Below are positions 1 to 64,000 of a stretch of 64,000 bases of DNA, piece after piece; the first letter of the stretch is position 1, and each line of letters opens with the position of its first letter. The translations under genes were made by a program, and so were the position numbers. Location of the stretch: the NCBI GenBank assembly GCA_965231825.1, contig OZ246889.1:4531692-4595691 (forward strand), given 5' to 3'. This DNA is from Acidobacteriota bacterium. Its GTDB lineage: Bacteria > Acidobacteriota > UBA6911 > RPQK01 > JAJDTT01. The notes under the pieces were generated by a model. The model searched no databases. It was not told the origin of the DNA and saw nothing but the letters and a program-made list of their open reading frames with translations.

Positions 1-496
1 CCCCCCGGATGCGCAGGGAATGAGTCTCGCCGCGCAGTTTGGTGACCGCCTCCGAGAGGGTGCGATACCGCTGCCGCGGCGTCATGTTCCGGGTCGTGAG
101 CTGCGACAGGGTCAGGGTGGGCAGGATCCCCGCCAGCAGGATCCGCGCCCCGTGAGTCCGGGCCAGGCCGGCCAACTCCTCGATCGATTCGTTGAGCTGG
201 CGCTCCATCTGATTCAGACAGCCGCCCCGCAACTCCAGGGGATCGAAGTTGATCTCCAGATTGAACCGCCCCAACTCGGGGGTGACGTGGGGATTCCGGT
301 TGTCCCCCAGAATTTGTGGACCCACCGGAGCCGGCTGCCAGGAGTCGTCCACCAGGAAGAGTTCCTGCTCGACGCCGATCCGCGGTGGGCCTGACTCGAT
401 CCTGCCCTGATCGAGCATCTGGCGAAGGACCCGAAGGTCATCGAGTACAGCGTCCATGAAGCTCTGCGGATTCCCCATGTCCGCCAGTTCGTCCAT
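1..496 (-). CDS. carboxylate-amine ligase / glutamate-cysteine ligase family 2 (GCS2-like), N-terminal part; gene runs off the left edge
   Basis: Own translation of the minus strand from ATG at 496 (GAGGA about 7 nt upstream): MDELADMGNPQSF...PRIGVEQELFLVDDSW...TPELGRFNLEINFDP...ARILLAGILPT. The frame is open to position 1, so it is absent from the ORF track. The GVEQELFLVD and E-x-E motifs resemble YbdK/GCS2 ligases. Confidence 0.55.
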   Translation of the reverse strand, partial: MDELADMGNPQSFMDAVLDDLRVLRQMLDQGRIESGPPRIGVEQELFLVDDSWQPAPVGPQILGDNRNPHVTPELGRFNLEINFDPLELRGGCLNQMERQLNESIEELAGLARTHGARILLAGILPTLTLSQLTTRNMTPRQRYRTLSEAVTKLRGETHSLRIRG

Positions 497-544
497 CGGT
501 AATCCTCGTTTCCGTCCGTTGGAACGGGAAAGGACGCTTCCGGG

Positions 545-2119
545 TCAATCGCCGGGACCGGAAAAGAAATCGATGTTCTTCCGCACGAGTTCCGGCGACC
601 AGATGCGAATCCGGGACAACTGCCCGGTGTCGTCGAACGAGCCCACGCCGATCCACCCTTCAGCGAACGTCTTGTCCCGGGCGCTCATGATGGGCGTGGA
701 CATGTCGTTGACGAAAACCTGAATGGAGCCGCTCTCCAGGTCGCGCCGGATCCGGACCTGGTGCCAGTCCCTCTCAGCCCAATCGTGGCCCGCGGTGGTC
801 TTGGTGGAGATCTTCACTCGCGCCTGGCCATTGACCAGAAAAATGTTGTGGGCGTGGTCGTCGGTCCGGGAAGCGATGTGGGCATAGTAGAAGTGCGCCG
901 GGTCCTGGAATCCGAAGAAGAAACAGAGATCCCGGTGACCGTATTCCCGGCCCGTCTGCCGCACCCGCAGGTCCACGACGAAGCTGCCGAATTGCTGGCG
1001 GTCGACCAGCGCGATGTTCAGGGGAGAACGGTGTGGAGGCTCGTAACGGCTCTTCCGAAAGTGCTCCAGGGCCGGCTCCCCCTGGCTTCGGCCGGAGTAG
1101 CGCCAAGCCCCCGGATCGGAGAAGACGAAGTCCCGGACAACTTCCTTGCTCCCCATGTGCTGGTTGTAGAGCAACCGGTGCCCCGCCGGCACCTCGGGCC
1201 CGGGCGCCGGCGTCAGATCCACCATCACGACCTCGGTCGTCGTGGGGAACCGATCCGGCACCGGAAGGGTGACCCGATCCCTGGCCAGCCACTCGACGCT
1301 GCGGGCGAAAATGGTCTGAAAGCCCACGCAGTGCAGCGAATTCCGGTGCTCCTGTCCGGACCAGTGATGCCCCATCAGGTTGGTGACGATCCGGCCCTGG
1401 CCGTAGGGAATGACCCAGACCAGGGGCTCGTGCTGACCGGACCCCGATTGCTTCGGGTCGGAATACGCGGAGGCCAGAACGGTCATGTCCAAGGCGGGTC
1501 CCCGCTGGCCGTGGTAGAGCTCGTCGGTGGCGTGCATCCATTCGACCGGAATTCCCTTCATGATGGGATGTTCCGGCTTCCGGATCCGAACCAGGTAGGA
1601 ATGCCGCAGCCCGTGTCCGGCGCCGATGCCGAAACCGGCCGGGATCCGCAGAAGACGGCCGCTGGCGTCGTCGACGGCGATGGCGTCGCCGTAGTCCCGG
1701 TCCCGCCATCCCAGGCCGATCATCCGGTTGTATTCGGTCCATCCTGGAAAAGCATTGTTGGCGGCGTGGATGATGGCCAGACCCCCTCCGGAGTGGACAT
1801 ACTCCTCCAACGCCTCCTGCACCGCTCTGGGCCAGGGCTGACCGTTGTAGTTGCTGACGACGACGTCGAACGCCCGGAAATCAGGCCACCAGCGACGCCA
1901 GGCGCCGGGTTCGGCTTCCTGGGGCGGGCTGGTGGCAGTGACGACATGGAACAGACCGGCACGCTCCAGTGCGCCGCGGAGCGACTCGCTGGTCTCGACC
2001 CAGTTGTGATTGTTCTGCCCGTCGAGCAGAAGAACCCGGATCTTCCCTTCCCCCCGGAGTTCACCTCCCGGAAACAGATACGCAAGGAAAATCAGGCAGC
2101 AGGTCCAGGTTCGGATCAT
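545..2119 (-). CDS. secreted ThuA-domain (trehalose-utilisation-like) protein with C-terminal concanavalin/DUF1080-like beta-sandwich
   Basis: 524-aa ORF with ATG at 2119 and a hydrophobic N-terminus (MIRTWTCCLIFLAYLF). It has KIRVLLLDGQNNHNW and IIHAANNAF ThuA-type motifs. The C-terminal ~190 aa look lectin/DUF1080-like (WHQVRIRRD...IQVFVND). Confidence 0.7.
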   Translation of the reverse strand: MIRTWTCCLIFLAYLFPGGELRGEGKIRVLLLDGQNNHNWVETSESLRGALERAGLFHVVTATSPPQEAEPGAWRRWWPDFRAFDVVVSNYNGQPWPRAVQEALEEYVHSGGGLAIIHAANNAFPGWTEYNRMIGLGWRDRDYGDAIAVDDASGRLLRIPAGFGIGAGHGLRHSYLVRIRKPEHPIMKGIPVEWMHATDELYHGQRGPALDMTVLASAYSDPKQSGSGQHEPLVWVIPYGQGRIVTNLMGHHWSGQEHRNSLHCVGFQTIFARSVEWLARDRVTLPVPDRFPTTTEVVMVDLTPAPGPEVPAGHRLLYNQHMGSKEVVRDFVFSDPGAWRYSGRSQGEPALEHFRKSRYEPPHRSPLNIALVDRQQFGSFVVDLRVRQTGREYGHRDLCFFFGFQDPAHFYYAHIASRTDDHAHNIFLVNGQARVKISTKTTAGHDWAERDWHQVRIRRDLESGSIQVFVNDMSTPIMSARDKTFAEGWIGVGSFDDTGQLSRIRIWSPELVRKNIDFFSGPGD

Positions 2120-2328
2120 GATCGGTTCCGCCTTCTGGTTTCAGGTTGTCGATCCGGCCTCGGCTCTCGGCCGGAGGCCGGCCGCGATGCTCGTTTCGGA
2201 GGGAATTGTATGGAGACACGACAGACCCGACAAGTGCCGGAACCCCACGTGTCAGCAACCGGTGAAATTGTTTGTCGATCCGGCCCATTCTGCCGGCGAT
2301 CTCGACCCGGAATCGTCGCCGCGGCGGC

Positions 2329-3663
2329 TCAGTCCGCCGCCCGTATCACCCGCACACCGCCGGATGGAGCGAATGTAATGCCGCGCCGCACCACCCGAAC
2401 CGAGTGGCGACGGTCCAACCGCAGGGCCACGCGCGACAACACGCGGGCCAGTACGATCTTCATCTCATAGCTGGCGAACGCTGCTCCGAGACAGTAGCGC
2501 ACACCGCCGCCAAACGGGAAAAACGTATAAGGATCGACCCGGCGCCCCACAAACCGGTCGGGGTTGAACGCCTCGGGCTCAGGCCACAATTCTGGTTAGC
2601 GGTGGGTGAGGTAGATGCATGGCGCCACGATACTGCCAGCCGGCAATTCATAGTTTCCGATGGACGTGTCCGTTGCCAGATGGCGGACGGCGATGGGCAA
2701 GACCGGATTGAGGCGAGCCGTCTCCTTGATGACGGAGTCCAGGTAGCTGAGTCCGGCGATCTGCTCCGCTGTCGGCCTGCACGCTTGCAGTCCGTTCCCG
2801 GTCACTGACGCCACTTCGGCGCGGGCCCTGGCCAGGACCTGCGGGTTCTGCAACAAGCGGTAGATTGCCCACGCCAGCGAGGTGGCCGCCGTTTCGTGCC
2901 CGGCCACCAGCATGGTGATGATTTCATCCCGGATTTCCTCGTCACTCATGGGGCGGCCATCTTCGTCGCGCGCGGCGACCAGCATGGCCAGGATGTCGGT
3001 CCGTTCCTCTTGCGTTGACTCTTTGCAACGGGCGATCTGGTCGAACAAAAACCGGTCGATGTGGCGCTGTTGATTGTGGCGAAGTTGGATATGGCGGGGT
3101 TGGATAAGGCCGGCCCAGGTCGTGAGCGGCCCCGAGATGAAGTTCAACCAGCGGATCACTCGCGTGCGCAACTCCGACAGTGGCGCACCATCATCCACGC
3201 CGAAAACGGTGCGCAGAATGATTTCCAGGGTGATTTCCTGCAGATGCGAGTGAACCGGGAAAGACGTTTCGAAGGGCCAGGAATCGATCGATCGATCGGC
3301 AATCTCGTACATCATGTCGCCGTACAGACGCATGCGTTCCCCGTGGAACGGCGGCATCAGCAACTTGCGTTCCCGTTTGTGCCGGGCGCCGTCGAGCACC
3401 AATATCGAGTTGGGGCCCAGGACGTGTTCCAGGCCCACCCTGTTGGCCTGTCCGGCCCGCAGGCGTTCGGGGTCGCCGGAAAAGACTTGCTTGACGGCTG
3501 CGGGATCGCTGAAAAAGGCGATCGGGGGAGCGCCGATCAGGCGGAGGGTGAAAGCGTCTCCGTAGGCCTCGGCACATTTCCGCAGGAATGGAACGGGCCG
3601 AAAGATCCATTGGCACATCTGGAAGAAGCGGGGGACTCGCGGTCCAGGCGGCAACTCGGGCAT
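2329..3663 (-). pseudogene. cytochrome P450 interrupted by one in-frame TAA (2596-2598)
   Basis: ORFs 2596..3663 (355 aa) and 2329..2589 (86 aa) are in the same frame (1335 nt = 445 codons). The junction reads ...YLTHR-TAA-PELWPEPEAFNPDRF, followed by the heme loop FPFGGGVRYCLG. This is the canonical P450 layout with a stop where D/E normally sits. Confidence 0.85.
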
Positions 3664-3927
3664 GAAACCAGTCTAAACGACCAACCCAATATATCGTTCG
3701 CAAATTCTTCCATTCTTCGTTTCTGGAGCCTCCGGTTCGACGGTCCATCAATACAGGGTCCACCCAGGGTCGATACCGCCTGACTCGCCCCGTCAGTCAT
3801 CCAGCGGACACCGGGGCGCAGGAGTCCCACCGAACGCCGGTGAGGGGCCGGGCATACCAGGCGATTCTTCGCTATTCTTAATCCTGAGAATCGGGACGCC
3901 GGAAGTGCCGAAACTGGAGATGTTCAA

Positions 3928-5526
3928 ATGAAACCGCCAATCGACCACCACGTCGACCTGACTGATCACGACATCCAGGTCCGGAGGGTCCTGCGCAACA
4001 TCGCGCCGGCCCAACTTTACGAGGAGGCCCTCAAGTACGACCGGGGTTCGGCGATTGCCGATTCCGGAGCCTTGATCATCTCATCGGGCGCCAAGACGGG
4101 ACGCAGCCCGGGCGACAAGCGGGTCGCCGTTCATCCGGATTCGAAAGACCGGATCTGGTGGGGTTCCGTCAATGTCCCCCTCCAGGAGAACAACTTCCTC
4201 ATCAATCTGGAGCGGGCCGTCGACTACCTCAACACGCGCCCGCGGCTTTACGTCACCGACGGCTACGCCGGCTGGGATTCTCGCTACCGCCTCAAGATCC
4301 GGGTCATCTGCACTCGCGCCTACCACGCCCTGTTCATGTACAACATGTTGATCCGGCCCTCGGAGAATGAGTTGGCAGAGTTCGGCGAACCGGACTTCAT
4401 GATCTACAACGCCGGCCATTTTCCGGCCAACCGCCACACCGCGGAAATGACCTCCAAGACCAGCATCGACCTGAGCTTCGAACGCCGGGAGATGGTGATC
4501 CTGGGAACCGAGTACGCCGGGGAGATGAAGAAGGGCGTCTTCACCGTCATGCACTACTTGATGCCCAACGCGGGGCAGCTCTCGATGCACTGTTCGGCCA
4601 ACACGTCCGCCGAGCTGGACAACGTCGCCCTCTTCTTCGGCCTTTCCGGAACGGGCAAGACCACCCTCTCGGCCGACCCGCGCCGCCGCCTCGTGGGGGA
4701 CGACGAGCACGTCTGGAGTGATCGCGGCGTCTTCAACATCGAGGGGGGCTGCTACGCCAAGTGCATCGGCCTCACTGAGGAAAATGAACCCGAGATCTAC
4801 CGGTCCATCCGCTACGGCACCGTTCTGGAAAACGTGGTCTATGATCCGGACCGGCGTCAGGTCGATTACGACGACAACTCCATCACCGAGAACACGCGTG
4901 CCGCCTACCCCATCGAGTTCATCCCCAATGCGGTGATCCCGTGCCAGGTCGGGCATCCGAGAAACATCATCTTCCTGACATGCGACGCCTTTGGCGTGCT
5001 TCCTCCCGTCAGCCGCCTGACTCCGGACCAGGCCATGTACCACTTCATCAGCGGTTACACCGCCAAGGTGGCGGGGACCGAGGTGGGGGTCACCGAACCC
5101 AGCGCCACCTTCTCGGCCTGTTTCGGTGCGGCGTTTCTGGCGCTGCACCCCAGCCGTTATGCCGAACTGATGGGTGAGAAGATCCAGCGGCACCAATCCC
5201 GGGTCTGGCTGGTGAACACCGGTTGGTCAGGAGGCCCCTACGGCATGGGGAGCCGGTTCTCGCTCCCCCACACGCGGGCCATCATCGACGGGATCCACGA
5301 CGGCAGTCTGGACGAGGCGCCGGCAGTGCGGGACAGGCACTTCGGAATCGACATGATCACCGAGTGTCCGGGGGTTCCCGGCGAGCTGATGGTGCCGGAG
5401 CGGACCTGGTCGGACCGGGGAGCGTACCGCAGAAAGGCACGGGAAGTGGCGGGACTCTTCAAGGCCAACTTCAAGAATTTCGAGCAGGGGACTTCCGCCG
5501 GCATCCGGCAGGCGGGTCCGGCATAG
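3928..5526 (+). CDS. pckA: phosphoenolpyruvate carboxykinase (ATP)
   Basis: 532-aa ORF with the ATP-PEPCK kinase-1a motif GLSGTGKTTLSADP, followed by LVGDDEHVW and NIEGGCYAK. Full length with an ATG start. Confidence 0.95.
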   Translation: MKPPIDHHVDLTDHDIQVRRVLRNIAPAQLYEEALKYDRGSAIADSGALIISSGAKTGRSPGDKRVAVHPDSKDRIWWGSVNVPLQENNFLINLERAVDYLNTRPRLYVTDGYAGWDSRYRLKIRVICTRAYHALFMYNMLIRPSENELAEFGEPDFMIYNAGHFPANRHTAEMTSKTSIDLSFERREMVILGTEYAGEMKKGVFTVMHYLMPNAGQLSMHCSANTSAELDNVALFFGLSGTGKTTLSADPRRRLVGDDEHVWSDRGVFNIEGGCYAKCIGLTEENEPEIYRSIRYGTVLENVVYDPDRRQVDYDDNSITENTRAAYPIEFIPNAVIPCQVGHPRNIIFLTCDAFGVLPPVSRLTPDQAMYHFISGYTAKVAGTEVGVTEPSATFSACFGAAFLALHPSRYAELMGEKIQRHQSRVWLVNTGWSGGPYGMGSRFSLPHTRAIIDGIHDGSLDEAPAVRDRHFGIDMITECPGVPGELMVPERTWSDRGAYRRKAREVAGLFKANFKNFEQGTSAGIRQAGPA

Positions 5527-5625
5527 GAGCGGCGATCTCCTAGTCGCCGACAGGAGCGGCGGTTTCCAACCGCCGAGTTCCGAACGAAGCACGGGGGAAT
5601 GGGCGACTGGAAGTCGCCCCTCCAA
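5526..5625. repeat. REP-like three-hairpin element (type A) between convergent genes
   Basis: Hairpins are CGGCGA-TCTCCTAG-TCGCCG (5530-5549), CGGCGGTT-TCC-AACCGCCG (5557-5575) and GGGCGAC-TGGAA-GTCGCCC (5601-5619). The same order and orientation recur at 21004-21108. The element lies between the pckA stop and the stop of the minus-strand NHL gene. Confidence 0.75.
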
Positions 5626-5632
5626 TCCCCTG

Positions 5633-6658
5633 CTAGTTCAGGCGCACCATCCGCTGGACCCGCTGGCCCTGGATGTCGCACAGGTAGACGTCGCCCCGGG
5701 AGTCGACGGCGACGGCATGGACCCAGTTCAATGAACCCGGATCCGGATCCGGCTCCCCGATCTTGCCCAAGGGAAAGGTCCAGTGCTCCAGGACCCGGCC
5801 TTCCGTATTGAGCTTCATGAGGAGCTGGTCTTTGGGAGGAGCCCCCAGGCGGCCACCGCTCCCCCAGCGCATGGGTGAGGACCCGCAGACGTAGATGTCG
5901 TCGGTCTCGGTGACCCAGATTCCCCAGGGCACCATGAGATTCCGCCACTCGGCCAGAAATCGACCGCTTTGATCGAACACCTGGACCCGGGCGTTGCTGC
6001 GGTCCGCCACGTAGAGGCGGCCCTTGGAGTCGACGACGATGCCGTGGGGCGTGTCGAACTCTCCCGGAGCGGTTCCCAGCTTGCCCCAGGTCTTGACGAA
6101 GCGTCCTTGGGCGTCGAAGTGCACGACCCGGCTGTTGCCGTAACCGTCGGTGACGAAAATGTCGCCGGCGGGCGTGATGGCCATATCGGTGGGACGGTTG
6201 AAGTGACGGTCATCCTCACCCGGCTCGCCGGGCGTCCCGAGCGTCATGAGCCGCTCACCCTCGGGCGTGTACTTGTAGACGGTGTGGGCGCCCGCATCCG
6301 ACAGCCAGATGTTGCCCTGCGGACCGATCTTCATATGGTGGCCGCTCTTGAAGCTCGCGTTGTCCCAGGATCGGACCAGGGATCCGTCCCGGTCGAAGAC
6401 CTGGACCGGTGTCTTGCCTCGATGGAAGATCCAGACTTGGTCCTGGGCGTCGACGGCCAGACCGGGCATCTGTCCCCATTCCTGACCGGCCGGTTTGCGA
6501 GGCCAGTCCGGATCGACCTGGTATCCGACGGCCAGGTTGACCTTGTCGGGAGCCGCAGCGCTCCCGGAAATGGTTCCGCCGGACCCGGTCAGAAACCAGG
6601 AAAGGCCCAAAATGCTCCCCAGGGCGATGGCCTGCACCATGAGATATCTTCGGTTCAT
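5633..6658 (-). CDS. NHL-repeat six-bladed beta-propeller protein (secreted)
   Basis: 341-aa ORF with a signal-like N-terminus. Blades repeat the pattern G.F..P.G(I/M)AVD..G..YV.D..N.RVQVF, which is typical of NHL repeats. Confidence 0.75.
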   Translation of the reverse strand: MNRRYLMVQAIALGSILGLSWFLTGSGGTISGSAAAPDKVNLAVGYQVDPDWPRKPAGQEWGQMPGLAVDAQDQVWIFHRGKTPVQVFDRDGSLVRSWDNASFKSGHHMKIGPQGNIWLSDAGAHTVYKYTPEGERLMTLGTPGEPGEDDRHFNRPTDMAITPAGDIFVTDGYGNSRVVHFDAQGRFVKTWGKLGTAPGEFDTPHGIVVDSKGRLYVADRSNARVQVFDQSGRFLAEWRNLMVPWGIWVTETDDIYVCGSSPMRWGSGGRLGAPPKDQLLMKLNTEGRVLEHWTFPLGKIGEPDPDPGSLNWVHAVAVDSRGDVYLCDIQGQRVQRMVRLN

Positions 6659-6682
6659 ACTTCTTCCCTCCCAGGAGCCCGG

Positions 6683-7429
6683 TCACAATTTCTTGAGCCG
6701 GATGTCCTTGAACTCCACGTGGACTCCCGGATCGTGCAGTTGCAATGCAATTCCACCCTTCTCCAGGCGCCCGGACTCGGCGTTGTCGGTGAATTCGGAC
6801 GACAGCTTGCCGTTGATGAAAAACCGGCAGTGGTTGCCGCGAGCGATGATATGGACCCGATTCCATTCGGGACGGCGATTCATGTCAACCAGTGTCAGCG
6901 GATCTTCGAGGTCGGTCAACTGCGGCGTCTCGTCGGCGCCGATGACCAGCCGGGTTCCCCGGGGATTGCCGGGTTCGGGGCGGGAGCCGAAGTGGAAATC
7001 CCAGGAGCCCAGTATGTTCTTTCCAATGCCCACGTGACCCAGGTCGGCGTGGTAGCTCTCAAAGGCGCGCTTTCCGGTGACGTCCGGCCGGGACCGGATG
7101 TCGATGCCGGTGTTGGCCTCCGTCAACAGCCGGTAGCTCAGCTTGAGCTCGAAGTCGCGCAGATCCTGGTCCTTCCAGAGCAGGTACGAAGACCTTCCCT
7201 GGCAGATTCCGACCAGTCGACCATCCCTAACGGACCAGTCCCGGCTCGTCCCTCCCCCGGCGGGCCGCCAACCCTCAAGGCTCTCGCCGTCGAAGATGGA
7301 CACGAAACCGGTCTCCTCGCCGGAGGCCGGACTGCCGCATCCGCAGAGCAGGACAACGCCCAGGAGCGTCAGAATCGAGCGGTGGACCAAGCGAGTCCAA
7401 TCGCGGTTGCGGCCGGGACCAGAATTCAT
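6683..7429 (-). CDS. DUF1080 (3-keto-disaccharide hydrolase-like) lipoprotein
   Basis: 248-aa ORF with a lipobox-like LLCGCGS. FVSIFDGESLEGWRP...WSVRDGRLVG...FKDIRLKKL matches the DUF1080 pattern. Its start overlaps the upstream gene's stop (ATGA at 7426-7429). Confidence 0.75.
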   Translation of the reverse strand: MNSGPGRNRDWTRLVHRSILTLLGVVLLCGCGSPASGEETGFVSIFDGESLEGWRPAGGGTSRDWSVRDGRLVGICQGRSSYLLWKDQDLRDFELKLSYRLLTEANTGIDIRSRPDVTGKRAFESYHADLGHVGIGKNILGSWDFHFGSRPEPGNPRGTRLVIGADETPQLTDLEDPLTLVDMNRRPEWNRVHIIARGNHCRFFINGKLSSEFTDNAESGRLEKGGIALQLHDPGVHVEFKDIRLKKL

Positions 7430-8160
7430 TCGCCGCCGTCTTCCTGCTTCTCCCCGTAAGCGTGGCGGCTGAAAATCTCCCGGATCTCGGCGGCGCTGCC
7501 CGCCGCCTGCAATCGTGCCATTCGCGATTCCTCTTCCTTCTGCATGGCCCGGACGTTCATCAGCACCGCCTCGAGCTTGTCCGCCGGGAACTTGCAGGCG
7601 CCGTTTTCGTCCATGTGAATGAGCTCGCCGGGCGAGACGTCCATGCCCGCCACCGTCACCGGAACGTTGACGGCGTGGAGGGCCATGGGGCCGTGGCCGG
7701 GGGTGGCCCCGCTGAGCAGATATTGGAACTCCATGGGCCGGATCTCGTCCAGGTCTCGGGACGGACCGTTGGAGATGGCTCCCACGCAGCCGATGGCCTT
7801 GAGGGCGGAGGTCATATTGCCTCCCGACAGGCCCACCTTGCCGGCGATTTCGGGCGGGAAATTCTGCTGAAAGATCAAGACGGTGGGCTGCTCGGACGCC
7901 TCCATGGCCTCCAGAACGTCGATGAAGGTCAGTTCCTTGTAGGTGGGATCGGGGAGCCCGTAGATGCAGGTGACGGCGTAGCCCACGGTCCGGCCCAATT
8001 CAGGGTACATGCAACGGATCGACTGGTCGGTGTACCAGTTCGTGGTCCAGGGATTGTAGAGCCCCAGGCACAAGGGGTCGTCGGGATAGGTGGCCACCAC
8101 GTTGGTGATGGAGGGAGTGTCGAAGTTCTTCAGTTCTTCCAGCATTTCAGATCGGTTCAT
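7426..8160 (-). CDS. RraA-family protein (RraA / HMG-CHA aldolase-like)
   Basis: The ORF track gives 7426..8475. I place the start at ATG 8160 (MNRSEML), which has AAGGA upstream. The upstream 105 codons are Arg-rich junk. The core GGNMTSALKAIGCVGAISNGPSRDLDEI...VPVTVAGMDVSPGELIHMDENGA fits the RraA fold. Confidence 0.7.
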   Translation of the reverse strand: MNRSEMLEELKNFDTPSITNVVATYPDDPLCLGLYNPWTTNWYTDQSIRCMYPELGRTVGYAVTCIYGLPDPTYKELTFIDVLEAMEASEQPTVLIFQQNFPPEIAGKVGLSGGNMTSALKAIGCVGAISNGPSRDLDEIRPMEFQYLLSGATPGHGPMALHAVNVPVTVAGMDVSPGELIHMDENGACKFPADKLEAVLMNVRAMQKEEESRMARLQAAGSAAEIREIFSRHAYGEKQEDGGE

Positions 8161-8356
8161 GTCCTGTTCCTTTCGCGCCCATGTCATCGTGCGTCGGCGC
8201 CGGGTCCGCGGCCGTGTGCGGCGCCGGGTCCATATCATCACAGATGAACCGGGTTGTTGAAAGTGCTGGAAGCAGGCTAGCGGTGTAGACTGGCCGCGAC
8301 CAGCCGAGCCCCTCGGGTGAACAGCAATCGGATCCGGGAGAAGTTGGGGGAATCCC

Positions 8357-9103
8357 ATGGAGATCGTTCGAGAGAAAGACAAAGCCGCGACCAGCCGAGC
8401 CGCTGCCACCAGGGCTTCGTCCAAGCTGCGGCAGGCCATCGACCGGCAGGGGTCCGCCAGGTTCTGCGTGGCCACGGGGAGTTCGCAGTTCGACTTCCTG
8501 GCGGCACTGACCGCGGATCGATCGATCGACTGGTCCCGGACGACCTTGTTTCACCTGGACGAGTACACCGGGATCTCCGAGACCCACCCTGCCAGCTTCC
8601 GCCGCTATCTCCGGGAACGCCTGGTGGATCGCGTGCATCCGGGAGAGGTGCACTTCATCCGTGGCGAGGCGCCCGACCCCCAGGCCGAGTGCAATCGTGT
8701 CTCAATCCTCATCCAAGAGGGCCCGATCGACGTTGCCTTCATCGGCATCGGAGAGAACGGCCATCTGGCCTTCAACGATCCTCCTGCTGATTTCAAGACC
8801 GACGAACCTTATATCCTGGTCACCCTGGACACCGCCTGCCGCCAGCAGCAGGTTTCCGAGGGGTGGTTCGCCAGCATCGACAAGGTGCCGGCCCAGGCGG
8901 TCTCCATGTCCATCCGCCAGATTCTGAGCGCCAGATCCATCGTCTGCACCGTTCCCGGCATCCGCAAGGCCGAAGCGGTCCGATCCTGCGTGGAGGGCGA
9001 AGTCACCCCGCTGCACCCATCCTCCATCCTTCAGACTCACGCCGATTGCCATCTCTATCTGGACCGGGATTCGGCGTCGCTCCTGGGAACCGCCTCCGGC
9101 TGA
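8357..9103 (+). CDS. nagB: glucosamine-6-phosphate deaminase/isomerase family protein
   Basis: 248-aa ORF. VATGSSQ, FHLDEYTG and GIGENGHLAFNDPP are NagB/6-phosphogluconolactonase-superfamily motifs, closest to NagB. Confidence 0.8.
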   Translation: MEIVREKDKAATSRAAATRASSKLRQAIDRQGSARFCVATGSSQFDFLAALTADRSIDWSRTTLFHLDEYTGISETHPASFRRYLRERLVDRVHPGEVHFIRGEAPDPQAECNRVSILIQEGPIDVAFIGIGENGHLAFNDPPADFKTDEPYILVTLDTACRQQQVSEGWFASIDKVPAQAVSMSIRQILSARSIVCTVPGIRKAEAVRSCVEGEVTPLHPSSILQTHADCHLYLDRDSASLLGTASG

Positions 9104-9327
9104 GGGTCCCGAGTCTGCAAAAACCTTCACCACGGGCCATCCGGTAGAATGGATCGCAGTTCCGAGTAAATCGCTGGTTCCGACTGGACAGCCGGAGAAT
9201 CGGTTGCAGATTCTTGAACTCCTTCGTTTCCTGGTATGTAGGCAGGGATTGACGGGACGCCTGCCGGGAGTCGGGACGGATACCGAGGTCGAAGATCCGC
9301 GACTCCAAATCGACGTTCGGAGAAGGC

Positions 9328-9798
9328 TTGAAGCGCCTCCGTCACCGGGTGGAGAAGGAATCGGTGAGGTACAGAGAGTCGATCTGGAGCGTTCCGGCGA
9401 CTTGGCGGGACGCCTACTTCAAACTTTTTGTGGCTCTCGTTATAGTGACCACGGCTCTGGTCGTTTGGCACGAGTTGGCCAGTGGGACGACGGTCGGCAA
9501 CCTGGAGACGTTCCTGGCCATCGTGCGAGGCCTGTCTCCCGTGGTCGTCGTGGTCGCTGCCTGGAGCGTGGTTTCCGTGGAGGTGGGAAGAATGTTTTCG
9601 GAATGGTATCTGAATCGACGTTACGCCAAGGGGCTCGCCAAGGGACGTGTTGAGGGGCGCGCTGAGGGGCGTTCCAGAGAGCGCAAGCGCTGGGAATCTT
9701 GGAACCGCGCCCGCATGGCCGCCGAGGAACGAGGGAACAGTTTCACGGAACTACCTCCGGCAGCCGCTGACGATCATCAGACCGGTGAGCGCGCGTGA
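9328..9798 (+). CDS. hypothetical two-TM membrane protein with charged EGRAEGR-type C-terminal tail
   Basis: 156-aa ORF (TTG start in the ORF track; start uncertain). It has two hydrophobic segments, then GRMFSEWYLNRRYAKGLAKGRVEGRAEGRSRERKRWESWNRARM... The tail is duplicated downstream. Confidence 0.5.
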   Translation: MKRLRHRVEKESVRYRESIWSVPATWRDAYFKLFVALVIVTTALVVWHELASGTTVGNLETFLAIVRGLSPVVVVVAAWSVVSVEVGRMFSEWYLNRRYAKGLAKGRVEGRAEGRSRERKRWESWNRARMAAEERGNSFTELPPAAADDHQTGERA

Positions 9799-9840
9799 AA
9801 AATTCGCCGGTTCCTGACTGGCTCTGAAATACGGACAGGG

Positions 9841-10101
9841 GTGGATAGGCCGCCGGCGGTTTCCAATCTTTCGCTTGAGGTTTGGAAATTCTCAAGGGTG
9901 GGAAGAATGTTTTCAGAATGGTATCTCAACCGACGTTATGCCAAGGGACTGGTGGAGGGACGCGCCGAGGGACGCGCCAGGGAGCGCGAGCGCTGGGAAT
10001 CCTGGAACCGCACACGCATGGCCGCCGAGAAACAAGGCAGGAAGTTCACCGAACCGCCTCCTGCAGCCGTTGACGACCACCGGCGCGCTGAGCGCGCCTG
10101 A
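9841..10101 (+). pseudogene. truncated paralogue: duplicated 3' part of the preceding gene, without its TM region
   Basis: 9897-10101 repeats 9582-9798 (GRMFSEWYLNRRYAKGL.EGRAEGR.RER.RWESWNR.RMAAE...) with a 12-nt deletion and scattered substitutions. It could still encode a short protein from ATG 9907. Confidence 0.4.
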
Positions 10102-10210
10102 AACCGGAATACAAAGAACGAACCACCGCGAGACCGGTTACTCCCAATCCCGAAAGAAGCCATACCTGTCCAGATTTCACCCCACAGGGCGCAACTGAGA
10201 TGTGCGCGCG

Positions 10211-11314
10211 TCACGACACCCTGAGCCGGACCCAGCGGTTGTGGGTGACCGACTCGACGGTGCACCAGAAGTAGACCAGGAGGTCTCCATCCGGTAGCAG
10301 GATTCCCCAGGGCCGGCCGAAGGCGATCTTCTGGTGGGCGTCGATGAACTCGTCCACCGCTTTCGCCGTCATGGTCTCCTCGCCGGCCCGGAACACCACG
10401 GCCTGGTTTTCGACATCGTAATTTTCCAGATCCTCGGTGATGGCGACGTGGATCCCCTGGGGTTCGCGCCGAAAGTTGTAGATGGCCGCCACCCGGCCGT
10501 CGGGCAGTGCGATGGGAGCGCAGAGCTGCCCTTGCAAGTTGGTGGGCCGGGGTTCGCTCCAGGTCCGGCCGGCGTCCTCGGAGACGACCCAGTGATCATT
10601 GACATCCTCTCCCTGCCCGACGCCCCAGGTCCGGGTCCAGAGGGTGGTGTAGATCCGTCCATCGGGCAACACGGCCTGCATCTGGTCGGCGTAATGGAGG
10701 CGTTCCTCCGGGTCGTCCGCCACCACCGAGCACTCGTCCCAGGTCTTCCCCTGATCTGAAGAGAAGACGGCCCCCGCCTTCTGGTCCACCGGCCCCACGT
10801 AGCCGTCGGGCTTCCAGGTTTCGAAGGGATACATCCAGCGGTCGGACGCGAGAATCAGGAGAGAACCGGAAAGGCTGCTCACGTATCTCTCGGCGGGCAA
10901 CGGGTTGGGAACCACCTCGGGTCCCGACCAGGATCGGCCCTGATCGGAAGAGCGGAAGAGGACCATCTGAGTCGGCTTCAATCCCTCGGTGGCCGGATTG
11001 TACATCTCGTCGTTGTCCAGGAGATAACGGGCGGCCGCCAGCAACAGGCTGCCATCCTCCAGGGGCGCGATTATGGGCGCCCGGTAGCACCATCCATCCG
11101 CCGGGAGACCGCCGTGGATGCTCCCTTCGTTGTTCCAGGTGCGGCCTCCGTCGATGGAACGCAACACCTCGATGTGGTTGTCCGGAGAGCACAAGCCGCT
11201 CCCGACGTGCTGGCCTGCCAACATGGATCCATCGTGTAGGACCCTGACGCAGGGAAAGTAGGCGCCACGCCCGGGGACATGAGACAGAATTCCGCGTTCG
11301 ACTATCTCCAGCAT
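10211..11314 (-). CDS. BNR/Asp-box repeat sialidase-like glycoside hydrolase
   Basis: 367-aa ORF with four Asp-box motifs: SIDGGRTW, SSDQGRSW, SSDQGKTW and SEDAGRTW. Confidence 0.75.
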   Translation of the reverse strand: MLEIVERGILSHVPGRGAYFPCVRVLHDGSMLAGQHVGSGLCSPDNHIEVLRSIDGGRTWNNEGSIHGGLPADGWCYRAPIIAPLEDGSLLLAAARYLLDNDEMYNPATEGLKPTQMVLFRSSDQGRSWSGPEVVPNPLPAERYVSSLSGSLLILASDRWMYPFETWKPDGYVGPVDQKAGAVFSSDQGKTWDECSVVADDPEERLHYADQMQAVLPDGRIYTTLWTRTWGVGQGEDVNDHWVVSEDAGRTWSEPRPTNLQGQLCAPIALPDGRVAAIYNFRREPQGIHVAITEDLENYDVENQAVVFRAGEETMTAKAVDEFIDAHQKIAFGRPWGILLPDGDLLVYFWCTVESVTHNRWVRLRVS

Positions 11315-11443
11315 GGGAATTTCCTGATCAGGCGGACCCGCCGGCCAGGGCCCAATGGAAAAACGACGCCCCTTTCCCGACTCATTTCTTTTTCCTCTTT
11401 CCTCTTTCCTTCTTGCGTCGGGTAATCCGTCGCGCCACAGGCG

Positions 11444-14323
11444 CTACCTCTCGTAAGTCACCCAGGCCGGAGAGCCCCAGGCGATCTCGCCGTCCTCCTG
11501 CAAGACCCGAACGTAGTAGTAGCTCTCACCCGAGCCGGCCGCGTCGCCGTCCGTGAAGTCCAGACGGAACGTGGGCTGGCCGGGCTCCGCCGAGTAGAGG
11601 ACCCGGTTGTCCTTGATCAGGTCCACCCGCTTGATGGTCCCGGTCCCCAGTATGGTCGCCTGGATTCTCACCGGCTGGGAGCTGGTGAAGATCTCCCCCA
11701 TCAGATGCTCTCCGCCGGACCCCACGAACCGGACGTCCAGCACGATGTTGTCGGTGGCGCCATAGGCCCGGCGGGCCCGTATGGCCTCCATCAGACCCTC
11801 CCGGGTCAGGCGCTCCGCGATGAGACAGGCATAGCTGATGTGGGTCGAAAGGTGATCCGATGAGGCGATGAACCCCAGCTTGAGACCCTTCTCCAGAGCG
11901 CTCCAGGCGGTGCCGTCGCGGCGGGAGGGCGAATTGTCTTCCTGGAGTGTCGGCGTGGGCTCCAGCGTCTTGGGTCGAGGCGAACCGGGATGCTCGTAGG
12001 TGTCGCGCATGCCCTGGTAGATCTCCATCAGCGTTTCCACCTCGGGATCGGAGTCCCGCCAGTCGGTTCCGGCCCCGGTGGCGATGGTGTGGGGGATGGA
12101 AGTGCCTCCGGCCCGGCGCAGGTAACCGAATAGGCGCTCGGCCCCGTCCAGACCCATGCGTTCCGCCGTGAGCACCTCCAGAATGTTGTTTCCGCGCTGG
12201 GTGAAGAGCACGTTCCGGTGGCCGTTGGGAAACTGGACCGAGCGCTCGTAGGCGTAAAACGCGGTGAAGTTGTCGTTGACGTGGAACAGATCGGCGAATT
12301 TCTGGGTCCGCCACCAGGCGTACGGCTCGGCGATTTCGTGGTTGTGGTCCGAGGTTCCCAGAAAGTCCATGGCCGCGGCGTCCCGCGCGTAGCGGTAGGC
12401 GTCCAGCAGACCGCCGTCGCCGCCCCCGTCCAGGGAGATGTCGGTGTGGCGGTGCGTGTCGCCCCGGTAGATGAAATAGGTCTTCCCGCCGGCCTCCACC
12501 CGGTAGGAGCGGATCCGCTCCACCTGTTCGGCCTCGTTGGGATGGATCCGGTCCACCGAACCGGCGGCGTCCGGCGACCAGGGCTGCAGGGCCAGGGTTT
12601 GCCGACCCGGGCTCGATCCCAGGGGAGAGACCATCACCCGCCCGTACTGGGGCAATGCCGACTTGGCGCTCCGCATGTCGGTGGCCCAGATGCCCCAGAC
12701 GCGCCCGTCCGCATCGAGAGCTGTGGCCGGCGACATGTCGTTCCGTCCGCTGCTCTGCCGCACCCGGACCAGCTCGCTCCACCGGGAACCGTCATAGCGG
12801 GTGACGTGGATTTCCCACATGGGGAAGTACCGAGGCCTGCCGGCAGGGCCCCGTTTCGTGACGTTCCGAACCAACAGCCAGGGATGCCCGTCCGAGTCGA
12901 TCTGGAGATGGGGCAATTCCCACTCCCGGGCCGCATCGAGGCGTTCACCCAGGGGACTCTTCGTGGTGAGCATCTGGTCCCCGTCCACACAGGCCAGACC
13001 CAACCAGCGGGACTCCCTCAGCTCCGTCCCCTTGCGTTGAACCAGCCGCCCCGTGTCCTTGCCCCACTCGGTGCCCGACTCGTGCCAAGCCACCCAGATC
13101 CGGTCCTGGGGATCCACGGTTACAGTCGGGGCGGCCTCGTAGCGCTCGGTCCCCGCCACCACTTGGACCGGCTGCCATTGACCTGCGGAGAACCGCCTCA
13201 GATAGACGTCGTAGTTCCCTGCCGCATACCCGTCCCAGACCACGGCCACCGATCCGGATTCGCCGGCGGCTGCGGACGGGGTCCAGTTGTTCCCTGCGGC
13301 TGAATCGCCCTGACTGAGCTGGAACGGTTCGCTCCAGCCGGACCCGTCGAAGCTTTGCGCCACGATCTGGCTTCGTCCTTCGATGGACTTCTGCCAAACC
13401 AGCCAGAGGTTCCCCGACTCGTCGGTGACGGCCCTGTGATAGATGTCGGGACCCGGCTCCCGGGTCAACCGGTGAAGACCGGACCAGGCCTCGCCGTCGT
13501 GGCGCCGGGCGTACAGATCCCAGTTCCCTTCCACCTGCATGGACCAGATGGCCCAGATCCCGCCCTCCGAATCGTGGGCCAGAGCGCTGCGGAACACGTC
13601 CGCCTCCCGGGCCAGGACCCAGACCGGCCCCCAGGCATCCCCCTGCTTGCGCCGGACGCAGACCGAATCGTGATGGCGCTCGTCATACTCCTGCCACGCG
13701 GCCCAGAGGTCTCCCGAAGGGGTGGCCATGAGGGCCGGATAGTCCTGCTGGCCGGTCCGCTCCCGGGCTACCTGAGCCGCCGGAGGCACCCGCTCCACCC
13801 GGACTCGATCTCCGAGCCGGGACCCGGGATGGAACAGCGGCAGATCCGCCGGTCCGACGGAGAAGTCCTGTCCTCCGGCCCGGACCTGGATCGGCGCCTG
13901 GTCCGGATTGTCCCAGAGCCGGACGAAGAGGCTGGGATGCCGGATCCGGGCTCGATCCTTATAGCGAACCCAATCAAGGGTGGTGTGCGCCAGCCAGCTG
14001 TCGGGCCCCGTGAGCCGATCGTTGGGAATCTTCGGGTCGACAATGGTGCGCCAGCCGGCGCCGAAGTCGTGGCGGTAGACGCCGGCCCGGAAGTGCTCGG
14101 GGACCAACTCCGCTTTCTGGCCCGGCTGAAGGCGGAGATTCCCCGACCAGTCCCGGGGCTCCGAATCGGTGAGGCCCAGAGTGACCCGAAACACCGAGTC
14201 GGGAAACCGAATGTCGGAGGCGGGAACCGTCTCGACTTTCGAGTCCATGGCCGATTCCCGGGATCCGCATCCCAGTAGAGCCAAGTTCAATGCCAATACG
14301 ACCGCGGCACCCTGCCTGTTCAT
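11444..14323 (-). CDS. large lipoprotein: repeated W-x-x-W propeller blades + C-terminal DUF3604/PHP-like metal-dependent hydrolase domain
   Basis: 959-aa ORF with lipobox LALLGCGS. Blades recur as GDLWAAWQEY, GGIWAIWSMQ, GNLWLVWQKS, DRIWVAWHES and GRVWGIWATD. The C-terminal GDTHRHTDIS...DFLGTSDHN...YERS..PNGHRNVLF resembles DUF3604. Confidence 0.6.
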   Translation of the reverse strand: MNRQGAAVVLALNLALLGCGSRESAMDSKVETVPASDIRFPDSVFRVTLGLTDSEPRDWSGNLRLQPGQKAELVPEHFRAGVYRHDFGAGWRTIVDPKIPNDRLTGPDSWLAHTTLDWVRYKDRARIRHPSLFVRLWDNPDQAPIQVRAGGQDFSVGPADLPLFHPGSRLGDRVRVERVPPAAQVARERTGQQDYPALMATPSGDLWAAWQEYDERHHDSVCVRRKQGDAWGPVWVLAREADVFRSALAHDSEGGIWAIWSMQVEGNWDLYARRHDGEAWSGLHRLTREPGPDIYHRAVTDESGNLWLVWQKSIEGRSQIVAQSFDGSGWSEPFQLSQGDSAAGNNWTPSAAAGESGSVAVVWDGYAAGNYDVYLRRFSAGQWQPVQVVAGTERYEAAPTVTVDPQDRIWVAWHESGTEWGKDTGRLVQRKGTELRESRWLGLACVDGDQMLTTKSPLGERLDAAREWELPHLQIDSDGHPWLLVRNVTKRGPAGRPRYFPMWEIHVTRYDGSRWSELVRVRQSSGRNDMSPATALDADGRVWGIWATDMRSAKSALPQYGRVMVSPLGSSPGRQTLALQPWSPDAAGSVDRIHPNEAEQVERIRSYRVEAGGKTYFIYRGDTHRHTDISLDGGGDGGLLDAYRYARDAAAMDFLGTSDHNHEIAEPYAWWRTQKFADLFHVNDNFTAFYAYERSVQFPNGHRNVLFTQRGNNILEVLTAERMGLDGAERLFGYLRRAGGTSIPHTIATGAGTDWRDSDPEVETLMEIYQGMRDTYEHPGSPRPKTLEPTPTLQEDNSPSRRDGTAWSALEKGLKLGFIASSDHLSTHISYACLIAERLTREGLMEAIRARRAYGATDNIVLDVRFVGSGGEHLMGEIFTSSQPVRIQATILGTGTIKRVDLIKDNRVLYSAEPGQPTFRLDFTDGDAAGSGESYYYVRVLQEDGEIAWGSPAWVTYER

Positions 14324-14417
14324 GGATCAACTTTCCCTGGCTTCTCGGAGTCGTGTTCCCGTTCGCCGACGATGAGCGTATCTCGTAAGACTAGACTCGC
14401 CCCAGGCCAGGGGATTG

Positions 14418-15494
14418 TCAACGGTCTCGCACCTGGACTCGGCGCCCGGTTTCGCTGGACTCGTAGGCCGCTTCCACGATGCGCGCCACCTGCAGGGCGT
14501 CGTCTCCGGAAGCCGGGACGGTCCCTTCACCCCAGGTCGCCTTGAGAAAGTCCCTGACGAAACGCTCTCCGGGAACCCCGCCATAGGCCGGTGACGAAGC
14601 CAGGGTGTATTCGAACTCCCGCCAGGGGGCGTCGGACCAGTCCGGATGGTCCGTCTCCACCTGGAGACGGTCGGGGGTTCCGGCGGACGAGAAATACAAA
14701 CGGCCCCGCCTGCCATTGATTCCCACATAGTTATCGTAACCCCCCACGTTGTGGTAGCCGCCGCCGCTCAAGGCCATGACAAATCCGACGTGGAGGGTGC
14801 CCACGGTCCCGGAGGCGAGACGGAAGGAGACCACGGCCACGTCTTCCACGTCGATCTCCTCGCCGCTCCGGGTGGCGACCTCGGCCGAGACCGAAACGAT
14901 CTCTTCTCCGGTGACGAACCGGATCTTGTCGACGTAGTGGCAGCCCAGCCAGGAGAGCATTCCGCCCCCCGAAATCCGTTTCTTGAAGAGCCAATAGTCA
15001 GGATCGCGGAAGCGGACCTGGGTCGTGAGCATCCGGAGTTCCATCGACATGAGCGTTCCCAGCAGGCCCTCGGCGATGATCTCCCGCACTTGGCGGACCA
15101 GGGGATGGTACCGGCGCCCATAGAAGACACCCAGCTTCCGTCCGTTGTCCCGCGCCGACCGGACGACCCGGCCGATCTCCTCGACCGTGGGACCGATGGG
15201 CTTCTCGGCCAGGACGTGATGCCCCGTCTCCAGCGCCTGGACGCAGACGTCGGAACACCGGTCGGTCCGCGGGCTGGCCACGGCCAGGTGCGCGCCCGCC
15301 TCCAGGATCGACGAAAGATCCGTCGATACCCGCTCCACCTTCGAGCTCCCGGCCTCCTCGACGCCGGGAATGAACTCCTCGCTTTCGGACCAGACCAGGA
15401 CCCGATCCACCTCGGGAAGCTGATCGAGTGTTTTCAGATGCGCAATCGAATGGGGATTGTCCAGACCCAGCAGAACCGCGTTGATTTTTCGCAT
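14418..15494 (-). CDS. Gfo/Idh/MocA family oxidoreductase
   Basis: Start moved to ATG 15494 (MRKINAVLLG), which has AAGGAGAG upstream. N-terminal Rossmann segment, then the EKP motif (LAEKPIG). Confidence 0.85.
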   Translation of the reverse strand: MRKINAVLLGLDNPHSIAHLKTLDQLPEVDRVLVWSESEEFIPGVEEAGSSKVERVSTDLSSILEAGAHLAVASPRTDRCSDVCVQALETGHHVLAEKPIGPTVEEIGRVVRSARDNGRKLGVFYGRRYHPLVRQVREIIAEGLLGTLMSMELRMLTTQVRFRDPDYWLFKKRISGGGMLSWLGCHYVDKIRFVTGEEIVSVSAEVATRSGEEIDVEDVAVVSFRLASGTVGTLHVGFVMALSGGGYHNVGGYDNYVGINGRRGRLYFSSAGTPDRLQVETDHPDWSDAPWREFEYTLASSPAYGGVPGERFVRDFLKATWGEGTVPASGDDALQVARIVEAAYESSETGRRVQVRDR

Positions 15495-15675
15495 GTGTGA
15501 ACTCTCCTTCCGAACCTGTCGTAGCGCCACCGATCTCAACGAACCGTCAAGAGGAATTCAAGACTACCACGCGGCGAAACTGGTAAGCTTTACAGCCGCG
15601 TGCGGGGCTGCCGAGACCTGCCCGGAAGTCTCCGGGACCGCCGCTTTCACCGTCATCGTTGAGAGGAGAGTCCGA

Positions 15676-16662
15676 ATGAAGTTGAGACCGTTGGGGAAGA
15701 CGGGACGCATGATGAGTCCCATCGGATTGGGTTGCGCCACCTTTGGCCGGGAAATCGACGAGGAGGCCTCGTGGAAGGTGTTGGACTACGCCGTGGAGAA
15801 AGGCATCACCTTCCTCGACACGGCCGAATCCTACGGCGGCGGCAACTCCCAGCAATACCGCATCAAGGAGTACGGGGTCGAAGACAGGCGCGAGGTCACC
15901 CTGGAGATGAACTCGTCGGAGAACATCATCGGCCGTTGGATGGAGGCGCGGGGCTGCCGGAGCGAGGTCACTCTCTGCACCAAGGTCAGCACCGGAGCCA
16001 GTCCCGGGAACATCCACAAGGCTCTGGCGGCGAGCCTGGAACGGCTCCGGACCGATTCGGTCGATGCCTACAAGATCCACTCCCCCGACCCCGACGTCCC
16101 CATCGAGGAGAGCCTGGACGCCCTCAACCAGGAAGCGGATGCGGGACGCATCGTGGCCCTGGGCTGCAGCAACTTCACTGCGGACATGATGCGCGAGTCG
16201 CTGGAGATCAGCCGCAAGCGGGGCTACCGCTGTTTCGAGATCACCCAGCCCCCCTACAACCTGGCCATCAGGGAATATGAGAGGGAACTCTTCCCCCTGT
16301 GCAGCCGCGAGCAGATCGCCGTCACCACCTACAGTCCTCTGGGAGCCGGCTTTTTCGCGGGCAAGTACACGGCCGGAATGGAAAAGCTGCCCTCAGGAAC
16401 CCGTTTCGACATCGTCCCGGGACACGGGGACATCTACTTCCACGACCGGTTCTTCAAAATCGTGGAGAAGTTGCGGGCCAAGTCCGAGGAGACGGGTATT
16501 CCCATGGTGCGCCTGGCCATGGCCTGGGCCATGAGCAACCCGGACGTGACGGTCCTGGCGGGGGCTCGAAAATTCGACCACATCGACAACGCCGTGGAAT
16601 CGTTTCGGATGGAGCTGGATCCGGAGTTGAAGGCCGAAATGTCCTCGTGGGGAGAAGTCTGA
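15676..16662 (+). CDS. aldo/keto reductase
   Basis: Start moved to ATG 15676 (MKLRPLGKTG), which has GAGAGGAGAG upstream. LGCATFG...FLDTAESYGGG...YKIHSPD...LGCSNF are AKR signatures. Confidence 0.9.
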   Translation: MKLRPLGKTGRMMSPIGLGCATFGREIDEEASWKVLDYAVEKGITFLDTAESYGGGNSQQYRIKEYGVEDRREVTLEMNSSENIIGRWMEARGCRSEVTLCTKVSTGASPGNIHKALAASLERLRTDSVDAYKIHSPDPDVPIEESLDALNQEADAGRIVALGCSNFTADMMRESLEISRKRGYRCFEITQPPYNLAIREYERELFPLCSREQIAVTTYSPLGAGFFAGKYTAGMEKLPSGTRFDIVPGHGDIYFHDRFFKIVEKLRAKSEETGIPMVRLAMAWAMSNPDVTVLAGARKFDHIDNAVESFRMELDPELKAEMSSWGEV

Positions 16663-16743
16663 TCCGTTGAAGAGGTCCCCCGTCAGGGCGGGACCGTTGA
16701 CGCTCCTGCACGCCCGGGAAGCTTGGCCGGGAGTACGTGACCC

Positions 16744-17739
16744 TTGAAGCCCAATAGCCGGACCCCGACGCCCGTCGTCGTCCTGAGCCGTTGCCTCGGC
16801 GTCGAAGCCTGCCGCTACAACGGCAAGATGATCCGGGAAGACTTCATCCACCATCTCTCCTCCTACGTGGAGATCCGGCCGGTCTGCCCCGAACTGGAGA
16901 TCGGCCTGGGGGTTCCCCGGGACCCCATACAGATCGTCGCCGGCGACGGCGGCCGGACCCTGGTTCAACCGGCGACCGGGCGCGACCTGACCCAACCGAT
17001 GGCCACCTTCAGCCAGTCGTTCATGGAAACACTGAAAGAGGTGGACGGATTCATCCTCAAGAGCCGTTCCCCCAGCTGTGGCATCCGGGACACCAAGATC
17101 CACGACACCGATCAGGAAACGGTGCTGGAACGGGGCGCCGGAATCTTTGCCAAGACCGTCCTGGAGCACTTTCCCGACGCGGCCGTCGAGGACGAGAAGC
17201 GCCTCCGGAATCGAGTCCGGCGGGAACATTTCCTGACCCGGCTCTATGCGCTGTCACGGCTTCGCCGGATCGCCCGAAGACCGACCCGGAAAGCCTTGCA
17301 GCGGTTCCATGACAAGAACCGCCTTCTGCTCATGGCCTACAACCGGAAAGAACTGGATTCGCTGGACCGGGTGTTGTCCGGCGACCGGGTGCCGGACGCC
17401 GGTGTCCTCGCCAGGGAGTACAAGAGGCGTTTGTCGAACGCACTGTCCCGGAACCCCCGGTACACCTCCCTCCTCGGCGTCCTGATCTACGCCTTCGGGC
17501 CGATTTCCAAGCAGTTGACCGACCGGGACAAGGCCCTTTTCCTGGATCGTCTCGAACGTTTCCGGAACGGCAAGATTTCCGCCAGCGGACCGGTGGGGCT
17601 GCTGCGGTCCTGGGTCCTGCGGCACGGCCCGCGGGACCTGAGGAACCAGACTTTGTTCAATCCCTATCCTGTGGAGTTGAACGAAGCCACAGGCCCTGCC
17701 ACGAAGAAGCCCCGGCAACGGACTCTCTATGACGTCTGA
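16744..17739 (+). CDS. DUF523 + DUF1722 domain protein (YbgA/TudS-like)
   Basis: 331-aa ORF (TTG start; start uncertain). LSRCLGVEACRYNGK and KSRSPSCGI are DUF523 Cys motifs. The C-terminal half is DUF1722-like. Confidence 0.7.
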   Translation: MKPNSRTPTPVVVLSRCLGVEACRYNGKMIREDFIHHLSSYVEIRPVCPELEIGLGVPRDPIQIVAGDGGRTLVQPATGRDLTQPMATFSQSFMETLKEVDGFILKSRSPSCGIRDTKIHDTDQETVLERGAGIFAKTVLEHFPDAAVEDEKRLRNRVRREHFLTRLYALSRLRRIARRPTRKALQRFHDKNRLLLMAYNRKELDSLDRVLSGDRVPDAGVLAREYKRRLSNALSRNPRYTSLLGVLIYAFGPISKQLTDRDKALFLDRLERFRNGKISASGPVGLLRSWVLRHGPRDLRNQTLFNPYPVELNEATGPATKKPRQRTLYDV

Positions 17740-17834
17740 GCCGGCCCTTTCCGGGGTCCCGGGAAACGCAATGGAATGGGCTCTTCCGGCTTGCAATTCT
17801 GCTAGTTCCATAGGAATCTGGCCCGGTTAGCGCG

Positions 17835-18821
17835 ATGAAACGGGTTCTAGTGGTGGGAGCAGGCTCCATCGGCCTGCGGCATCTGCGGCTCCTGGACGAG
17901 GTCGAGGGCCTTGCCGTCGAGGTCTGCGACAGCCGTCCCGAAGGGTTGACCGAAGCCGGGCTCGCCGTCCCCGGCGCCCGCCAATGGAGCGATTTCCGAG
18001 AGGCTGCCGCCTCCCGGCCCGACGTGGTCTTCGTCTGCACACCTCCCGCATCCCACGCCGCCCTGACCCGGATCGCCCTGGAATCGGGCGCCCACGTTTT
18101 CTGCGAGAAACCGATCTCCGATTCCGCCGCGGGCGCCAGGAGCATGATCCGGGATCAGCAACGGACGGCCCGGATTCTGAACGTGGGCTTCGTCCAGAGA
18201 TTCATGCCCGAGATGCTGCGCGCCCAAAAACTCATCCGGCAGGGCCGCATCGGACGAGTCTGCTACGCCCGATTCTCCGTCTCCACCTTGAATACGCTCG
18301 CGAACTCCCGCTCCCGGCACCAGCAGGACGTCTTCGGTTCGGCGGCCCTGGACTACGTCTACGGATTCGACACCTTCTGGTGGCTCATGGAGGAACGGCC
18401 CATCTCGGTCTACGCCCAGGGAATTCAGGTGGAGGGGCTTCCCTTCACCAGCCGCCCCAACCTCCTCAGCGCCGTGATCGAATACGACTCGGAGCGTGTG
18501 GCCGAACTGCACATCGACTACGTCGCCTATCCGGACCGCTGCACGTATACGTTCCAGGGAGAGCTGGGCTATGTTCTGGTGGACCTGAGCCGCAACCGCG
18601 TGGAGCACGGCGACCGGGAAACCGGACGGCGGCACGTGAAGAAGCTCACCGTGGACCGGGACGACGTCATGCGGGCCCAGCGGGATCACTTTCTGGGCGC
18701 TCTGGAGGGAGGACATCCGGTGAGCAGTCCGCCTCAAGACGCCCTTCACGGAACTCTGGGAGTGGACGCTCTGATACGATCTCTGAAGAGGGGGCGACCC
18801 GAACCCCTGGAGACCGGCTGA
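17835..18821 (+). CDS. Gfo/Idh/MocA family oxidoreductase
   Basis: 328-aa ORF with MKRVLVVGAGSIGLRH Rossmann segment and the CEKPIS motif. Confidence 0.8.
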   Translation: MKRVLVVGAGSIGLRHLRLLDEVEGLAVEVCDSRPEGLTEAGLAVPGARQWSDFREAAASRPDVVFVCTPPASHAALTRIALESGAHVFCEKPISDSAAGARSMIRDQQRTARILNVGFVQRFMPEMLRAQKLIRQGRIGRVCYARFSVSTLNTLANSRSRHQQDVFGSAALDYVYGFDTFWWLMEERPISVYAQGIQVEGLPFTSRPNLLSAVIEYDSERVAELHIDYVAYPDRCTYTFQGELGYVLVDLSRNRVEHGDRETGRRHVKKLTVDRDDVMRAQRDHFLGALEGGHPVSSPPQDALHGTLGVDALIRSLKRGRPEPLETG

Positions 18822-18839
18822 AGCGCGCGGAGAGTCGAG

Positions 18840-19877
18840 ATGATCGACTGCGACATCCACAATCGGCTTCCCTCCCTGGAAACCTTGGCGCCCTACCTGG
18901 AGGAGCATTGGCGGGCGTACCTTCGCGAGTCGGCGTTCGTGGGCCCCGACGTGAGCGACTATCCGGAAGGGACCTCCATTCCGGCGCGGCCGGGCACCAC
19001 ACCTCCCTCCGGGGGGCCTCCCGGTTCGGACCCCGAATTCCTCTGCGCCCAGACCCTGGACGCCTGGGACCTGGAGCTGGGCATCCTGAACTGCAACTAC
19101 TGGGTCCAGAGCGTCCACAACGAATACCTGGCGTCGGCGCTGGCCACGGCCATCAACACCTGGCAGGCGGAGCACTGGTTGACAGCCGATTCCCGGCTGC
19201 GCGCCTCCCTGGTGGTGCCGAGCCAGAACCCGGTCCTGGCCGCCCAGGAGATCGATCGGCTGGGGGATCATCCCGGCTTCGTGCAGGTGATCCTGCCGGT
19301 CCGGTCCTGGACCCCCTATGGAAACCGCCGCTTCGATCCACTCTATGAGGCGGCTCTCCGCCATGACCTGGCTCTCGGAATCCATTTCGGTGGCTCCTCC
19401 GGCAATCCCCCCACCCCCTGCGGGTGGCCCTCCACCTACCTGGAGGAGTACGCCGGCATGTCCCAAGTCTTCCAGTCCCAGGTCCTGAGCCTGATTGCCG
19501 AGGGGACTTTCGACCGCTATCCCCAACTGCGGGTGGCTCTGATCGAGGGCGGCTTCACCTGGATGCCCTCCCTCATGTGGCGGCTCGACAAGGAATGGAG
19601 AGGACTGCGCCGGGACATCCCGTGGGTCAAGCGGCCCCCGTCGGAGTACATCCGGGAACACATCCGCCTGACCCTGCAACCCGTGGACGGGCCTCCGCAG
19701 CCCCGGCAGTTCCTGGAGGTCCTGGAGCAAATGGACGGGCAGGACCTCCTGATGTTCTCCTCCGACTACCCGCACTGCCACGACGGCGCCGTGGAGGAAA
19801 CGCTCCCCGTCCAGCTTCCCGACTCGCTGTGGGACCGGATCGGATCTGAAAACGCCCGTGAGTTCTATCGGCTTTGA
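18840..19877 (+). CDS. amidohydrolase-2 family protein (ACMSD-like metal-dependent hydrolase/decarboxylase)
   Basis: 345-aa ORF. The N-terminal IDCDIH metal motif, IHFGG and the C-terminal SDYPHCH are typical of amidohydrolase_2. Confidence 0.8.
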   Translation: MIDCDIHNRLPSLETLAPYLEEHWRAYLRESAFVGPDVSDYPEGTSIPARPGTTPPSGGPPGSDPEFLCAQTLDAWDLELGILNCNYWVQSVHNEYLASALATAINTWQAEHWLTADSRLRASLVVPSQNPVLAAQEIDRLGDHPGFVQVILPVRSWTPYGNRRFDPLYEAALRHDLALGIHFGGSSGNPPTPCGWPSTYLEEYAGMSQVFQSQVLSLIAEGTFDRYPQLRVALIEGGFTWMPSLMWRLDKEWRGLRRDIPWVKRPPSEYIREHIRLTLQPVDGPPQPRQFLEVLEQMDGQDLLMFSSDYPHCHDGAVEETLPVQLPDSLWDRIGSENAREFYRL

Positions 19878-19887
19878 GGAGGAAACC

Positions 19888-21000
19888 ATGGCCATCGCCG
19901 TTGAACCCCAAACTCACCCGGTGATCCGCAGAAGGCGCCGGACCAAGACCGCCGTCATCGACTGCGACATCCACAACGCGCTGCCCTCGGACGAGGCGAT
20001 CCGCAGGTACCTTCCCCGGCGCTGGCGGAATCACCACCGGCTGATCGGGCTCCGCGGGCACATCGGCTGCGAGTACCCCCGAGCCAGTCCCAACGCCGCA
20101 CGGCACGATTCCTGGCCCCCCTCCGGCCTGCCCGCCGGATCGGACCTGGACTTCATGCGGGAGCAGTTGCTGGACGAGTGGAACCTGGAATACGGCCTCC
20201 TGAACTGCCTCGTCGGCGCCGGACGGCAGCAGAATCTGGGGTTCGGCGCCGCCTTCTCCCAGGGTCTCAACGACTGGCAGATCGAGGCCTGGCTGGAGCC
20301 CGAGCCGCGGCTGCGGGCCTCTATTGTCGTCCCGTACGAAGACGGCGAGCTGTCGGCGGCTGAGATCGACCGCGTGGGAAGCCATCCCGGCTTCGTCCAG
20401 GTGCTGGTGGCGGTCCGTACCCAACAGCCCCTGGGCCGGCGCAAATACTGGAAGATGTACGAGGCCTGCGAGCGCCACGATCTCCCCTTCGGCATCCACT
20501 TCGGAGGGAACTCGGGCCAGCCCCTGACGGGAGGAGGGTGGCCGAACCACTACTACGAGGATCACGCCGGCATGCCCCAGGCCTTTCAGGCCCAGGTGAT
20601 CAGCATGGTCACGGAGGGGGTGTTCGAACGGTTTCCCGGATTGAAGGTGGTGCTGATCGAGGGTGGGTTCGCCTGGCTGCCTCCCCTGATGTGGCGCCTG
20701 GACCGCTCGTGGCAGAGGCTCAAGGAGGAGGTGCCGGACCTGAAGAGGCTGCCTTCGGAGACCATCCGCCGCCATTTCTGGGTCACCACGCAACCCATGG
20801 AGGAGCCGCCGCGGCACGAGTATCTCGTGCAATTGCTGGAACAGTTGGACATGGACGACCGCCTCCTCTTCGCGACCGACTATCCCCACTGGGATTTCGA
20901 CTCCCCGGCCCAGGCCATCCCGCCGAGCCTACCCCGGGAGTTCCGCCGAGGCGTCATGTCCGAGAACGCGCGGAACCTCTACCGGTTCGAGGCGGAGTAA
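19888..21000 (+). CDS. amidohydrolase-2 family protein, tandem paralogue
   Basis: Start moved to ATG 19888, which has GAGGAGG upstream and lies 10 nt after the previous stop. It has the same IDCDIH, IHFGG and TDYPHWD motifs and is collinear with the preceding gene. Confidence 0.8.
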   Translation: MAIAVEPQTHPVIRRRRRTKTAVIDCDIHNALPSDEAIRRYLPRRWRNHHRLIGLRGHIGCEYPRASPNAARHDSWPPSGLPAGSDLDFMREQLLDEWNLEYGLLNCLVGAGRQQNLGFGAAFSQGLNDWQIEAWLEPEPRLRASIVVPYEDGELSAAEIDRVGSHPGFVQVLVAVRTQQPLGRRKYWKMYEACERHDLPFGIHFGGNSGQPLTGGGWPNHYYEDHAGMPQAFQAQVISMVTEGVFERFPGLKVVLIEGGFAWLPPLMWRLDRSWQRLKEEVPDLKRLPSETIRRHFWVTTQPMEEPPRHEYLVQLLEQLDMDDRLLFATDYPHWDFDSPAQAIPPSLPREFRRGVMSENARNLYRFEAE

Positions 21001-21003
21001 GGA

Positions 21004-21108
21004 GGAGCGGCGATTTCTAATCGCCGAACTGGAGCGGCGGTTTCCTAACCGCCGGACTCCGGCGTAAACATTTGGCGGTGAGAAATGGGCGATTGGAAGT
21101 CGCCCCTC
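21004..21108. repeat. REP-like three-hairpin element (type A), second copy
   Basis: Hairpins are CGGCGATT-TCTA-ATCGCCG (21008-21026), CGGCGGTT-TCCT-AACCGCCG (21035-21054) and GGGCGA(T)-TGGAA-GTCGCCC (21087-21105). The element is collinear with 5526-5625 and starts right after the TAA stop at 21000. Confidence 0.75.
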
Positions 21109-21127
21109 GAAGCCGACGAAAAAGCAA

Positions 21128-21628
21128 ATGCCCCTCCAACGACACCTGATCTGCAGCGTCGATTCCCTGCCTCCCGGCTCCCGCAAGCTGGTAAAGATCG
21201 GGACCCGGTCCATCGGCGTCTTCAACGTGGACGGCCGTTTCTACGCCCTTCGCAACAGTTGCCCCCATCAGGGCGGCCCGGTCTGCTTGGGACACCTCAC
21301 GGGATTCGCCACGTCGCCGACTCCGGGCGAGTTCGAATACCTGCGGAAAGGCGAAATCCTGCGCTGTCCCTGGCACGGGTGGGAGTTCGACGTCAAGACG
21401 GGCCAGTCCTGGTTCGATCCGGCCCGGCTGCGGGTGGCCACCTATCCGGCCCGGGTCGAGAGCGGCGCCGCTCTGGCGGCGAATAACCGCGACCCGGCGT
21501 CCGATCCCGAGATGAGCGGCCTCTGCCCGGGACCCTATGCGCTGGAGACCTACCCGGTGGCGGTGGAACAGAACTATATCGTGGTGGAAGTGCCGGGGAC
21601 TTCCCGAGGAAGTCGGAGACATCAATGA
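21128..21628 (+). CDS. Rieske (2Fe-2S) domain protein
   Basis: 166-aa ORF with CPHQGGP and CPWHGWEF, the two Rieske cluster-binding boxes. Confidence 0.85.
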   Translation: MPLQRHLICSVDSLPPGSRKLVKIGTRSIGVFNVDGRFYALRNSCPHQGGPVCLGHLTGFATSPTPGEFEYLRKGEILRCPWHGWEFDVKTGQSWFDPARLRVATYPARVESGAALAANNRDPASDPEMSGLCPGPYALETYPVAVEQNYIVVEVPGTSRGSRRHQ

Positions 21629-21659
21629 CATCATTTTCGACAATCCATATGATGCTGTG

Positions 21660-21929
21660 ATGCGCACCACTCTCACCATCGACGAAGATATCGCTGTCGG
21701 GATCCGTGAATTGCTGCGGCGGCGCGGACACTCGTTGAAGCGGGTCATCAATCGACTGTTGCGCAGGGGACTGCGAATCAGCCGCCGAACGCGAGATGCG
21801 AAACCATACCGCACAAAACCCCACAGGCTCACCCTGAGGCCCGGTTTCGACACCATCGGGTTCAACCGGCTCGTGGATGAGCTGGAAACCGAGGAACGTC
21901 GAGATCGAGAAATCCGGTTGCGCCAATGA
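21660..21929 (+). CDS. vapB: type II antitoxin, VapB-like
   Basis: In-frame ATG at 21660 gives MRTTLTIDEDIAVGIRELLRRRGHSLKRVIN..., the common MRTTLxIDDxL antitoxin N-terminus. Its stop overlaps the ATG of the PIN remnant (ATGA). Confidence 0.7.
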   Translation: MRTTLTIDEDIAVGIRELLRRRGHSLKRVINRLLRRGLRISRRTRDAKPYRTKPHRLTLRPGFDTIGFNRLVDELETEERRDREIRLRQ

Positions 21930-22021
21930 TGATTCCGAACGTCAACATGCTCGTCTACGCCGACGACGAGACGAGTCCGCTCCATGACTGGAGTGCCCGA
22001 ATAAGGAGAAACATCCCATGA
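21926..22021 (+). pseudogene. vapC: vapC (PIN-domain toxin) remnant, only 31 codons
   Basis: Own translation gives MMIPNVNMLVYADDETSPLHDWSARIRRNIP-stop. It matches the first ~25 aa of VapC toxins (l-P-D-V-N-V-L-V-Y-A...SP.H), with D to N at the first catalytic Asp. Its TGA overlaps the ATG of the next gene (22018). Confidence 0.5.
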
Positions 22022-23655
22022 ACGGCGCCGATGCCATCGTCAAGATCTTGCAAATGGAAGGGATCCGGCAGGTCTTCTGCTATCCCTTGACCAACCTGTT
22101 GGACGCTCTGGCCCGGGCCGGCGTCCGCATTCTCAGTTCCCGCCAGGAGCGGGTCGCCGGCAACATGGCCGACGGCGTCTCCCGGTCCACCAACGGCCGG
22201 CAGATCGGGGTCTTCACGGTCCAGTCCCGAGCCGGCGCCGAGAACGCGTTCGCAGGGGTGGCCCACTCCTTCACCGATTCCACCCCGGTCCTCTTCCTGC
22301 CGGGGCACGCGGGCCTGGACCAGATCGGGACCCATCCCTCCTTCGACTGCGTCGACAACTACCGGGCCACCACCAAGATGGCCAACAAGGTGATCTCGCC
22401 AGAGCTGGCGCCCAGCCGATTGCGGCATGCGTTCACCGCCCTGCGCTCGGGGAGGCCGGGCCCGGTGATGCTGGAGGTGTTGGACGACGCCTGCAAGGCG
22501 GAGTTCACGGGCGACCTGGAATACACGCCGATTCCACGGATGCGGGTGGCCGCCGACCCGGGAGCCGTGGAAGAGGCCGCCGAACGCCTGCTCCGGGCCG
22601 AGCGTCCCATGATCTGGGCCGGTCAGGGCATCCTCTACGCCGAGGCGAGCCGGGAACTGGTGGAGGTGGCCGAGATCCTGGGCATCCCCGTCATGACCAC
22701 GCTTCAGGGAAAGAGCGGATTCCCCGAACGCCATGAGCTCTCGGCCGGAGTCGGCGCCTACTCCGTCACCTACATGGCGCGGCATTGCCTGGCCGACAGC
22801 GACCTGATCCTGGCTGTGGGCTCCAGCCTGACCGTAGCGCCCTTCACACCACCGATCCCACCTGGGAAGGCCATCATCCACGCCACCGTGGACCCGTCCG
22901 ACATCAACAAGGAATATCCGGCGGCGCTCCCGGTCGTGGCCGACGCCAAACTGTTCCTGCGGCAACTGGCCGACGTGTTGAAATCCAAGGTCGGTAAAGA
23001 CCGGAAGGCCCATCGGCAGGAGACGGTCGAGACCCTCTCACGCCATCGGAACGCCTGGCTGGAGGAGTTCGAGTCCCTTTTCAGCGACGATTCCCAACCC
23101 ATCAACGGATACCGGATGTTCCGGGAACTCTGGTCGGCCATCGACCCGGACACCTCCATCGTGACCCACGAATCGGGCGCCTCGCGGGACATCCAGAGCG
23201 TCTTCTACCAGGCCAACACTCCCCGGAGCTACCTGGGGTGGGGCCAGTCCTCCCAACTGGGATTCTCCCTGGGTCTGGCCATGGGAGCCAAGATCGCCAA
23301 CCCGGACAAGCTGGTGGTCAACGTCATGGGAGACGCCTCCGTGGGAATGACCGGAATGGACTGGGAAACGGCGGTCCGGGAGAACATCCCGATACTCACG
23401 GTGATCAAGCACGACTCCATCTTCAGCGGCTACGACCGTCACATCCCGGTGGCCATCGAGCGCTACAAGATCTCGACCCAGACCGGCGACTACGCCAACG
23501 TGGCGCGGGCCCTGGGCTGCCATGCCGAGAAGGTGGAGACGGTCCAAGGGCTGCAGCCGGCCCTGAAGCGGGCCATTCAGGCCACCAGAGACGGCCAGCC
23601 GGCCGTGGTGGACGTGATCACCGCCGAGACGCGCAAGTTGTCCAAGATTTTCTGA
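22018..23655 (+). CDS. thiamine-diphosphate-dependent enzyme (acetolactate synthase large-subunit-like family)
   Basis: 545-aa ORF with an N-terminal TPP-Pyr domain (GIRQVFCYP...RQERVAGNMADG) and a C-terminal TPP-binding GDASVGMTGMDWETAV...N motif. Confidence 0.85.
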   Translation: MNGADAIVKILQMEGIRQVFCYPLTNLLDALARAGVRILSSRQERVAGNMADGVSRSTNGRQIGVFTVQSRAGAENAFAGVAHSFTDSTPVLFLPGHAGLDQIGTHPSFDCVDNYRATTKMANKVISPELAPSRLRHAFTALRSGRPGPVMLEVLDDACKAEFTGDLEYTPIPRMRVAADPGAVEEAAERLLRAERPMIWAGQGILYAEASRELVEVAEILGIPVMTTLQGKSGFPERHELSAGVGAYSVTYMARHCLADSDLILAVGSSLTVAPFTPPIPPGKAIIHATVDPSDINKEYPAALPVVADAKLFLRQLADVLKSKVGKDRKAHRQETVETLSRHRNAWLEEFESLFSDDSQPINGYRMFRELWSAIDPDTSIVTHESGASRDIQSVFYQANTPRSYLGWGQSSQLGFSLGLAMGAKIANPDKLVVNVMGDASVGMTGMDWETAVRENIPILTVIKHDSIFSGYDRHIPVAIERYKISTQTGDYANVARALGCHAEKVETVQGLQPALKRAIQATRDGQPAVVDVITAETRKLSKIF

Positions 23656-23702
23656 AGCGACAACGGTCCCACGAGCCTTGATTCAACGACTTGCCGTTGC
23701 GG

Positions 23703-23721
23703 ATGATGATTGTGTCATCAT
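23703..23721. promoter_or_regulatory. candidate operator palindrome upstream of the RHH antitoxin gene
   Basis: Perfect 7-bp arms ATGATGA-TTGTG-TCATCAT lie 35 nt upstream of ATG 23756 in an AT-richer stretch with CATAGT/CATAAT -10-like hexamers. RHH antitoxins usually autoregulate at such palindromes. Confidence 0.35.
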
Positions 23722-23755
23722 AGTGAACCATAATGAACTGTAAGGAACCAATCTC

Positions 23756-23995
23756 ATGGCTACAGAGGCATTCAGCGTTCGTACGGATAGCAGGATCGTT
23801 CGGCAACTGGACAAGCTTGCCAAGCAGCAGGACCGGTCACGAAACTACATGGTGAACCAGGCGATCAAACAATTTCTGGAGCTGCATGCGTGGCAGGAGG
23901 AACGTATCCGGGCCGGAATCGAGGCAGCCGATCAAGGCCGTTTCGCCTCGAGAGCGGAAATGGAACGGGTATTCGGCAAATATGAGAATGCCTGA
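23756..23995 (+). CDS. ribbon-helix-helix (CopG/ParD-like) antitoxin
   Basis: 79-aa ORF. FSVRTDSRIVRQLDKLAKQQDRSRNYMVNQAIKQFLE is a classic RHH fold signature. It lies immediately upstream of a ParE/RelE toxin gene. Confidence 0.75.
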   Translation: MATEAFSVRTDSRIVRQLDKLAKQQDRSRNYMVNQAIKQFLELHAWQEERIRAGIEAADQGRFASRAEMERVFGKYENA

Positions 23996-23997
23996 TC

Positions 23998-24288
23998 GTG
24001 CGGGTTCGATGGACTGAACCGGCGGTAAGGGCTCTTGAAGACATTCAAGACCATATCGCCATGGACAACCCGCGAGCAGCTTATGAAGTTGCGCAGCGGA
24101 TACGGGTTACGACCGAATTCCTCAAAGAGCATCCGAAGATCGGCCGTTGGGGCCGAGTAGCCGGCACATTCGAACTGCTGATCCCCGGCATCCCGTACCT
24201 CGTGCCGTACCGCATCAGGAACCAGGAGATCCAGATTCTGAGTGTGTTCCACACCTCCCGGAAATGGCCTGAGAGTCTCGATGAATAG
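23998..24288 (+). CDS. type II toxin, RelE/ParE family
   Basis: 96-aa ORF (GTG start 2 nt after the antitoxin stop). W.E.A..DL..I..HI...NP.AA...R.I...L...P..G...Y.I....I.IL.V.H layout. Confidence 0.8.
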   Translation: MRVRWTEPAVRALEDIQDHIAMDNPRAAYEVAQRIRVTTEFLKEHPKIGRWGRVAGTFELLIPGIPYLVPYRIRNQEIQILSVFHTSRKWPESLDE

Positions 24289-24300
24289 TGTTCGGGTCCC

Positions 24301-25926
24301 TCAGACCAGCGTCTTCCGGGTAAACGGCGACGGCTCGTGGCGCGTGGCCCAGGTCAGGCCCTTGATCCGGTCCAGGTCCTTATTGGGAAAGACGAAGCTC
24401 AGCAGCCATGCGGAACCCAGGGCGGAAATGGCCGACAAGAGGATAATCCAGGTGAATCCCATCCCCTTTTCCACCAGGCGCTGAGTGAAGTCCGCACCGA
24501 GGACACTTGCCATGGCCTGGTGGGTGGAGGGGTCCATGAGCTGCAGCAGGTCGCGCGAATAGGCCACCCCCAGAGCCACGGCCAAGCCGATGAACGCCGC
24601 CGGCCAGACGGCGCGGCTGCTCACCCGGGGAAATAGCATCCCCGCCAGGAACAGCGCTCCCATCGAGCCCACCAGGGAGTTGAAGGTCTTGGGAAGAATG
24701 GTGAGGATGTCGTCCATTCCGGTGAGTCCGTCCAGGTAGATGGCCGACACGGTCACCACCAACCCCACGATCAGGGTGATAACCCGGGCCTGGAAGACGC
24801 GGTTTCCGGTGGACGGTTTCTTGCGGAGCCGGCCGAAGTCCACCGTGGCCACGGTGGCCCAGGAATTGACCCCCGAGTCGATGGTGGACATGGCCGCCGC
24901 CAGAAGGGCGGCGAAGATGGCCCCGGCCAGTCCCGGCGGAATCTTGGAGGCCACGAAGAAGGGGAAGATGGCGTCCCGATCCTTGCCGCTCGCCACGTTG
25001 ATGTGCTCGGGGAGGATTTCCGGACCCTGCGTGTAGTAGTAGACCAGGGCGGCGCCGATGACGGCCAGCAGGAAGGAAATCGTGATGCTGACCACGATGC
25101 TGGTGACGAAGCTGCGCTTGGCCGCCTGGACGTCCACGGTGCTGAAGTACCGTTGCAAGGTCATCTGGTTGGCGCAATGGGCCGTCAGGGTCCAGATCAC
25201 CGCCGAGAGGGTCATGGTCACCACCGTGCCGGCCTGAGTGGGGTCGGGGGAGAAGAAGGTAAAGCTCTCGTTGTCCCTGGCGGTCACCACGTGGTACCAA
25301 TCCAGCGGCCCCGAACCCGTGGTCCAGGCCACGAAGCCGATGGTGAACAGCCCTCCGCCCACCAGGAGGGCCGCCTGAATCACGTCGGTCCAGACCACGG
25401 CCCGAATCCCTCCCATCATGGTGTACACGGTGGCGACGACTCCGATCACCCCGATGACCACCACCAGGGGCAACCCCGTGGCCACCGCCAGCGCTCTTGA
25501 CGAGACCAGCACGATCACTCCCATGAGCACGGTGACGAAGATGAGAAACATGGTGGCGCCCAACAGCCGCACCGAGAGGTCGTACCGGTGCTCCAGGTAT
25601 TCGTAGGCCGTCGTGAACTTGAACCGGACGAAGAAGGGGATGGCCAGGAGCAGGATCAGGACGATGTCGATGGGAATGGCGACCAGGTTGCTCAAGAAGG
25701 CGCCGAAGCCGAAGCGCCAGACGATGCCGGGACTCGCGAGATAGGTGATGCTGGAAAGGAGCGACGCGATGATGCTGACTCCCACGGCGAACCACGGAAG
25801 GCGCCGCCCGCCCAAAAAGTATTCTTCCTCGGTCTGCTGCCCCCGGGCGAGCCTCCAGCCCAGGAACATCATGGCCGCCAGATAGGCGACCAGCACCACG
25901 TGATCGGCGAAATGGAGTTGTATCAA
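24301..25926 (-). CDS. sodium:solute symporter (SSS family)
   Basis: 541-aa polytopic ORF (TTG start at 25926). It has the EEYFLGGRRLPWF motif near TM2 and about 13 predicted TM segments. Confidence 0.9.
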   Translation of the reverse strand: MIQLHFADHVVLVAYLAAMMFLGWRLARGQQTEEEYFLGGRRLPWFAVGVSIIASLLSSITYLASPGIVWRFGFGAFLSNLVAIPIDIVLILLLAIPFFVRFKFTTAYEYLEHRYDLSVRLLGATMFLIFVTVLMGVIVLVSSRALAVATGLPLVVVIGVIGVVATVYTMMGGIRAVVWTDVIQAALLVGGGLFTIGFVAWTTGSGPLDWYHVVTARDNESFTFFSPDPTQAGTVVTMTLSAVIWTLTAHCANQMTLQRYFSTVDVQAAKRSFVTSIVVSITISFLLAVIGAALVYYYTQGPEILPEHINVASGKDRDAIFPFFVASKIPPGLAGAIFAALLAAAMSTIDSGVNSWATVATVDFGRLRKKPSTGNRVFQARVITLIVGLVVTVSAIYLDGLTGMDDILTILPKTFNSLVGSMGALFLAGMLFPRVSSRAVWPAAFIGLAVALGVAYSRDLLQLMDPSTHQAMASVLGADFTQRLVEKGMGFTWIILLSAISALGSAWLLSFVFPNKDLDRIKGLTWATRHEPSPFTRKTLV

Positions 25927-26040
25927 GTCACCCTTTCCAATCCTGGATTCGCGAAGAGGATTTCACGATTATGCCGGCGACCCCGGCCGGACTGAATTCT
26001 ATTCTGCTCATCCTGTTCGGGGCCAGTCGCAGGGTTGGCA

Positions 26041-27654
26041 TCATTTCGGCGACGGCTCGATCCGGACCGACTCGATTCCAGGTCCGGGGCCTTCACCCGC
26101 GCTCGAAAGGAGAAGGCTCAGCCTCCAACGGCCCCCCGTCAACGGGACTGTGTATTTTTCTTCGCCGCCGTGGATCTCCCGCCAGCTTGAGCCCCCGTCC
26201 GCTTGGCTGTCACCGTCGGCGTCCTCCTCCAGCCGGAACCGCGCCCGGCGCCCCCCGAACGTGTACTGCTCCAGGTCCGACACCGAAGAGTCCCGGGTCG
26301 CATAGTAGGCCACGGCCACGAAGGTTCCGTCCACCCGCCGCTTCAAGTCTCCGTACCCGGTGTCCGTTCCCGGACGCATGGGACCGTGCAGCAGCTCGGG
26401 GCCCTGCCAGGTGGCGCCGTCGTCGTCGGACCAGTAGACCACCGGCTTGCGCGTGTACCCCCCGCCGATGCTGTGGAGGCCCATGCCCCAGAGACGGCCC
26501 TCGCCGGCAGCGTAGTCCAGCACATTCCCATGCTGGAACCGGGGATTGCTTGCCTTGTAAATCCGGGCCCGCTGCCAGAGGCCCCCTTCGACGCCGCCGT
26601 CCACCTTGGGCGAGATCTCCTCCAGCGGGGCGAAGGTGGCGCCCATATCGGTGCTCACCGTCTGCCAGGTGTGCCGGTTGCCGGCCGCGTCCCGCAGGAT
26701 CGCCACGATGGTGCGGTTGCCCACATATTCGATGGCCGGCTCGAAGGTGGCGCCGCTGTGCGGCTCCTTCTCGCTGGCCAGGTGACCGATCCAGCTCAGA
26801 AACTCGTAGCTCCGGCCGTCGTCGGTGGAACGGGCCAGCAGGGTTCCCGCCTGCGCGTCGTGGTGGAAATACTGGAACGCCATGTAGACGTGGGTGGGGT
26901 TCTCGGGATCCACAAACCAGTCTTCGGTGCCGAGAACCAAGTCTCCGGGCGCCCCGGTGACCCCCTGGACGTTGATTCGATCGTGGTCCTGGACCCAGGT
27001 CTTTCCGCCGTCGTGGGAGCGGAGCTGACGCGTTCCCGTGCTATAGGAGGTCCGCCAGAACTGGAGGATGAGGTCGCCGCTGGGCATGCGGTAGAGCCCC
27101 GGCTCGCTGTGGGTGTACCCGTCGTCGAAGGGCATCCCCGAGATGGGGGTGCCGTCGAACCAGCGGTCCAGTCCGCCCCAGGTCCGTCCCTCGTTTGAGG
27201 AGGTCAGGATGTGGATGGCGTCCTGGCCCTTCCAGTCCATGTGATTCAATCCCGAGCGAAGGGCCATAACCCAACGGTCCTGGTCCAGAATGGCGATCAT
27301 GGAGCGCCCGTACCAGTCGTGCGGAACTCCGTCGCTGCCGGTGTAGGGTTCCTCGGATCCATCCACCACCACTTCGATGGTCTTGTCCCGGAACAGGTCC
27401 AAACGGGACCGGACCGTGACCTGGACCGAACCGGCGTCTCCCTGTCCATCCTGCCAGGCCCCGATCCAGTGGCCCTCACCTCCGCCTTCCAGCGTCAGTC
27501 CATCAGGCCCTGCGACGGTCCCGGCCGTGGTCCGTACCGCATCCGCCCACTGTTTCTCCGATTCCAGAATCAAGGTTCCGCTCCCCGTGCCGCACGCTGC
27601 CGCAGCCGCGGCCAGAACGAGTACGATTCCCCGCAAACCATTTTGGGTCCTCAC
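26041..27654 (-). CDS. BNR/Asp-box repeat sialidase-like lipoprotein
   Basis: 537-aa ORF (GTG start overlapping the upstream stop, GTGA). Lipobox AAAACGTGS. Asp-boxes are SSNEGRTW, SHDGGKTW, STDDGRSY, STDMGATF and SDDDGATW. Confidence 0.75.
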   Translation of the reverse strand: MRTQNGLRGIVLVLAAAAAACGTGSGTLILESEKQWADAVRTTAGTVAGPDGLTLEGGGEGHWIGAWQDGQGDAGSVQVTVRSRLDLFRDKTIEVVVDGSEEPYTGSDGVPHDWYGRSMIAILDQDRWVMALRSGLNHMDWKGQDAIHILTSSNEGRTWGGLDRWFDGTPISGMPFDDGYTHSEPGLYRMPSGDLILQFWRTSYSTGTRQLRSHDGGKTWVQDHDRINVQGVTGAPGDLVLGTEDWFVDPENPTHVYMAFQYFHHDAQAGTLLARSTDDGRSYEFLSWIGHLASEKEPHSGATFEPAIEYVGNRTIVAILRDAAGNRHTWQTVSTDMGATFAPLEEISPKVDGGVEGGLWQRARIYKASNPRFQHGNVLDYAAGEGRLWGMGLHSIGGGYTRKPVVYWSDDDGATWQGPELLHGPMRPGTDTGYGDLKRRVDGTFVAVAYYATRDSSVSDLEQYTFGGRRARFRLEEDADGDSQADGGSSWREIHGGEEKYTVPLTGGRWRLSLLLSSAGEGPGPGIESVRIEPSPK

Positions 27655-28442
27655 GATTGGTCACTCCCTTCTCCCACCACCGGGTTGGACAGGACACCCA
27701 CCTGAGGGATCTCGATCTCCACCCGGTCTCCGGGAAAGACGGGCCCCACGCCCGAGGGCGTCCCGGTCAGGATCACGTCCCCCGGGAGCAGGGTCATGGC
27801 CTGGCTCATGTAGGAGACGATCTCGGCTACGGGATAGATGAGGTCCGAAGTGTTGGTGCGTTGCCGCTCCCGGCCGTTGACGCGGGCCACGAGCAGCAGG
27901 TCGGTGGGATCGAGTCCCGTGGCGATGGCGGGCCCGAGCGGGCAGAAGGTATCGTATCCCTTGCCCATGAGAAGACATCCCTCCTTCATCTCGGCTCTCT
28001 GGATGACCCGTTCGCTCACGTCGTTGCCGCAAGTGTAGCCCAGAACATGATCCAGGGCCTCGTTGCTGTCGACTCTGCGCGCTCTCCTCCCGATCACCGC
28101 CACCAGCTCGGCCTCGAAGTGGACGATCAGCTCCCCCTCGGCTGCCGGATAGATGATGGGGTCCCCGGGCCCGATGGCGGCCGTGGAGGGCTTCATGAAG
28201 AGCATGGGCTGAGGCGGATGCTCCTTCCCCCCCTCGGCCGCATGGTCCGCATAGTTCAGGCCCAGTCCGAAGATCCTGGGCGCGGACACCGGCGAGAGGA
28301 TCCGCACCGGCTCCAATCGCGTGGCGGTCCCGTCCGTAGTCAGACTCTCGAAGGGCGTTCCTTCCAGGCGCCGGATCAGTCCCCCCTCTTCCAGAATCCC
28401 GTAGTGAACCCGGTCCTCTTCCCGATAACGAACGATCTTCAT
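27651..28442 (-). CDS. fumarylacetoacetate hydrolase (FAH) family protein
   Basis: Start moved to ATG 28442 (MKIVRYREED), which overlaps the upstream gene's stop. GLNYADHAAE...FMKP...YEAELVAVIG...GKGYDTFCPLGP...LTGTPSGVG are FAH-family motifs. The 179-codon extension in the ORF track is Arg/Gly junk. Confidence 0.9.
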   Translation of the reverse strand: MKIVRYREEDRVHYGILEEGGLIRRLEGTPFESLTTDGTATRLEPVRILSPVSAPRIFGLGLNYADHAAEGGKEHPPQPMLFMKPSTAAIGPGDPIIYPAAEGELIVHFEAELVAVIGRRARRVDSNEALDHVLGYTCGNDVSERVIQRAEMKEGCLLMGKGYDTFCPLGPAIATGLDPTDLLLVARVNGRERQRTNTSDLIYPVAEIVSYMSQAMTLLPGDVILTGTPSGVGPVFPGDRVEIEIPQVGVLSNPVVGEGSDQS

Positions 28443-29473
28443 CAGTCTTCCCTTTCGGAATCTTCCTGGAACCCCCGGCAGAGCTCTCCGACCCGCGCCT
28501 CGCCGGCGCCGCCATCGTGGACCACAACCCGAATCCCGAACTCGACGCCGTCTCCCGGCCCCAGCGACCAGAGTAACTCGGCCATGGGATTGAGGGTCAG
28601 GGTTCCCCAGTCGGTCACGTACCAGGGATACCCGGCCGTGGAGGGATGGGGGAGCAGAGACACGCCCGCACGGACTCCCCGTCCCAGGGTCCCCGAACCG
28701 TCCACCCAATCGGCCTTCTCGCGGCTGATCTCCCGGCCCCCCTCCCGGCCCTCCGAGTCCACGAGCTGTCCTCCATGGGTGACGCTCAGCGCCTCGATCA
28801 AGCGTACCCCGAAAAGCCCATGCCGGGTCGGACCCAGATTGAGCCCCCACTGGCCGGCCTGGAGGCGGGAACGGACATCGATGAGGTTCGCCCCCTCGCC
28901 GGGACGTATGTCCAGCGTCCGGATCTCGGCGAGGAGGACGCGTCCTTCCGGTGCGCCCCACTCCGCAGGACCTCGCCACTGTAGGGTCAGAACGATTCGC
29001 AGATGGTCCGGAGCCAGCTCTTCGGACTCTACCGCGGTGGTCAGAATCCGTCCCGGCGCCCGGCCCTGAAAGGTCTCGTTCACGTAGAAGTTGTAGGTCC
29101 CCTTCTCGATCTCATCCGAGGAATAGGGGAAAAGACACCGGACCCGGTCCAGCGCCACCCAGATGGAATTGTGGTGGGGGTGATCGGCGGGACTCTCGGA
29201 AGTGACGGCGAAACCGGCAGGAGTGAAAACCGGGTAGAGATAGGGCCTGTAGGGTCCCTGGCTCAACGACAGGATTCGCTTTCCACGCCACCGGACTCCG
29301 AGGCGATGCGACGCCGCCCTAGCCCCGCGCGCCAGCTCGACCTGATCCTCCAGAATTGAGAAAGATTCCACCAGAACCGCCTGCCGCCGCTGGATTTGCA
29401 ATCGGGTGACGTCCCAGCCAGAATGACCCGTCAACTTCGTGCGGAAGGGTCCAACCGACCGGGACGCAATCAT
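28442..29473 (-). CDS. PmoA-like / DUF6807 family protein
   Basis: 343-aa ORF (start uncertain). YRPYLYPVFTPAGFAVTSESPADHPHHNSIW matches the conserved DUF6807 core (kPy..Pl.tp.G..vT...P.DHpHH). Confidence 0.65.
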   Translation of the reverse strand: MIASRSVGPFRTKLTGHSGWDVTRLQIQRRQAVLVESFSILEDQVELARGARAASHRLGVRWRGKRILSLSQGPYRPYLYPVFTPAGFAVTSESPADHPHHNSIWVALDRVRCLFPYSSDEIEKGTYNFYVNETFQGRAPGRILTTAVESEELAPDHLRIVLTLQWRGPAEWGAPEGRVLLAEIRTLDIRPGEGANLIDVRSRLQAGQWGLNLGPTRHGLFGVRLIEALSVTHGGQLVDSEGREGGREISREKADWVDGSGTLGRGVRAGVSLLPHPSTAGYPWYVTDWGTLTLNPMAELLWSLGPGDGVEFGIRVVVHDGGAGEARVGELCRGFQEDSERED

Positions 29474-31154
29474 GACCGAGAAGAGATCGGATGTCCAAAG
29501 CGACCGCCGGATGCTCCGGGAGGCTCGCGCCCAGGGCCGGGGCCCCCTGCTGAAGACCTACGTCCGGCTCTCGGGTCCGGGCTGGCTCCAGAGCGCGCTG
29601 ACCCTGGGTGGTGGTTCTCTGGCAAGCGGCCTCTATCTGGGAACCCTCTCCGGATTCGCTCTCCTCTGGCTCCAACCGCTGGCGATGATCCTGGGCATCG
29701 TCATGTTGGGCGCCATCAGCTACGTCACCCTCTCCACCGGCGAGCGGCCCTTTCAGGCCATCAACCGGCACGTGAGCCCCCTCCTGGGATGGGCCTGGGC
29801 CATCGCCAGCCTCATGGCCAACATGGTCTGGTCCCTGCCCCAGTACAGCCTGGCCACCAGCGCGGTGCAGCAGAACCTGCTGCCGGAACTTCTGGGGGCC
29901 GACGGCCTCACCGGCGACCTGGGCGGCAAGGTGATCATCTGCGGCGTCATCCTCGCGGTCACCATCTCCATCACCTGGCTCTACGGCGAGGGCGGCTGGG
30001 GGGTGAAGCTGTACGAGGGGACGCTGAAGGTGGTGGTGGCTCTCATCGTCCTCTGCTTCTTCGGCGTGGTCGTGAAGATGACCCTCTCGCCGGGAGCCCT
30101 GAACTGGGGAGCCGTTCTCTCCGGGTTCGTCCCCGACCTGAGCGTGCTGATGCATCCGGCCGCCACCTACACTCCCTTCCTGGAGGCGGTGGGCGAGACC
30201 TCGCGGGAGTTCTGGAGCGGAAAGATCCTGGGAATGCAGCGCGACGTCATGATCAGCGCCAGCGCCACGGCGGTGGGGATCAACATGACCTTCCTGCTGG
30301 GCTATTCCCTACTGTCGCGCGGTTGGAACCGGGAGTTCCGGGGCCTGGCCATCTTCGATCTTTCCACCGGGATGCTCATCCCGTTCCTGCTGGCCACCAG
30401 TTGCGTGGTCATCGCCTCGGCGAGCCAGTTTCACACCCGTCCCGCGGCCGGCCTGGTCTCGGAGGCGGAGGGGCCGGCGCCGCCCGCCAAATTGGTGGCC
30501 GGCTACCAGGGCTTGTTGAGAGAGCGGATGGCGGCCACGAATCCGGAACTGTCTGCGGACGAGAGGAATCGGGCGGCGGAGCAGTTGCCGCAGGCGGACA
30601 AGGAGTTGGCCGCCATGCTGGTGAAGCGGGACGCCTTCAATCTGGCGGAGTCGCTGGAACCGCTCACCGGCGGCCTGTTCGCCCGGGTGGTTTTCGGCAT
30701 CGGCGTGGTGGGAATGGCCCTCTCCAGCATCGCCATCCTGATGCTGATCTCGGGGTTCGTGGTCTGCGAGATGCTGGGATTGGAACCCAAGGGCCGAGCT
30801 TATCGGCTGGGTTCCCTGGCCGCCGTGGTGGGCGTGCTGGGGCCCTTCTTCTGGAAGGATGCCCAGTTCTGGCTGGCGGTCCCCACGTCGGTCTTCGGGA
30901 TGGCGCTGCTGCCCATTGCATACATCTCGTTCTTCCTGCTCATGAACCAGCGGAAGCTCCTGGGCGAGAACCTGCCCCGGGGTGGCAAGCGAGTGGCCTG
31001 GAACGTGATGATGGCCCTGGCCACCGGGTTCGCCACGTTCGGCTGCGCCTACAGCATCTGGTCGCGGATCGGGGTTCCGGGACTGGTGGCGGCGGCGGGA
31101 TTTGTGCTGCTGGCGGTGTTGTTCCGGTTTCGGCGGAAGGGCGGTACGGCCTGA
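29472..31154 (+). CDS. NRAMP-family divalent metal transporter
   Basis: ORF track gives 29439..31154; ATG 29472 is preferred. GPGWLQSALTLGGGSLASGLY...MANMVWSLPQ are Nramp/MntH-like motifs. The protein is polytopic. Confidence 0.8.
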   Translation: MTEKRSDVQSDRRMLREARAQGRGPLLKTYVRLSGPGWLQSALTLGGGSLASGLYLGTLSGFALLWLQPLAMILGIVMLGAISYVTLSTGERPFQAINRHVSPLLGWAWAIASLMANMVWSLPQYSLATSAVQQNLLPELLGADGLTGDLGGKVIICGVILAVTISITWLYGEGGWGVKLYEGTLKVVVALIVLCFFGVVVKMTLSPGALNWGAVLSGFVPDLSVLMHPAATYTPFLEAVGETSREFWSGKILGMQRDVMISASATAVGINMTFLLGYSLLSRGWNREFRGLAIFDLSTGMLIPFLLATSCVVIASASQFHTRPAAGLVSEAEGPAPPAKLVAGYQGLLRERMAATNPELSADERNRAAEQLPQADKELAAMLVKRDAFNLAESLEPLTGGLFARVVFGIGVVGMALSSIAILMLISGFVVCEMLGLEPKGRAYRLGSLAAVVGVLGPFFWKDAQFWLAVPTSVFGMALLPIAYISFFLLMNQRKLLGENLPRGGKRVAWNVMMALATGFATFGCAYSIWSRIGVPGLVAAAGFVLLAVLFRFRRKGGTA

Positions 31155-31186
31155 GTGCGGAGCCTTTCTGGCCGTCCACGGTCGCA

Positions 31187-31215
31187 AGAGTCGGCGGTTG
31201 GAAACCGCCGCTCCC
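31187..31215. repeat. REP-like hairpin module (type B, single hairpin)
   Basis: AGAGT-CGGCGGTT-GGA-AACCGCCG-CTCCC lies 33 nt after the transporter stop. It has the same AGAGTC...GCTCCC frame as 32624-32679 and 34291-34349. Confidence 0.7.
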
Positions 31216-31260
31216 GTTACCACCCCACGGCGTAGCAATCACGTCGAGGATCGCTGCCGG

Positions 31261-31503
31261 CTAAGATACGGCGTCTTCAGAAACTGTCGGGACATCCGGA
31301 ACGGTCCTTCCGAAGGACTCCGTGGAAACGGCTAACGTGTCCTCGATCCGGTTGACGCGATCCTGCAGATTTCCGACCTGCGTCTCCAGGCTGGTGATTC
31401 TGACGCCCAAGCCCTATTCGATCTGTTTCTGGTGCGGGAACTGGCCCCTGATGACGACGGCCAGGTAAAAAAGTGCTCCAATGAGAATCAGGTGCCAGAT
31501 CAT
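31261..31503 (-). pseudogene. small TM + coiled-coil ORF interrupted by an in-frame TAG (31414-31416)
   Basis: Own translation gives MIWHLILIGALFYLAVVIRGQFPHQKQIE-TAG-GLGVRITSLETQVGNLQDRVNRIEDTLAVSTESFGRTVPDVPTVSEDAVS-TAG. Both pieces are under 60 aa, so they are not in the ORF track. Coding status is unproven. Confidence 0.3.
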
Positions 31504-31734
31504 GCCCCTATTCGTGAAGTGCCTCCGGTCCTGGGAAACCGGGCGGAGCCTCTATCCTGGTCCGTAACTCGGTTGATCTTCTTCATTAATCAGTGATGCA
31601 GAGGGATTGCTTCTGGCTGAATTGCTGGGCGAGATCGCGACTGTCCCCTTCTCCCTGTCCCCTTCTCCCGGTCTTGACGGCGGTCCCCAACTCGATCGTT
31701 AGGTTTTGTGCATACTTGCCGGCCGGATGGAGAT

Positions 31735-32160
31735 ATGGTGAGTGGAGAACAGCACCCGGTAGATCGACGCGAGTTTGAGGCGAGGCTGTCCGCCGTGTGT
31801 GGCGGCCGTGTGATGTTACTGCCACGGAAGCAGCGTGATCGCCACATTTTGTTTCGCGCAATTGCTCAGACACTTGAGAGCAGGAGTCCGTACTCAGAAC
31901 GAGAATTGAATCGTTCCCTTATCGAGTGGGTCGCGTCAATCGGCGTAGATGCATCCTTGGACTGTGTCTCGTTACGACGCTATCTTGTCGAATACGGATA
32001 CCTGCTCCGTGACAGAGCAGGGAGACTGTATACCGTCCGCATCAATGGGAATGAAACTGTCCGGTTTGATTCAGGAATAGAAGCTCTCGACGTTGTTGAC
32101 TTGATCTGGTCTTGCAAGACACGTGCAATTGCTCGAAAGCGGCGTTGGCTACGACCATAG
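31735..32160 (+). CDS. DUF2087 domain protein (putative transcriptional regulator)
   Basis: ORF 31708..32160; ATG 31735 is preferred. ERELNRSLIEWV...DCVSLRRYLVEYGYLLRDRAGRLY matches the DUF2087 consensus. GC is clearly lower than the flanks. Confidence 0.65.
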   Translation: MVSGEQHPVDRREFEARLSAVCGGRVMLLPRKQRDRHILFRAIAQTLESRSPYSERELNRSLIEWVASIGVDASLDCVSLRRYLVEYGYLLRDRAGRLYTVRINGNETVRFDSGIEALDVVDLIWSCKTRAIARKRRWLRP

Positions 32161-32623
32161 CGACGAGAACGTGAGAACGCGACTCTTCCCTTCTACTCGG
32201 GAATGGGGAGCGCTCGCGGCGGCGGGCAGGATACCCGATTTTCGAGCAAACCTCAGGTGCTGACTGGGGAGTGCGGCTGTAGATCGAAGCCAGAATCTTT
32301 CGTGAAGAAGAATATGGGAGTACTCCCTCAAAAGGAGGGTGGTTCCTCACGAACCATCGTTGAAAGATAGCCACCATACCCGGTGCCGCCGCGCAACACG
32401 CGTTCTGAACAGTCCCCGCTCTCCCGTGCCGAGCCGTCTGTCCGGACTCCCTGATTACTCCCGTTCCAGCAATCCTCCACTCAGCACGGAAATGCCGAAT
32501 CCGCGAACAATCATAGCCGCCCACAAGGCGATGTCCGTTCGTATAGCTGCCCGTGATGGCTCGGTTCCGGCAGAAGGACGGTACGACCTGAATTGGGAGG
32601 CTGTCTGGTCGCCCGCGAACGGA

Positions 32624-32679
32624 AGAGTCGGCGGCTGGAAACCGCCGTTCCCATTCGGCGGCCGGAGACCGCCGCTCCC
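32624..32679. repeat. REP-like two-hairpin module (type B)
   Basis: AGAGT-CGGCGG-CTGGAAA-CCGCCG-TTCCCATT-CGGCGG-CCGGAGA-CCGCCG-CTCCC lies 5 nt downstream of the minus-strand oxidoreductase stop. Confidence 0.75.
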
Positions 32680-32683
32680 GTGC

Positions 32684-34060
32684 TCACGCCTTCCGGAAAC
32701 GCCATCCGTACATGGTGCGGCCGTAGAAGTTGAACCACTTCATGGCTTCGGGGTCCTCGAACGGATAGTCGGCTCCCATCTGTCTTGCCGTCACGAGGCC
32801 GGTCACGAAACAGGTCTCCTGGCTGTTGATCAGGGTGTGCGCGCCGCAATGCCAGGTTCGCCTCCTGCCCTGAATGAAGCGAAACAATTGGGTGAGAAAG
32901 GTCACGTGGGGAACGTCGTGCACGATGTGCTGGAACCAATGCCTCTTGACGATCTTGTCCTCGTCGATCCGGCTGATGGGATTGTAGGTCACCAGGCAGG
33001 GCCGGTCCGACCGGTTCGCCCAGGGCTGCTGATTGTGCATGATGTACGTGATTTCGTAGTTGTCGGGTCTCACACCATACTGCTCGATGTGGTTGCTCCG
33101 GGTGGCGAGCGGCTTCACCTCGCTGTCCGGGAGAACCGAGGCATCCGAGTGGACGACCGTATGGTTGTGCAGTTCACTCTCGTAACGGATCGACGAGAGA
33201 AGACAGCTCTCCAGGAAGGTCGGTTTATCCAATAGCATCAGCGTCTGATTCGCGTTGCAGGCGAAAACCACGTCGTCAAACGTCTCAGTTCTTCCGTCTT
33301 CGTCCTCGACGACGACTTCGGATGGACGCCGGTGCACTTTGCGAACCGGGCGGGAAAGATAGATCTTGTCCTGAAAACCGGCGGTCAGGGCTTGGTAGAT
33401 GCGCCGCGTGCCCCGGTCCCAGGTCTGCATCGGCGTGGCGGTTTCAATGTCGAAGAACTCCAGATACCGGCAAAACAGGGACGCCGGCATGTCGAACACG
33501 TTGGTGGCCATCAGGAAGTTGACGAACATGGGCTTCAGGATCTTGTAACGGAAATCTCCGGAAAACCGGCCCAAGTTGAGAACCGTACCCATGCTGACGT
33601 AGTTGAACGGATTGAGAGCATTGAGCAACAGGGACGTGGATCGGTTGAGCCGGCCGAACCACTTCAGACGCCTCAGGAGCATCTGGAATTTCCTGATTTC
33701 CGGCTGCAACTCCCTCCTGATGTCCGAGTCGAAATCGTGGGCATAGACGCCGCCACGGTACTTCACGCTGTAGCTGAACCGGGTATCGACCAGGTCGATG
33801 CCGTGTTGCTGCATGAACAGGCAAAGATGGTGGTATACGGAGGGAATGCACGCGGTGACGGAGATATCGAACGGAATCTTGGTGCCGTCGTCTTGCGGCA
33901 TGTCGGCCGTGATGGCGTTGCCGCCGATGGAGGCCTGCGCTTCGAAAAGCCGGAAATCGAAGCGTTCGGGGTGTTGGTGCAGCGCCCAGGCCGCACCGAG
34001 TCCCGAGACACCTGCACCGACAATGGCAATCCTTCTCGGCATCGCCGCATCTCGCTTCAT
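32684..34060 (-). CDS. NAD(P)/FAD-dependent oxidoreductase (amine-oxidase-like, COG2907-type)
   Basis: 458-aa ORF with the dinucleotide-binding motif RIAIVGAGVSGLGAA...FEA...GGN. Alternative start at M7. Confidence 0.8.
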   Translation of the reverse strand: MKRDAAMPRRIAIVGAGVSGLGAAWALHQHPERFDFRLFEAQASIGGNAITADMPQDDGTKIPFDISVTACIPSVYHHLCLFMQQHGIDLVDTRFSYSVKYRGGVYAHDFDSDIRRELQPEIRKFQMLLRRLKWFGRLNRSTSLLLNALNPFNYVSMGTVLNLGRFSGDFRYKILKPMFVNFLMATNVFDMPASLFCRYLEFFDIETATPMQTWDRGTRRIYQALTAGFQDKIYLSRPVRKVHRRPSEVVVEDEDGRTETFDDVVFACNANQTLMLLDKPTFLESCLLSSIRYESELHNHTVVHSDASVLPDSEVKPLATRSNHIEQYGVRPDNYEITYIMHNQQPWANRSDRPCLVTYNPISRIDEDKIVKRHWFQHIVHDVPHVTFLTQLFRFIQGRRRTWHCGAHTLINSQETCFVTGLVTARQMGADYPFEDPEAMKWFNFYGRTMYGWRFRKA

Positions 34061-34290
34061 TTGCGCGACCAGACACTTGAGAAAGTCTGATCGGAAAGCC
34101 CGGTTACATGGCCGCTGTGGAGAGAACCAATAGCGAACAGGACTGACCTTTTTCCTCGGCTACTTCTCTGCAACGTTGCGTGGTCGTCAACGAAAAGAGA
34201 GCAATATTGTCTACTTATAGTAAATTCTTTACCGTCCACAGACAATCCGACTCCAAAGGAAAGGTGATTTGCCGGTCGTCAGTGCTCGTA

Positions 34291-34349
34291 AGAGTCGGCG
34301 ACAAGAAAGTCGCCTTTCCCATTCGGCGGCAAGAAAGCCGCCGCTCCCC
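34291..34349. repeat. REP-like two-hairpin module (type B)
   Basis: AGAGT-CGGCGAC-AAGAAA-GTCGCC-TTTCCCATT-CGGCGGC-AAGAAA-GCCGCCG-CTCCCC lies 14 nt downstream of the ggt stop (minus strand). It is collinear with 32624-32679. Confidence 0.75.
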
Positions 34350-34362
34350 GTCGATGCTTCCG

Positions 34363-36159
34363 TTACCAACCCAGGGCGTAGCAGGCGCGGCGGGGGTCGG
34401 CTCCGGTGGCCAGGATGCCGGTGGCGGGATCGCGCCAGGTGATGGTGGCTCCCATTCCACAGACGAGAGACGGCACCACCTTGTGGCCCAAGCGCTCCAG
34501 CTCCCGCCGGGTGGACTCGGGGAAGGCCTCCTCCAGGGAGAGTTGTCCCGGGAAGTAGACGTGGGGGTAGAAGGAGTTGCGGAAGCTGTCACTCCCAAAG
34601 CGGGGCGCCTCGATGGCTTCCTGGATGTTCATCCCGAAGACCAGCACGTTGAGCAGGAGCTGGATGTTGGCCTGGGTCTGATGGTCGCCGCCGGGACAGC
34701 CCACGGTCATGACCGGTTGCCCGTCCTTCACCACCAAATAGCCGACCAGGGTGGTCCGGGGCCGTTTCCCCGGCTCCAGGCAATTGGGGTGGTCCGGCTT
34801 CAGGAAGAACATCTCGCTGCGGGTGCTCAGGGCGCAGCCGATCTCGGGGAAGAAGACCGCCTTGGCGAAGGACGCGCCGCTGGGGGTGGCGCACACCAGG
34901 TTGCCCTGATGGTCCACCACGGCGATGTGGGTCGTCCCCTGGTCCGCGTGCGTGGGACCCGGGAGGTCTGACGGAGGCGGCGCTTCGGGAGCCGGACGTT
35001 TCAGGGGTTCCCGGGAGTGCTTCCAGGGATCGCCGGGGGGCGGCACATCGGGATGCGCCTTGCCGGGATCGACGAAACGGACCCGCTCCGCCGCGTACTC
35101 CTTGGAGAGGAGTCCGTCCAGGGGGACTTGGGCGAAATCGGGGTCGCCGTAGAACGCTTCCCGGTCGGCGATGGCCAGCTTCAGAGCCTCCACCACGGTG
35201 TGGACGTAAGCCGGGGAGTTGTGGCCCATGGCCCGGAGGTCGAAGTGCTCCAGGAGATTCAAGGTCTGCAGCAGGACCGGGGCCTGGGTCCAGGTCCTCT
35301 GGCAGCAGATCTCGTGCCCGCGGTAACGGGTGCGCGCCGGCTCCTCGAACTTGGCCCGGTAGCCGGCCAGGTCCTCGGCGCTGAGAATCCCTCCGACACT
35401 GCGGGCGCATTCCACCATCGTGCGGGCCAGGTCTCCTCGGTAGAAATCTCGGCGGGCGGCCCGGATGCCCTCGATCCGATCCCTTGATCCCCCCGCGTCA
35501 CAGGCGGCCAGCCGCCGGAGCGTTCGAGCCAAGCCGGGTTGAACCAGGAGTGAACCGGGACGGGGGAGTTCTCCGTTCTCGTAGAAGATCTCGTTGCCAC
35601 CGGGCGGGTACTGGTCGAACTGCTCCCGGGTGGCCTGGGAGTCCAGAGCTTCGATCATGTACTCGTAGTGGGGAAATCCGGCCTGAGCCAGGTGAATGGC
35701 CGGCTCCAGGACCTGGGACAGGGGGAGGGTCCCGTAGCGCTCCAAAAGGGTCAGGTACCCGTCCACCGCGCCTGGGACCGTGAAGGAGAGATGGGCCAAG
35801 GGTCCGGGACCGGTTGGGATTTCGTCCAGCCCCTGCCCGTGGAAGAAGTCCAACGTGGCTTTCCCGGGAGCCGTTCCCTGACCGCTCAGGGAGAGCAGAT
35901 CGCCGCTCTCGGCGTCGTAGAGCATGAAGACCGACTCGGCCGCCAGCGAGTACGAAGCGACCGGTTCGGTCACCGCTGCCGCGAACCCGGCCGCCACCAA
36001 CGCGTCGAAGGCGTTGCCGCCCCCCAGCAGCATGCCCATCCCGGCCATGGAGGTCAGGTAGTGGCCGCTGGAGATGACTCCCTGGGTGGCGTAGATCACC
36101 GGCCGCCCGGTGGGGGGACGGCCGCTGGCGTCGGTCTGGGACGGGATCGGTCGAACCAT
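34363..36159 (-). CDS. ggt: gamma-glutamyltransferase family protein
   Basis: 598-aa ORF with ATG at 36159 and GAGGAAG upstream. The autoprocessing/nucleophile region is GTTHIAVVDHQGNLV. Confidence 0.9.
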   Translation of the reverse strand: MVRPIPSQTDASGRPPTGRPVIYATQGVISSGHYLTSMAGMGMLLGGGNAFDALVAAGFAAAVTEPVASYSLAAESVFMLYDAESGDLLSLSGQGTAPGKATLDFFHGQGLDEIPTGPGPLAHLSFTVPGAVDGYLTLLERYGTLPLSQVLEPAIHLAQAGFPHYEYMIEALDSQATREQFDQYPPGGNEIFYENGELPRPGSLLVQPGLARTLRRLAACDAGGSRDRIEGIRAARRDFYRGDLARTMVECARSVGGILSAEDLAGYRAKFEEPARTRYRGHEICCQRTWTQAPVLLQTLNLLEHFDLRAMGHNSPAYVHTVVEALKLAIADREAFYGDPDFAQVPLDGLLSKEYAAERVRFVDPGKAHPDVPPPGDPWKHSREPLKRPAPEAPPPSDLPGPTHADQGTTHIAVVDHQGNLVCATPSGASFAKAVFFPEIGCALSTRSEMFFLKPDHPNCLEPGKRPRTTLVGYLVVKDGQPVMTVGCPGGDHQTQANIQLLLNVLVFGMNIQEAIEAPRFGSDSFRNSFYPHVYFPGQLSLEEAFPESTRRELERLGHKVVPSLVCGMGATITWRDPATGILATGADPRRACYALGW

Positions 36160-36204
36160 GTCGGCTTCCTCAGATTTTGTCGGGAACTTCCAACCCGTCG
36201 ACAG

Positions 36205-37671
36205 TCAGGCCAGGATCGGGTCCACCACCTCGCCGTGGACGTCGGTGAGCCGGAAGTGGCGTCCCTGGTACTTGTAGGTCAGCTTTGTATGGTCGATACC
36301 CAGGCAGTGGAGAAGGGTGGCCTGCAGGTCGTGGACGTGGACCGGGTCCTGGGTGATGTTGTAGGAGAACTCGTCCGTCTCCCCCAGGACCACGCCCGGA
36401 CGGATGCCGCCGCCGGTCATCCAGATGGTGAAGCACCGGGGGTGATGGTCGCGGCCGTAGTCGGACTCGGTGAGCGGTCCCTGGCAGTAGACGGTGCGCC
36501 CGAACTCACCTCCCCAGACCACGAGCGTGTCCTCCAGCATTCCCCTCTGCTTCAGGTCCTGCACCAGCGCGGCCGAGGCCTGGTCGGTGGCCTTGCACTG
36601 CCGCGGGAGAGCCGTGGGCAGCTTGCCGTGCTGATCCCAGCCCCGGTGGAAGACCTGGATGAAGCGGACTCCCCGCTCGGCCAGGCGCCGGGCCAGCAGG
36701 CAGTTGGAGGCGAAGGTCCCCGGCTTCCGGGCGTCCTCGCCGTAGAGCTGGAAGATGTGATCCGGCTCTCCGGACAGGTCGGTGAGCTCGGGGACGGAGG
36801 ACTGCATCCGGAAGGCCATTTCGTATTGCGAGATCCGGGCCGAAATCTCGGGGTCGCCCGACTCCTCCAGCTTGATCCGGTTCAAGCGGTTCAGGGCATC
36901 CAGAAAATGCCGGCGGCTCTCCCGTCCGAAGCCCTTGGGATCGGAGAGGTAGAGGACCGGATCTCCCACCGAACGGAACTTGACCCCCTGGTAGCGGCTG
37001 GGCAGAAAGCCGCTGCCCCAGAGGCGGTCGTAGAGGGGCTGGCCGCCGGTCCCTTGCGTGACCATGACCACGAACGCCGGCAGGTTGCTGTTCTCGTTGC
37101 CCAGGCCGTAGGCCAACCAGGAGCCCAGACTGGGACGCCCGGCGATCTGCGCGCCGGTGAGGAGAAAGGTGACGGCCGGATCGTGATTGATGGCCTCGGT
37201 ATGCATGGAGCGGATGAAGCAGAGGTCGTCGGCGATTTCGGCGGTCCGGGGCAGGAGCTCGCTGATCCAGGCTCCCGACTGGCCGTGCCGGGCAAATTCG
37301 TAGATGGACGGCGCCACGGGAAAACTGCCCTGCTCGGAGGTCATGCTCGTGAGGCGCTGTCCCTGACGGATGGACTCGGGCAGTTCCTCGCCGCGGCGCG
37401 GCGCCAGGGCCGGCTTGTAGTCGAACAGGTCCATCTGGGAGGGACCTCCCGACTGGAACAGCCAGATCACCCGCTTGGCCGTGGGGGCGAAATGAGGCAG
37501 GGGCGGGACTCCGGGCAAAGCCGCTGATCCCGTCCCGTCTACGGCGGTCTTTGCAGCCTGAAGGTCGTCCTGGAGCAGCGAGCCCAGGGCGGCGGTCCCG
37601 ATCCCGGCGGCCGTGGCGCCGAAGAAGTGGCGCCGGGTCTGCATCAGTCGATATCGGTTCCAGGGATTCAT
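36205..37671 (-). CDS. DUF1501 domain protein (sulfatase-fold, Tat-exported)
   Basis: 488-aa ORF with twin-arginine signal [14 protein letters not shown]. It forms the canonical pairing with the upstream PSCyt/DUF1553 gene. Confidence 0.85.
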
Positions 37672-37678
37672 GGCGGCG

Positions 37679-40600
37679 TCACTCCTTCGTAATGGCCTCG
37701 TCCAGGTTCAGGATAACGCTGGCGAGGCCGGCATAGGAAGCCAGTTCTTGCGGGTTCAGATTCTGATCGCGGGCCGACGCGCCCGCCGAGAGGTAGTCCA
37801 GCGCCTCCTGGGGCCGGGACTTGAAGTCCTCCTGGAACCGCTCCAGGGCCTGGAAGAGCGCGGTCTGCTCCGACGGCCGGGGCCGGCGGGCGGTGACCAG
37901 GCGGAAACCGTAGGCGACGCGAGCCAGGGGCGTTGCGCCGCCCTCCACCAGCATGCGTTCGGCCAACCGGCGCGACGCCTCCAGGTAGGTCTCGTCGTTC
38001 ATCAGGTTCAGGGCCTGAAGCGGCGTGTTGGTCCGGTCGGTCCGCACCGTGCAGGCTTCGCGGGTGGAGGCGTCGAACGTCACCATGGCCGGCGGAGCGA
38101 TGGTCCGTCTCCAGAAGGTATAGAGGCTCCTGCGATAGAGGCTCTCACCCTGGTCGGCCTCATAGCCCTTTTTGCTGGAGGTCAGCTCCTTCCATAGGCC
38201 GGGGGGCTGGTAAGGCTTGACCGAACGTCCGCCCAGCCTCTCTGCGAGCAGCCCGGAAACGGCCAGGGCCTGGTCCCGGATCACCGGGGCGGCCAGGCGA
38301 AAACGGGGCGCTCGGGCCAGCAGCAGGTTCTCGGGGTCCCGCTCGGACAGCTCCGGCGACTGACGGGAGGACTGGCGGTAGGTGGCGCTGGTCACCACGG
38401 TTCTGAGCAGCGCCTTGAGGTCCCAGCCGCTCTCCATGAACCCCGCGGACAACCAGTCCAGCAGCCGGGGATGGGTGGGGCGGTCCCCCTGGGAGCCGAA
38501 GTCCTCGGCAGTCCGAACCAGGCCGGCGCCGAACAGCATCTGCCAGAGCCGATTCACCGTCACGCGGGCCGTCAAGGGGTTGGACCGATCCACTAACCAA
38601 CGAGCCAGGCCCAGGCGGTCCGGGACCGGCGCCTCGAACTTCGAGTCGAGGGCCGACGGGACCCCCGGCTTCACCGGATCCGTGTGTGCGTCATAGGCGC
38701 CCCGGTCCAGAATGTAGGTCTGGCGTCGCTGGGACCGCTCCTTCATGACCATGACGGTGGGAAGGGAGTCGTAGTGGTCCTGGCGCCGCTTCCGGGCCTC
38801 CCGCAGGTCGAGGACCGCCTGCCGAACGGCCTCCGGTGCTTGGCCGCCCTCCAGGAAACAGAGGTCCAGCTTGTCCTGCTGGACGGCACTGCGATCCGAA
38901 GGGGAGAGGGCGGCGATCTCCGAGACCGGATCCAGGAGGCTGATCACCCGCGCCTCCCGGTCCGAGAGTGCCCGGTCGTAGACCCTGACTTCGTCGATGA
39001 ACCCGTCGAAGCGGTCGTCGGGACCCTCGCCGGCCCCGATCCGGAAGTCCCGTTTGGGGCCCATGGGGTTGAGCAGGTAGTCGAACAGCACCACCGGCTC
39101 CTGCAGGACGCCGTTCAGGTGGAGCCGGAACCCGCTGGCGTTGCGCTTGCCGTCGTAGCTCAGGACCACGTGGTGCCAGCGGTTCCGCTCCAGAACCTGC
39201 TCCGTCTCCAGGCGCGCGCCCAGGTCCGACCAGCGGTAGGTGAAGTTGAAGCGCAGTTTCCCTTCCCTCAGGTAGAGGCCGTAGCCGCGCCCCCGGAACC
39301 GGTCCACGACGCTGGAGAAGATGGCTCCCTCGCCGGTCCGGGGATAGAACCAGGCCGAGAGGGTGAACGGGTCCATGTAGTCGAAGCTGGCGACGGGACC
39401 GCCGTTGACAAAACGGCCGTCGAAGCGGCCCGCCCGGCCCTTTCGTCCCGGCACGAATTCCAATCCCTGCTCCGGACCGCCGTCCACGAAGGGAGGTTCA
39501 GGCGAGGGGTGTTCGGGCTCGGCCGGCTTCCCTTTGGCTTGCTCCTTCTCTTGCTCCTTCTTCTTCTCGGCTTCCTCCTCGAATACCCGCTTCAGGTTGC
39601 CCGTGGTCTCGGACCAATCGCCGTCCAAGGGGAAATGCACCAGCAAGCCGCGATCCAGGGTCCAGTCCACAACTTGGCCCTGCTCCCCGATCCGTGTTTC
39701 CCACGCGTGCTGAGCCTTTCTCCGTTCGTTTTCCAGTTCCTCGAAGCGGAGTCGCGCCTTCCGAACCTGGGCGTCCAGCTCATCCAAACGCGCCTTCTGA
39801 ACCGGCGTCGGCGCCTTGGCCACCGGATCTTCGTTGCCGTAGTTGTAGACGAAGCCCCGCTCGGGGACGTTGTTGAAGAAGGCGAAGAAACGGTAGTACT
39901 CCCGCTGGCTGATGGGATCGTACTTGTGATCGTGGCAGCGGGCGCACCCCACCGTCAGCCCCATCCAGACCGTCGAGGTGGTCTCCACCCGGTCGGCCAC
40001 GTACTCGACCCGCAGTTCCTCGTCGATGGAGCCTCCCTCGGCGCTGGTCCGGTGATTCCGGTTGAATCCGGTGGCGACGATCTGATCCTGCGTCGCTCCC
40101 TCCAGGAGGTCTCCCGCCAGTTGCTCGATGGTGAATTGATGGAACCCGAGGTTCCGGTTGAAGGCGTCGATGACCCAGTCCCGCCAGCGCCACATCTGCC
40201 GGATGCCGTCGCTCTGGTAGCCGTTGGTGTCGGCGTACCGGGCCGCTTCCAGCCAGCGAGCCGCCATGTGCTCGCCGTAGCGGGTGGAGCCGAGCAGGCG
40301 GTCCACCAGCTTCTCGTAGGCGTCGGGCGAAGGATCCTGCAAGAAGCGGTCCAGATCCTGGGGCGAGGGAGGCAGACCGGTCAGGTCCAGGGTCACACGG
40401 CGGATCAGCGTCTCCGGCGCAGCCTCGGGGGAGGGTGCGAGATTGTTCTCCTCCAAGCGATGCAGGACGAAGGCGTCGAGAGCGTTGCGGACCCAGGCGC
40501 GATTGCGGACCGGAGGCGGGTTTGGCCTGCGGACCGGGAGGAACGCCCAGTGGGGCTGCCATTGGGCGCCTTGGTCGATCCAGCTCTCGACCTGGCGGAT

Positions 40601-40951
40601 CTGGAGGTCGCTGAGGGGTTCGTGGCCCAGGAAGCCGGGGGGCATGCGGGAGGCCGGATCGGGGGTGGAGATCCTTTGGAAGAGGGGGCTCTGGCGGGCG
40701 TCGCCCGGGACTACCGCCGGCCCCTTTCCGTCCCGCTTGGCGGCGATGCCGGCAGCGGTGTCGAGACGCAGGGAGGCTTGGCGCTGGCCCGGGTCGGGGC
40801 CGTGGCAGGAGAAGCATTTCTCGGAGAGGATGGGCCGAATGTCGCGGTTGAAGTCGATGTCGGAGGGAGCGGTTGTCGCAGCCGCCAGTCCCGGGAGGGC
40901 AACTGCCAGACACCAGCCTAAAATGCAGATCCCGGACCGAAGTTCTGGCAT
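37679..40951 (-). CDS. PSCyt (planctomycete cytochrome c) + DUF1549 + LamG-like + DUF1553 protein
   Basis: 1090-aa ORF with signal peptide and heme motif CFSCHGPD. The DUF1549 segment is [13 protein letters not shown], and the [12 protein letters not shown] box is present. A ConA-like insert and a C-terminal DUF1553 region follow. Confidence 0.85.
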
Positions 40952-41050
40952 GATCCCCCGCGGCCATCCCCGGTCGGATGCCGTAGTGACTGTTGCCGAC
41001 GGATGGGAGTTATCTTAGCCAAGCGGGGGTCTTTCAGGCAACGAAACGAT

Positions 41051-41179
41051 AGGAGGAGTGATTTTTAGTCGCCCGTTCGATTGGAAGACGCTGCGCGGAG
41101 TGGGGACTCCGTCCCCCCAAGACCCCCCTAATCGGCGCCTGAAAGACGCCGCTCCTGGCGACAAGAAAGTCGCCGCTCC
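41051..41179. repeat. composite REP-like element (type C), single copy, reverse orientation relative to the 43980-44716 array
   Basis: Aligns to the reverse complement of the 124-bp unit: ...GAAGACGCTGCGCGGAGT-GGGGAC-TCC-GTCCCC-CCAAGACCCCCC...CGGCG-CCTGAAAGA-CGCCG-CTCC, plus GGCGAC-AAGAAA-GTCGCC. Confidence 0.7.
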
Positions 41180-41206
41180 GGCCGGACTCAAGTAGGATGG
41201 CGGCAG

Positions 41207-42517
41207 ATGTTGGAACAAGCGGCGGGCAGCTTGCCGGCGGACGCGGCGCCCGCTTCCCGCCGGGCCGTCGTCTCCTGGTGCTTTTACGATTTCGCCAATT
41301 CCCCCTTCACCACACTGGTGGTGACCTTCATCTACGCATCCTACTTCACCCAGGCCATCGCCCCCGACACGATCTCGGGGACGCTGTCCTGGTCCCGGGC
41401 CGTTACCATAACCGCCGTCGCCGTGGCCCTGCTGTCACCGATTCTGGGGGTGGTCGCGGATCGGGGCGGCTACCGCAAGTTCTTCCTGTTGGTGTGGTCC
41501 GTCGCCTGCGTCCTCTTCACGGCCCTGCTCTATTTGCCCCTCCCGGGCCAGGTCTTCGAGGCCCTGCTCTGGTTCACTCTGGCCAACATCTCCTTCGAGC
41601 TGGCCCTGGTCTTCTACAATGCAATGCTTCCCGACATCGCTCCCCAGGATCGCATCGGGCGCATCTCCGGGTACGGGTGGTCCCTGGGTTACGTGGGCGG
41701 CCTCGCCGCCATGGCCGTGGCCTTCTTCGGATTCGTGGATGCGGAGGTTCCCTGGTTCGGTTTCACCCGGGAGGCCGGCGCCCACATTCGAGCTACGAAC
41801 CTGCTGGTCGCCGCCTGGTTTGCCGTCTTCACCCTGCCCTTGTTGTTCTGGGTACGAGAGACGCAGACTCGAACCCGGTTTTCTTCCCGGATGCTGTTTT
41901 CCTCATTCCGCCACTTAGCGGTCGCCATCCGCGACGTGCGCCGCTACCGGGAGATCACCAAGCTCCTCCTGGCCCGGTTGCTGTACAACGACGGCCTGGT
42001 GACCATCTTCGCCTTCGGGGGGATCTACGCCACCGGGACGTTCGGCTTCACTTTCTCGGAACTGATGATCTTCGGGCTGGCCCTGAACGTGGCGGCCGGC
42101 GTCGGCGCCTTCTTCCTGGGCCACCTGGACGACCGGATCGGCGGGAAGCGGACCATCCAGATCAGCCTCTGTGGGCTTATCATCGCCGCCCTCGTCGCCA
42201 TCCTGACCACCAGCCGCCTCATGTTTTGGGGCGCCTGCATCCTGGTCGGCATCTGCTCCGGTCCCAACCAATCCGCCAGCCGTTCTCTCCTGGGCCGTTT
42301 CGTCCCCCGGGAAAAGGAGAACGAGTTTTACGGCCTCTTCGCCTTTTCGGGCAAAGCGACTGCGTTTCTGGGACCGTTCCTGGTGGGCGTATTGACCAGC
42401 CATTTCGATTCCCAGAGGGTGGGTATGTCGACCATGCTCTTCTTTTTCGCCGCCGGGCTCTGGCTCCTTCGCTACGTGGACGAAGAAAAGGGCTGCCGGG
42501 AGTCGGGAAGGAACTGA
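41207..42517 (+). CDS. MFS transporter, UMF1 family
   Basis: 436-aa polytopic ORF. SWCFYDFANSPFTT is the characteristic UMF1/Atg22-like N-terminal motif. Confidence 0.8.
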   Translation: MLEQAAGSLPADAAPASRRAVVSWCFYDFANSPFTTLVVTFIYASYFTQAIAPDTISGTLSWSRAVTITAVAVALLSPILGVVADRGGYRKFFLLVWSVACVLFTALLYLPLPGQVFEALLWFTLANISFELALVFYNAMLPDIAPQDRIGRISGYGWSLGYVGGLAAMAVAFFGFVDAEVPWFGFTREAGAHIRATNLLVAAWFAVFTLPLLFWVRETQTRTRFSSRMLFSSFRHLAVAIRDVRRYREITKLLLARLLYNDGLVTIFAFGGIYATGTFGFTFSELMIFGLALNVAAGVGAFFLGHLDDRIGGKRTIQISLCGLIIAALVAILTTSRLMFWGACILVGICSGPNQSASRSLLGRFVPREKENEFYGLFAFSGKATAFLGPFLVGVLTSHFDSQRVGMSTMLFFFAAGLWLLRYVDEEKGCRESGRN

Positions 42518-42622
42518 CGCGGCTACAAGACGGGCGGGGTTCGACATCCCCGGTGGGACCGGGTTATCCTTTCGCGGGTTTGTGATTCCGGCGTTTTAGA
42601 AAATCAGTGTGAGGAGAGATTC

Positions 42623-43954
42623 ATGACTCAGAGCGTTGCCACGATAACGGAGAGTTTTCGAGCCCGGACGGCTCGGTCGCGCGAACTGTACGAGGGAGGG
42701 ACCTCGTACACGGCGGGTCCGGCCAAGGGGGCCTACTACTACCGTCCCTATCCTCTCACCATGGACCGGGGAGAGGGCACCCGTCTCTGGGACGTGGACG
42801 GGAATGAATACCTGGATTGCGCCAATCACCACACGGCACAGGTGCTCGGGCACAACCATCCTCGAGTGATGGAGGCCGTCTACGCCCAGATTCCCAGGGG
42901 CTTGGCCGTGGGCGCTCCCATGGGGACGGAAGCCCCCATCGCCGAGGAGATGTGCCGAAGGGTCGACTCCCTGGACCGGATCCGCTTCGTCAATTCGGGA
43001 ACCGAAGCCACCCTGCACGCGATTCGGCTGGCTCGCGGATTTACCGGGAAGACGAAGATCGCCAAGTTCGAAGGGGGCTATCACGGCAGTCATGATGCGG
43101 TGGAGGTCAGTGTCGCGCCGCCTCTGGCCAAGGCGGGTCCGGCCCATGCGCCCAACTCCGTTCCGGGGGCGGGAGGAAGTTCCCCCAGCGTGGCCGACGA
43201 GGTCGTAATCCTGCCCTACAACGACGAAGAGGCGGTGGAACGGCTCATCCTGGAGAACCGGGAAGATCTGGCCTGCGTCATTTTCGATCCCAAGTGCGGG
43301 ATCCTGCGCATCCGCCCCGAATTTGCCCAGGCGGTCCGACGGATCACCCGGGAGAACGGCGTCCTCCTCATCTTTGACGAGATCGTCGCTTTCCGCTCGG
43401 CTCCGGGAGGACTCCAGGCCGTATTCGGCATCGACCCCGACCTGACCTGCTTCGGGAAGATCGTGGGAGGCGGCTTCCCCGTCGGAGCTTTCGGCGGAAG
43501 AGCCGACCTGATGGATCTCCTGGACAGCAGCAAGCCCGGGACCGGGTTTTCCCAGAGTGGGACCTTCAGCGCCCATCCCCTGGCCATGGCGGCCGGCCTG
43601 GCGATGCTCCAGGAACTGACACGCGAAGCCTGCGATCATCTGAACCGGCTCGGGGACCGGCTCACCAACGGCCTCAACCGGATGTTCGCCCGCCAAGGCA
43701 TCGTCGCCCAGGCCGTGAATACGGGCTCCGTCTTCAGCATCTACTTCGGCGACCACGAACTGCGGAACTACCGCGACCTGGCCGCCCTCGACAGCTCACT
43801 CGTGGCCCCCACCTTCCTGGCGCTGCTGGAAGAGGGGTACTTCCTGGGTCACACGCTGGGCATGTGCGCCCTCTCGGTGCCCATGACCGACGACGACATT
43901 GACGGACTCATCGAAGCGACCGGCCGCGCCATCGCCCGAGCCCAAGCCGAATAG
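42623..43954 (+). CDS. class-III (PLP-dependent) aminotransferase / aminomutase family protein
   Basis: 443-aa ORF with GAGGAGAG upstream. DVDGNEYLDC...NSGTEATLHAIRLAR...FDEIV.FR...GKI.GGGFP are class-III aminotransferase motifs (PLP Lys in GKIVGGG). Confidence 0.85.
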   Translation: MTQSVATITESFRARTARSRELYEGGTSYTAGPAKGAYYYRPYPLTMDRGEGTRLWDVDGNEYLDCANHHTAQVLGHNHPRVMEAVYAQIPRGLAVGAPMGTEAPIAEEMCRRVDSLDRIRFVNSGTEATLHAIRLARGFTGKTKIAKFEGGYHGSHDAVEVSVAPPLAKAGPAHAPNSVPGAGGSSPSVADEVVILPYNDEEAVERLILENREDLACVIFDPKCGILRIRPEFAQAVRRITRENGVLLIFDEIVAFRSAPGGLQAVFGIDPDLTCFGKIVGGGFPVGAFGGRADLMDLLDSSKPGTGFSQSGTFSAHPLAMAAGLAMLQELTREACDHLNRLGDRLTNGLNRMFARQGIVAQAVNTGSVFSIYFGDHELRNYRDLAALDSSLVAPTFLALLEEGYFLGHTLGMCALSVPMTDDDIDGLIEATGRAIARAQAE

Positions 43955-43979
43955 AAGCGACTTCCTTGCCGCCGAATGG

Positions 43980-44716
43980 GAGCGGCGGCATCCCTGCCGC
44001 CGACAGGGGGGTCTTGGGGGGAACGGCAGTCCCCACTCCGCGTAGCGTCTTCCCAATAGCCGAATCGAACAACGGGCGATTGGAAATCGCCCCTCCCCTC
44101 AGCGGAGCGGCGGCATCCCTGCCGCCGACAGGGGGGTCTTGGGGGGACGGCAGTCCCCACTCCGCGTAGCGTCTTCCCAATAGCCGAATCGAACAACGGG
44201 CGATTGGAAATCGCCCCTCCCCTCAGCGGAGCGGCGGCATCCCTGCCGCCGGCAGGGGGGTCTTGGGGGGAACGGCAGTCCCCACCCCGCGTAGCGTCTT
44301 CCCAATAGCCGAATCGAACAACGGGCGACCAAAAATCGCCCCTCCCCTCAGCGGAGCGGCGGCATCCTTGCCGCCGACAGGGGGGTCTTGGGGGGACGGC
44401 AGTCCCCACTCCGCGTAGCGTCTTCCCAATAGCCGAATCGAACAACGGGCGATTGGAAATCGCCCCTCCCCTCAGCGGAGCGGCGGCATCCCTGCCGCCG
44501 GCAGGGGGGTCTTGGGGGGACGGCAGTCCCCACCCCGCGTAGCGTCTTCCCAATAGCCGAATCGAACAACGGGCGACTAAAAATCGCCCCTCCCCTCAGC
44601 GGAGCGGCGGCATCCTTGCCGCCGGCAGGGGGGTCTTGGGGGGACGGCAGTCCCCACTCCGCGTAGCGTCTTCCCAATAGCCGAATCGAACAACGGGCGA
44701 CTAAAAATCGCCCCTC
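43980..44716. repeat. tandem array: 6 head-to-tail copies of a 124-125 bp three-hairpin unit (type C)
   Basis: Unit starts are at 43980, 44105, 44229, 44354, 44478 and 44602. The last copy is truncated where it meets the TAG stop at 44717-44719. Unit sequence: GAGCGGCGGCATCCCTGCCGCCGACAGGGGGGTCTTGGGGGGACGGCAGTCCCCACTCCGCGTAGCGTCTTCCCAATAGCCGAATCGAACAACGGGCGATTGGAAATCGCCCCTCCCCTCAGCG. Confidence 0.95.
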
Positions 44717-45760
44717 CTATCCGCTATTGACCACGGTATTCCGATCCTCTCCCTGCAGCGGCAGCTCGACCCAGGCGCCGGAGCGCGCGTGGGAGAGGTG
44801 AAACCCGGCAATCGCTTCCAACGTCTCGACCGCTTCCACAGCCGGATAGGGAAAAGACGCGGTCCCCTCCATCCAATCCACGATCTCACAGACCGCCACG
44901 TCCATCGACGTGGCTTGAGCCCGGGGACTGGGCCATTCCTCGCTACGACCGTCCCAGTACTCCATCCGCACCTCCTCACCTCCCGTGGTGGCCCGACCCT
45001 CGGTGCCATTGAAGCCGATTACCATGGGAACCCGGGCGTAGTCGGCGGCGTCCACGGTCGTCATCAGTCCCCCTTCCAACCGCATCACACCCCATCCTCC
45101 CGGATCCTGAAACGCCGGTCCCCGGCAGTCCGGCTTCCCGGCCAGATCCAGCGTCCCCGAAACCGCCTCCACCCGGCGGCCGGTGATAAGCCGGATGGCG
45201 TCCAAGACATGGGTCCCCACGTTTCCCAGGCGCCCGGAGCTCCACTGGGCCGTCACCGAAGTCAACTCACCCAGACCCCCGGCGGCGATATGGTCCCGCA
45301 GTCTCCGATAATTGGGATTGAACCGCCGGTTGTGGTTGATGGCCAGCAACGACCCGGCTTCGTCGCAGGCCTCCACCATGTCGTGACCGTCGGCCGCGGT
45401 GTTGGCGATGGGTTTCTCGCAGAAAATGGCCCGGACCCCCTGCCGTGCAGAGGCCACCGTCATCTCCTTGTGAACCGGGGTATAGGTGGCGACACTCACG
45501 ATGTCGGGCTTCTCCTGCTCCAGCATCTCCCGCCAGTCCGCATACGTCCCGATCCCGGTCCGTTGGGTGAATCGTTCCCGGCGTCCCAAATCCCGGCTGC
45601 TCCCGGCCACCACCTCGACCCGCGGATGATTGGCCAAGGCTTCGATGTGGGTCCCGTCCAGGTCCACCACCAGCTGACCCAACGCGTCTCCGGAAACCTG
45701 GTCCGCGCCGCCGATGTAGCCCAGACCCATGATCACTGCCCGATGCGATTGATTCGTCAT
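44717..45760 (-). CDS. Gfo/Idh/MocA family oxidoreductase
   Basis: Start moved to ATG 45760 (MTNQSHRAVIMGLGYIGG). The CEKPIA motif is present. Confidence 0.85.
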   Translation of the reverse strand: MTNQSHRAVIMGLGYIGGADQVSGDALGQLVVDLDGTHIEALANHPRVEVVAGSSRDLGRRERFTQRTGIGTYADWREMLEQEKPDIVSVATYTPVHKEMTVASARQGVRAIFCEKPIANTAADGHDMVEACDEAGSLLAINHNRRFNPNYRRLRDHIAAGGLGELTSVTAQWSSGRLGNVGTHVLDAIRLITGRRVEAVSGTLDLAGKPDCRGPAFQDPGGWGVMRLEGGLMTTVDAADYARVPMVIGFNGTEGRATTGGEEVRMEYWDGRSEEWPSPRAQATSMDVAVCEIVDWMEGTASFPYPAVEAVETLEAIAGFHLSHARSGAWVELPLQGEDRNTVVNSG

Positions 45761-45991
45761 TCGTTTCACTCCCAAATAGTTGTCTTACAGTTGTCCAAAC
45801 CGGCCTCAAGATACCGCAAAACGAGGAGGGAGGAGCGGTTGGCCGGTTCTCACTTTTTCTCCCTCTGGTTATGATGGGACGTTCCATCGACAACAATTCG
45901 TCGATCGACTTGGAAACACTTGTGGAATGCCGGTGGGTTCCCTGTCGATCGCCTGTGGATTCCCTGTGAATCCGCGACTGGAGGGATTTCC

Positions 45992-47872
45992 ATGACGGCA
46001 CAACGAACCTGGTTGCCGGTGGCTGCGGCCGCCCTCGCCATCGGATTGACTCTCACCTCCCATGCCCGGCCCCCCGAAGGCCCGATTCAGGTCCGGATCT
46101 GGAAGAACGTCATGGTGCCGATGCGAGACGGCGTCCGCCTGGCCACCGACGTCTACCTGCCCAACGGCGAGACCACGCCTCCCGGTCCCTTCCCCACCAT
46201 CCTCATTCGGCACCCCTACGGGAAGATCAGGTCGGGCGCGACCGGCGAGTTCTTCACCACCCACGGCTACGCGGTGGCGATCCAGGACACTCGTGGCCGA
46301 TACGACTCGGAGGGGGAATTCTACATCTACGTCAACGAGGGCGAGGACGGATACGACGCCGTGGAATGGATCGCCGCCCAATCCTGGTCCAACGGCGACG
46401 TGGGGACCTACGGTGGATCCTACGGGGCCGCCTGCCAGAACGCTCTGGCGGCCCTGAGACCGCCTCACCTGAGGACCATGTTCGCCTACGTGGGCACCTC
46501 CAACTACATCGAGGACGGAGCGGGCCGAGGGGGCGCATTCGCCTTGCTGCACAACATGGCCTACGGGTTCCGCCTGGCGCAGTTGGGAAAGGAGGCCCAG
46601 TCCGCCGAACCCGACCAGGAGGAGGAAACTCCCACCCGCCTGGCCCTGAACCGGGCCAACGAGCAACTGGCGAACTGGCTCATGCGGGCGCCCCTCAAGT
46701 CCACCTCGCCGTTGTCCTGGGCGCCCTCCTACGCCAAGTGGTACGCCGACTGGCGGGCGCATCCCACCTACGACGCCTATTGGAAGCAGAACGGCTACAA
46801 CTTCGAGGAGCGCTACGCCCAATACCCGGACATCCCCATCTGCTTCATCGGCGGCTGGTACGACATCTTCAAGCGCGGGACCCTGAAGAACTTCCAGGGC
46901 CTGTCAGGCCGGCAGGGTTACGTCCATCTGGAGGTGGGACCCTGGACCCACTCCACCGGCCGCACCTACGCCGGGGACGTGGACTTCGGTCCGGAGGTGA
47001 AGATGACGCTCAAGAAGAAGGCGGTGAAATGGTTCGACCAGTTCCTCAAGGGAAAGGACCTGGGCTTGGAGCAGCAGCCTCCAGTCAAGTATTTCGTCAT
47101 GGGCGCCAAAGAGTCGAAGCGCAACGAAAAAGGGAGGCTCCAGAGCGGTGGCGCCTGGAAGAGCTCCGAGGCATGGCCCCCTGCAGGGAGCCGGCAACTG
47201 CGTCTTTATCTGCACGGCGACGGCAGCCTTCGCCGCGAGCCGCCTGGCGAACCGGGTACAAGCGGGTTCGAATACGATCCCAGGCGACCGGTGCCCACCA
47301 TCGGCGGCAACATCGACTCGGGTAAGCAACTGGTGCGCCGCGGCGCTCACAACCAGACCCCCATCGAGGGAGAATTCGCGGCCACGGACCTGCTGCCCCT
47401 CTCTTCCCGCTCCGACGTGCTCTCCTTCCAAACGCCGCCCCTCGAGGAGGACCTGGAGATCGCCGGTCCCATGCGGGTGGAGCTCCGGGTCTCCTCCACG
47501 GCCAAGGACACCGACTTCACGGCCAAGCTCATGGACGTCTATCCGCCCTCTACCGACTATCCGGAGGGGTACGCCATGAACCTGGAGGACGGCATCCTCA
47601 GGATGCGCTTCCGGGAATCTCGGGAACGGGAGCACCTCATGGAGCCGGGCACCGTCTACCGGATCGAAATCGACCTCTGGGACACGGCCAATCGTTTCCA
47701 CAAGGGACACCGGGTCCGCCTGGACATCTCCAGCAGCAACTTCCCCTTCTATGACGTCAACCCCAATACCGGAGAGTTTCTGGGACGCCACACCCATATG
47801 AAGACCGCAGTGAACACGGTCTACCATGCGCCCGATGGAGCTTCGGCGCTGATCCTGACCGTGCCGGAATAG
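45992..47872 (+). CDS. CocE/NonD family hydrolase (X-Pro dipeptidyl-peptidase S15-like), secreted
   Basis: Start moved to ATG 45992, which has GGAGGGA upstream and gives a signal peptide MTAQRTWLPVAAAALAIGLTLTSHA. RDGVRLATDVYLP...RGRYDSEGEF...DGYDAVEWIA...GGSYGA nucleophile region. Confidence 0.85.
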   Translation: MTAQRTWLPVAAAALAIGLTLTSHARPPEGPIQVRIWKNVMVPMRDGVRLATDVYLPNGETTPPGPFPTILIRHPYGKIRSGATGEFFTTHGYAVAIQDTRGRYDSEGEFYIYVNEGEDGYDAVEWIAAQSWSNGDVGTYGGSYGAACQNALAALRPPHLRTMFAYVGTSNYIEDGAGRGGAFALLHNMAYGFRLAQLGKEAQSAEPDQEEETPTRLALNRANEQLANWLMRAPLKSTSPLSWAPSYAKWYADWRAHPTYDAYWKQNGYNFEERYAQYPDIPICFIGGWYDIFKRGTLKNFQGLSGRQGYVHLEVGPWTHSTGRTYAGDVDFGPEVKMTLKKKAVKWFDQFLKGKDLGLEQQPPVKYFVMGAKESKRNEKGRLQSGGAWKSSEAWPPAGSRQLRLYLHGDGSLRREPPGEPGTSGFEYDPRRPVPTIGGNIDSGKQLVRRGAHNQTPIEGEFAATDLLPLSSRSDVLSFQTPPLEEDLEIAGPMRVELRVSSTAKDTDFTAKLMDVYPPSTDYPEGYAMNLEDGILRMRFRESREREHLMEPGTVYRIEIDLWDTANRFHKGHRVRLDISSSNFPFYDVNPNTGEFLGRHTHMKTAVNTVYHAPDGASALILTVPE

Positions 47873-47990
47873 CCGCACAGCCTCCGGCAAGCGGCCCGGT
47901 GCAGAGCCGAAGTGTTACAATCTGCGGGCCGGCGAAACCGGGATCACGCCGGCCACGGCACATTCCACGAAGTTGCGGAGAAAAGGACCC

Positions 47991-48389
47991 ATGCGAAGAT
48001 TCACGATTCGACTCGTCCTGAGCCTGTTCGGCAGCGGCCTGCTCCTGTTGGCCGCCGGCACCCACGACTGGGAGGCCCCCGAAGAGGCCAAGAAGATGAA
48101 GAACCCCCACGCGTCCACCGACGAAGCCATGACCCTGGCCAGGACCCAATACGACGAGAACTGCAAGTTCTGCCACGGTGAGACCGGCGGGGCGGATGGT
48201 CCGGTGGCGGGAATGCTCAAAGAAAAGCCCCCTTCGTTCAAAGATGCCGAAGTCATGGCCAAGGTCACCGACGGTGAACTCTTCTGGAAGATCACCAACG
48301 GAAAAGACCCCATGCCCGGCTACCAGAAGAAGCTCTCCGACGAGGAGCGGTGGCAACTGGTGAACCTCATCCGAACCTTCAACAAATGA
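47991..48389 (+). CDS. monoheme c-type cytochrome (class I), secreted
   Basis: Start moved to ATG 47991 (signal MRRFTIRLVLSLFGSGLLLLAAG). It has a single CKFCHG heme motif, and PMPGY supplies the distal Met. The stop overlaps the next start (ATGA). Confidence 0.8.
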   Translation: MRRFTIRLVLSLFGSGLLLLAAGTHDWEAPEEAKKMKNPHASTDEAMTLARTQYDENCKFCHGETGGADGPVAGMLKEKPPSFKDAEVMAKVTDGELFWKITNGKDPMPGYQKKLSDEERWQLVNLIRTFNK

Positions 48390-50287
48390 ACCGCCCGTTC
48401 GGGATGAAGGTCCCCATCGACCGCCGTCACTTTCTGAAGACGAGTTCCGCGCTGGCCGCCGTATGGAGCGCCTGCGCACCCGCCAGGCAAGCTGTGGACC
48501 CGGCCGCCCGGGAATGGCAGCACTATGGCGGAGACGCCGGCGCCGGCCGCTACTCGCCCCTCGACCAGATCAACCGGACCAACGTCTCCGAGCTGAAGGT
48601 GGCCTGGACCTACCGGACCGGGGACGCCCTCCAGCGTCCGTCCACCACCATCGAGTGCACACCCATCGTGGTGGACGGCCGCATGTACGTCTCCACCGCC
48701 ACACTTCAGGTGCACGCGCTGGATGCGGCCACAGGCCGGAAACTCTGGAGCTTCGACCCCCACGGCGGGAAGCCGCTGCGGGGTTCCCCCGGGGTCAACC
48801 GGGGAGTCACCTACTGGCAGAACCCGGACCGGGCCGACGACCGCCGTATCTTCATGCCGGTCAGGGACATGCTCTATTCCATCGACGCCGGGACCGGGAA
48901 GCTGACTCCCGGATTCGGCCAGGACGGAGTCATCGACCTGAAGGAAGACTTCGACCACGAAATGACCGGACTCTCCTTCAACTTGACCAGTCCGGTGGTG
49001 GCGTACCAGGGCCTGATCATTGTGGGAGGCGGCGGCGCGGAGGGACCCTATCCGGAGGCGCCGGGCCACATCCGCGGCTACGACGCCGCCACCGGCGAGC
49101 GGCGCTGGATCTTCCACACCACCCCTCGTCCCGGCCAGTTCGGAAACGACACCTGGGAGGGTGACTCGTGGAAGACCACGGGCGGGACCAACAACTGGGG
49201 CGGCATGAGCCTGGATCCGGCACGGGGCTGGGTCTTCGCCTCCATCGGCTCGCCCGCCTTCGACTTCTACGGGGGCAACCGCAAGGGGGCCAATCTCTTC
49301 GGCAACTGCGTCCTGGCGCTGGACGCCTCCACCGGGGAGCGGAAATGGCACTTCCAGACCGTCCACCACGACGTTTGGGACTACGACCTTCCGTGCCAGC
49401 CGGCCCTGATCAACATGACCCAGGGCGGAAGGACCTTCGAGGCGGTGGTCCAGCCCACCAAGATGGGGATGGTCTTCTTCTTCGATCGGGAGACGGGCAA
49501 ACCGGTCTTCCCTGTGGAAGAGCGGCCCATGCCCGCCTCGGACGTTCCGGGCGAGGAGCTGTGGCCGACCCAGCCCTTCCCCGTGAAGCCCCCGCCCCTG
49601 AGCCGGCAGGGGTTCATGCCGGACCAGATCACCGACATCTCTCCCGAAGCCCACGCCCACGTCAAGGAGATCTACGACCGCTCCCGCGTCGGGGCCCTCT
49701 ACACTCCGCCCAGCCTCCAGGGGACCATCATCCATCCCGGTTTCCGGGGCGGCGCCCTCTGGGGAGGATGCAGCCACGACCCGGCGGCCAACCGGCTCTT
49801 CGTCAACACCAGCGAATGGACCAACCGCATCACGCTGGCGCCGGCCAAGGAGGATCAGCCCTTCGACTACGCCCTTCCGGAACGCGCCCTGTTGCAGGAC
49901 CCGGAGAAATACCCGGCCATCAAGCCCCCGTGGGGCTACCTGACGGCCATCGATCTGGACTCGGGGGATTTCGCCTGGCGGGTGGTGGCGGGAGAGATTC
50001 CGGAGCTGGAGGCGCGTGGAATCACCGGGACGGGGAGCCCCATGCACGGTGGGACCATCGCCACGGCCGGAGGCCTGATCTTCGTGGGTGGATCCTTCGA
50101 CAAGAAGTTCCGGGCCTACGATTCCGGCAACGGGCGGGTGGTCTGGGAGCATCAATTGAACGCCGGCGGCTTCGCCACACCGTCCACCTACGAGGCGGAG
50201 GGCCGGCAGTATGTGGTCATTGCCGCCGGGGGCGGCCAGGCCGCTTCCAATTCGGGCGATGAATTCGTGGCCTTCGCGCTGGCTTGA
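48386..50287 (+). CDS. PQQ-dependent dehydrogenase (glucose/quinate-type 8-bladed propeller), Tat-exported
   Basis: Start at ATG 48386 with Tat-like DRRHFLKTSSALAAV. YSPLDQINRTNVSELKVAWTY and the repeated W-docking motifs are typical of PQQ quinoproteins. Confidence 0.85.
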   Translation: MNRPFGMKVPIDRRHFLKTSSALAAVWSACAPARQAVDPAAREWQHYGGDAGAGRYSPLDQINRTNVSELKVAWTYRTGDALQRPSTTIECTPIVVDGRMYVSTATLQVHALDAATGRKLWSFDPHGGKPLRGSPGVNRGVTYWQNPDRADDRRIFMPVRDMLYSIDAGTGKLTPGFGQDGVIDLKEDFDHEMTGLSFNLTSPVVAYQGLIIVGGGGAEGPYPEAPGHIRGYDAATGERRWIFHTTPRPGQFGNDTWEGDSWKTTGGTNNWGGMSLDPARGWVFASIGSPAFDFYGGNRKGANLFGNCVLALDASTGERKWHFQTVHHDVWDYDLPCQPALINMTQGGRTFEAVVQPTKMGMVFFFDRETGKPVFPVEERPMPASDVPGEELWPTQPFPVKPPPLSRQGFMPDQITDISPEAHAHVKEIYDRSRVGALYTPPSLQGTIIHPGFRGGALWGGCSHDPAANRLFVNTSEWTNRITLAPAKEDQPFDYALPERALLQDPEKYPAIKPPWGYLTAIDLDSGDFAWRVVAGEIPELEARGITGTGSPMHGGTIATAGGLIFVGGSFDKKFRAYDSGNGRVVWEHQLNAGGFATPSTYEAEGRQYVVIAAGGGQAASNSGDEFVAFALA

Positions 50288-50798
50288 GCCGGGTTCCCGG
50301 GGCCGGCGCCTGGGAGCCGCGGCGCTGGTTCTGGTCCTGGGCGCCCTGTCCGGGGCGGCCCGCTCGGAGGACAAGGCGCCGGAGCCTCAGCCCATCCCCT
50401 TCAGCCACAAGGTCCATGCGGCCGCGGGCTTGAAGTGTGCCTTCTGTCACCCCATCGAGGAACCGGGGTTCTCGGCGGGACTGCCCGCCGAGTCCAAGTG
50501 CATGGTCTGCCACACCGCCGTCAAGAGCGACAGTCCGGACATCCTGAAGCTGGCTAAAGCCGCCAAAGCGGGCGAGACGATCCCCTGGGTGCGGATCTAC
50601 CGGGTGCCCGACTACGTCTGGTTCTCACACGCCTTGCACGCCGTGGACGCCGAGATCGAATGCGCCGCCTGTCACGGCCCGGTGGCGACGCGGGAGGTGT
50701 TGGTGCAGGAGAAGCCGACATCGATGGAATTCTGCATGGACTGCCACGCGGCCCAAAAGGCCTCCAACGGCTGCGAAGTTTGTCACCTGCGGCAGTAG
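50259..50798 (+). CDS. pentaheme c-type cytochrome
   Basis: In-frame ATG 50259 gives signal MNSWPSRWLEPGSRGRRLGAAALVLVLGALSGAARS and overlaps the upstream gene by 29 nt. Five CxxCH motifs: CAFCH, CMVCH, CAACH, CMDCH, CEVCH. Confidence 0.75.
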   Translation: MNSWPSRWLEPGSRGRRLGAAALVLVLGALSGAARSEDKAPEPQPIPFSHKVHAAAGLKCAFCHPIEEPGFSAGLPAESKCMVCHTAVKSDSPDILKLAKAAKAGETIPWVRIYRVPDYVWFSHALHAVDAEIECAACHGPVATREVLVQEKPTSMEFCMDCHAAQKASNGCEVCHLRQ

Positions 50799-50874
50799 GG
50801 GCACCCTTGTGGGTGCCCTCTTCCGTCCCACCTGCCGTCGCGCTGCCGGAGGGCGACCACAAGGTCGCCCCTAC
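50795..50874. repeat. REPIN-like inverted doublet of GTAG-initiated hairpins
   Basis: GTAGGGGCACCC-TTGT-GGGTGCCCTC (50795-50820) matches the reverse complement of GAGGGCGACC-ACAA-GGTCGCCCCTAC (50849-50874). The two differ only by two compensated base pairs. A 28-nt spacer separates them. Confidence 0.8.
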
Positions 50875-50964
50875 GATGCGAAGGCCCGATGTCGGGCAGC
50901 TTGGCATTGGGGCCAGGTCGCCCGTACTTTCACCGTCCACCGCAGAATGGCAATATACGGAACC

Positions 50965-52815
50965 ATGAAATCCAGCATACGATGCAAATACACTTTTCTC
51001 CTGCTCCCGCTTTTATTGGCCGCGGCCTGCGTCCCGGCGCCCGATCCTTCGGCCGACAACGACTGGCGTCACTACGGCAAGGACCCCGGCGGGACCAGAT
51101 ATTCCGCCCTGGCGCAGATCAACCGGACCAACGTCCAGGAACTGGAGGTGGCCTGGATCTACCGCATGGGGGAGGTGAAGCGCCCGCATCGGACCATCCC
51201 CGACCGGATGCAGGCTCCGTGGGAGACCACGCCTCTGGTGGTCGATGGAGTCCTCTACCTGTCCACCCCTTCCAACCGGGTGATCGCCCTGGAGGCGGAG
51301 ACGGGCCGGGAACTCTGGGAGTTCGACACGCAGGAAGGCAGCGGCGACGACCGTTATTACCTCCAGCACCGGGGGGTCTCGTACTGGGAGGGAACCGTCG
51401 ACGGACAACCCCAGCGGCGGATCCTCATGGGGACGGGAGACGCCAGGCTGTTCGCGCTGGACGCAGAGACGGGGCAGTTGATCCCCGAGTTCGGCGAGGA
51501 GGGGTGGGTGGACCTGGACGGGGGCATGACCACGCGCTGGCCCAAGAGCATCTACACGGTCACGTCCCCGGTGGCCGTCTACAAGAACGTGGTGGTCACG
51601 GGCTCCCGGCTCAGCTCCGGCCAGGAGGACAAGGGTCCCAGCGGCAAGGTCCGGGCCTGGGACGTCCTCACGGGCGATCTGGTCTGGGAGTTCCACACCG
51701 TTCCCCGGCCCGGCGAACCGGGAAACGAGACCTGGGAAGGAGACTCCTGGAAGGACCGTTCCGGAGCCAACGCCTGGTCCATCATCAGCGTGGACACGGA
51801 GCGGGGCTGGGTCTTCGTCCCCACGGCGTCGCCCCTGGGGCCCGACCGTGACGGTCAGAACCTGTACGGAAACACCCTGCTGGTGCTGGACGCCCTCACC
51901 GGAAAACTCGTCTGGCACTACCAGGCGGTCCGCCATGACACATGGGACTACGATCTCCCGGCCCAGCCGGTGCTGGTGACCCTGGAACAGGACGGTCGCG
52001 TGGTCCCGGCGGTGGCGCAGCCCACCAAGATGGGGATGGTCTTCGTTCTGGATCGGGAGACCGGCGTGCCCGTGCTCCCGGTGGAAGAGCGCCCGGTGCC
52101 CCAGACCGGGGGCGGTTACAACTGGCCCACCCAGCCCATCACCGTCAAGCCGCCGCCCCTGGTTCGGCACAACCTGACCCGGGACGAGGTGAGCCGGGTG
52201 ACCCCCGAATCCTACGAATTCTGCCTGGAGCTCTTCGACTCGCTCCACTACGAGGGGATCTACACGCCTCGGCAAGAGGGGCCGACCCTCATGCTGCCCG
52301 GATCCCTGGGCGGAGCCAACTGGTCGGGAGCCTCGTTCGATCCCACGACCGGGATCCTCTACGTGAACGTCACCGAGTTGGGGAACGCGCGCGGCGCGGG
52401 CCGCCGCTTCTGGCAGGACAACAAGTGGCCCTGCCAGGCGCCCCCCTGGGGGACTCTCAACGCCGTGGATCTGAACCGGGGCGAGATCGTCTGGAAGAGC
52501 ACCCTCGGCGTGGTGGACGAGCTGATGGAGAAGGGGGTCCCGCAGACGGGGACCCCGAACCTGGGCGGATCCATCGTCACGGCCGGCGGGTTGGTCTTTA
52601 TCGGGGGCACTAACGATCAGCGGTTCCGGGCGTTCGATTCGGCCTCCGGAGAGGAGCTCTGGGTCGATCTCCTGGAGGCCAACGCCCACGCCACTCCCAT
52701 GACCTTCTGGGGTGAGAAGACGGGCAAGCAGTACGTGGTGATCGCCGCGGGTGGGGGCAACGTGTTCAGCAACGTCACGTCCGACGGGTTGGTGGCGTAC
52801 GCGTTGCCGGATTGA
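50965..52815 (+). CDS. PQQ-dependent dehydrogenase, lipoprotein paralogue
   Basis: Start at ATG 50965 (MKSSIRCKYTFLLLPLLLAAACVP; alternative ATG 50947). YSALAQINRTNVQELEVAWIY. The protein is collinear with 48386..50287. Confidence 0.85.
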   Translation: MKSSIRCKYTFLLLPLLLAAACVPAPDPSADNDWRHYGKDPGGTRYSALAQINRTNVQELEVAWIYRMGEVKRPHRTIPDRMQAPWETTPLVVDGVLYLSTPSNRVIALEAETGRELWEFDTQEGSGDDRYYLQHRGVSYWEGTVDGQPQRRILMGTGDARLFALDAETGQLIPEFGEEGWVDLDGGMTTRWPKSIYTVTSPVAVYKNVVVTGSRLSSGQEDKGPSGKVRAWDVLTGDLVWEFHTVPRPGEPGNETWEGDSWKDRSGANAWSIISVDTERGWVFVPTASPLGPDRDGQNLYGNTLLVLDALTGKLVWHYQAVRHDTWDYDLPAQPVLVTLEQDGRVVPAVAQPTKMGMVFVLDRETGVPVLPVEERPVPQTGGGYNWPTQPITVKPPPLVRHNLTRDEVSRVTPESYEFCLELFDSLHYEGIYTPRQEGPTLMLPGSLGGANWSGASFDPTTGILYVNVTELGNARGAGRRFWQDNKWPCQAPPWGTLNAVDLNRGEIVWKSTLGVVDELMEKGVPQTGTPNLGGSIVTAGGLVFIGGTNDQRFRAFDSASGEELWVDLLEANAHATPMTFWGEKTGKQYVVIAAGGGNVFSNVTSDGLVAYALPD

Positions 52816-52824
52816 ACGGATGGC

Positions 52825-53694
52825 TCAGCCGATGTCACTCTCATCCAATTGCTCGGAAGCGACGTTTTTCCAGATAAGGGCCAGATTGAATAGGTAGATG
52901 ATGGAGCGCGTGAGGCGTTCCGCGTCTGACATCTCAAACCGGCGGGCGTGCGCAATATGGTTTCTGTGGTCGTTCATTGTGCGAAGCACGTAGGACGCCT
53001 TCGGAACCGAACCCGTGGGCAGCAGGCCTTCCGCCTGCAGCCGGGAGACGTATTCCGGAAAACTGGATCTGGCCCGGCCTTCCACTCCCAGCATCTGGCT
53101 GATGTTCCTCCGGATTTCCTCATGAGTGCTCTCGACAAACTCCCGGGGATACATTATGGGTTCCATTTCCCTCATCCAGACCTTGAAGGAGGGATCTCCC
53201 GACACCTGAAACGCCAACTCCTTGAGCAACTTTTCCAGGTCCCGGAGATTCGTTCGCTCAGTGAGATCGACTTCACCGTCGCTTCCTGACTCAGAGGGCT
53301 CGAATGCCCCCTCGACCAGACGTTGCGTTTTCCGAGTCGACTTCTCGACGTTGTCCACGATGCTCAGAAGCGTCTTCACCCCTTCATCGAGGTTTTCCAA
53401 ACGTTTCCGCACCGTTGCTTTGCCGGGCTTCGCGGCGGCGGGCGCCGGAGGCGGGAGCCGTTTCGAGGCGGGTTCTCCGAGTTTGAAAATTGCGGCGTCG
53501 CGTCCGAATTCTTTCTTCAACGCGCGATAACACGCCATCGTCTTCGGATACACCCAACGGGTCCTTTTCGGATCCCAGCGGCGGCCGGGGATCCTTTTGG
53601 CTCGCTCCTTGTCACCGGGAGCGATCTTTACTTCATAGTCCTCTTTTGTCTCCGTGACTTCGATGGGAAAGAAGTTGCCTCTTGGAAATGGCAT
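52825..53694 (-). CDS. hypothetical protein: HARP-like N-terminal domain + coiled-coil linker + C-terminal HEPN-like (DUF4145-type, Rx4H) domain
   Basis: 289-aa ORF with visibly lower GC. The N-terminal FFPIEV...YEVKI....KRIPGRRWDPKRTRWVYP...Y..L resembles HARP / integrase-arm-type beta modules. The C-terminal LRTMNDHRNHIAHARRF carries R-N-H-I-A-H (52948-52965), an Rx4H HEPN-type motif. Confidence 0.5.
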   Translation of the reverse strand: MPFPRGNFFPIEVTETKEDYEVKIAPGDKERAKRIPGRRWDPKRTRWVYPKTMACYRALKKEFGRDAAIFKLGEPASKRLPPPAPAAAKPGKATVRKRLENLDEGVKTLLSIVDNVEKSTRKTQRLVEGAFEPSESGSDGEVDLTERTNLRDLEKLLKELAFQVSGDPSFKVWMREMEPIMYPREFVESTHEEIRRNISQMLGVEGRARSSFPEYVSRLQAEGLLPTGSVPKASYVLRTMNDHRNHIAHARRFEMSDAERLTRSIIYLFNLALIWKNVASEQLDESDIG

Positions 53695-53745
53695 TTTCAG
53701 TCAGACGGCCACGACGCCGATCCCGCGCATCGGCGGCGGATCGAT

Positions 53746-54573
53746 TCAGTAGACCTCGGGAACGAACCGCTGGATGCCCATGGGTGGACGAACGTAGCCG
53801 CCGTCCTCCTGGCGGGGCGGGAGCTCCATCTCGGGCGGGTCTTCCTGGTTGTAGTCGAACCGGCTCAGCAGGTGGGAGATGCAGTTGAGACGGGCCCGGC
53901 GCTTGTCGTCGGCGTTGACCACATACCAGGGTGCTTCGGGTGCGTCCGTCTTGTCGAACATGGCGTCCTTGGCCTTGGAGTACTCCACCCAGCGCAACCG
54001 GGACTCCAGATCCATGGGACTCAGCTTCCAGCGCTTGCGCGGATCCTTGATCCGGGCCTGGAAGCGGCGTTCCTGTTCCTCGTCGCTCACCGAGAACCAG
54101 TACTTGATGAGATGGACGTGAGAGCGGAGCAGCATCCGCTCGAACTGGGGGCAGGAGTAGAGGAATTCCCAGTACTCCTCTTCCGTGCAGAACCCCATGA
54201 CCCGTTCGACTCCGGCCCGGTTGTACCAGCTCCGGTCGAAGAGCACGATTTCGCCGGCGGCCGGGAGATGCGCCACGTAGCGCTGAAAATACCACTGGGT
54301 CCGCTCGCGTTCGGTCGGCTTGGCCAAGGCGGCCACGCGGACCTGGCGAGGGTTCAGCGTCTGGATAATCCGCTTGATGACGCCCCCCTTGCCGGCGGCG
54401 TCCCGTCCCTCGAAGAGGACCACGACCTTGAGGCCCTCCCGGGCCACCCAGTCCTGGAGCTTGGTCAACTCCACTTGCAGCCGCCGGAGCTCCGCTTCGT
54501 AGTACTTCCGCTTCAGACGCGGGGAACCCTTTTCCAATCCGCCGCCGGCGGTCGAGTCGGCCTGGTCGTTCAT
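53746..54573 (-). CDS. ppk2: polyphosphate kinase 2
   Basis: The ORF-track start 54585 is TTG. ATG 54573 (MNDQAD) with GGAGGAGAGG upstream is preferred. Walker A FEGRDAAGKGG, plus DRSWYNR and KRWKLSPMD, are PPK2 signatures. Confidence 0.9.
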   Translation of the reverse strand: MNDQADSTAGGGLEKGSPRLKRKYYEAELRRLQVELTKLQDWVAREGLKVVVLFEGRDAAGKGGVIKRIIQTLNPRQVRVAALAKPTERERTQWYFQRYVAHLPAAGEIVLFDRSWYNRAGVERVMGFCTEEEYWEFLYSCPQFERMLLRSHVHLIKYWFSVSDEEQERRFQARIKDPRKRWKLSPMDLESRLRWVEYSKAKDAMFDKTDAPEAPWYVVNADDKRRARLNCISHLLSRFDYNQEDPPEMELPPRQEDGGYVRPPMGIQRFVPEVY

Positions 54574-54600
54574 CCTCTCCTCCAAAACGAAAATACCAGT

Positions 54601-56373
54601 TCAGCCCCTCCGTTTGAACCAGGGCAGCCAGCCCAGAATCAGAGTCGACAGGAGCGTAACGAAGAAGGAGACCGGCAGCGGCCACATCCAGGAAACGGCC
54701 TTGAGCCGAACCAGCAGGCGGCGCGACCCCAGGGTGACCACGTCATCGGGGGCGATCACGGCGGGTGAACCGGGACGGTCGTTGACGCGGATCTCGGCAT
54801 CTTCGGTCAGACCCCGAATCGACCAGCCCTCAGGCGTCTTCTCCACGCCGGCATGCCGGGCGGACACCCCTTCTCCGGTCAGGACAAAGCGGTTGTCCTC
54901 GGGATTGGAGCCGATGGTGTTGGGCGTCTCGGGCAGAGGTTCCCACCGCGTCGGCTCCTGCCCCTCCTCCAGGACGTAGAGGAAGATGTCGGGATGGTCC
55001 TGGAACCAGTGCCCCAGGGACAGGTAGAACCCGGTCGCCAATCCAAGGAAGGCCGCCAGCACCATGGCGGCGGCGCTGGCCCGGAATCTGAGGAAGGCGG
55101 CCACGAACATCCCTCCCAGGGTCCCGATGACGTAGGCGATGATCCGGGTCGTGAGATCGAAGATGTTGCCCCGGGAGCCTTCGGGGATAGTGTTCAGGAA
55201 GAGGCAGAAGAGAACGGCGTAGATTCCGGCTGCCAAGGTAAAGAGCCGGGCCAGCCGGAGCTGGGATCTCTGAGAGAGCGGATCTTTTCGGAAGCGTCCC
55301 ACGAAGTCGACGGTCAGGACGGTGGCGACACCGTGCATGCTGGAATCCAGCGCGGCCATGGCGGTGGAGAAGAGAGCGGCCACCACCAGGCCGGCCAGGC
55401 CTCGGGGCAAGGTATGGGCGATGAAGTGGGGGAAGACCTCGTCTGGCGTCCCCGGCAACTGGGCCTTGTAGTAGGAGTAGAGGGCGATCCCGCCCAGCCC
55501 CAGCAGGATGCCGACGCTCACGTCGGCGGCCTGGTTGGCCAGGATGGAACGCCGGGCCGCGCGGAGCGACCCCGTGGCCAGGTAACGCTGCACCATGAGC
55601 TGGTCCGAGCCGCAGGTGGAGACCCACCAGACGAAGGCGTAGATGGCCATCCCGAGCACGCTGACCCGGACGTAGGGGTCCAGGCGGAAGAAAGGCTGGG
55701 GCTCATGGTCCGCCGCCAGGATGTCCTGGAGCCAGGTGATGGGGCCGGTCCCGGTGTCGAAGAAGATGTACCCGATGGTAAAGAGCAGGCCGCCGAAGAG
55801 AATGATGAACTGAACCAGGTCGGTCCACATGACCGCCCGCATGCCGCCCAGGACCGTGTAGACGACGGCGATGACGCCGACCCCTAGCACCACCCAGGTG
55901 AAGGGCAGGTCGGCCATCTTGGACATGGCAATGGCGGCAGTGTAGACGATCATCCCCATCATGGAGAGGCGGATCAGCAGGAACAGGGTCGACCCGAACA
56001 TCCGCGCGCCGAGACCGTATTGTTCTTCCAGGTACTCGTAGGCGCTGGTGAGGCGCTTGCGCATGAAGAAGGGGACGAGGATCAGGACGGCCACCGCCAC
56101 GCTGAAGGGGACGTGCATCTGCCGGCCCCAGACCCCGATGCCGTTCTTGATGAACTCGCCGGGTTCCGAGAGATAGGCGATGGTGGAGAGCAGCGAGGCG
56201 TACATGCTCAGCCCGACCACGAACCAGGGCATCTTCCGCCCGGCCAGGAAGTACTCGTCGGCCGATTTCTGCCGCTTGCTGAAGTAGTAGCCCAGGAGCA
56301 GGACGCAGGCGAAGTAGACGGCGACCACCACGTAGTCGACGGTCTGGAGGCCGTCGTAGCGGTCGATGCGCAC
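54601..56373 (-). CDS. sodium:solute symporter (SSS family) with an FHA domain inserted before the last TM helix
   Basis: The ORF-track start (56637) runs through hairpin repeats. A likely GTG start at 56373 gives VRIDRYDGLQTVDYVVVAVYF (uncertain). SSS motif ADEYFLAGRKMPWF. The FHA-like segment is TIGSNPEDNRFVLTGEGVSARHAGVEKTPEGWSIRGLTEDAEIRVNDRP...DDVVTLGSRRLLV (54709-54918), followed by a final TM. Confidence 0.8.
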   Translation of the reverse strand: MRIDRYDGLQTVDYVVVAVYFACVLLLGYYFSKRQKSADEYFLAGRKMPWFVVGLSMYASLLSTIAYLSEPGEFIKNGIGVWGRQMHVPFSVAVAVLILVPFFMRKRLTSAYEYLEEQYGLGARMFGSTLFLLIRLSMMGMIVYTAAIAMSKMADLPFTWVVLGVGVIAVVYTVLGGMRAVMWTDLVQFIILFGGLLFTIGYIFFDTGTGPITWLQDILAADHEPQPFFRLDPYVRVSVLGMAIYAFVWWVSTCGSDQLMVQRYLATGSLRAARRSILANQAADVSVGILLGLGGIALYSYYKAQLPGTPDEVFPHFIAHTLPRGLAGLVVAALFSTAMAALDSSMHGVATVLTVDFVGRFRKDPLSQRSQLRLARLFTLAAGIYAVLFCLFLNTIPEGSRGNIFDLTTRIIAYVIGTLGGMFVAAFLRFRASAAAMVLAAFLGLATGFYLSLGHWFQDHPDIFLYVLEEGQEPTRWEPLPETPNTIGSNPEDNRFVLTGEGVSARHAGVEKTPEGWSIRGLTEDAEIRVNDRPGSPAVIAPDDVVTLGSRRLLVRLKAVSWMWPLPVSFFVTLLSTLILGWLPWFKRRG

Positions 56374-56539
56374 TGGGGTCGTGGCCAGGGTCAGAAGGGG
56401 TTGAATCGGACTCTCCTCGTAGCGGAAAACGGCCGAGGCGGACGTTGCGGCGGGTGAACGATCCCCGCCGGGTCGCCTCGACTCGGGGCAGAGGTTACGC
56501 GGGCACCACGCCGTTCGCAAGTCCGGTAGGAGGGGGGAT

Positions 56540-56595
56540 GGGAGGCGACTTTCTTGTCGCCTGTTGGGAGAGGCGGCTTTCTTGCCGCCTGCTGG
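56540..56595. repeat. REP-like hairpin pair
   Basis: GGCGAC-TTTCTT-GTCGCC (56544-56561) and GGCGGC-TTTCTT-GCCGCC (56572-56589). These are the reverse complement of the AAGAAA-loop hairpins at 34291-34349. Confidence 0.75.
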
Positions 56596-57252
56596 ATTGG
56601 GTCGAGTGCAGGGGATTTCGCCCCTGCACCCTCCCACACCACCGGACGTACCGTTTTCAGTATCCGGCGGTTGGAGTCACCCGAGGTCTGACGGAACCAG
56701 GAACACCTGTTCCATCAGCGACTCGTACCGGTCCGTTCTTTCCGGGGCTTCGCCGCCAACGGGACTCGCACTCCGCCCTTCCGGCTTGACGGGTTCCACC
56801 CTTGGGCCTTCCGTGCCGGGTCCGGCGGGGATCCCACCGTCTCCCGTTTTCGGAGTTCTTTGCGCCACCATTGACGAGTCCTCCCTGAGGTCGATACGAC
56901 TCCTTCGGTCCTTCGCTCCACCGGCGCTACCCGGCTTCTTCGCTACTACGACCTCTGCTGACTTCTCAAGGGCTCTCACCCTTGAGATCTCCCCGAGTAA
57001 GGTGCTGCCTCTTTCCCCCCGGGCCGCCCGGCTCTACCTGGTGCGTCTGGATGGAGTTCGGGTTTCGCTGTTCCTCGCCAGCTCACCGCCCGCACCCGGC
57101 CTCACTGCCGGTTCGTGTTCCTGCGGTCGTGGGTTTGCCTTCCGCTTCCTTCAGCTTCACCTCACGGCTACGCCTTGCGGTTCGGCTAGGGTTGGTCCCA
57201 TCACCTCCCTTGGGATCTTTCATCCCTTAGATACAGCCCATGTCGGGCGCAC
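56596..57252 (-). mobile_element. ORF-less group II intron (candidate; 3' boundary approximate)
   Basis: The minus strand starts GUGCGCCCGACAUGGGCUG (5' consensus GUGYG, close to Ll.LtrB GUGCGCCCAGAUAGGGUG). A D3-like GGUCGUAGUAGCGAAGAAGCCGGGUAGCGCC resembles LtrB CUCGUAGUAGUCUGAGAAGGGUAACGCCC. A 34-nt D5-shaped hairpin at 56638-56671 (ACCGCCGGA-UACUG-AAAA-CGGUA-CG-UCCGGUGGU) has a 9-bp stem, a 2-nt bulge at positions 24-25 and a 5-bp stem. A D6-like hairpin follows, with an unpaired A 7 nt before ...AAU. No ORF over 60 aa is credible inside. Confidence 0.6.
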
Positions 57253-57414
57253 GAGGGGCGGCTTTCTTGCCGCCTGCTGGGAGGGGACATCCTTGTCCCC
57301 CATTCTTCATTTCGCCCGGTTGAAAGACGCTACGCGGAGTGGGGACTCCGTCCCCCCTAATCCCCCCTGTCGGCGGCAAGGATGCCGCCGCTCCCCGGCG
57401 ACAAGAAAGTCGCC
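57253..57414. repeat. REP-like hairpin cluster including one type C copy (reverse orientation)
   Basis: GGCGGC-TTTCTT-GCCGCC (57257-57274), GGGGAC-ATCCTT-GTCCCC (57283-57300), then GAAAGACGCTACGCGGAGT-GGGGAC-TCC-GTCCCC...CGGCGGCA-AGGA-TGCCGCCG and GGCGAC-AAGAAA-GTCGCC (57397-57414). Confidence 0.75.
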
Positions 57415-57493
57415 GATATTTTTGCGACGAGCGGGTGCTATGATTGGCTCCGGCTTCGGACCAAACAATTCTCCTGACTTCTTTCCGGATCCC

Positions 57494-58342
57494 ATGAAGC
57501 TCACCCGTAGAAGAGTCCTGAAGACCCTGGGAATTGGCCTGGGGGCCGGCTACGTCGGATTGAGCGGGACCTGGCTCTACGCGACGAGACTCGAGGTCAA
57601 ACGGCTCCGGCTGGAGCGGGTCCGGGTGCCGCTCCCAAGCTTGCCCAGTTCATTGGACGGTTTGCGGATCGTCCTTCTGAGCGATTTCCACCTGTTTCCC
57701 CACACGCAGATCGAACTCATCGACGCTGCCGTGGAGATGGCCAACCAGTGCCGGCCCGACCTGGCTCTTCTGGGTGGAGACTACGTCCTATCCACCGCAG
57801 AATCCATCTACGAACTGGCCCCCGCCCTGGGCCGCCTGGACGCCAAGTACGGCGTCTTCGCCGTGCTGGGCAATCACGACCACTGGAAGAACTCGGATGC
57901 GGTGATGGACGGACTGACCCGCTCCGGGATTCACGTCTTCATGAACGAAGGATTGACCCTGTCGGTCGGCCGCCAACCACTCTACCTGGCCGGCGTAGAT
58001 GATGGCTGGGTGCGGCGCCACGACTTCGAAAAGGCCCTGGCGAATCGCAACGGCGAAGATCCGACCCTGCTCCTGATGCATGAACCGGACTTCGCCGACG
58101 ACTTCCTGGCCGATGGACGGGTCCTGCTCCAACTATCGGGCCACAGCCACGGCGGTCAGGTCCGTTTCCCCTTCATCGGTTCGCCCTTCCTGCCCCCGTA
58201 CGGGCGCAAGTACGACCAGGGCCTGTACCGGGTCGGCCAGGGTTGGCTCTACACCAACGTGGGGATCGGCGTCACGGCCCCACTGCGCCTGAACTGCCCG
58301 CCGGAGGTCACCGAGGTCACGCTGGTTTCCCAGCCCATCTGA
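57494..58342 (+). CDS. metallophosphoesterase (YkuE/calcineurin-like), Tat signal
   Basis: Only the last 282 codons of ORF 56564..58342 are credible (ATG 57494). Signal MKLTRRRVLKTLGIGLGAG. Motifs LSDFH, GGDYV, GNHD and GHSHGG. Confidence 0.85.
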   Translation: MKLTRRRVLKTLGIGLGAGYVGLSGTWLYATRLEVKRLRLERVRVPLPSLPSSLDGLRIVLLSDFHLFPHTQIELIDAAVEMANQCRPDLALLGGDYVLSTAESIYELAPALGRLDAKYGVFAVLGNHDHWKNSDAVMDGLTRSGIHVFMNEGLTLSVGRQPLYLAGVDDGWVRRHDFEKALANRNGEDPTLLLMHEPDFADDFLADGRVLLQLSGHSHGGQVRFPFIGSPFLPPYGRKYDQGLYRVGQGWLYTNVGIGVTAPLRLNCPPEVTEVTLVSQPI

Positions 58343-58348
58343 GCCGTC

Positions 58349-59866
58349 ATGAGCCCACTCGACATCGCGGTCCTGGTCGTCTATCTGGCGTTCATCGGCG
58401 GCTTGGCCTTCCACTTCTCCCGGCGCCAGAAATCGGCGGAGGACTACTTCCTGGCCGGGCGCAACCTGCCCGGTTGGGTCGTGGGGTTCTCCCTCATGGG
58501 GACGGTGGTGAGCAGCGCCACCTTCGTGGGCCATCCCGGCAACGTCTTCTTCAGCGACATGTGGGCCTTCGCCTATCACCTGGGCCTGCCGGTGGTGGTC
58601 CTCCTGACCGTGGGGCGGTTCGTGGTCTTCTACCGCCGCACGCTCCGAATGAGCCCTTACGAGTACCTGGGCACCCGATTCGGATACCCCGCTCAGGCCT
58701 ATGCTTCCGCCTCCTTCATCCTGAGCCGGGTCCTGGACATGAGCCTGACCGTCTACTTCCTGGGGCTGGCCCTGGCTTTCGTCACCGGGTGGGACGTGTG
58801 GTGGGTGATCCTGGTGGTGGGACTCCTGACCGTGGTCTACACCCTGGCGGGCGGCATCCAGGGCGTGGTCTGGACCGATTTCCTGCAGGGGATCCTGCTG
58901 GTGGGCGGAGGGGTGCTCTGCTGTGCCCTGATCCTGGGCCGCGGGGACGCCGGCCAGCTCTTGACCACCGCCTGGGAAGGGGGCAAGTACAGCCTGGGCA
59001 ACTGGGATCCCAGCCTGATCGAGGACAACTTCTGGCTCCTGTTCGTGGGAGGGATCTTCCACTTCCTGCAGTCATTCGGGACCGACCAGAACATGGTGCA
59101 GAGGTACCTGCTGGCCCGGAGCGACCGGGAGGCCCGCCGCAGCGCCACCATGGGCATCCTCTCCTGCATCCCGATCTGGCTCCTGTTCATGTTCCTGGGT
59201 GGCCTGCTCTGGGCCTTCTACCAGGCCGACCCGTCGGCGCTTCCGCCCGCGGTCGGAGAGGTCAAGGACAACATCATTCCTCACTTCATCATGACCGAGT
59301 TGCCGCCGGGGCTTCTGGGGTTGCTCCTGGCGGCACTGCTGGCGGCGGCCATGTCCAGCATGGACTCGGATCTCAACAGCGTCGCGGCGGTGGTGCTGCA
59401 GAATTTCTATCGCCGGATGAGACCTGGAGCCGCGCAGCGCCGTCAGCTCATGGTGGGCCGGGCCGGGGTCGTGGTCGGCGGCCTGATGTCCATTTTCCTG
59501 GCGCAGCAGTGGATCGGCATCGAGTCCCTGGTGAAATACTCACTCGGTCTGGCCCTTGTCGTCTCGGGAGGAAAGCTGGGTCTCTTCGCCTTGGGATGGC
59601 TCTTTCCCAAGGCCACCTCCAAGGGGGCCTACACCGGCCTCGCCGCGTGCGTGGGGTTCACTCTCTGGGCGGCCCTGACCCGGGTGGAGATGCCCAACAG
59701 CCAAAGCCCATTGCTGGATCTGGGCCCCTACAACTTTCCCTGGATGCCCATGACCATCGGGATGATCGGGCATGTCCTGGTGCTGGTGGTGGGCTATGCC
59801 GCCAGCCGAAGAAAGGACGGCGCGGATTCCGGCGCTCACTCGAACGGCCCGGCCGATCCTGGCTGA
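58349..59866 (+). CDS. sodium:solute symporter (SSS family)
   Basis: 505-aa polytopic ORF with the AEDYFLAGRNLPGW motif. Confidence 0.9.
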   Translation: MSPLDIAVLVVYLAFIGGLAFHFSRRQKSAEDYFLAGRNLPGWVVGFSLMGTVVSSATFVGHPGNVFFSDMWAFAYHLGLPVVVLLTVGRFVVFYRRTLRMSPYEYLGTRFGYPAQAYASASFILSRVLDMSLTVYFLGLALAFVTGWDVWWVILVVGLLTVVYTLAGGIQGVVWTDFLQGILLVGGGVLCCALILGRGDAGQLLTTAWEGGKYSLGNWDPSLIEDNFWLLFVGGIFHFLQSFGTDQNMVQRYLLARSDREARRSATMGILSCIPIWLLFMFLGGLLWAFYQADPSALPPAVGEVKDNIIPHFIMTELPPGLLGLLLAALLAAAMSSMDSDLNSVAAVVLQNFYRRMRPGAAQRRQLMVGRAGVVVGGLMSIFLAQQWIGIESLVKYSLGLALVVSGGKLGLFALGWLFPKATSKGAYTGLAACVGFTLWAALTRVEMPNSQSPLLDLGPYNFPWMPMTIGMIGHVLVLVVGYAASRRKDGADSGAHSNGPADPG

Positions 59867-59870
59867 TTCC

Positions 59871-60194
59871 TCACATCTCGTCTTGCCTTTGCGGTATACG
59901 TGCGACCCAATCTGCCTCAGCATATGTGACTGCATGTATGAGCACCTCGCAGGCTTGGTCGTCGACCGTAACGGCTACGACGGCTTTTCTCCCCGCAGGG
60001 ATCGCCCGCAAACCGGGGGCTATTTCGTTACGGATGGATCCCATGTGAGGAGTTTGTGCCAAGCCCGCGATGGTCCATTCAATCTCGGTCAGCGTCCGAT
60101 CCGCCGCCACAGACCCCGCGTAATCAAGAACCCATTGGACGATGTCCCGAAGATCACGTGCCACCAGCGGATGGAAACGGATGCGGTGCGTCAC
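59871..60194 (-). CDS. parE: type II toxin, RelE/ParE family
   Basis: 107-aa ORF whose GTG start overlaps the antitoxin stop (GTGA). F.P.A..DL..I..W........A......I......L...P..G layout of ParE toxins. Confidence 0.7.
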   Translation of the reverse strand: MTHRIRFHPLVARDLRDIVQWVLDYAGSVAADRTLTEIEWTIAGLAQTPHMGSIRNEIAPGLRAIPAGRKAVVAVTVDDQACEVLIHAVTYAEADWVARIPQRQDEM

Positions 60195-60460
60195 GTCTTC
60201 GGATCAGTCCCAATAGTGGCGCGAGCCGTTGAGAAAACGTGATCCTGGTCCACGAACTCGGAACGCGGTGTCTGCATACGCATGCGGATTTCTTCGGCCA
60301 GAGCCGAAAGCGCGACGTTTCGCTCGGTCTCGTCCTGCATCATCTGTTCGATGGCCGCCGCCACCGCAGCGCTCCGCGTAGCAAACACGCCTTGCCCCAC
60401 CTTCTCCGCAAGGTACCGATGGTGGCGATCCGTAAAGCTGAGGGTCGTTTTGACGGTCAT
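60191..60460 (-). CDS. parD: type II antitoxin, ParD-like (RHH)
   Basis: ATG 60460 is preferred (MTVKTTLSFTDRHHRYLAEKVGQGVFATRSAAVAAAIEQM), with AAGGAGG 5 nt upstream. It matches the ParD/COG3609 pattern (S..L......I...V..G.Y.S.SE..R.A). Confidence 0.7.
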   Translation of the reverse strand: MTVKTTLSFTDRHHRYLAEKVGQGVFATRSAAVAAAIEQMMQDETERNVALSALAEEIRMRMQTPRSEFVDQDHVFSTARATIGTDPKT

Positions 60461-60474
60461 CCGCACCTCCTTGG

Positions 60475-60489
60475 TATGACTTAGTCATA
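60475..60489. promoter_or_regulatory. candidate operator palindrome upstream of parD
   Basis: TATGACT-T-AGTCATA (7-bp perfect arms) lies directly upstream of the parD ribosome-binding site. Confidence 0.3.
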
Positions 60490-60589
60490 TACCACTTCGG
60501 CGGATCCGGCTCAAGAGAGAAGAGATTTCTTGGTGGGGAGCCTCTTCGGTGCAAACCGGACTGTGCCGTAACGAGAAGGGGACAGTCAC

Positions 60590-60642
60590 GTTCTCGCTCG
60601 CGCGCGTTTTCGCTCGCGCGCCCGCCTTTTCGCCCGCGCTCG
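60590..60642 (+). promoter_or_regulatory. three ~16-nt direct repeats upstream of the octaheme cytochrome operon
   Basis: GTTCTCGCTCGCGCGC (60590-60605), GTTTTCGCTCGCGCGC (60606-60621), CCGCC, then TTTTCGCCCGCGCTCG (60627-60642). An unusually AT-rich GGTATTATTTACTGA follows, then GAGGGG and ATG 60671. Confidence 0.35.
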
Positions 60643-60670
60643 AGTGGTATTATTTACTGAGGGGCAGCGA

Positions 60671-61993
60671 ATGTCAGGACACTTCGTTCGCGAACTTTTC
60701 GACTTCCGGCGGCGGTTGCTTCGCACCCGCTTTTTCCTACCGTTGGCCGTTCTGGCCTTGGTCTCATGCGGCGGCGAGACTTCGAAACAGGTCTCCTCGG
60801 ACTGCGTCGAGTGCCACCGCGACGTGACACCCGGTATCGTCACGGACTGGGAGTTGAGCCGGCACCACGCCGAGGGAGTGGACTGTTCCCTCTGCCATGG
60901 CGACGCGCATCGCACGGCGGAGGACGTGGCGCTGGTGAAGACCGCGACCCCCGATGTCTGCGCCACCTGCCATCCGATTCAGACGGAGCAGTTCCAAGGG
61001 GGCAAGCACGCCCTGGCCTGGGCCAGCATGAACGCCATGCCCACGACGCATTGGCTCCCCATGGCCATGACCGAAGGCATGAAGGGCTGCGGCGGCTGTC
61101 ATCGCGTCGGGCTCAAGAGCGAGGAAGAGATCCGGCAGCTGAAGGCCGACGGCGTCATGTTCGGCCTGGCGTCGTGCGACACCTGCCACACGCGCCACCT
61201 CTTTTCCGTCAAGGAGGCACGTGAACCCCAAGCCTGCCGGACCTGCCACATGGGAATCGACCATCCTCAATGGGAGATGTACTCCTCGTCCAAACACGGC
61301 GTCCGGCATCTGCTCAAGCAGACGGGGGTCCTGCCGGAACAGGCGGCGGCACCCACCTGCCAGACGTGCCACATGCCCAAGGGGAATCATGAGGTGCGGA
61401 CCGCATGGGGATTCCTCGCCGTGCGGCTGCCCATGCCGGAGGATCCGGAGTGGGCGGCCGATCGAACCACGATTCTCCAGGCCCTCGGCGTCCTGGACCC
61501 GGAGGGCAAACCGACGCCCCGGCTGGAAGTGGTCAAGCAAGCCGACGTCGCCCGGCTGACTCAAGAGGCGTGGCAACACGAGCGCGACCGCATGATCCAA
61601 ATCTGCGAGCAGTGCCACTCGTCAAACCTGGTGAAAGCGGAGCTGAAAAAGGGCGATGAGATGATCCGGGAGACCGACCGGCTGCTGGCGGAGGCGATCC
61701 GAATCGTCGCTTCCCTCTACCGCGACGGCATCTTGCGGAAACCGGACCACTACTCTTACGATTTCCCGGATCTGCTGGCTTTCCACGATGCCCCGTCGAC
61801 GATCGAGCAGCGCCTCTTCAAGATGCACCTGGAGCACCGGATGCGCGCGTTTCAAGGCACGTTTCACAACAATCCGGACTACGCGCTCTGGTACGGTTGG
61901 AGCGAGATGCTGCAGGACCTGACCGAGATCAGGACGCTGGCGCAGGAGTTGCGCGACAAGCACCCGCCGCCGGTGCGGAGTTCCGCCCGGTGA
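60671..61993 (+). CDS. octaheme c-type cytochrome, hydroxylamine-oxidoreductase (HAO)-like family
   Basis: ATG 60671 is preferred. The protein has a signal/anchor and eight CxxCH motifs: CVECH, CSLCH, CATCH, CGGCH, CDTCH, CRTCH, CQTCH, CEQCH. The spacing resembles the HAO/epsilon-Hao family. Confidence 0.7.
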   Translation: MSGHFVRELFDFRRRLLRTRFFLPLAVLALVSCGGETSKQVSSDCVECHRDVTPGIVTDWELSRHHAEGVDCSLCHGDAHRTAEDVALVKTATPDVCATCHPIQTEQFQGGKHALAWASMNAMPTTHWLPMAMTEGMKGCGGCHRVGLKSEEEIRQLKADGVMFGLASCDTCHTRHLFSVKEAREPQACRTCHMGIDHPQWEMYSSSKHGVRHLLKQTGVLPEQAAAPTCQTCHMPKGNHEVRTAWGFLAVRLPMPEDPEWAADRTTILQALGVLDPEGKPTPRLEVVKQADVARLTQEAWQHERDRMIQICEQCHSSNLVKAELKKGDEMIRETDRLLAEAIRIVASLYRDGILRKPDHYSYDFPDLLAFHDAPSTIEQRLFKMHLEHRMRAFQGTFHNNPDYALWYGWSEMLQDLTEIRTLAQELRDKHPPPVRSSAR

Positions 61994-62607
61994 CGGGCGA
62001 AGTCATCATCCTCGGCGTCCTGGGGATCGCAACTCTTGCGGTGATCGGGGCGCTCGTCCGCCGGCCCGAGTGGACCAACGGAGTCAGGGGCAAGATTCTC
62101 GCGTTTCTTGCACTCTTGGCACTACCGGGGCTCTTGCTCGTGGGCGGAGCCGGCCGGCACTACGACCAGGCCAAGACCACCAACTTCTGTCTCTCCTGTC
62201 ACGTCATTCAACCCTACGGAGAGAGCCTCTACATCGACCATCCGCGTTTCCTTCCCGCCGCTCACTACCAGAACAAACTCATCCCCGCCGACAAGGCCTG
62301 CTACACGTGCCACACGAGCTACACCATGTTCGGGGACGTGGACGATAAGATCCGCGGCGTGAGGCACGTTTGGCACAGCGTGATGGACTCGGCGTCCGAT
62401 CCGGTGAAGCTCTACAAGCCGTATGAGAACCGGACCTGTCTGGAATGCCATGAAGGAGCCCGATCCTACGAGGAGAACACGGTTCACGCACCGTTTCGGA
62501 CCGAGCTGATGGCCGGCACGAAATCGTGTCTCATGTGTCACAACCTGATTCACGAGGTCACGAAACTGGACCGGTTCGAGCGCTGGGACCCGGAGGCGGC
62601 GCCATGA
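61990..62607 (+). CDS. NapC/NirT-family tetraheme cytochrome c (membrane-anchored quinol dehydrogenase)
   Basis: The GTG start at 61990 overlaps the upstream stop (GTGA). N-terminal TM VIILGVLGIATLAVIGALV. Four CxxCH motifs: CLSCH, CYTCH, CLECH, CLMCH. Confidence 0.8.
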   Translation: MTGEVIILGVLGIATLAVIGALVRRPEWTNGVRGKILAFLALLALPGLLLVGGAGRHYDQAKTTNFCLSCHVIQPYGESLYIDHPRFLPAAHYQNKLIPADKACYTCHTSYTMFGDVDDKIRGVRHVWHSVMDSASDPVKLYKPYENRTCLECHEGARSYEENTVHAPFRTELMAGTKSCLMCHNLIHEVTKLDRFERWDPEAAP

Positions 62608-62816
62608 GTTGGATTCGATCGCTGGGCTTGCGGACCGGACTCGCCGGCCGCCTCCAACTCGCCGGATTGCTGATCGCGGCCGGGATCGCGGTGGAGTTGG
62701 GCACCTTGTTCTGGAACCATCCGATCTCCATGTTCCTGTTTCTGACCGTGGGAGCCGGTCTGGTCGGAGCGGGCATGCTTCTCTACTTGTGGTCTGTCGT
62801 CACCCGGAGCGAGTGA
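62604..62816 (+). CDS. small two-TM membrane protein, translationally coupled to the NapC/NirT gene
   Basis: ATG 62604 overlaps the upstream stop (ATGA). The 70-aa product is MSWIRSLGLRTGLAGRLQLAGLLIAAGIAVELGTLFWNHPISMFLFLTVGAGLVGAGMLLYLW... Confidence 0.5.
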   Translation: MSWIRSLGLRTGLAGRLQLAGLLIAAGIAVELGTLFWNHPISMFLFLTVGAGLVGAGMLLYLWSVVTRSE

Positions 62817-62880
62817 CGCCCTTCGGTACCGGACGAGTCCGGGAGAAAGGCGGGAGTAAGGGACAGTCACTTTCTCTGGA

Positions 62881-62900
62881 GGGGCGTCTTTCAGGCGCCC
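62881..62900. repeat. REP-like hairpin
   Basis: GGGGCG-TCTTTCAG-GCGCCC(C) is the reverse complement of the CGGCGCCTGAAAGACGCCG hairpin at 41133-41151. It lies about 65 nt after the operon stop. Confidence 0.65.
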
Positions 62901-63087
62901 TCTTTCGCACCAACCATGCCCCATGGCCAGGGACTGCAGGTTGCGCGGGCGGGGGTAGGAAAACCCCCGCTCCTGGAACACGCCTGTTTCTCTCAGGACC
63001 TCGCCAGCCCATGGCCGGTGGGAGATCTCCTACCTTTCTCGATCCCTCATATTCCCTCCGATTCCTGATAAAGTACTTCGAAACCTG

Positions 63088-64000
63088 ATGAAAGTTCCTT
63101 TATGCCTCGTGGCCGGTGGACTCTTGTTTTCGATCGTCGCGGCGGCGCCGCCGGCCGCCGCGCAGTCCGGACAGATCGCGGGCGTGGTCGCCGATGCCAC
63201 CGGCGGAGTGTTGCCCGGAGCGGGCGTCACGCTGACGGGCGGGCCGGATCGGCGTCGCCAAACGCAGACGGACGACAGCGGCCGCTTCGTCTTCACGGGC
63301 CTCGATCCCGGCACCTACACGGTCACCGTCTTCCTCGGCGGCTTCGACGCCGAGTCGGTGGAGGTTGCCGTCCGAACCGATCCGGTGGGGCTGCCGGTCA
63401 TCACGCTGCAGCTTGCCGCCTTGGACGATGAATTGGTCGTAACGGCGACCCGCATGGAGGAACCGCTGCGGGAGGTGCCGCTGAGCATCTCGGTGGCGAC
63501 CGGCACGGATATCGAGCGGCAGCGAATCGGCAACCTGACGGAGCTGGCACGCTGGATGCCCGGCCTGACGGTCGTCGACCAGGGCGCGCGCGGCAGCAAC
63601 GTCGTCATCGCGCGCGGCCTGCACACGGACGCGCTGACCGGTTCCGAGCAGGCCGGCAACAACTACAACAACGGCGTCGCCACCTACCTCGGCGACATCC
63701 CGCTGGCAGTCGACCTCCGGCTGCACGATATCGAGCGGGTGGAGGTCCTGCTGGGGCCGCAGGGGACGTTGTACGGCGCCGGCACGCTGGCAGGCGCCGT
63801 GCGCTACCTGCCGCGCCGCCCCGACACCGAGCGGCGCACGTTCGAGCTGCGCGGCGACGGCTTCGCGCTGGCGCACAGCAGCTCATTCGGCTCGGATGCC
63901 GGCTTCACCTTCAACCTGCCGATCATGACCGGGAAGCTTGCGCTGCGCGGCTCCGTCGACCGTTACACCAACCCCGGATTCATCGACTATGACTATTTGC
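63088..64000 (+). CDS. TonB-dependent receptor with N-terminal carboxypeptidase-regulatory-like domain (5' part; continues beyond the window)
   Basis: Own translation from ATG 63088 gives MKVPLCLVAGGLLFSIVAAAPPAAAQSGQIAGVVADATGGVLPGAGVTLTG...DDSGRFVFTGLDPGTYTV...DELVVTATRMEEPLREVPLSISV...IERVEVLLGPQGTLYGAGTLAGAVRY. The frame is open to 64000, so it is absent from the ORF track. Confidence 0.85.
   Translation, partial: MKVPLCLVAGGLLFSIVAAAPPAAAQSGQIAGVVADATGGVLPGAGVTLTGGPDRRRQTQTDDSGRFVFTGLDPGTYTVTVFLGGFDAESVEVAVRTDPVGLPVITLQLAALDDELVVTATRMEEPLREVPLSISVATGTDIERQRIGNLTELARWMPGLTVVDQGARGSNVVIARGLHTDALTGSEQAGNNYNNGVATYLGDIPLAVDLRLHDIERVEVLLGPQGTLYGAGTLAGAVRYLPRRPDTERRTFELRGDGFALAHSSSFGSDAGFTFNLPIMTGKLALRGSVDRYTNPGFIDYDYL

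Follow-up and report, generated by a model that had tools for sequence, protein, structure and literature searches.

REPs are short (20-40 nt) palindromic repeats of a well-known, selfish, intergenic type that owe their spread to a transposase of their own, the REP-associated tyrosine transposase (RAYT). In Escherichia coli, BIME-2 elements consist of Y and Z2 REPs that alternate, are joined by linkers with conserved motifs, and are repeated in tandem, and BIMEs are bound by the host proteins gyrase, Pol I, and IHF. E. coli REPs protect 3' ends or attenuate read-through. Di Nocera et al. (2013, PMC3733652), whose background covers part of what is known of BIME-2, described a super-family of GTAG-tagged REPs that occurs across prokaryotes, forms dimers 20-100 bp apart that are tandemly reiterated, and is associated with Y1 tyrosine transposases. 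In Pseudomonas fluorescens SBW25, the replicating unit is a REP doublet, or REPIN (Bertels and Rainey 2011, PMC3116915). The same study observed ordered tandem clusters of near-identical REPINs, the largest containing four REPINs and exceeding 700 bp, and found REPIN clusters beside each RAYT (PMC3116915).

Here we analyse a 739-bp block of head-to-tail repeats, with a unit of 124/125 bp, in the genome of a soil Acidobacteriota. The block lies within a 64-kb stretch of DNA, which was analysed as a whole and is referred to below as the window. Our results indicate that the block is very likely a tandem cluster of the BIME or REPIN type in which a REP doublet is present six times. The hairpins of these units are members of a genome-wide extragenic REP family.

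Results

Organisation of the array

Tandem Repeats Finder reported an array at 43979-44717 with a period of 124, 5.9 copies, and 96% matches (score, 1341). A second solution for the same array, with a period of 249, 3.0 copies, and 97% matches, corresponds to a higher-order pattern at the level of the dimer. A first-pass annotation, made from the sequence alone, had described six copies with starts at 43980, 44105, 44229, 44354, 44478, and 44602, and had attributed to each copy three hairpins, a G6-TCTT-G6 tract, and an invariant core. Our analysis found the same six-copy array, the starts were recovered in direct-repeat family D4, and the internal elements can be seen both in the sequence and in an alignment of the six units, which differ from each other by mosaic substitutions and one indel (Table 1). 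The repeats had also been said to fill the entire convergent spacer, and indeed all of the spacer DNA is repeat derived. The spacer retains no unique sequence because the ca. 25 nt that precede unit 1 are a decayed REP1, while the last CTCC, which is the tail of REP2 in unit 6, shares one base with the stop codon of the oxidoreductase gene (44717-44719). At the position orthologous to the decayed REP1, locus L008 of a relative carries an intact REP (TAG-GAGCGGCGAC...GCCGCCG).

Each unit consists of two REPs separated by a long linker. REP1 is a GGAG-headed imperfect palindrome (GGAG-CGGCGGC-ATCCCT-GCCGCCG), and REP2 is a palindrome of a sister type in inverted orientation (GGGCGAT-TGGAA-ATCGCCC-CTCC), the reverse complement of which begins GGAG-GGGCGAT. 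The linker between them, of about 70 nt, comprises a G-run, a short hairpin (GGGGAC-GGCA-GTCCCC; hairpin B), and the core ACTCCGCGTAGCGTCTT; its conserved part extends over ca. 45 nt and reads G6-N4-G6, hairpin B, ACTCCGCGYAGCGTCTT. The array thus has a BIME layout of REP1, 70-nt linker, inverted REP2, and 7-nt linker, repeated six times. The conserved tetranucleotide at the head of these REPs is GGAG and not the canonical GTAG, and a GTAG-headed form, GTAG-GA(A/G)CGGCGGC, was seen only in loci L034 and L035 of the relatives.

Table 1. Coordinates of the array, its flanking genes, and related elements in the window, with the content of the orthologous spacer in relatives
Feature	Position in window	Strand	Remarks
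REP1-REP1-short linker-inverted REP2 cluster	5526..5623	+	array's REP family, without the 70-nt linker
REP1-REP1-short linker-inverted REP2 cluster	21004..21105	+	array's REP family, without the 70-nt linker
Single doublet copy	41038-41164	-	covariance-model score 110.8 bits; divergent spacer; 12-nt linker deletion
Extra REP1 beside the preceding doublet copy	41157-41179	-	
Upstream flank, class-III aminotransferase (Aminotran_3)	42623..43954	+	Pfam PF00202, E=1.7e-56; TAG stop 43952-43954
Decayed REP1 hairpin	43955..43978	+	directly after aminotransferase stop; aligned in direct-repeat family D4
Unit 1 (REP1 - linker with hairpin B - inverted REP2)	43979..44103	+	
Unit 2	44104..44227	+	
Unit 2, REP1 (GGAG + hairpin)	44104-44127	+	
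Unit 2, G6-TCTT-G6	44131-44146	+	
Unit 2, hairpin B	44143-44158	+	
Unit 2, core	44152-44175	+	
Unit 2, inverted REP2	44198-44216	+	CTCC tail 44217-44220
Unit 3	44228..44352	+	
Unit 4	44353..44476	+	
Unit 5	44477..44600	+	
Unit 6	44601..44717	+	terminates in REP2 CTCC tail
Convergent flank, GFO/IDH/MocA oxidoreductase (GFO_IDH_MocA)	44717..45775	-	Pfam PF01408, E=1.4e-20
Single doublet copy	57265..57403	-	covariance-model score 146.8 bits; divergent spacer; adjoins group II intron
Orthologous spacer, L008			three REP1s, one unit, an extra REP2
Orthologous spacer, L036			three REP1s, linker with G-run and hairpin B but without core, one REP2
Orthologous spacer, L034 and L035			three GTAG-tagged REP1s, unrelated 31-nt linker, two REP2s
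Orthologous spacer, L037			1.2-kb unrelated insert and REP2s

The REP family in the window

The hairpins of the array recur elsewhere in the window. A pattern for the GGAG REPs, GGAG[CG]GGCG-N9-10-CGCC, matches at 24 places in the 64 kb, where 0.08 would be expected, and the pattern for the 24-nt core has 8 matches against 0.00 expected. Twelve of the GGAG-REP matches fall within the array and the other 12 are distributed over eight further sites. When gene boundaries were taken from a crude gene caller, 11 of these 12 non-array matches were located between called genes and one (62878-62899) inside a doubtful called ORF. At two of the sites the REPs are grouped as clusters in which the short linkers are unrelated to the 70-nt linker of the array (5526-5623 and 21004-21105). 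The first-pass annotation had also listed two diverged single copies of the unit in the opposite orientation, and both were recovered as minus-strand doublets with the covariance model described below (Table 1).

A second composite REP family (...GTCGCAAGAGTCGGCGG-TTGGAAA-CCGCCGCTCC) is present at positions 31109-31226, 32546-32690, and 34269-34354 of the window. The unit of this family is similar to those of 74 nt and 85 nt that make up a 13-copy array beside a RAYT gene in locus L038.

Searches for other known elements

A search of 43900-44800 with all 4227 Rfam families produced no match at the gathering level, the best being mir-1182 with 21.6 bits against a gathering threshold of 90, and this is in keeping with the earlier statement that the unit was not recognisable as a described RNA family. 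Over the whole window, the only matches at the gathering threshold were pieces of a group II intron located outside the array. The Acido-1 RNA (RF01686) was rejected, having scored 16.7 bits against a gathering threshold of 50 and with one hairpin only. A coding function was rejected, as the ORFs that run through the array lack a Pfam match and the period of the array cannot be divided by three. A CRISPR array, which the first-pass annotation had already discounted, is likewise excluded by the contiguity of the units, which are 96% alike and have no unique spacers between them. A scan for promoters and terminators detected no sigma-70-like promoter and no terminator-like sites (the latter on both strands of 43700-45000), consistent with the earlier view that the unit is not a canonical terminator.

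Copies in related genomes

Dozens of copies of the doublet are scattered over related Acidobacteriota genomes. A scan for the core pattern in one genome per species returned 33 loci, all of them in six Acidobacteriota MAGs and most in OY764083.1, an Acidobacteriota MAG that is the closest public genome found (93-96% nucleotide identity to positions 40664-57585 of the window); the same pattern had no match in metagenome contigs. With an nhmmer profile and the covariance model, we identified 46 full doublet copies in the fetched DNA, including at least 28 in OY764083.1 (in the sampled 8-kb blocks) and others in five further Acidobacteriota MAGs. The weaker covariance-model matches are REP1..REP2 doublets with other linkers.

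All of the doublet copies are intergenic. After removal of tandem duplicates, 13 lie between convergent genes, 11 between divergent genes, 8 in a co-directional arrangement, and 7 antisense to both neighbours, and this occurrence in all four orientations is at odds with both a 5'-UTR element and a terminator. On their left side, copies often have between one and three REP1s, and on their right side between one and three inverted REP2s. In OY764083.1, plus- and minus-strand copies are interleaved (e.g., in the order -,+,+,+,-,+,+,-,-,+ between 3.09 and 3.19 Mb), and hence nothing points to insertion that is specific to one replication strand. The 24-nt core is identical across the six species-level genomes, those copies having been found with that very pattern.

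Turnover in the orthologous spacer

The spacer turns over rapidly, and both its content and the number of doublets within it vary between close relatives. The orthologous spacer of OY764083.1 contains two units versus the six of the window, and several other states were observed in loci whose flanks are 86-91% identical to the window (L008 and L034-L037; Table 1). Three of these loci (L034, L036, and L037) were reached via a flanking protein rather than with the core pattern and hence provide an unbiased view, which is that the REPs persist and the linker does not. In L034 and L036, the REPs and hairpin B have been kept while the core sequence has not.

The insert of ca. 1.2 kb in the spacer of L037 (positions 2850-4040 of that locus) is partly of lower G+C content than its surroundings. 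Loci L034 (6704-8470) and L035 (5479-7245) carry, between the oxidoreductase gene and a peptidase S15 gene, a 588-aa gene with Pfam matches to DruA, DDE_Tnp_1_assoc, and DDE_Tnp_1 that is absent from the window.

The other two doublets of the window also have counterparts in relatives. Orthologous copies of the doublet at 41 kb are found in L021, L008, and L030, the loss of 12 nt from the linker being a feature of the window copy, and orthologous copies of the doublet at 57 kb are found in L025 and L015. All three doublet sites of the window are occupied in the compared relatives (85-96% identity). As no precise empty site, and hence no clean pair of filled and empty sites, was recovered among the relatives compared at these three sites, we infer mobility from dispersal.

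RAYT genes in relatives

Related genomes encode a RAYT that is flanked by GGAG REPs, and in one relative this gene is situated inside the orthologous spacer. A tblastn search with E. coli TnpA-REP as the query (its sequence checked against PDB 4ER8) gave one match, in OY764083.1, to a Y1_Tnp remnant (Pfam E=2e-8) that is truncated at its N terminus and abuts a doublet copy in locus L007. Several homologues of this remnant carry the JGI name 'REP element-mobilizing transposase RayT', and a full-length homologue of 186 aa, P0122, matches the NCBIfam equivalog REP_Tyr_transpos with 80.1 bits against a cutoff of 80 bits. The gene for P0122 sits inside the orthologous oxidoreductase/aminotransferase spacer of L038, the flanks of which are 86-88% identical to the window. 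It is bordered by inverted GGAG REPs, which read ...CCGCCGCTCC at one end of the gene and GGAGGGACGAT... at the opposite end. Adjoining it is a tandem array of another REP-containing unit, 85 nt in length and present in 13.0 copies. The gene for P0121 in L039 likewise lies between inverted GGAG REPs. A search of the 64-kb window by tblastn with E. coli TnpA-REP and the acidobacterial RAYTs found no RAYT gene.

The surroundings of the remnant in OY764083.1 have undergone a local duplication (L007 2100-4700, corresponding to 3122100-3124700 of the contig), such that there are two doublets, each followed by an HTH (XRE-type) gene. The remnant lies on the opposite strand and abuts the second of the two doublets.

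Conservation and folding of the hairpins

A covariance model with three hairpins was built, and the 46 copies were re-aligned to it. In this alignment 92.9% of cells pair, as against 42-66% when the partners are slid, and the covariation score was reached by none of 500 shuffles. Changes on both sides of a pair are apparent in each REP: pair 19/56 of REP1 is GC in 16 copies, AU in 15, and UG in 14, and pair 154/171 of REP2 is GC in 18 and CG in 13. Hairpin B has changed from GGGGGAC/GTCCCCC to GGGGGGC/GCCCCCC in L034. The extent of pairing, these compensatory changes, and the altered hairpin B together argue that the hairpins are under constraint, as expected of REPs that are recognised as stem-loops in either DNA or RNA.

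When folded as single-stranded DNA, the window unit and the L009 copy form three local hairpins and not one long REPIN hairpin; the two ends of the L024 copy pair with each other in the minimum-energy fold. RNAfold also proposed long-range pairings of the G-run with CCCCTCC and of GGGGGACG with CGUCUUCC, in columns that are near-invariant and partly fixed by the search pattern. In comparison with shuffles, whole units folded modestly better both as RNA (z scores of -1.7 and -1.4) and as DNA (z scores of -2.3 to -2.6).

Other features of the window

A group II intron of 657 nt, too short to contain a gene for an intron-encoded protein, is located at 56596-57252 on the minus strand (Rfam scores of 86.6 bits for D1-D4-3, 43.6 bits for D1-D4-1, and 40.5 bits for domain V/VI). 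Its first nucleotides, GTGCG, immediately succeed a REP hairpin, and a further copy of that REP comes after the intron. A block of 686 nt, comprising the intron and one 28-nt REP, is absent from OY764083.1 (L025) and from L015, and no second copy of the intron was found in the fetched DNA. Class C introns use terminator stem-loops as insertion sites. The position of this intron between REP copies, together with its absence from relatives, suggests that REP stem-loops may serve as insertion sites for group II introns in a similar manner.

Two neighbouring genes at 48350-50287 and 50809-52815, encoding proteins of 645 and 668 aa with stretches that are 71-73% identical (direct repeats D3 and D7), are probably tandem paralogues. 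A direct repeat of ca. 315 bp with 80% identity (D6 and D10) occupies 9582-10103 and includes a 12-nt tandem repeat at 9955-9987. Positions 52809-53441 do not align with OY764083.1, which is otherwise 93-96% identical, and overlap a minus-strand ORF of 289 aa (52825-53694).

Discussion

Three roles had been offered for the array in the first-pass annotation, i.e., a REP/BIME-like amplified element, a processed structured RNA array, and a protein-binding scaffold. Our evidence favours the first of these, and in this respect the earlier reading stands. The idea of a processed structured RNA array is not supported, as the sole argument for it comes from hairpins of a REP family that also occurs alone elsewhere.

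The linker poses a separate question. Conservation of the core across six genomes exceeds what a purely selfish linker would need, but this conservation is in part an artefact, as the copies were collected with the core pattern itself. The conserved stretch of ca. 45 nt in the linker could conceivably be a functional module, for example a structured small RNA or a site bound by a factor of the host or by one associated with the RAYT, although we regard this as unlikely. E. coli BIME-1 offers a comparison for a linker as a binding site, as it has an IHF site in its L motif. If the linker were such a module, then tandem arrays at the RAYT 'home' spacer might serve as scaffolds or maintain a stock of master copies.

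Another proposal is that each unit encodes a small structured RNA, which would make the array an RNA locus that is either multi-copy or processed. Under this view the linker is functional and the hairpins provide its structure. The compensatory changes that maintain the three hairpins, the identity of the core in copies from six genomes, and the folding of the units as DNA, which is modestly above that of shuffles, all speak for such a gene. The z scores for folding as RNA, however, are only -1.7 and -1.4, no Rfam family reaches its gathering threshold, the array lacks a sigma-70-like promoter or a terminator, and the copies occur in all orientations relative to genes. Moreover, two of the three hairpins are REPs that are also found alone and with other linkers, L034 and L036, which were not obtained via the core pattern, retain the REPs and hairpin B but have lost the core, and the invariance of the core is partly due to the search pattern. 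We therefore consider an RNA gene very unlikely.

It might also be argued that the sixfold copy number is an artefact of assembly and that the true locus has one or two units. The copy number does come from a single assembly, the exact proteins of the flanking genes have no record elsewhere, and a pattern for the unit junction had no match in metagenome contigs. A collapsed or inflated assembly is nonetheless highly improbable because the units are distinct mosaic variants with one indel and a clean higher-order period of 249 bp, the block of 739 bp is well within the length of one long read, and related long-read genomes hold two units at this position, as in the closest relative, or 13 of another repeat. 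That the unit is a conventional MITE, i.e., a non-autonomous element with terminal inverted repeats that descends from a DDE-type insertion sequence and was amplified locally, is scarcely credible, for although the unit ends are inverted repeats of ca. 60-80% (GGAG...CTCC) and dozens of intergenic copies are dispersed, these ends are hairpins that vary in number from site to site (one to three REP1s and one to three REP2s), no target-site duplication is evident in the flanks, and the transposase beside such ends is a Y1 HUH RAYT and not a DDE enzyme.

If the array is a cluster of REP doublets, its history may be envisaged as follows. The doublet would have spread by the action of a RAYT on REP hairpins in single-stranded DNA, and unequal recombination between units, or slippage between them during replication, would then have enlarged the local array from approximately two units to six. 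The 249-bp period suggests that the last steps of this expansion may have been duplications of a 249-bp dimer. This period, and the presence of two units in a relative versus six in the window, also lend weight to the unequal crossing-over or gene conversion put forward in the first-pass annotation. By analogy with E. coli REPs, the stem-loops, which lie at the 3' ends of both convergent transcripts, probably protect these ends or attenuate read-through, and any role of the array would probably be of this kind, at mRNA 3' ends, rather than that of a dedicated RNA gene.

Our findings add a REP/RAYT system with a composite doublet and tandem clusters for the Acidobacteriota, a phylum for which we found no description of REP families in the literature searched. 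They also reveal a natural series of states at one orthologous spacer, i.e., a RAYT with 13 repeats, REPs only, and one, two, or six doublets, which could be used to study the rise, decay, and expansion of REP clusters around the 'home' site of a RAYT. There is in addition a warning for annotation, namely, that arrays of this kind in high-GC MAGs represent selfish repeats and should not be annotated as RNA genes, CRISPR arrays, or ORFs.

Among the known systems, the Acido-1 RNA resembles the array in being from Acidobacteria and in having a GC-rich hairpin that aligns to REP1, but the match is limited to model positions 43-62 of 64. E. coli BIME-2 shares with the array two REP sub-types in alternating orientation, conserved linkers, a head-to-tail arrangement, and an extragenic location at the 3' ends of genes; one of the linkers of the array is, however, ca. 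70 nt in length as compared to ca. 10-30 nt, and there is no sequence similarity. The GTAG super-family (PMC3733652) shares with our elements stem-loops that have an unpaired conserved tetranucleotide at one end, as well as dimers that have the tags on the outside, are spaced by 20-100 bp, and are tandemly repeated along with adjacent DNA, and an association with Y1 tyrosine transposases, but the window and most copies carry GGAG as the tag, with GTAG confined to the L034/L035 lineage.

In comparison with the REPINs of SBW25, the array differs in that its two REPs are of distinct sub-types with a GGAG and not a GTAG head, in that the spacer of 70 nt is conserved and has a hairpin of its own, in that the window units form three local hairpins and not one long hairpin, and in that the host belongs to the Acidobacteriota, with a RAYT seen in relatives only. 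Both systems are built on a doublet of inverted REPs with a spacer, the REPs being roughly 70-110 bp apart. In both, dozens of copies are scattered through extragenic DNA, near-identical doublets form ordered tandem clusters together with their flanks, and clusters adjoin a RAYT gene. The novelty implied in the first-pass annotation cannot be upheld, as tandem clusters of REP doublets, including ones of more than 700 bp and ones adjacent to a RAYT, had already been described (PMC3116915 and PMC3733652). The array is a further example of these clusters and represents no new kind of biology.

Follow-up and report, generated by a model that had tools for sequence, protein, structure and literature searches.

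An ORF-less class C group II intron downstream of a REP-like hairpin in an Acidobacteriota genome

A 657-nt class C group II intron on the minus strand

Positions 57252-56596 on the minus strand of the window (the whole 64-kb stretch of DNA that was analysed) are a genuine group II intron of 657 nt, from GUGCG to ...CCCAAU, and this intron belongs to bacterial class C (IIC) and not to IIA. It is very probably a non-autonomous, ORF-less IIC intron, a deletion derivative of an IEP-bearing parent, that was inserted after a REP-like hairpin. Its sequence presumably resembles that of the O. iheyensis intron. ORF-less introns of class C (HYERs) have been described before, as have families of ORF-less introns, and the present copy is a further, fairly ordinary member. 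The parts of the element are:

56596..57252, minus strand: ORF-less class C group II intron (three Rfam matches and full-length identity to relatives)
from 57252, minus strand: 5' end GUGCGCCCGACAUGGGCUG, with GUGCG at 57252-57248 (fits GUGYG)
57004..57171, minus strand: distal domain 1 (RF02001)
57150-57146, minus strand: AGGAA bulge motif, in GCUGAAGGAAGC at 57155-57144 (epsilon-prime region of D1)
57067..57082, minus strand: EBS1 hairpin GCUG-GCGAGGAA-CAGC, with EBS1 = GAGG at 57076-57073
56908..57001, minus strand: end of domain 1, domain 2 hairpin, J2/3 (AGCAGAGG) and domain 3 (RF01998)
within 56959-56907, minus strand: D3-like stretch GGUCGUAGUAGCGAAGAAGCCGGGUAGCGCC
56673..56906, minus strand: domain 4 stub of ~234 nt, left after loss of the IEP gene (alignment to the full-length relative L025)
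56677..56715, minus strand: remnant of the IEP frame, MEQV/FLVPSDLG and stop, with the deletion junction (slash) between 56704 and 56703
56639..56670, minus strand: domain 5, 32 nt (RF00029 alignment; identical in all close copies)
56596..56638, minus strand: domain 6 and 3' end ...CCCAAU (RF00029 alignment; CGAAAU loop; fits the 3' AY of group II introns)

A first-pass annotation had proposed a group II intron here and advised a covariance-model search, which bore the proposal out. At the Rfam gathering thresholds, the minus strand matched RF02001 (distal D1) at 57171-57004 (86.6 bits, E 5.8e-16), RF01998 (D2-D3) at 57001-56908 (43.6 bits) and RF00029 (D5-D6) at 56672-56596 (40.5 bits, model positions 1-77), the last being a narrow pass of the gathering score of 40. 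All three models were matched over their full length, in the right order and with the right spacing, the RF00029 match ended at the 3' end proposed earlier (56596), and the scores equalled those of an IEP-bearing relative. Precise intron boundaries are common to >20 copies with unrelated flanks. A consistent fold, which the annotation had called for over all six domains, was obtained for D1-D3 with RNAalifold from 14 relatives: 42 of its 78 pairs show changes on both sides, and compensatory changes are present in the D2 and D3 helices. A palindromic D3 loop, considered for HYER1-like dimerisation, was not conserved among close copies.

The intron was assigned to class C, as the annotation had supposed, because the IEP of its relatives is closest to the GsI-IIC RT (see below) and because the ribozyme has the hallmarks given for IIC introns, namely a CGC triad, a shortened D5 distal stem, an AGGAA bulge, a short EBS1-IBS1 pairing and a stem-loop that replaces IBS2 (PMC1702495). 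In the window copy we found the CGC triad, the short D5 distal stem, the AGGAA bulge, a 4-bp EBS1-IBS1 pairing and a ribozyme of ~420 nt. The bulge reads AGGAA in the window and in 12 of the 13 other sequences of the alignment (A1), the exception (L090) reading AGAAA. The 5' end fits GUGYG as claimed; its likeness to that of Ll.LtrB exists but is generic, the intron being IIC and not IIA. A BLAST search of plasmids returned only short, distant matches to other group II introns, which lead to an RT-bearing Sulfobacillus intron and leave the classification unaffected.

The D5 hairpin described in the first-pass annotation is real. Its 9-bp lower helix, 2-nt bulge (AC, 56649-56648) and tetraloop (AAAA) stand, but the upper helix has 4 bp (ACUG/CGGU) in the model alignment and not 5, which is the norm for D5 in the clade, and its length is 32 nt by the model, the 34-nt reading adding one A-U basal pair. 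Domain 5 aligned to RF00029 with a 2-nt deletion, and its distal stem is 1 bp shorter (PMC1702495 gives 2 bp); CCGCC (56670-56666) aligns to GAGCC of the model, with the CGC triad at 56669-56667. Two features that had been listed as caveats lose that standing: class C introns normally have a CGC triad where others have AGC (PMC1702495), and of ~115 related D5s 91 carry the AAAA loop, some of them in introns whose reverse-transcriptase gene is intact. The D3-like stretch lies where it had been placed (within 56959-56907), and the D6-like, GAAA-capped hairpin is present: its loop reads CGAAAU, and the unpaired A at 56602, which lies 7 nt from the 3' end, is the candidate branch point.

Loss of the reverse-transcriptase gene

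The intron has no reverse-transcriptase ORF, as first noted. A Pfam search of the D4 ORFs gave no match, no IEP gene was found in the 64-kb window, and tblastn with the IEP of a relative matched only its last 8 codons. Full-length, IEP-encoding relatives, which the annotation had suggested looking for in the intron's own genome, exist in a related Acidobacteriota genome, where two copies of 1848 nt (L025 and L033) encode a reverse transcriptase in D4. Their IEP is intact (409 aa) and has a YADD motif and a TIGR04416 match at 363 bits. Among solved structures it is closest to the GsI-IIC RT 6ar1 (E 1.6e-133, residues 1-394), and IIA LtrA (8.5e-35) and the IIB maturase/RT of 6me0 (1.2e-30) match it far less well. 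This places it with the class C IEPs, which have RT and X/thumb domains but no endonuclease domain.

When compared with the L025 type, the window copy misses 1191 nt (397 codons) in frame and retains a 12-codon remnant of the reading frame. Its D4 aligns to the 5' part of the L025 D4 (86.5% identity) and then to the last 27 nt of that domain. Its D1-D3 is 98.3% identical to L025 and its D5-D6 97.4% identical to L033; over the element it is 94% identical to the 1848-nt IEP-bearing copies and, at full length, 84-88% identical to ORF-less copies of 630-650 nt.

ORF-less copies make up 31 of the 62 classifiable relatives, and in the genome OZ253580.1 there are 15 ORF-less vs. 2 IEP-bearing copies. 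The ORF-less copies fall into size classes of 630, 641, 650, 657, ~665 and ~690 nt with differing break points, and the sequences indicate that the ORF was lost several times in the clade. When domain 4 of 24 ORF-less copies was folded with RNAalifold, hardly any consensus structure emerged (-3 kcal/mol), and we make no claim of an IEP-binding fold. A GGGUGGARCC motif is common to these D4 stubs.

The deletion junction of the window copy (56704/56703) had no second copy among 115 related loci and in one metagenome scan, in which the junction sequence ATGGAACAGGTGTTCCTGGTTCC gave 0 matches; a further metagenome scan, with the 24-mer of the GAGG-type EBS1, also gave 0. Since no second copy with this junction was found, the present ORF-less form is only putatively mobile. 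The deletion may have preceded or followed insertion at the present site.

The target is a hairpin, four nucleotides and a C

The exon-side features, in the coordinates of the window, are:

57253-57280, minus strand: REP unit 1, which contains the 5'-exon hairpin and IBS1
57257..57274, minus strand: 5'-exon hairpin GGCGGC-AAGAAA-GCCGCC, part of REP unit 1, in the place of IBS2 in IIA/IIB
57253..57256, minus strand: IBS1 = CCUC, last 4 nt of the 5' exon (complementary to EBS1 GAGG; covaries across relatives)
56595, minus strand: putative IBS3 = C, first nucleotide of the 3' exon (C at +1 in 75/76 related insertions)
57253 joined to 56595, minus strand: predicted ligated exon junction ...GCCGCCCCUC/CCAGCAGG...
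56540..56595, minus strand: REP units 2 and 3, 28 nt each, directly 3' of the intron (family D1)

An EBS/IBS search, another of the checks proposed, showed that EBS1 GAGG (57076-57073) pairs with CCUC (57256-57253) directly after the hairpin. Six types of EBS1/IBS1 pair, all 4/4 complementary, were found in 42 of 48 relatives. All 20 copies in OZ253580.1 sit after a hairpin and GCUC and carry EBS1 GAGC, and the window copy and one relative (L114) sit after CCUC and carry GAGG. The earlier idea that the hairpin serves as insertion signal thus held, with EBS1 covarying with the 4 nt that follow it. The stem-loop ends exactly 4 nt before the insertion site in the window and in the relatives; the small D1 suggests that an EBS2 is absent.

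The first nucleotide of the 3' exon is almost invariant, and the EBS3 partner in D1 was not located because the C at +1 offers no variation. Pairing of EBS1 and IBS1 beyond 4 bp was rejected: positions -5/-6 and the neighbouring bases of the EBS1 loop are not complementary, and covariation with the target is limited to 4 positions of that loop. A delta-delta'-type pairing with +1/+2 was likewise rejected, the bases not being complementary. The target of the window type is GGCGGCAAGAAAGCCGCC-CCTC/C (hairpin, IBS1, insertion site at the slash and C at +1), and the way in which EBS1/IBS1 covary with REP hairpin tails yields a simple rule of targeting that can be tested: a hairpin, 4 nt and a C.

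The hairpin is a unit of a REP-like repeat

The hairpin is a unit of a dispersed REP-like repeat and not a terminator. It had been given as GGGCGGC...GCCGCCC plus CUC, and the minus strand reads instead GGCGGC/GCCGCC and then CCUC; its description as REP-type was right. The 18-mer hairpin has 15 matches in the 64-kb window vs. 0.12 expected, and the window holds 27 sites of the hairpin plus NCTC, with ~24 similar unoccupied sites. The repeat is a short, imperfectly conserved, extragenic palindrome with many dispersed and tandem copies, as REPs are, and its consensus tail is (G/C)CTC-C. Tandem arrays lie at 56540-56595 and 43980-44720, and the intron itself lies within a tandem array of three units. 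The same hairpin family is present in a related genome, and REP-type families account for 19 of the 20 hairpins that flank the near relatives.

The intron's hairpin is intergenic, between divergent genes, and has no T-run. In line with the first-pass annotation, the intron precedes the SSF-FHA/PPK2 gene string and shares its orientation. In a related genome (locus L119) the orthologous SSF-FHA/metallophosphoesterase intergenic region is ~230 nt long, REP-rich and intron-free. A sigma-70 promoter scan of 56300-57750 gave no sites, including upstream on the minus strand, a result that is uninformative on transcription; we infer that the intron is transcribed and spliced in vivo. A weak, spurious RsmW match overlaps the intron flank.

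The stretch of 657 nt ahead of the SSF-FHA/PPK2 operon that would pass for intergenic DNA is a ribozyme of a mobile kind, and protein-based annotation misses it because it has no ORF. ORF-less group II introns were called rare in bacteria in a 2015 review (PMC4424553); in the present sample the ORF is missing from half of the classifiable relatives, and the window copy adds a recent ORF loss that occurred independently. Compact ORF-less IIC ribozymes (HYERs) are of current interest as programmable nucleases, and a well-conserved ribozyme of 657 nt whose natural target and cognate RT are known may be of use for such work. The general picture of group II introns stays as it was.

Proposed origin and alternative readings

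The parent type would be a retroelement of 1.85 kb with a gene for a class C reverse transcriptase/maturase in its domain 4. The window copy would have lost 1191 nt of the IEP gene by an in-frame deletion that spared the ribozyme entirely, along with the 5' part of D4 and both ends of the reading frame. Like its relatives, it would have entered the DNA by reverse splicing at a point 4 nt past a stem-loop, with the site being chosen by the hairpin, the 4-bp EBS1 (GAGG)-IBS1 (CCTC) pairing and the C at +1 (IBS3); the (G/C)CTC-C tail of the REP consensus would supply both IBS1 and IBS3. Since no reverse transcriptase is encoded in the window, efficient splicing and movement would depend on the maturase/RT of a full-length sibling acting in trans, a helper that we assume.

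We tentatively extend this to a REP-homing IIC clade in Acidobacteriota and in Chromatiales and Salinibacter MAGs, whose members could be selfish introns specialised on REPs, with a SINE-like parasitism of the RT. In this clade EBS1 would track the 4-nt tail of the host REP family (GAGC/GCUC, GAGG/CCUC, UGGC/GCCA, with different hairpin families). In the REP-homing reading, IEP gene loss would be repeated and independent, non-autonomous forms could outnumber autonomous ones (as in the genome with 15 vs. 2), and some of these RNAs may be natural HYER-type nucleases on REP DNA.

The alternative that survives best, although we think it rather unlikely, is that a full-length IIC intron was inserted, its IEP gene was deleted in place, and the copy is an immobile fossil that has ceased to splice and decays neutrally. 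The deletion junction seen once (absent from the 115 related loci and the metagenome scan), the lack of an IEP in the window and of a promoter-like site upstream, and the different break points of the proliferating 630-nt family are as expected of a relic. No decay is visible in the ribozyme, however: it has 98.3% identity in D1-D3 to an IEP-bearing copy and an unchanged D5, the Rfam scores are no worse, and EBS1 is still complementary to IBS1. The absence of sister copies says little, because the collections searched leave out the window's own genome.

It is improbable that the element is instead a HYER-type ribozyme, that is, a protein-free hydrolytic endonuclease that would act on RNA or ssDNA with the hairpin and CCTC/C and would be kept for this activity. 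ORF-less IIC introns of similar size (HYER1, 637 nt) cleave DNA and RNA sequence-specifically, according to the accounts in PMC12990946 and PMC11754743 (citing Liu et al. Science 2024), the clade is rich in ORF-less derivatives (31 of 62 classifiable copies), and the ribozyme is well conserved. Yet covariation with the target is confined to 4 nt of the EBS1 loop, compared with the 6-nt site described for HYERs in those accounts, and the IEP remnants together with an autonomous relative that is 94-98% identical fit a recent parasite of that relative.

A chance resemblance, or a structured RNA or REP composite other than an intron, for which a GC-rich region with many hairpins and the weak RsmW match at the flank might be invoked, is effectively refuted by three independent covariance-model matches in correct order and spacing (E down to 6e-16), by precise boundaries common to >20 copies with unrelated flanks, and by the GsI-IIC-like RT gene within D4 of some relatives.

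Comparison with known systems

The intron shares with bacterial IIC introns such as B.h.I1, GsI-IIC and the Eubacterium rectale IIC intron the CGC triad, the short D5, the AGGAA bulge, the 4-bp EBS1-IBS1 pairing, a core of ~420 nt and a site of insertion that lies a few nt beyond a DNA stem-loop, and the RT of GsI-IIC is the closest to the IEP of its full-length relatives. It differs from them in having no IEP and in that its stem-loop is a REP-like repeat rather than an intrinsic terminator or an attC site.

Like the HYERs, as described in the accounts cited above, it is an IIC ribozyme without a protein-coding region (657 nt vs. 637 nt for HYER1). Going by the same descriptions, it is set apart from them by a target pairing that is supported over 4 nt, vs. 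a 6-nt TRS in HYERs, and by being visibly a fresh deletion of an IEP-bearing intron.

The ORF-less TeI3 introns of Thermosynechococcus elongatus (IIB/CL) are mobilised in trans by TeI4 IEPs (PMC2882425). As in TeI3, ORF-less copies of the present clade coexist with close IEP-bearing copies and outnumber them (in OZ253580.1). In contrast to TeI3, which is IIB, uses EBS1, EBS2 and EBS3 and lost its ORF once, the present clade is IIC, its target is a hairpin plus 4 nt, and its ORF appears to have been lost several times with different break points.

A group II intron of Pseudomonas putida KT2440 lies at REP elements in 2 of 9 copies (PMC1525189). This intron, the IIC-attC introns of integrons and the intron described here are of the IIC type and all use a repeated, non-terminator palindrome as landing site. 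Unlike in those introns, association with REPs is the rule here (19 of 20 hairpins in near relatives), and the 4-nt tail of the repeat matches EBS1.

Domain structure and class assignment

The whole 64-kb window was scanned with Rfam at gathering thresholds. Exactly three matches were obtained, all on the minus strand within the element, in the correct order and at full model length.

Element layout and Rfam matches
57280-56540, minus: layout read from the sequence; the 28-nt hairpin unit CCAGCAGGCGGCAAGAAAGCCGCCCCUC, the element, and two further copies of the unit 3' of it
57252-56596, minus: 657-nt element, start GUGCGCCCGACAUGGGCUG, end ...CUCGACCCAAU, read from the sequence
57171-57004, minus: RF02001 (group-II-D1D4-3), 86.6 bits, E 5.8e-16
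57155-57144, minus: GCUGAAGGAAGC, AGGAA bulge region, a IIC feature
57001-56908, minus: RF01998 (group-II-D1D4-1), 43.6 bits
56672-56596, minus: RF00029 (domains 5-6), 40.5 bits vs. a gathering score of 40
56669-56667, minus: CGC triad of D5, a IIC feature

Since all three models score above threshold in this arrangement, the group II intron that the first-pass annotation placed at 56596-57252 is confirmed, small corrections apart, and the 3' boundary proposed there coincides with the end of the D5-D6 match. Its interpretation as an ORF-less intron is supported. When 56300-57600 was rescanned more permissively, the sole addition was a weak RsmW (RF02809) match on the REP hairpins that precede the intron (57243-57408, minus; E 0.32; 22 bits vs. 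a gathering score of 52), for which chance similarity to GGA-rich hairpins is the probable cause.

Class C (IIC) ribozymes are small, carry CGC in place of AGC and a shortened distal stem in D5, have a conserved AGGAA in a bulge close to epsilon-prime, and use an IBS1-EBS1 pairing of just 3-4 bp; EBS2/IBS2 is absent, and a 5'-exon stem-loop takes the IBS2 position (Toor et al., 2006, PMC1702495). The window intron has a core of ∼423 nt (346 nt of D1-D3 plus 77 nt of D5-D6). Its D5 spans 32 nt, the distal stem being 4 bp long and the loop AAAA, and the hairpin ends exactly 4 nt before its 5' splice site. The AAAA loop and the CGC triad, previously entered as caveats, are class marks rather than defects, because the published IIC feature list (PMC1702495) fits and AAAA caps 91 of the ∼115 D5s from relatives among the matches listed. 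When D1-D3 of 14 relatives sharing 73-98% identity was folded with RNAalifold, 78 pairs were predicted, and in 42 of these both partners had changed.

The 409-residue intron-encoded protein (IEP) of the 1848-nt relatives L025 and L033 matched TIGR04416 (group II intron RT/maturase) with 363 bits. The nearest solved structure to the L025-type IEP is the GsI-IIC RT (6ar1, E 1.6e-133), followed by the group II intron RT/maturase 7uim (E 2.6e-101), presumably the IIC protein of E. rectale, and the RT-domain structures 5hhl/5hhj. Far more distant are LtrA of class IIA (8.5e-35) and the 6me0 maturase/RT (1.2e-30), presumably the IIB T. elongatus protein, so the lineage is class C by protein too.

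Relatives of the window intron

A degenerate D5 pattern, searched in one genome per species, yielded at least 115 loci, against which the window intron was compared by BLAST; most of those among the matches listed come from Acidobacteriota/Bryobacterales MAGs. OZ253580.1, a 6.2-Mb Acidobacteriota MAG, is related to the genome from which the window comes: its locus L104 shares synteny with window 42609-50584 (90-92% identity). At least 15 of its copies are ORF-less and 630-632 nt long, with 86-88% identity over the full length of the window copy. L025 and L033, in the same genome, retain an intact D4 ORF with a YADD motif and are ∼94% identical to nt 1-552 of the window copy and 93-94% over nt 549-657. 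Non-autonomous and autonomous copies here number 15 vs. 2 among the matches listed.

Also among the matches listed, two OZ253580.1 copies (L080, 3627-6027; L058, 5592-3178) are split by ∼1.8-kb insertions, that in L080 encoding an IS3-like transposase (388-aa ORF, motif HSDQGAQYTS). Both copies share 97% identity with the window intron in the 5' part but look like members of the 630-nt family in the 3' part, which suggests recombination between intron lineages.

ORF-less introns make up 31 of 62 classifiable copies among the matches listed, in size classes of 630-696 nt. At least 10 genomes carry ORF-less IIC derivatives 641-696 nt long (L089 442-1106, Chromatiales MAG; L102, Salinibacter MAG; L017/L018/L036/L037/L041/L051, Bryobacterales MAGs), and these extend to phyla other than Acidobacteriota.

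Exon-binding sites and the target rule

All 20 OZ253580.1 copies among the matches listed lie directly after a hairpin plus GCUC, with unrelated distal flanks, and all except L100 (T at +1) have a 3' exon beginning with C. Together with the window site, they bear out the proposal that insertion occurs just downstream of a stem-loop. GGCGRC-AAGAAA-GYCGCC accounts for most of the flanking hairpins. Also present are GGGGGUUGAAAACCCCC, GGGGACAAGGAUGUCCCC and, once, the unrelated GGCCAUC-AGGUC-GAUGGCC.

CCUC, not GCUC, precedes the window copy and L114 (650 nt, Aminicenantes MAG). The sole complementary D1 difference lies within the hairpin GCUG-GCGAGSAA-CAGC, in its loop of 8 nt, which reads GAGG in these two copies and GAGC in the GCUC-associated ones, including L025, L033, L058 and L080, whose D1 is 94-98% identical to that of the window. 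A regex survey of all loci returned 48 introns with flank and loop both visible among the matches listed, and six perfectly complementary combinations of IBS1 (the last 4 nt of the 5' exon) and EBS1.

IBS1/EBS1 combinations among the matches listed
GCCA/UGGC: 19 copies
GCUC/GAGC: 17 copies
CCUA/UAGG: 2 copies
CCUC/GAGG: 2 copies
GGCU/AGCC: 1 copy
GCAG/CUGC: 1 copy

Chance is very unlikely to produce six independent Watson-Crick 4-mers (we infer about (1/256)^6). Because the loop 4-mer is complementary to IBS1 across combinations, EBS1 is placed at intron nt 177-180 (GAGG, 57076-57073, minus, from covariation with IBS1); the EBS/IBS search proposed earlier thus locates an element pairing with the CCUC before the 5' splice site. 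The remaining six survey rows pair at just 2 or 3 of 4 positions; two are spurious extra 5'-end-pattern matches inside the single L023 intron, leaving four real 3-of-4 cases. The 5' flank of the L023 intron (∼3114-3160) matches at 3/4, and this intron may be an insertion beside the remnant of another. The +1 nucleotide is C in 75 of 76 insertions among the matches listed, which fits a putative invariant IBS3-EBS3 pair; a search of D1 for the EBS3 partner of this C did not locate one. A Bryobacterales lineage with EBS1 UGGC sits after another repeated hairpin family, GCACG-n-CGUGC plus GCCA.

REP-type hairpins as insertion sites

The 5'-exon hairpin is a REP-type repeat. The 18-mer GGCGGCAAGAAAGCCGCC occurs 15 times in the window with up to 3 mismatches, vs. 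0.12 expected, and a broader scan found 27 perfect 6-bp hairpins followed by NCTC, the next base being C in 23. Only one of the 27 is occupied (57274-57253): there NCTC is followed by the G opening the intron, beyond which the 3' exon continues from the C at 56595. The window hairpin families (loops AAGAAA, UGGAA, UAGAA and AGGGAU) are related and share the tail GCUC-C or CCUC-C, so that the REP consensus itself carries IBS1 and IBS3.

Other hairpin sites in the window
5554-5622, 21005-21053, 31193-31213, 34325-34346, 41157-41178, 57372-57393, 62951-62972: example hairpin sites
43980-44720, minus: tandem array of six 124-125-nt composite units

Each composite unit comprises three hairpins (GGGGCGA-uuuuu-GUCGCCC, GGGGAC-ugcc-GUCCCC, and GGCGGC-agggau-GCCGCC plus GCUCC) and has a potential intron target at its end; all six are empty. 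In OZ253580.1 the position syntenic with this array is taken by a 630-nt ORF-less intron (L104 5978-6607).

The locus orthologous to the window intron's own site was found through a 93%-identical metallophosphoesterase (L119), with flanking genes 89-90% identical to the window's. Its SSF-FHA/metallophosphoesterase spacer holds ∼230 nt of REP hairpins without an intron; REP content differs, which prevents an empty site from being drawn to the exact base. The window intron is nevertheless clearly lineage-specific.

Loss of the ORF

Against L025, D1-D3 of the window copy is 98.3% identical (6 mismatches in 345 nt) and the 5' part of D4 (56889-56680) 86.5%, much more diverged than D1-D3 or D5-D6 (95-97%); against L033, D5-D6 is 97.4% identical. 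The L025 frame reads ...RYESLMEQVVSADNYG...(RT)...RRYGFLIPSDLG*, and the window frame ...RYESLMEQV|FLVPSDLG*, with 1191 nt (397 codons) deleted in frame.

Traces of the IEP gene
56704/56703, minus: deletion junction, from the L025 alignment
56715-56677, minus: 12-codon IEP remnant, from comparison with L025

These alignments indicate that the window copy is a deletion derivative of an IEP-bearing intron. The reported absence of an RT ORF holds, as tblastn with the relative's IEP over the 64 kb matched nothing beyond the remnant. The break points of the 630-nt family differ (...GUACGA|GGCUCGAAAGAGCC|UCGGGUGA), so the window copy represents an independent ORF loss. No second copy with the window junction was found among the at least 115 related loci or in one metagenome scan. 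The motif GGGUGGARCC, common to all D4 stubs, distant ones included, may be part of a putative IEP-binding site; a consensus fold for the stubs was sought and none emerged. With Rfam scores of 86.6, 43.6 and 40.5, the window copy does as well as IEP-bearing L025 (85.5, 44.0, D5-D6 below the gathering score), and the ribozyme is without sign of decay.

Gene context and proposed mechanism

The intron sits between divergent genes.

Flanking genes
56373-56400, minus: approximate start of SSF-FHA, followed by PPK2 and a HEPN-like gene
57494, plus: start of the metallophosphoesterase, followed by a second SSF gene

It shares the minus strand with the SSF-FHA/PPK2/HEPN-like string, as first described, and on this orientation lies in the SSF-FHA leader or upstream of its promoter; a promoter scan around the intron gave no sites. 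The 5'-exon hairpin is ruled out as a terminator, because it lacks a T-run when read on the strand of the intron and is not downstream of a gene.

Read from its sequence, the element is a class C ribozyme whose catalytic parts are intact; it lies 4 nt beyond a stem-loop, and its EBS1 is complementary to the site it occupies. By analogy with what is established for IIC introns, the intron RNA would have reverse-spliced into single-stranded DNA and then been reverse-transcribed by an IEP that lacks an endonuclease (PMC1702495, PMC4424553). Because the window copy lacks an IEP, present-day splicing help and mobility, if any, would have to come in trans from a full-length sibling.

Comparison with known introns

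Class C introns with stem-loop targeting, including attC-targeting IIC introns, are already documented, as are ORF-less families mobilised in trans (PMC2882425). The window copy, likewise without an IEP, resembles the ORF-less TeI3 introns of T. elongatus, for which help from a full-length sibling was demonstrated (PMC2882425); most bacterial ORF-less introns depend on such a sibling according to a 2015 review (PMC4424553). ORF-less IIC introns have been named HYERs since 2024, HYER1 being 637 nt (PMC12990946, PMC11754743). A HYER-type 6-nt recognition site found no support in the window intron clade, and HYER membership is not claimed. The P. putida intron is associated with REP in 2 of 9 copies (PMC1525189), whereas the window clade uses REP-type hairpins consistently.

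Mildly new are (i) the host phylum; (ii) insertion consistently at REP-type hairpins, to whose 4-nt tail EBS1 is fitted; (iii) the recurrent, independent ORF loss in relatives among the matches listed; and (iv) the excess of ORF-less over autonomous copies in one genome, again among the matches listed. The window intron is a clean, well-resolved example of a known intron type, not a surprise.
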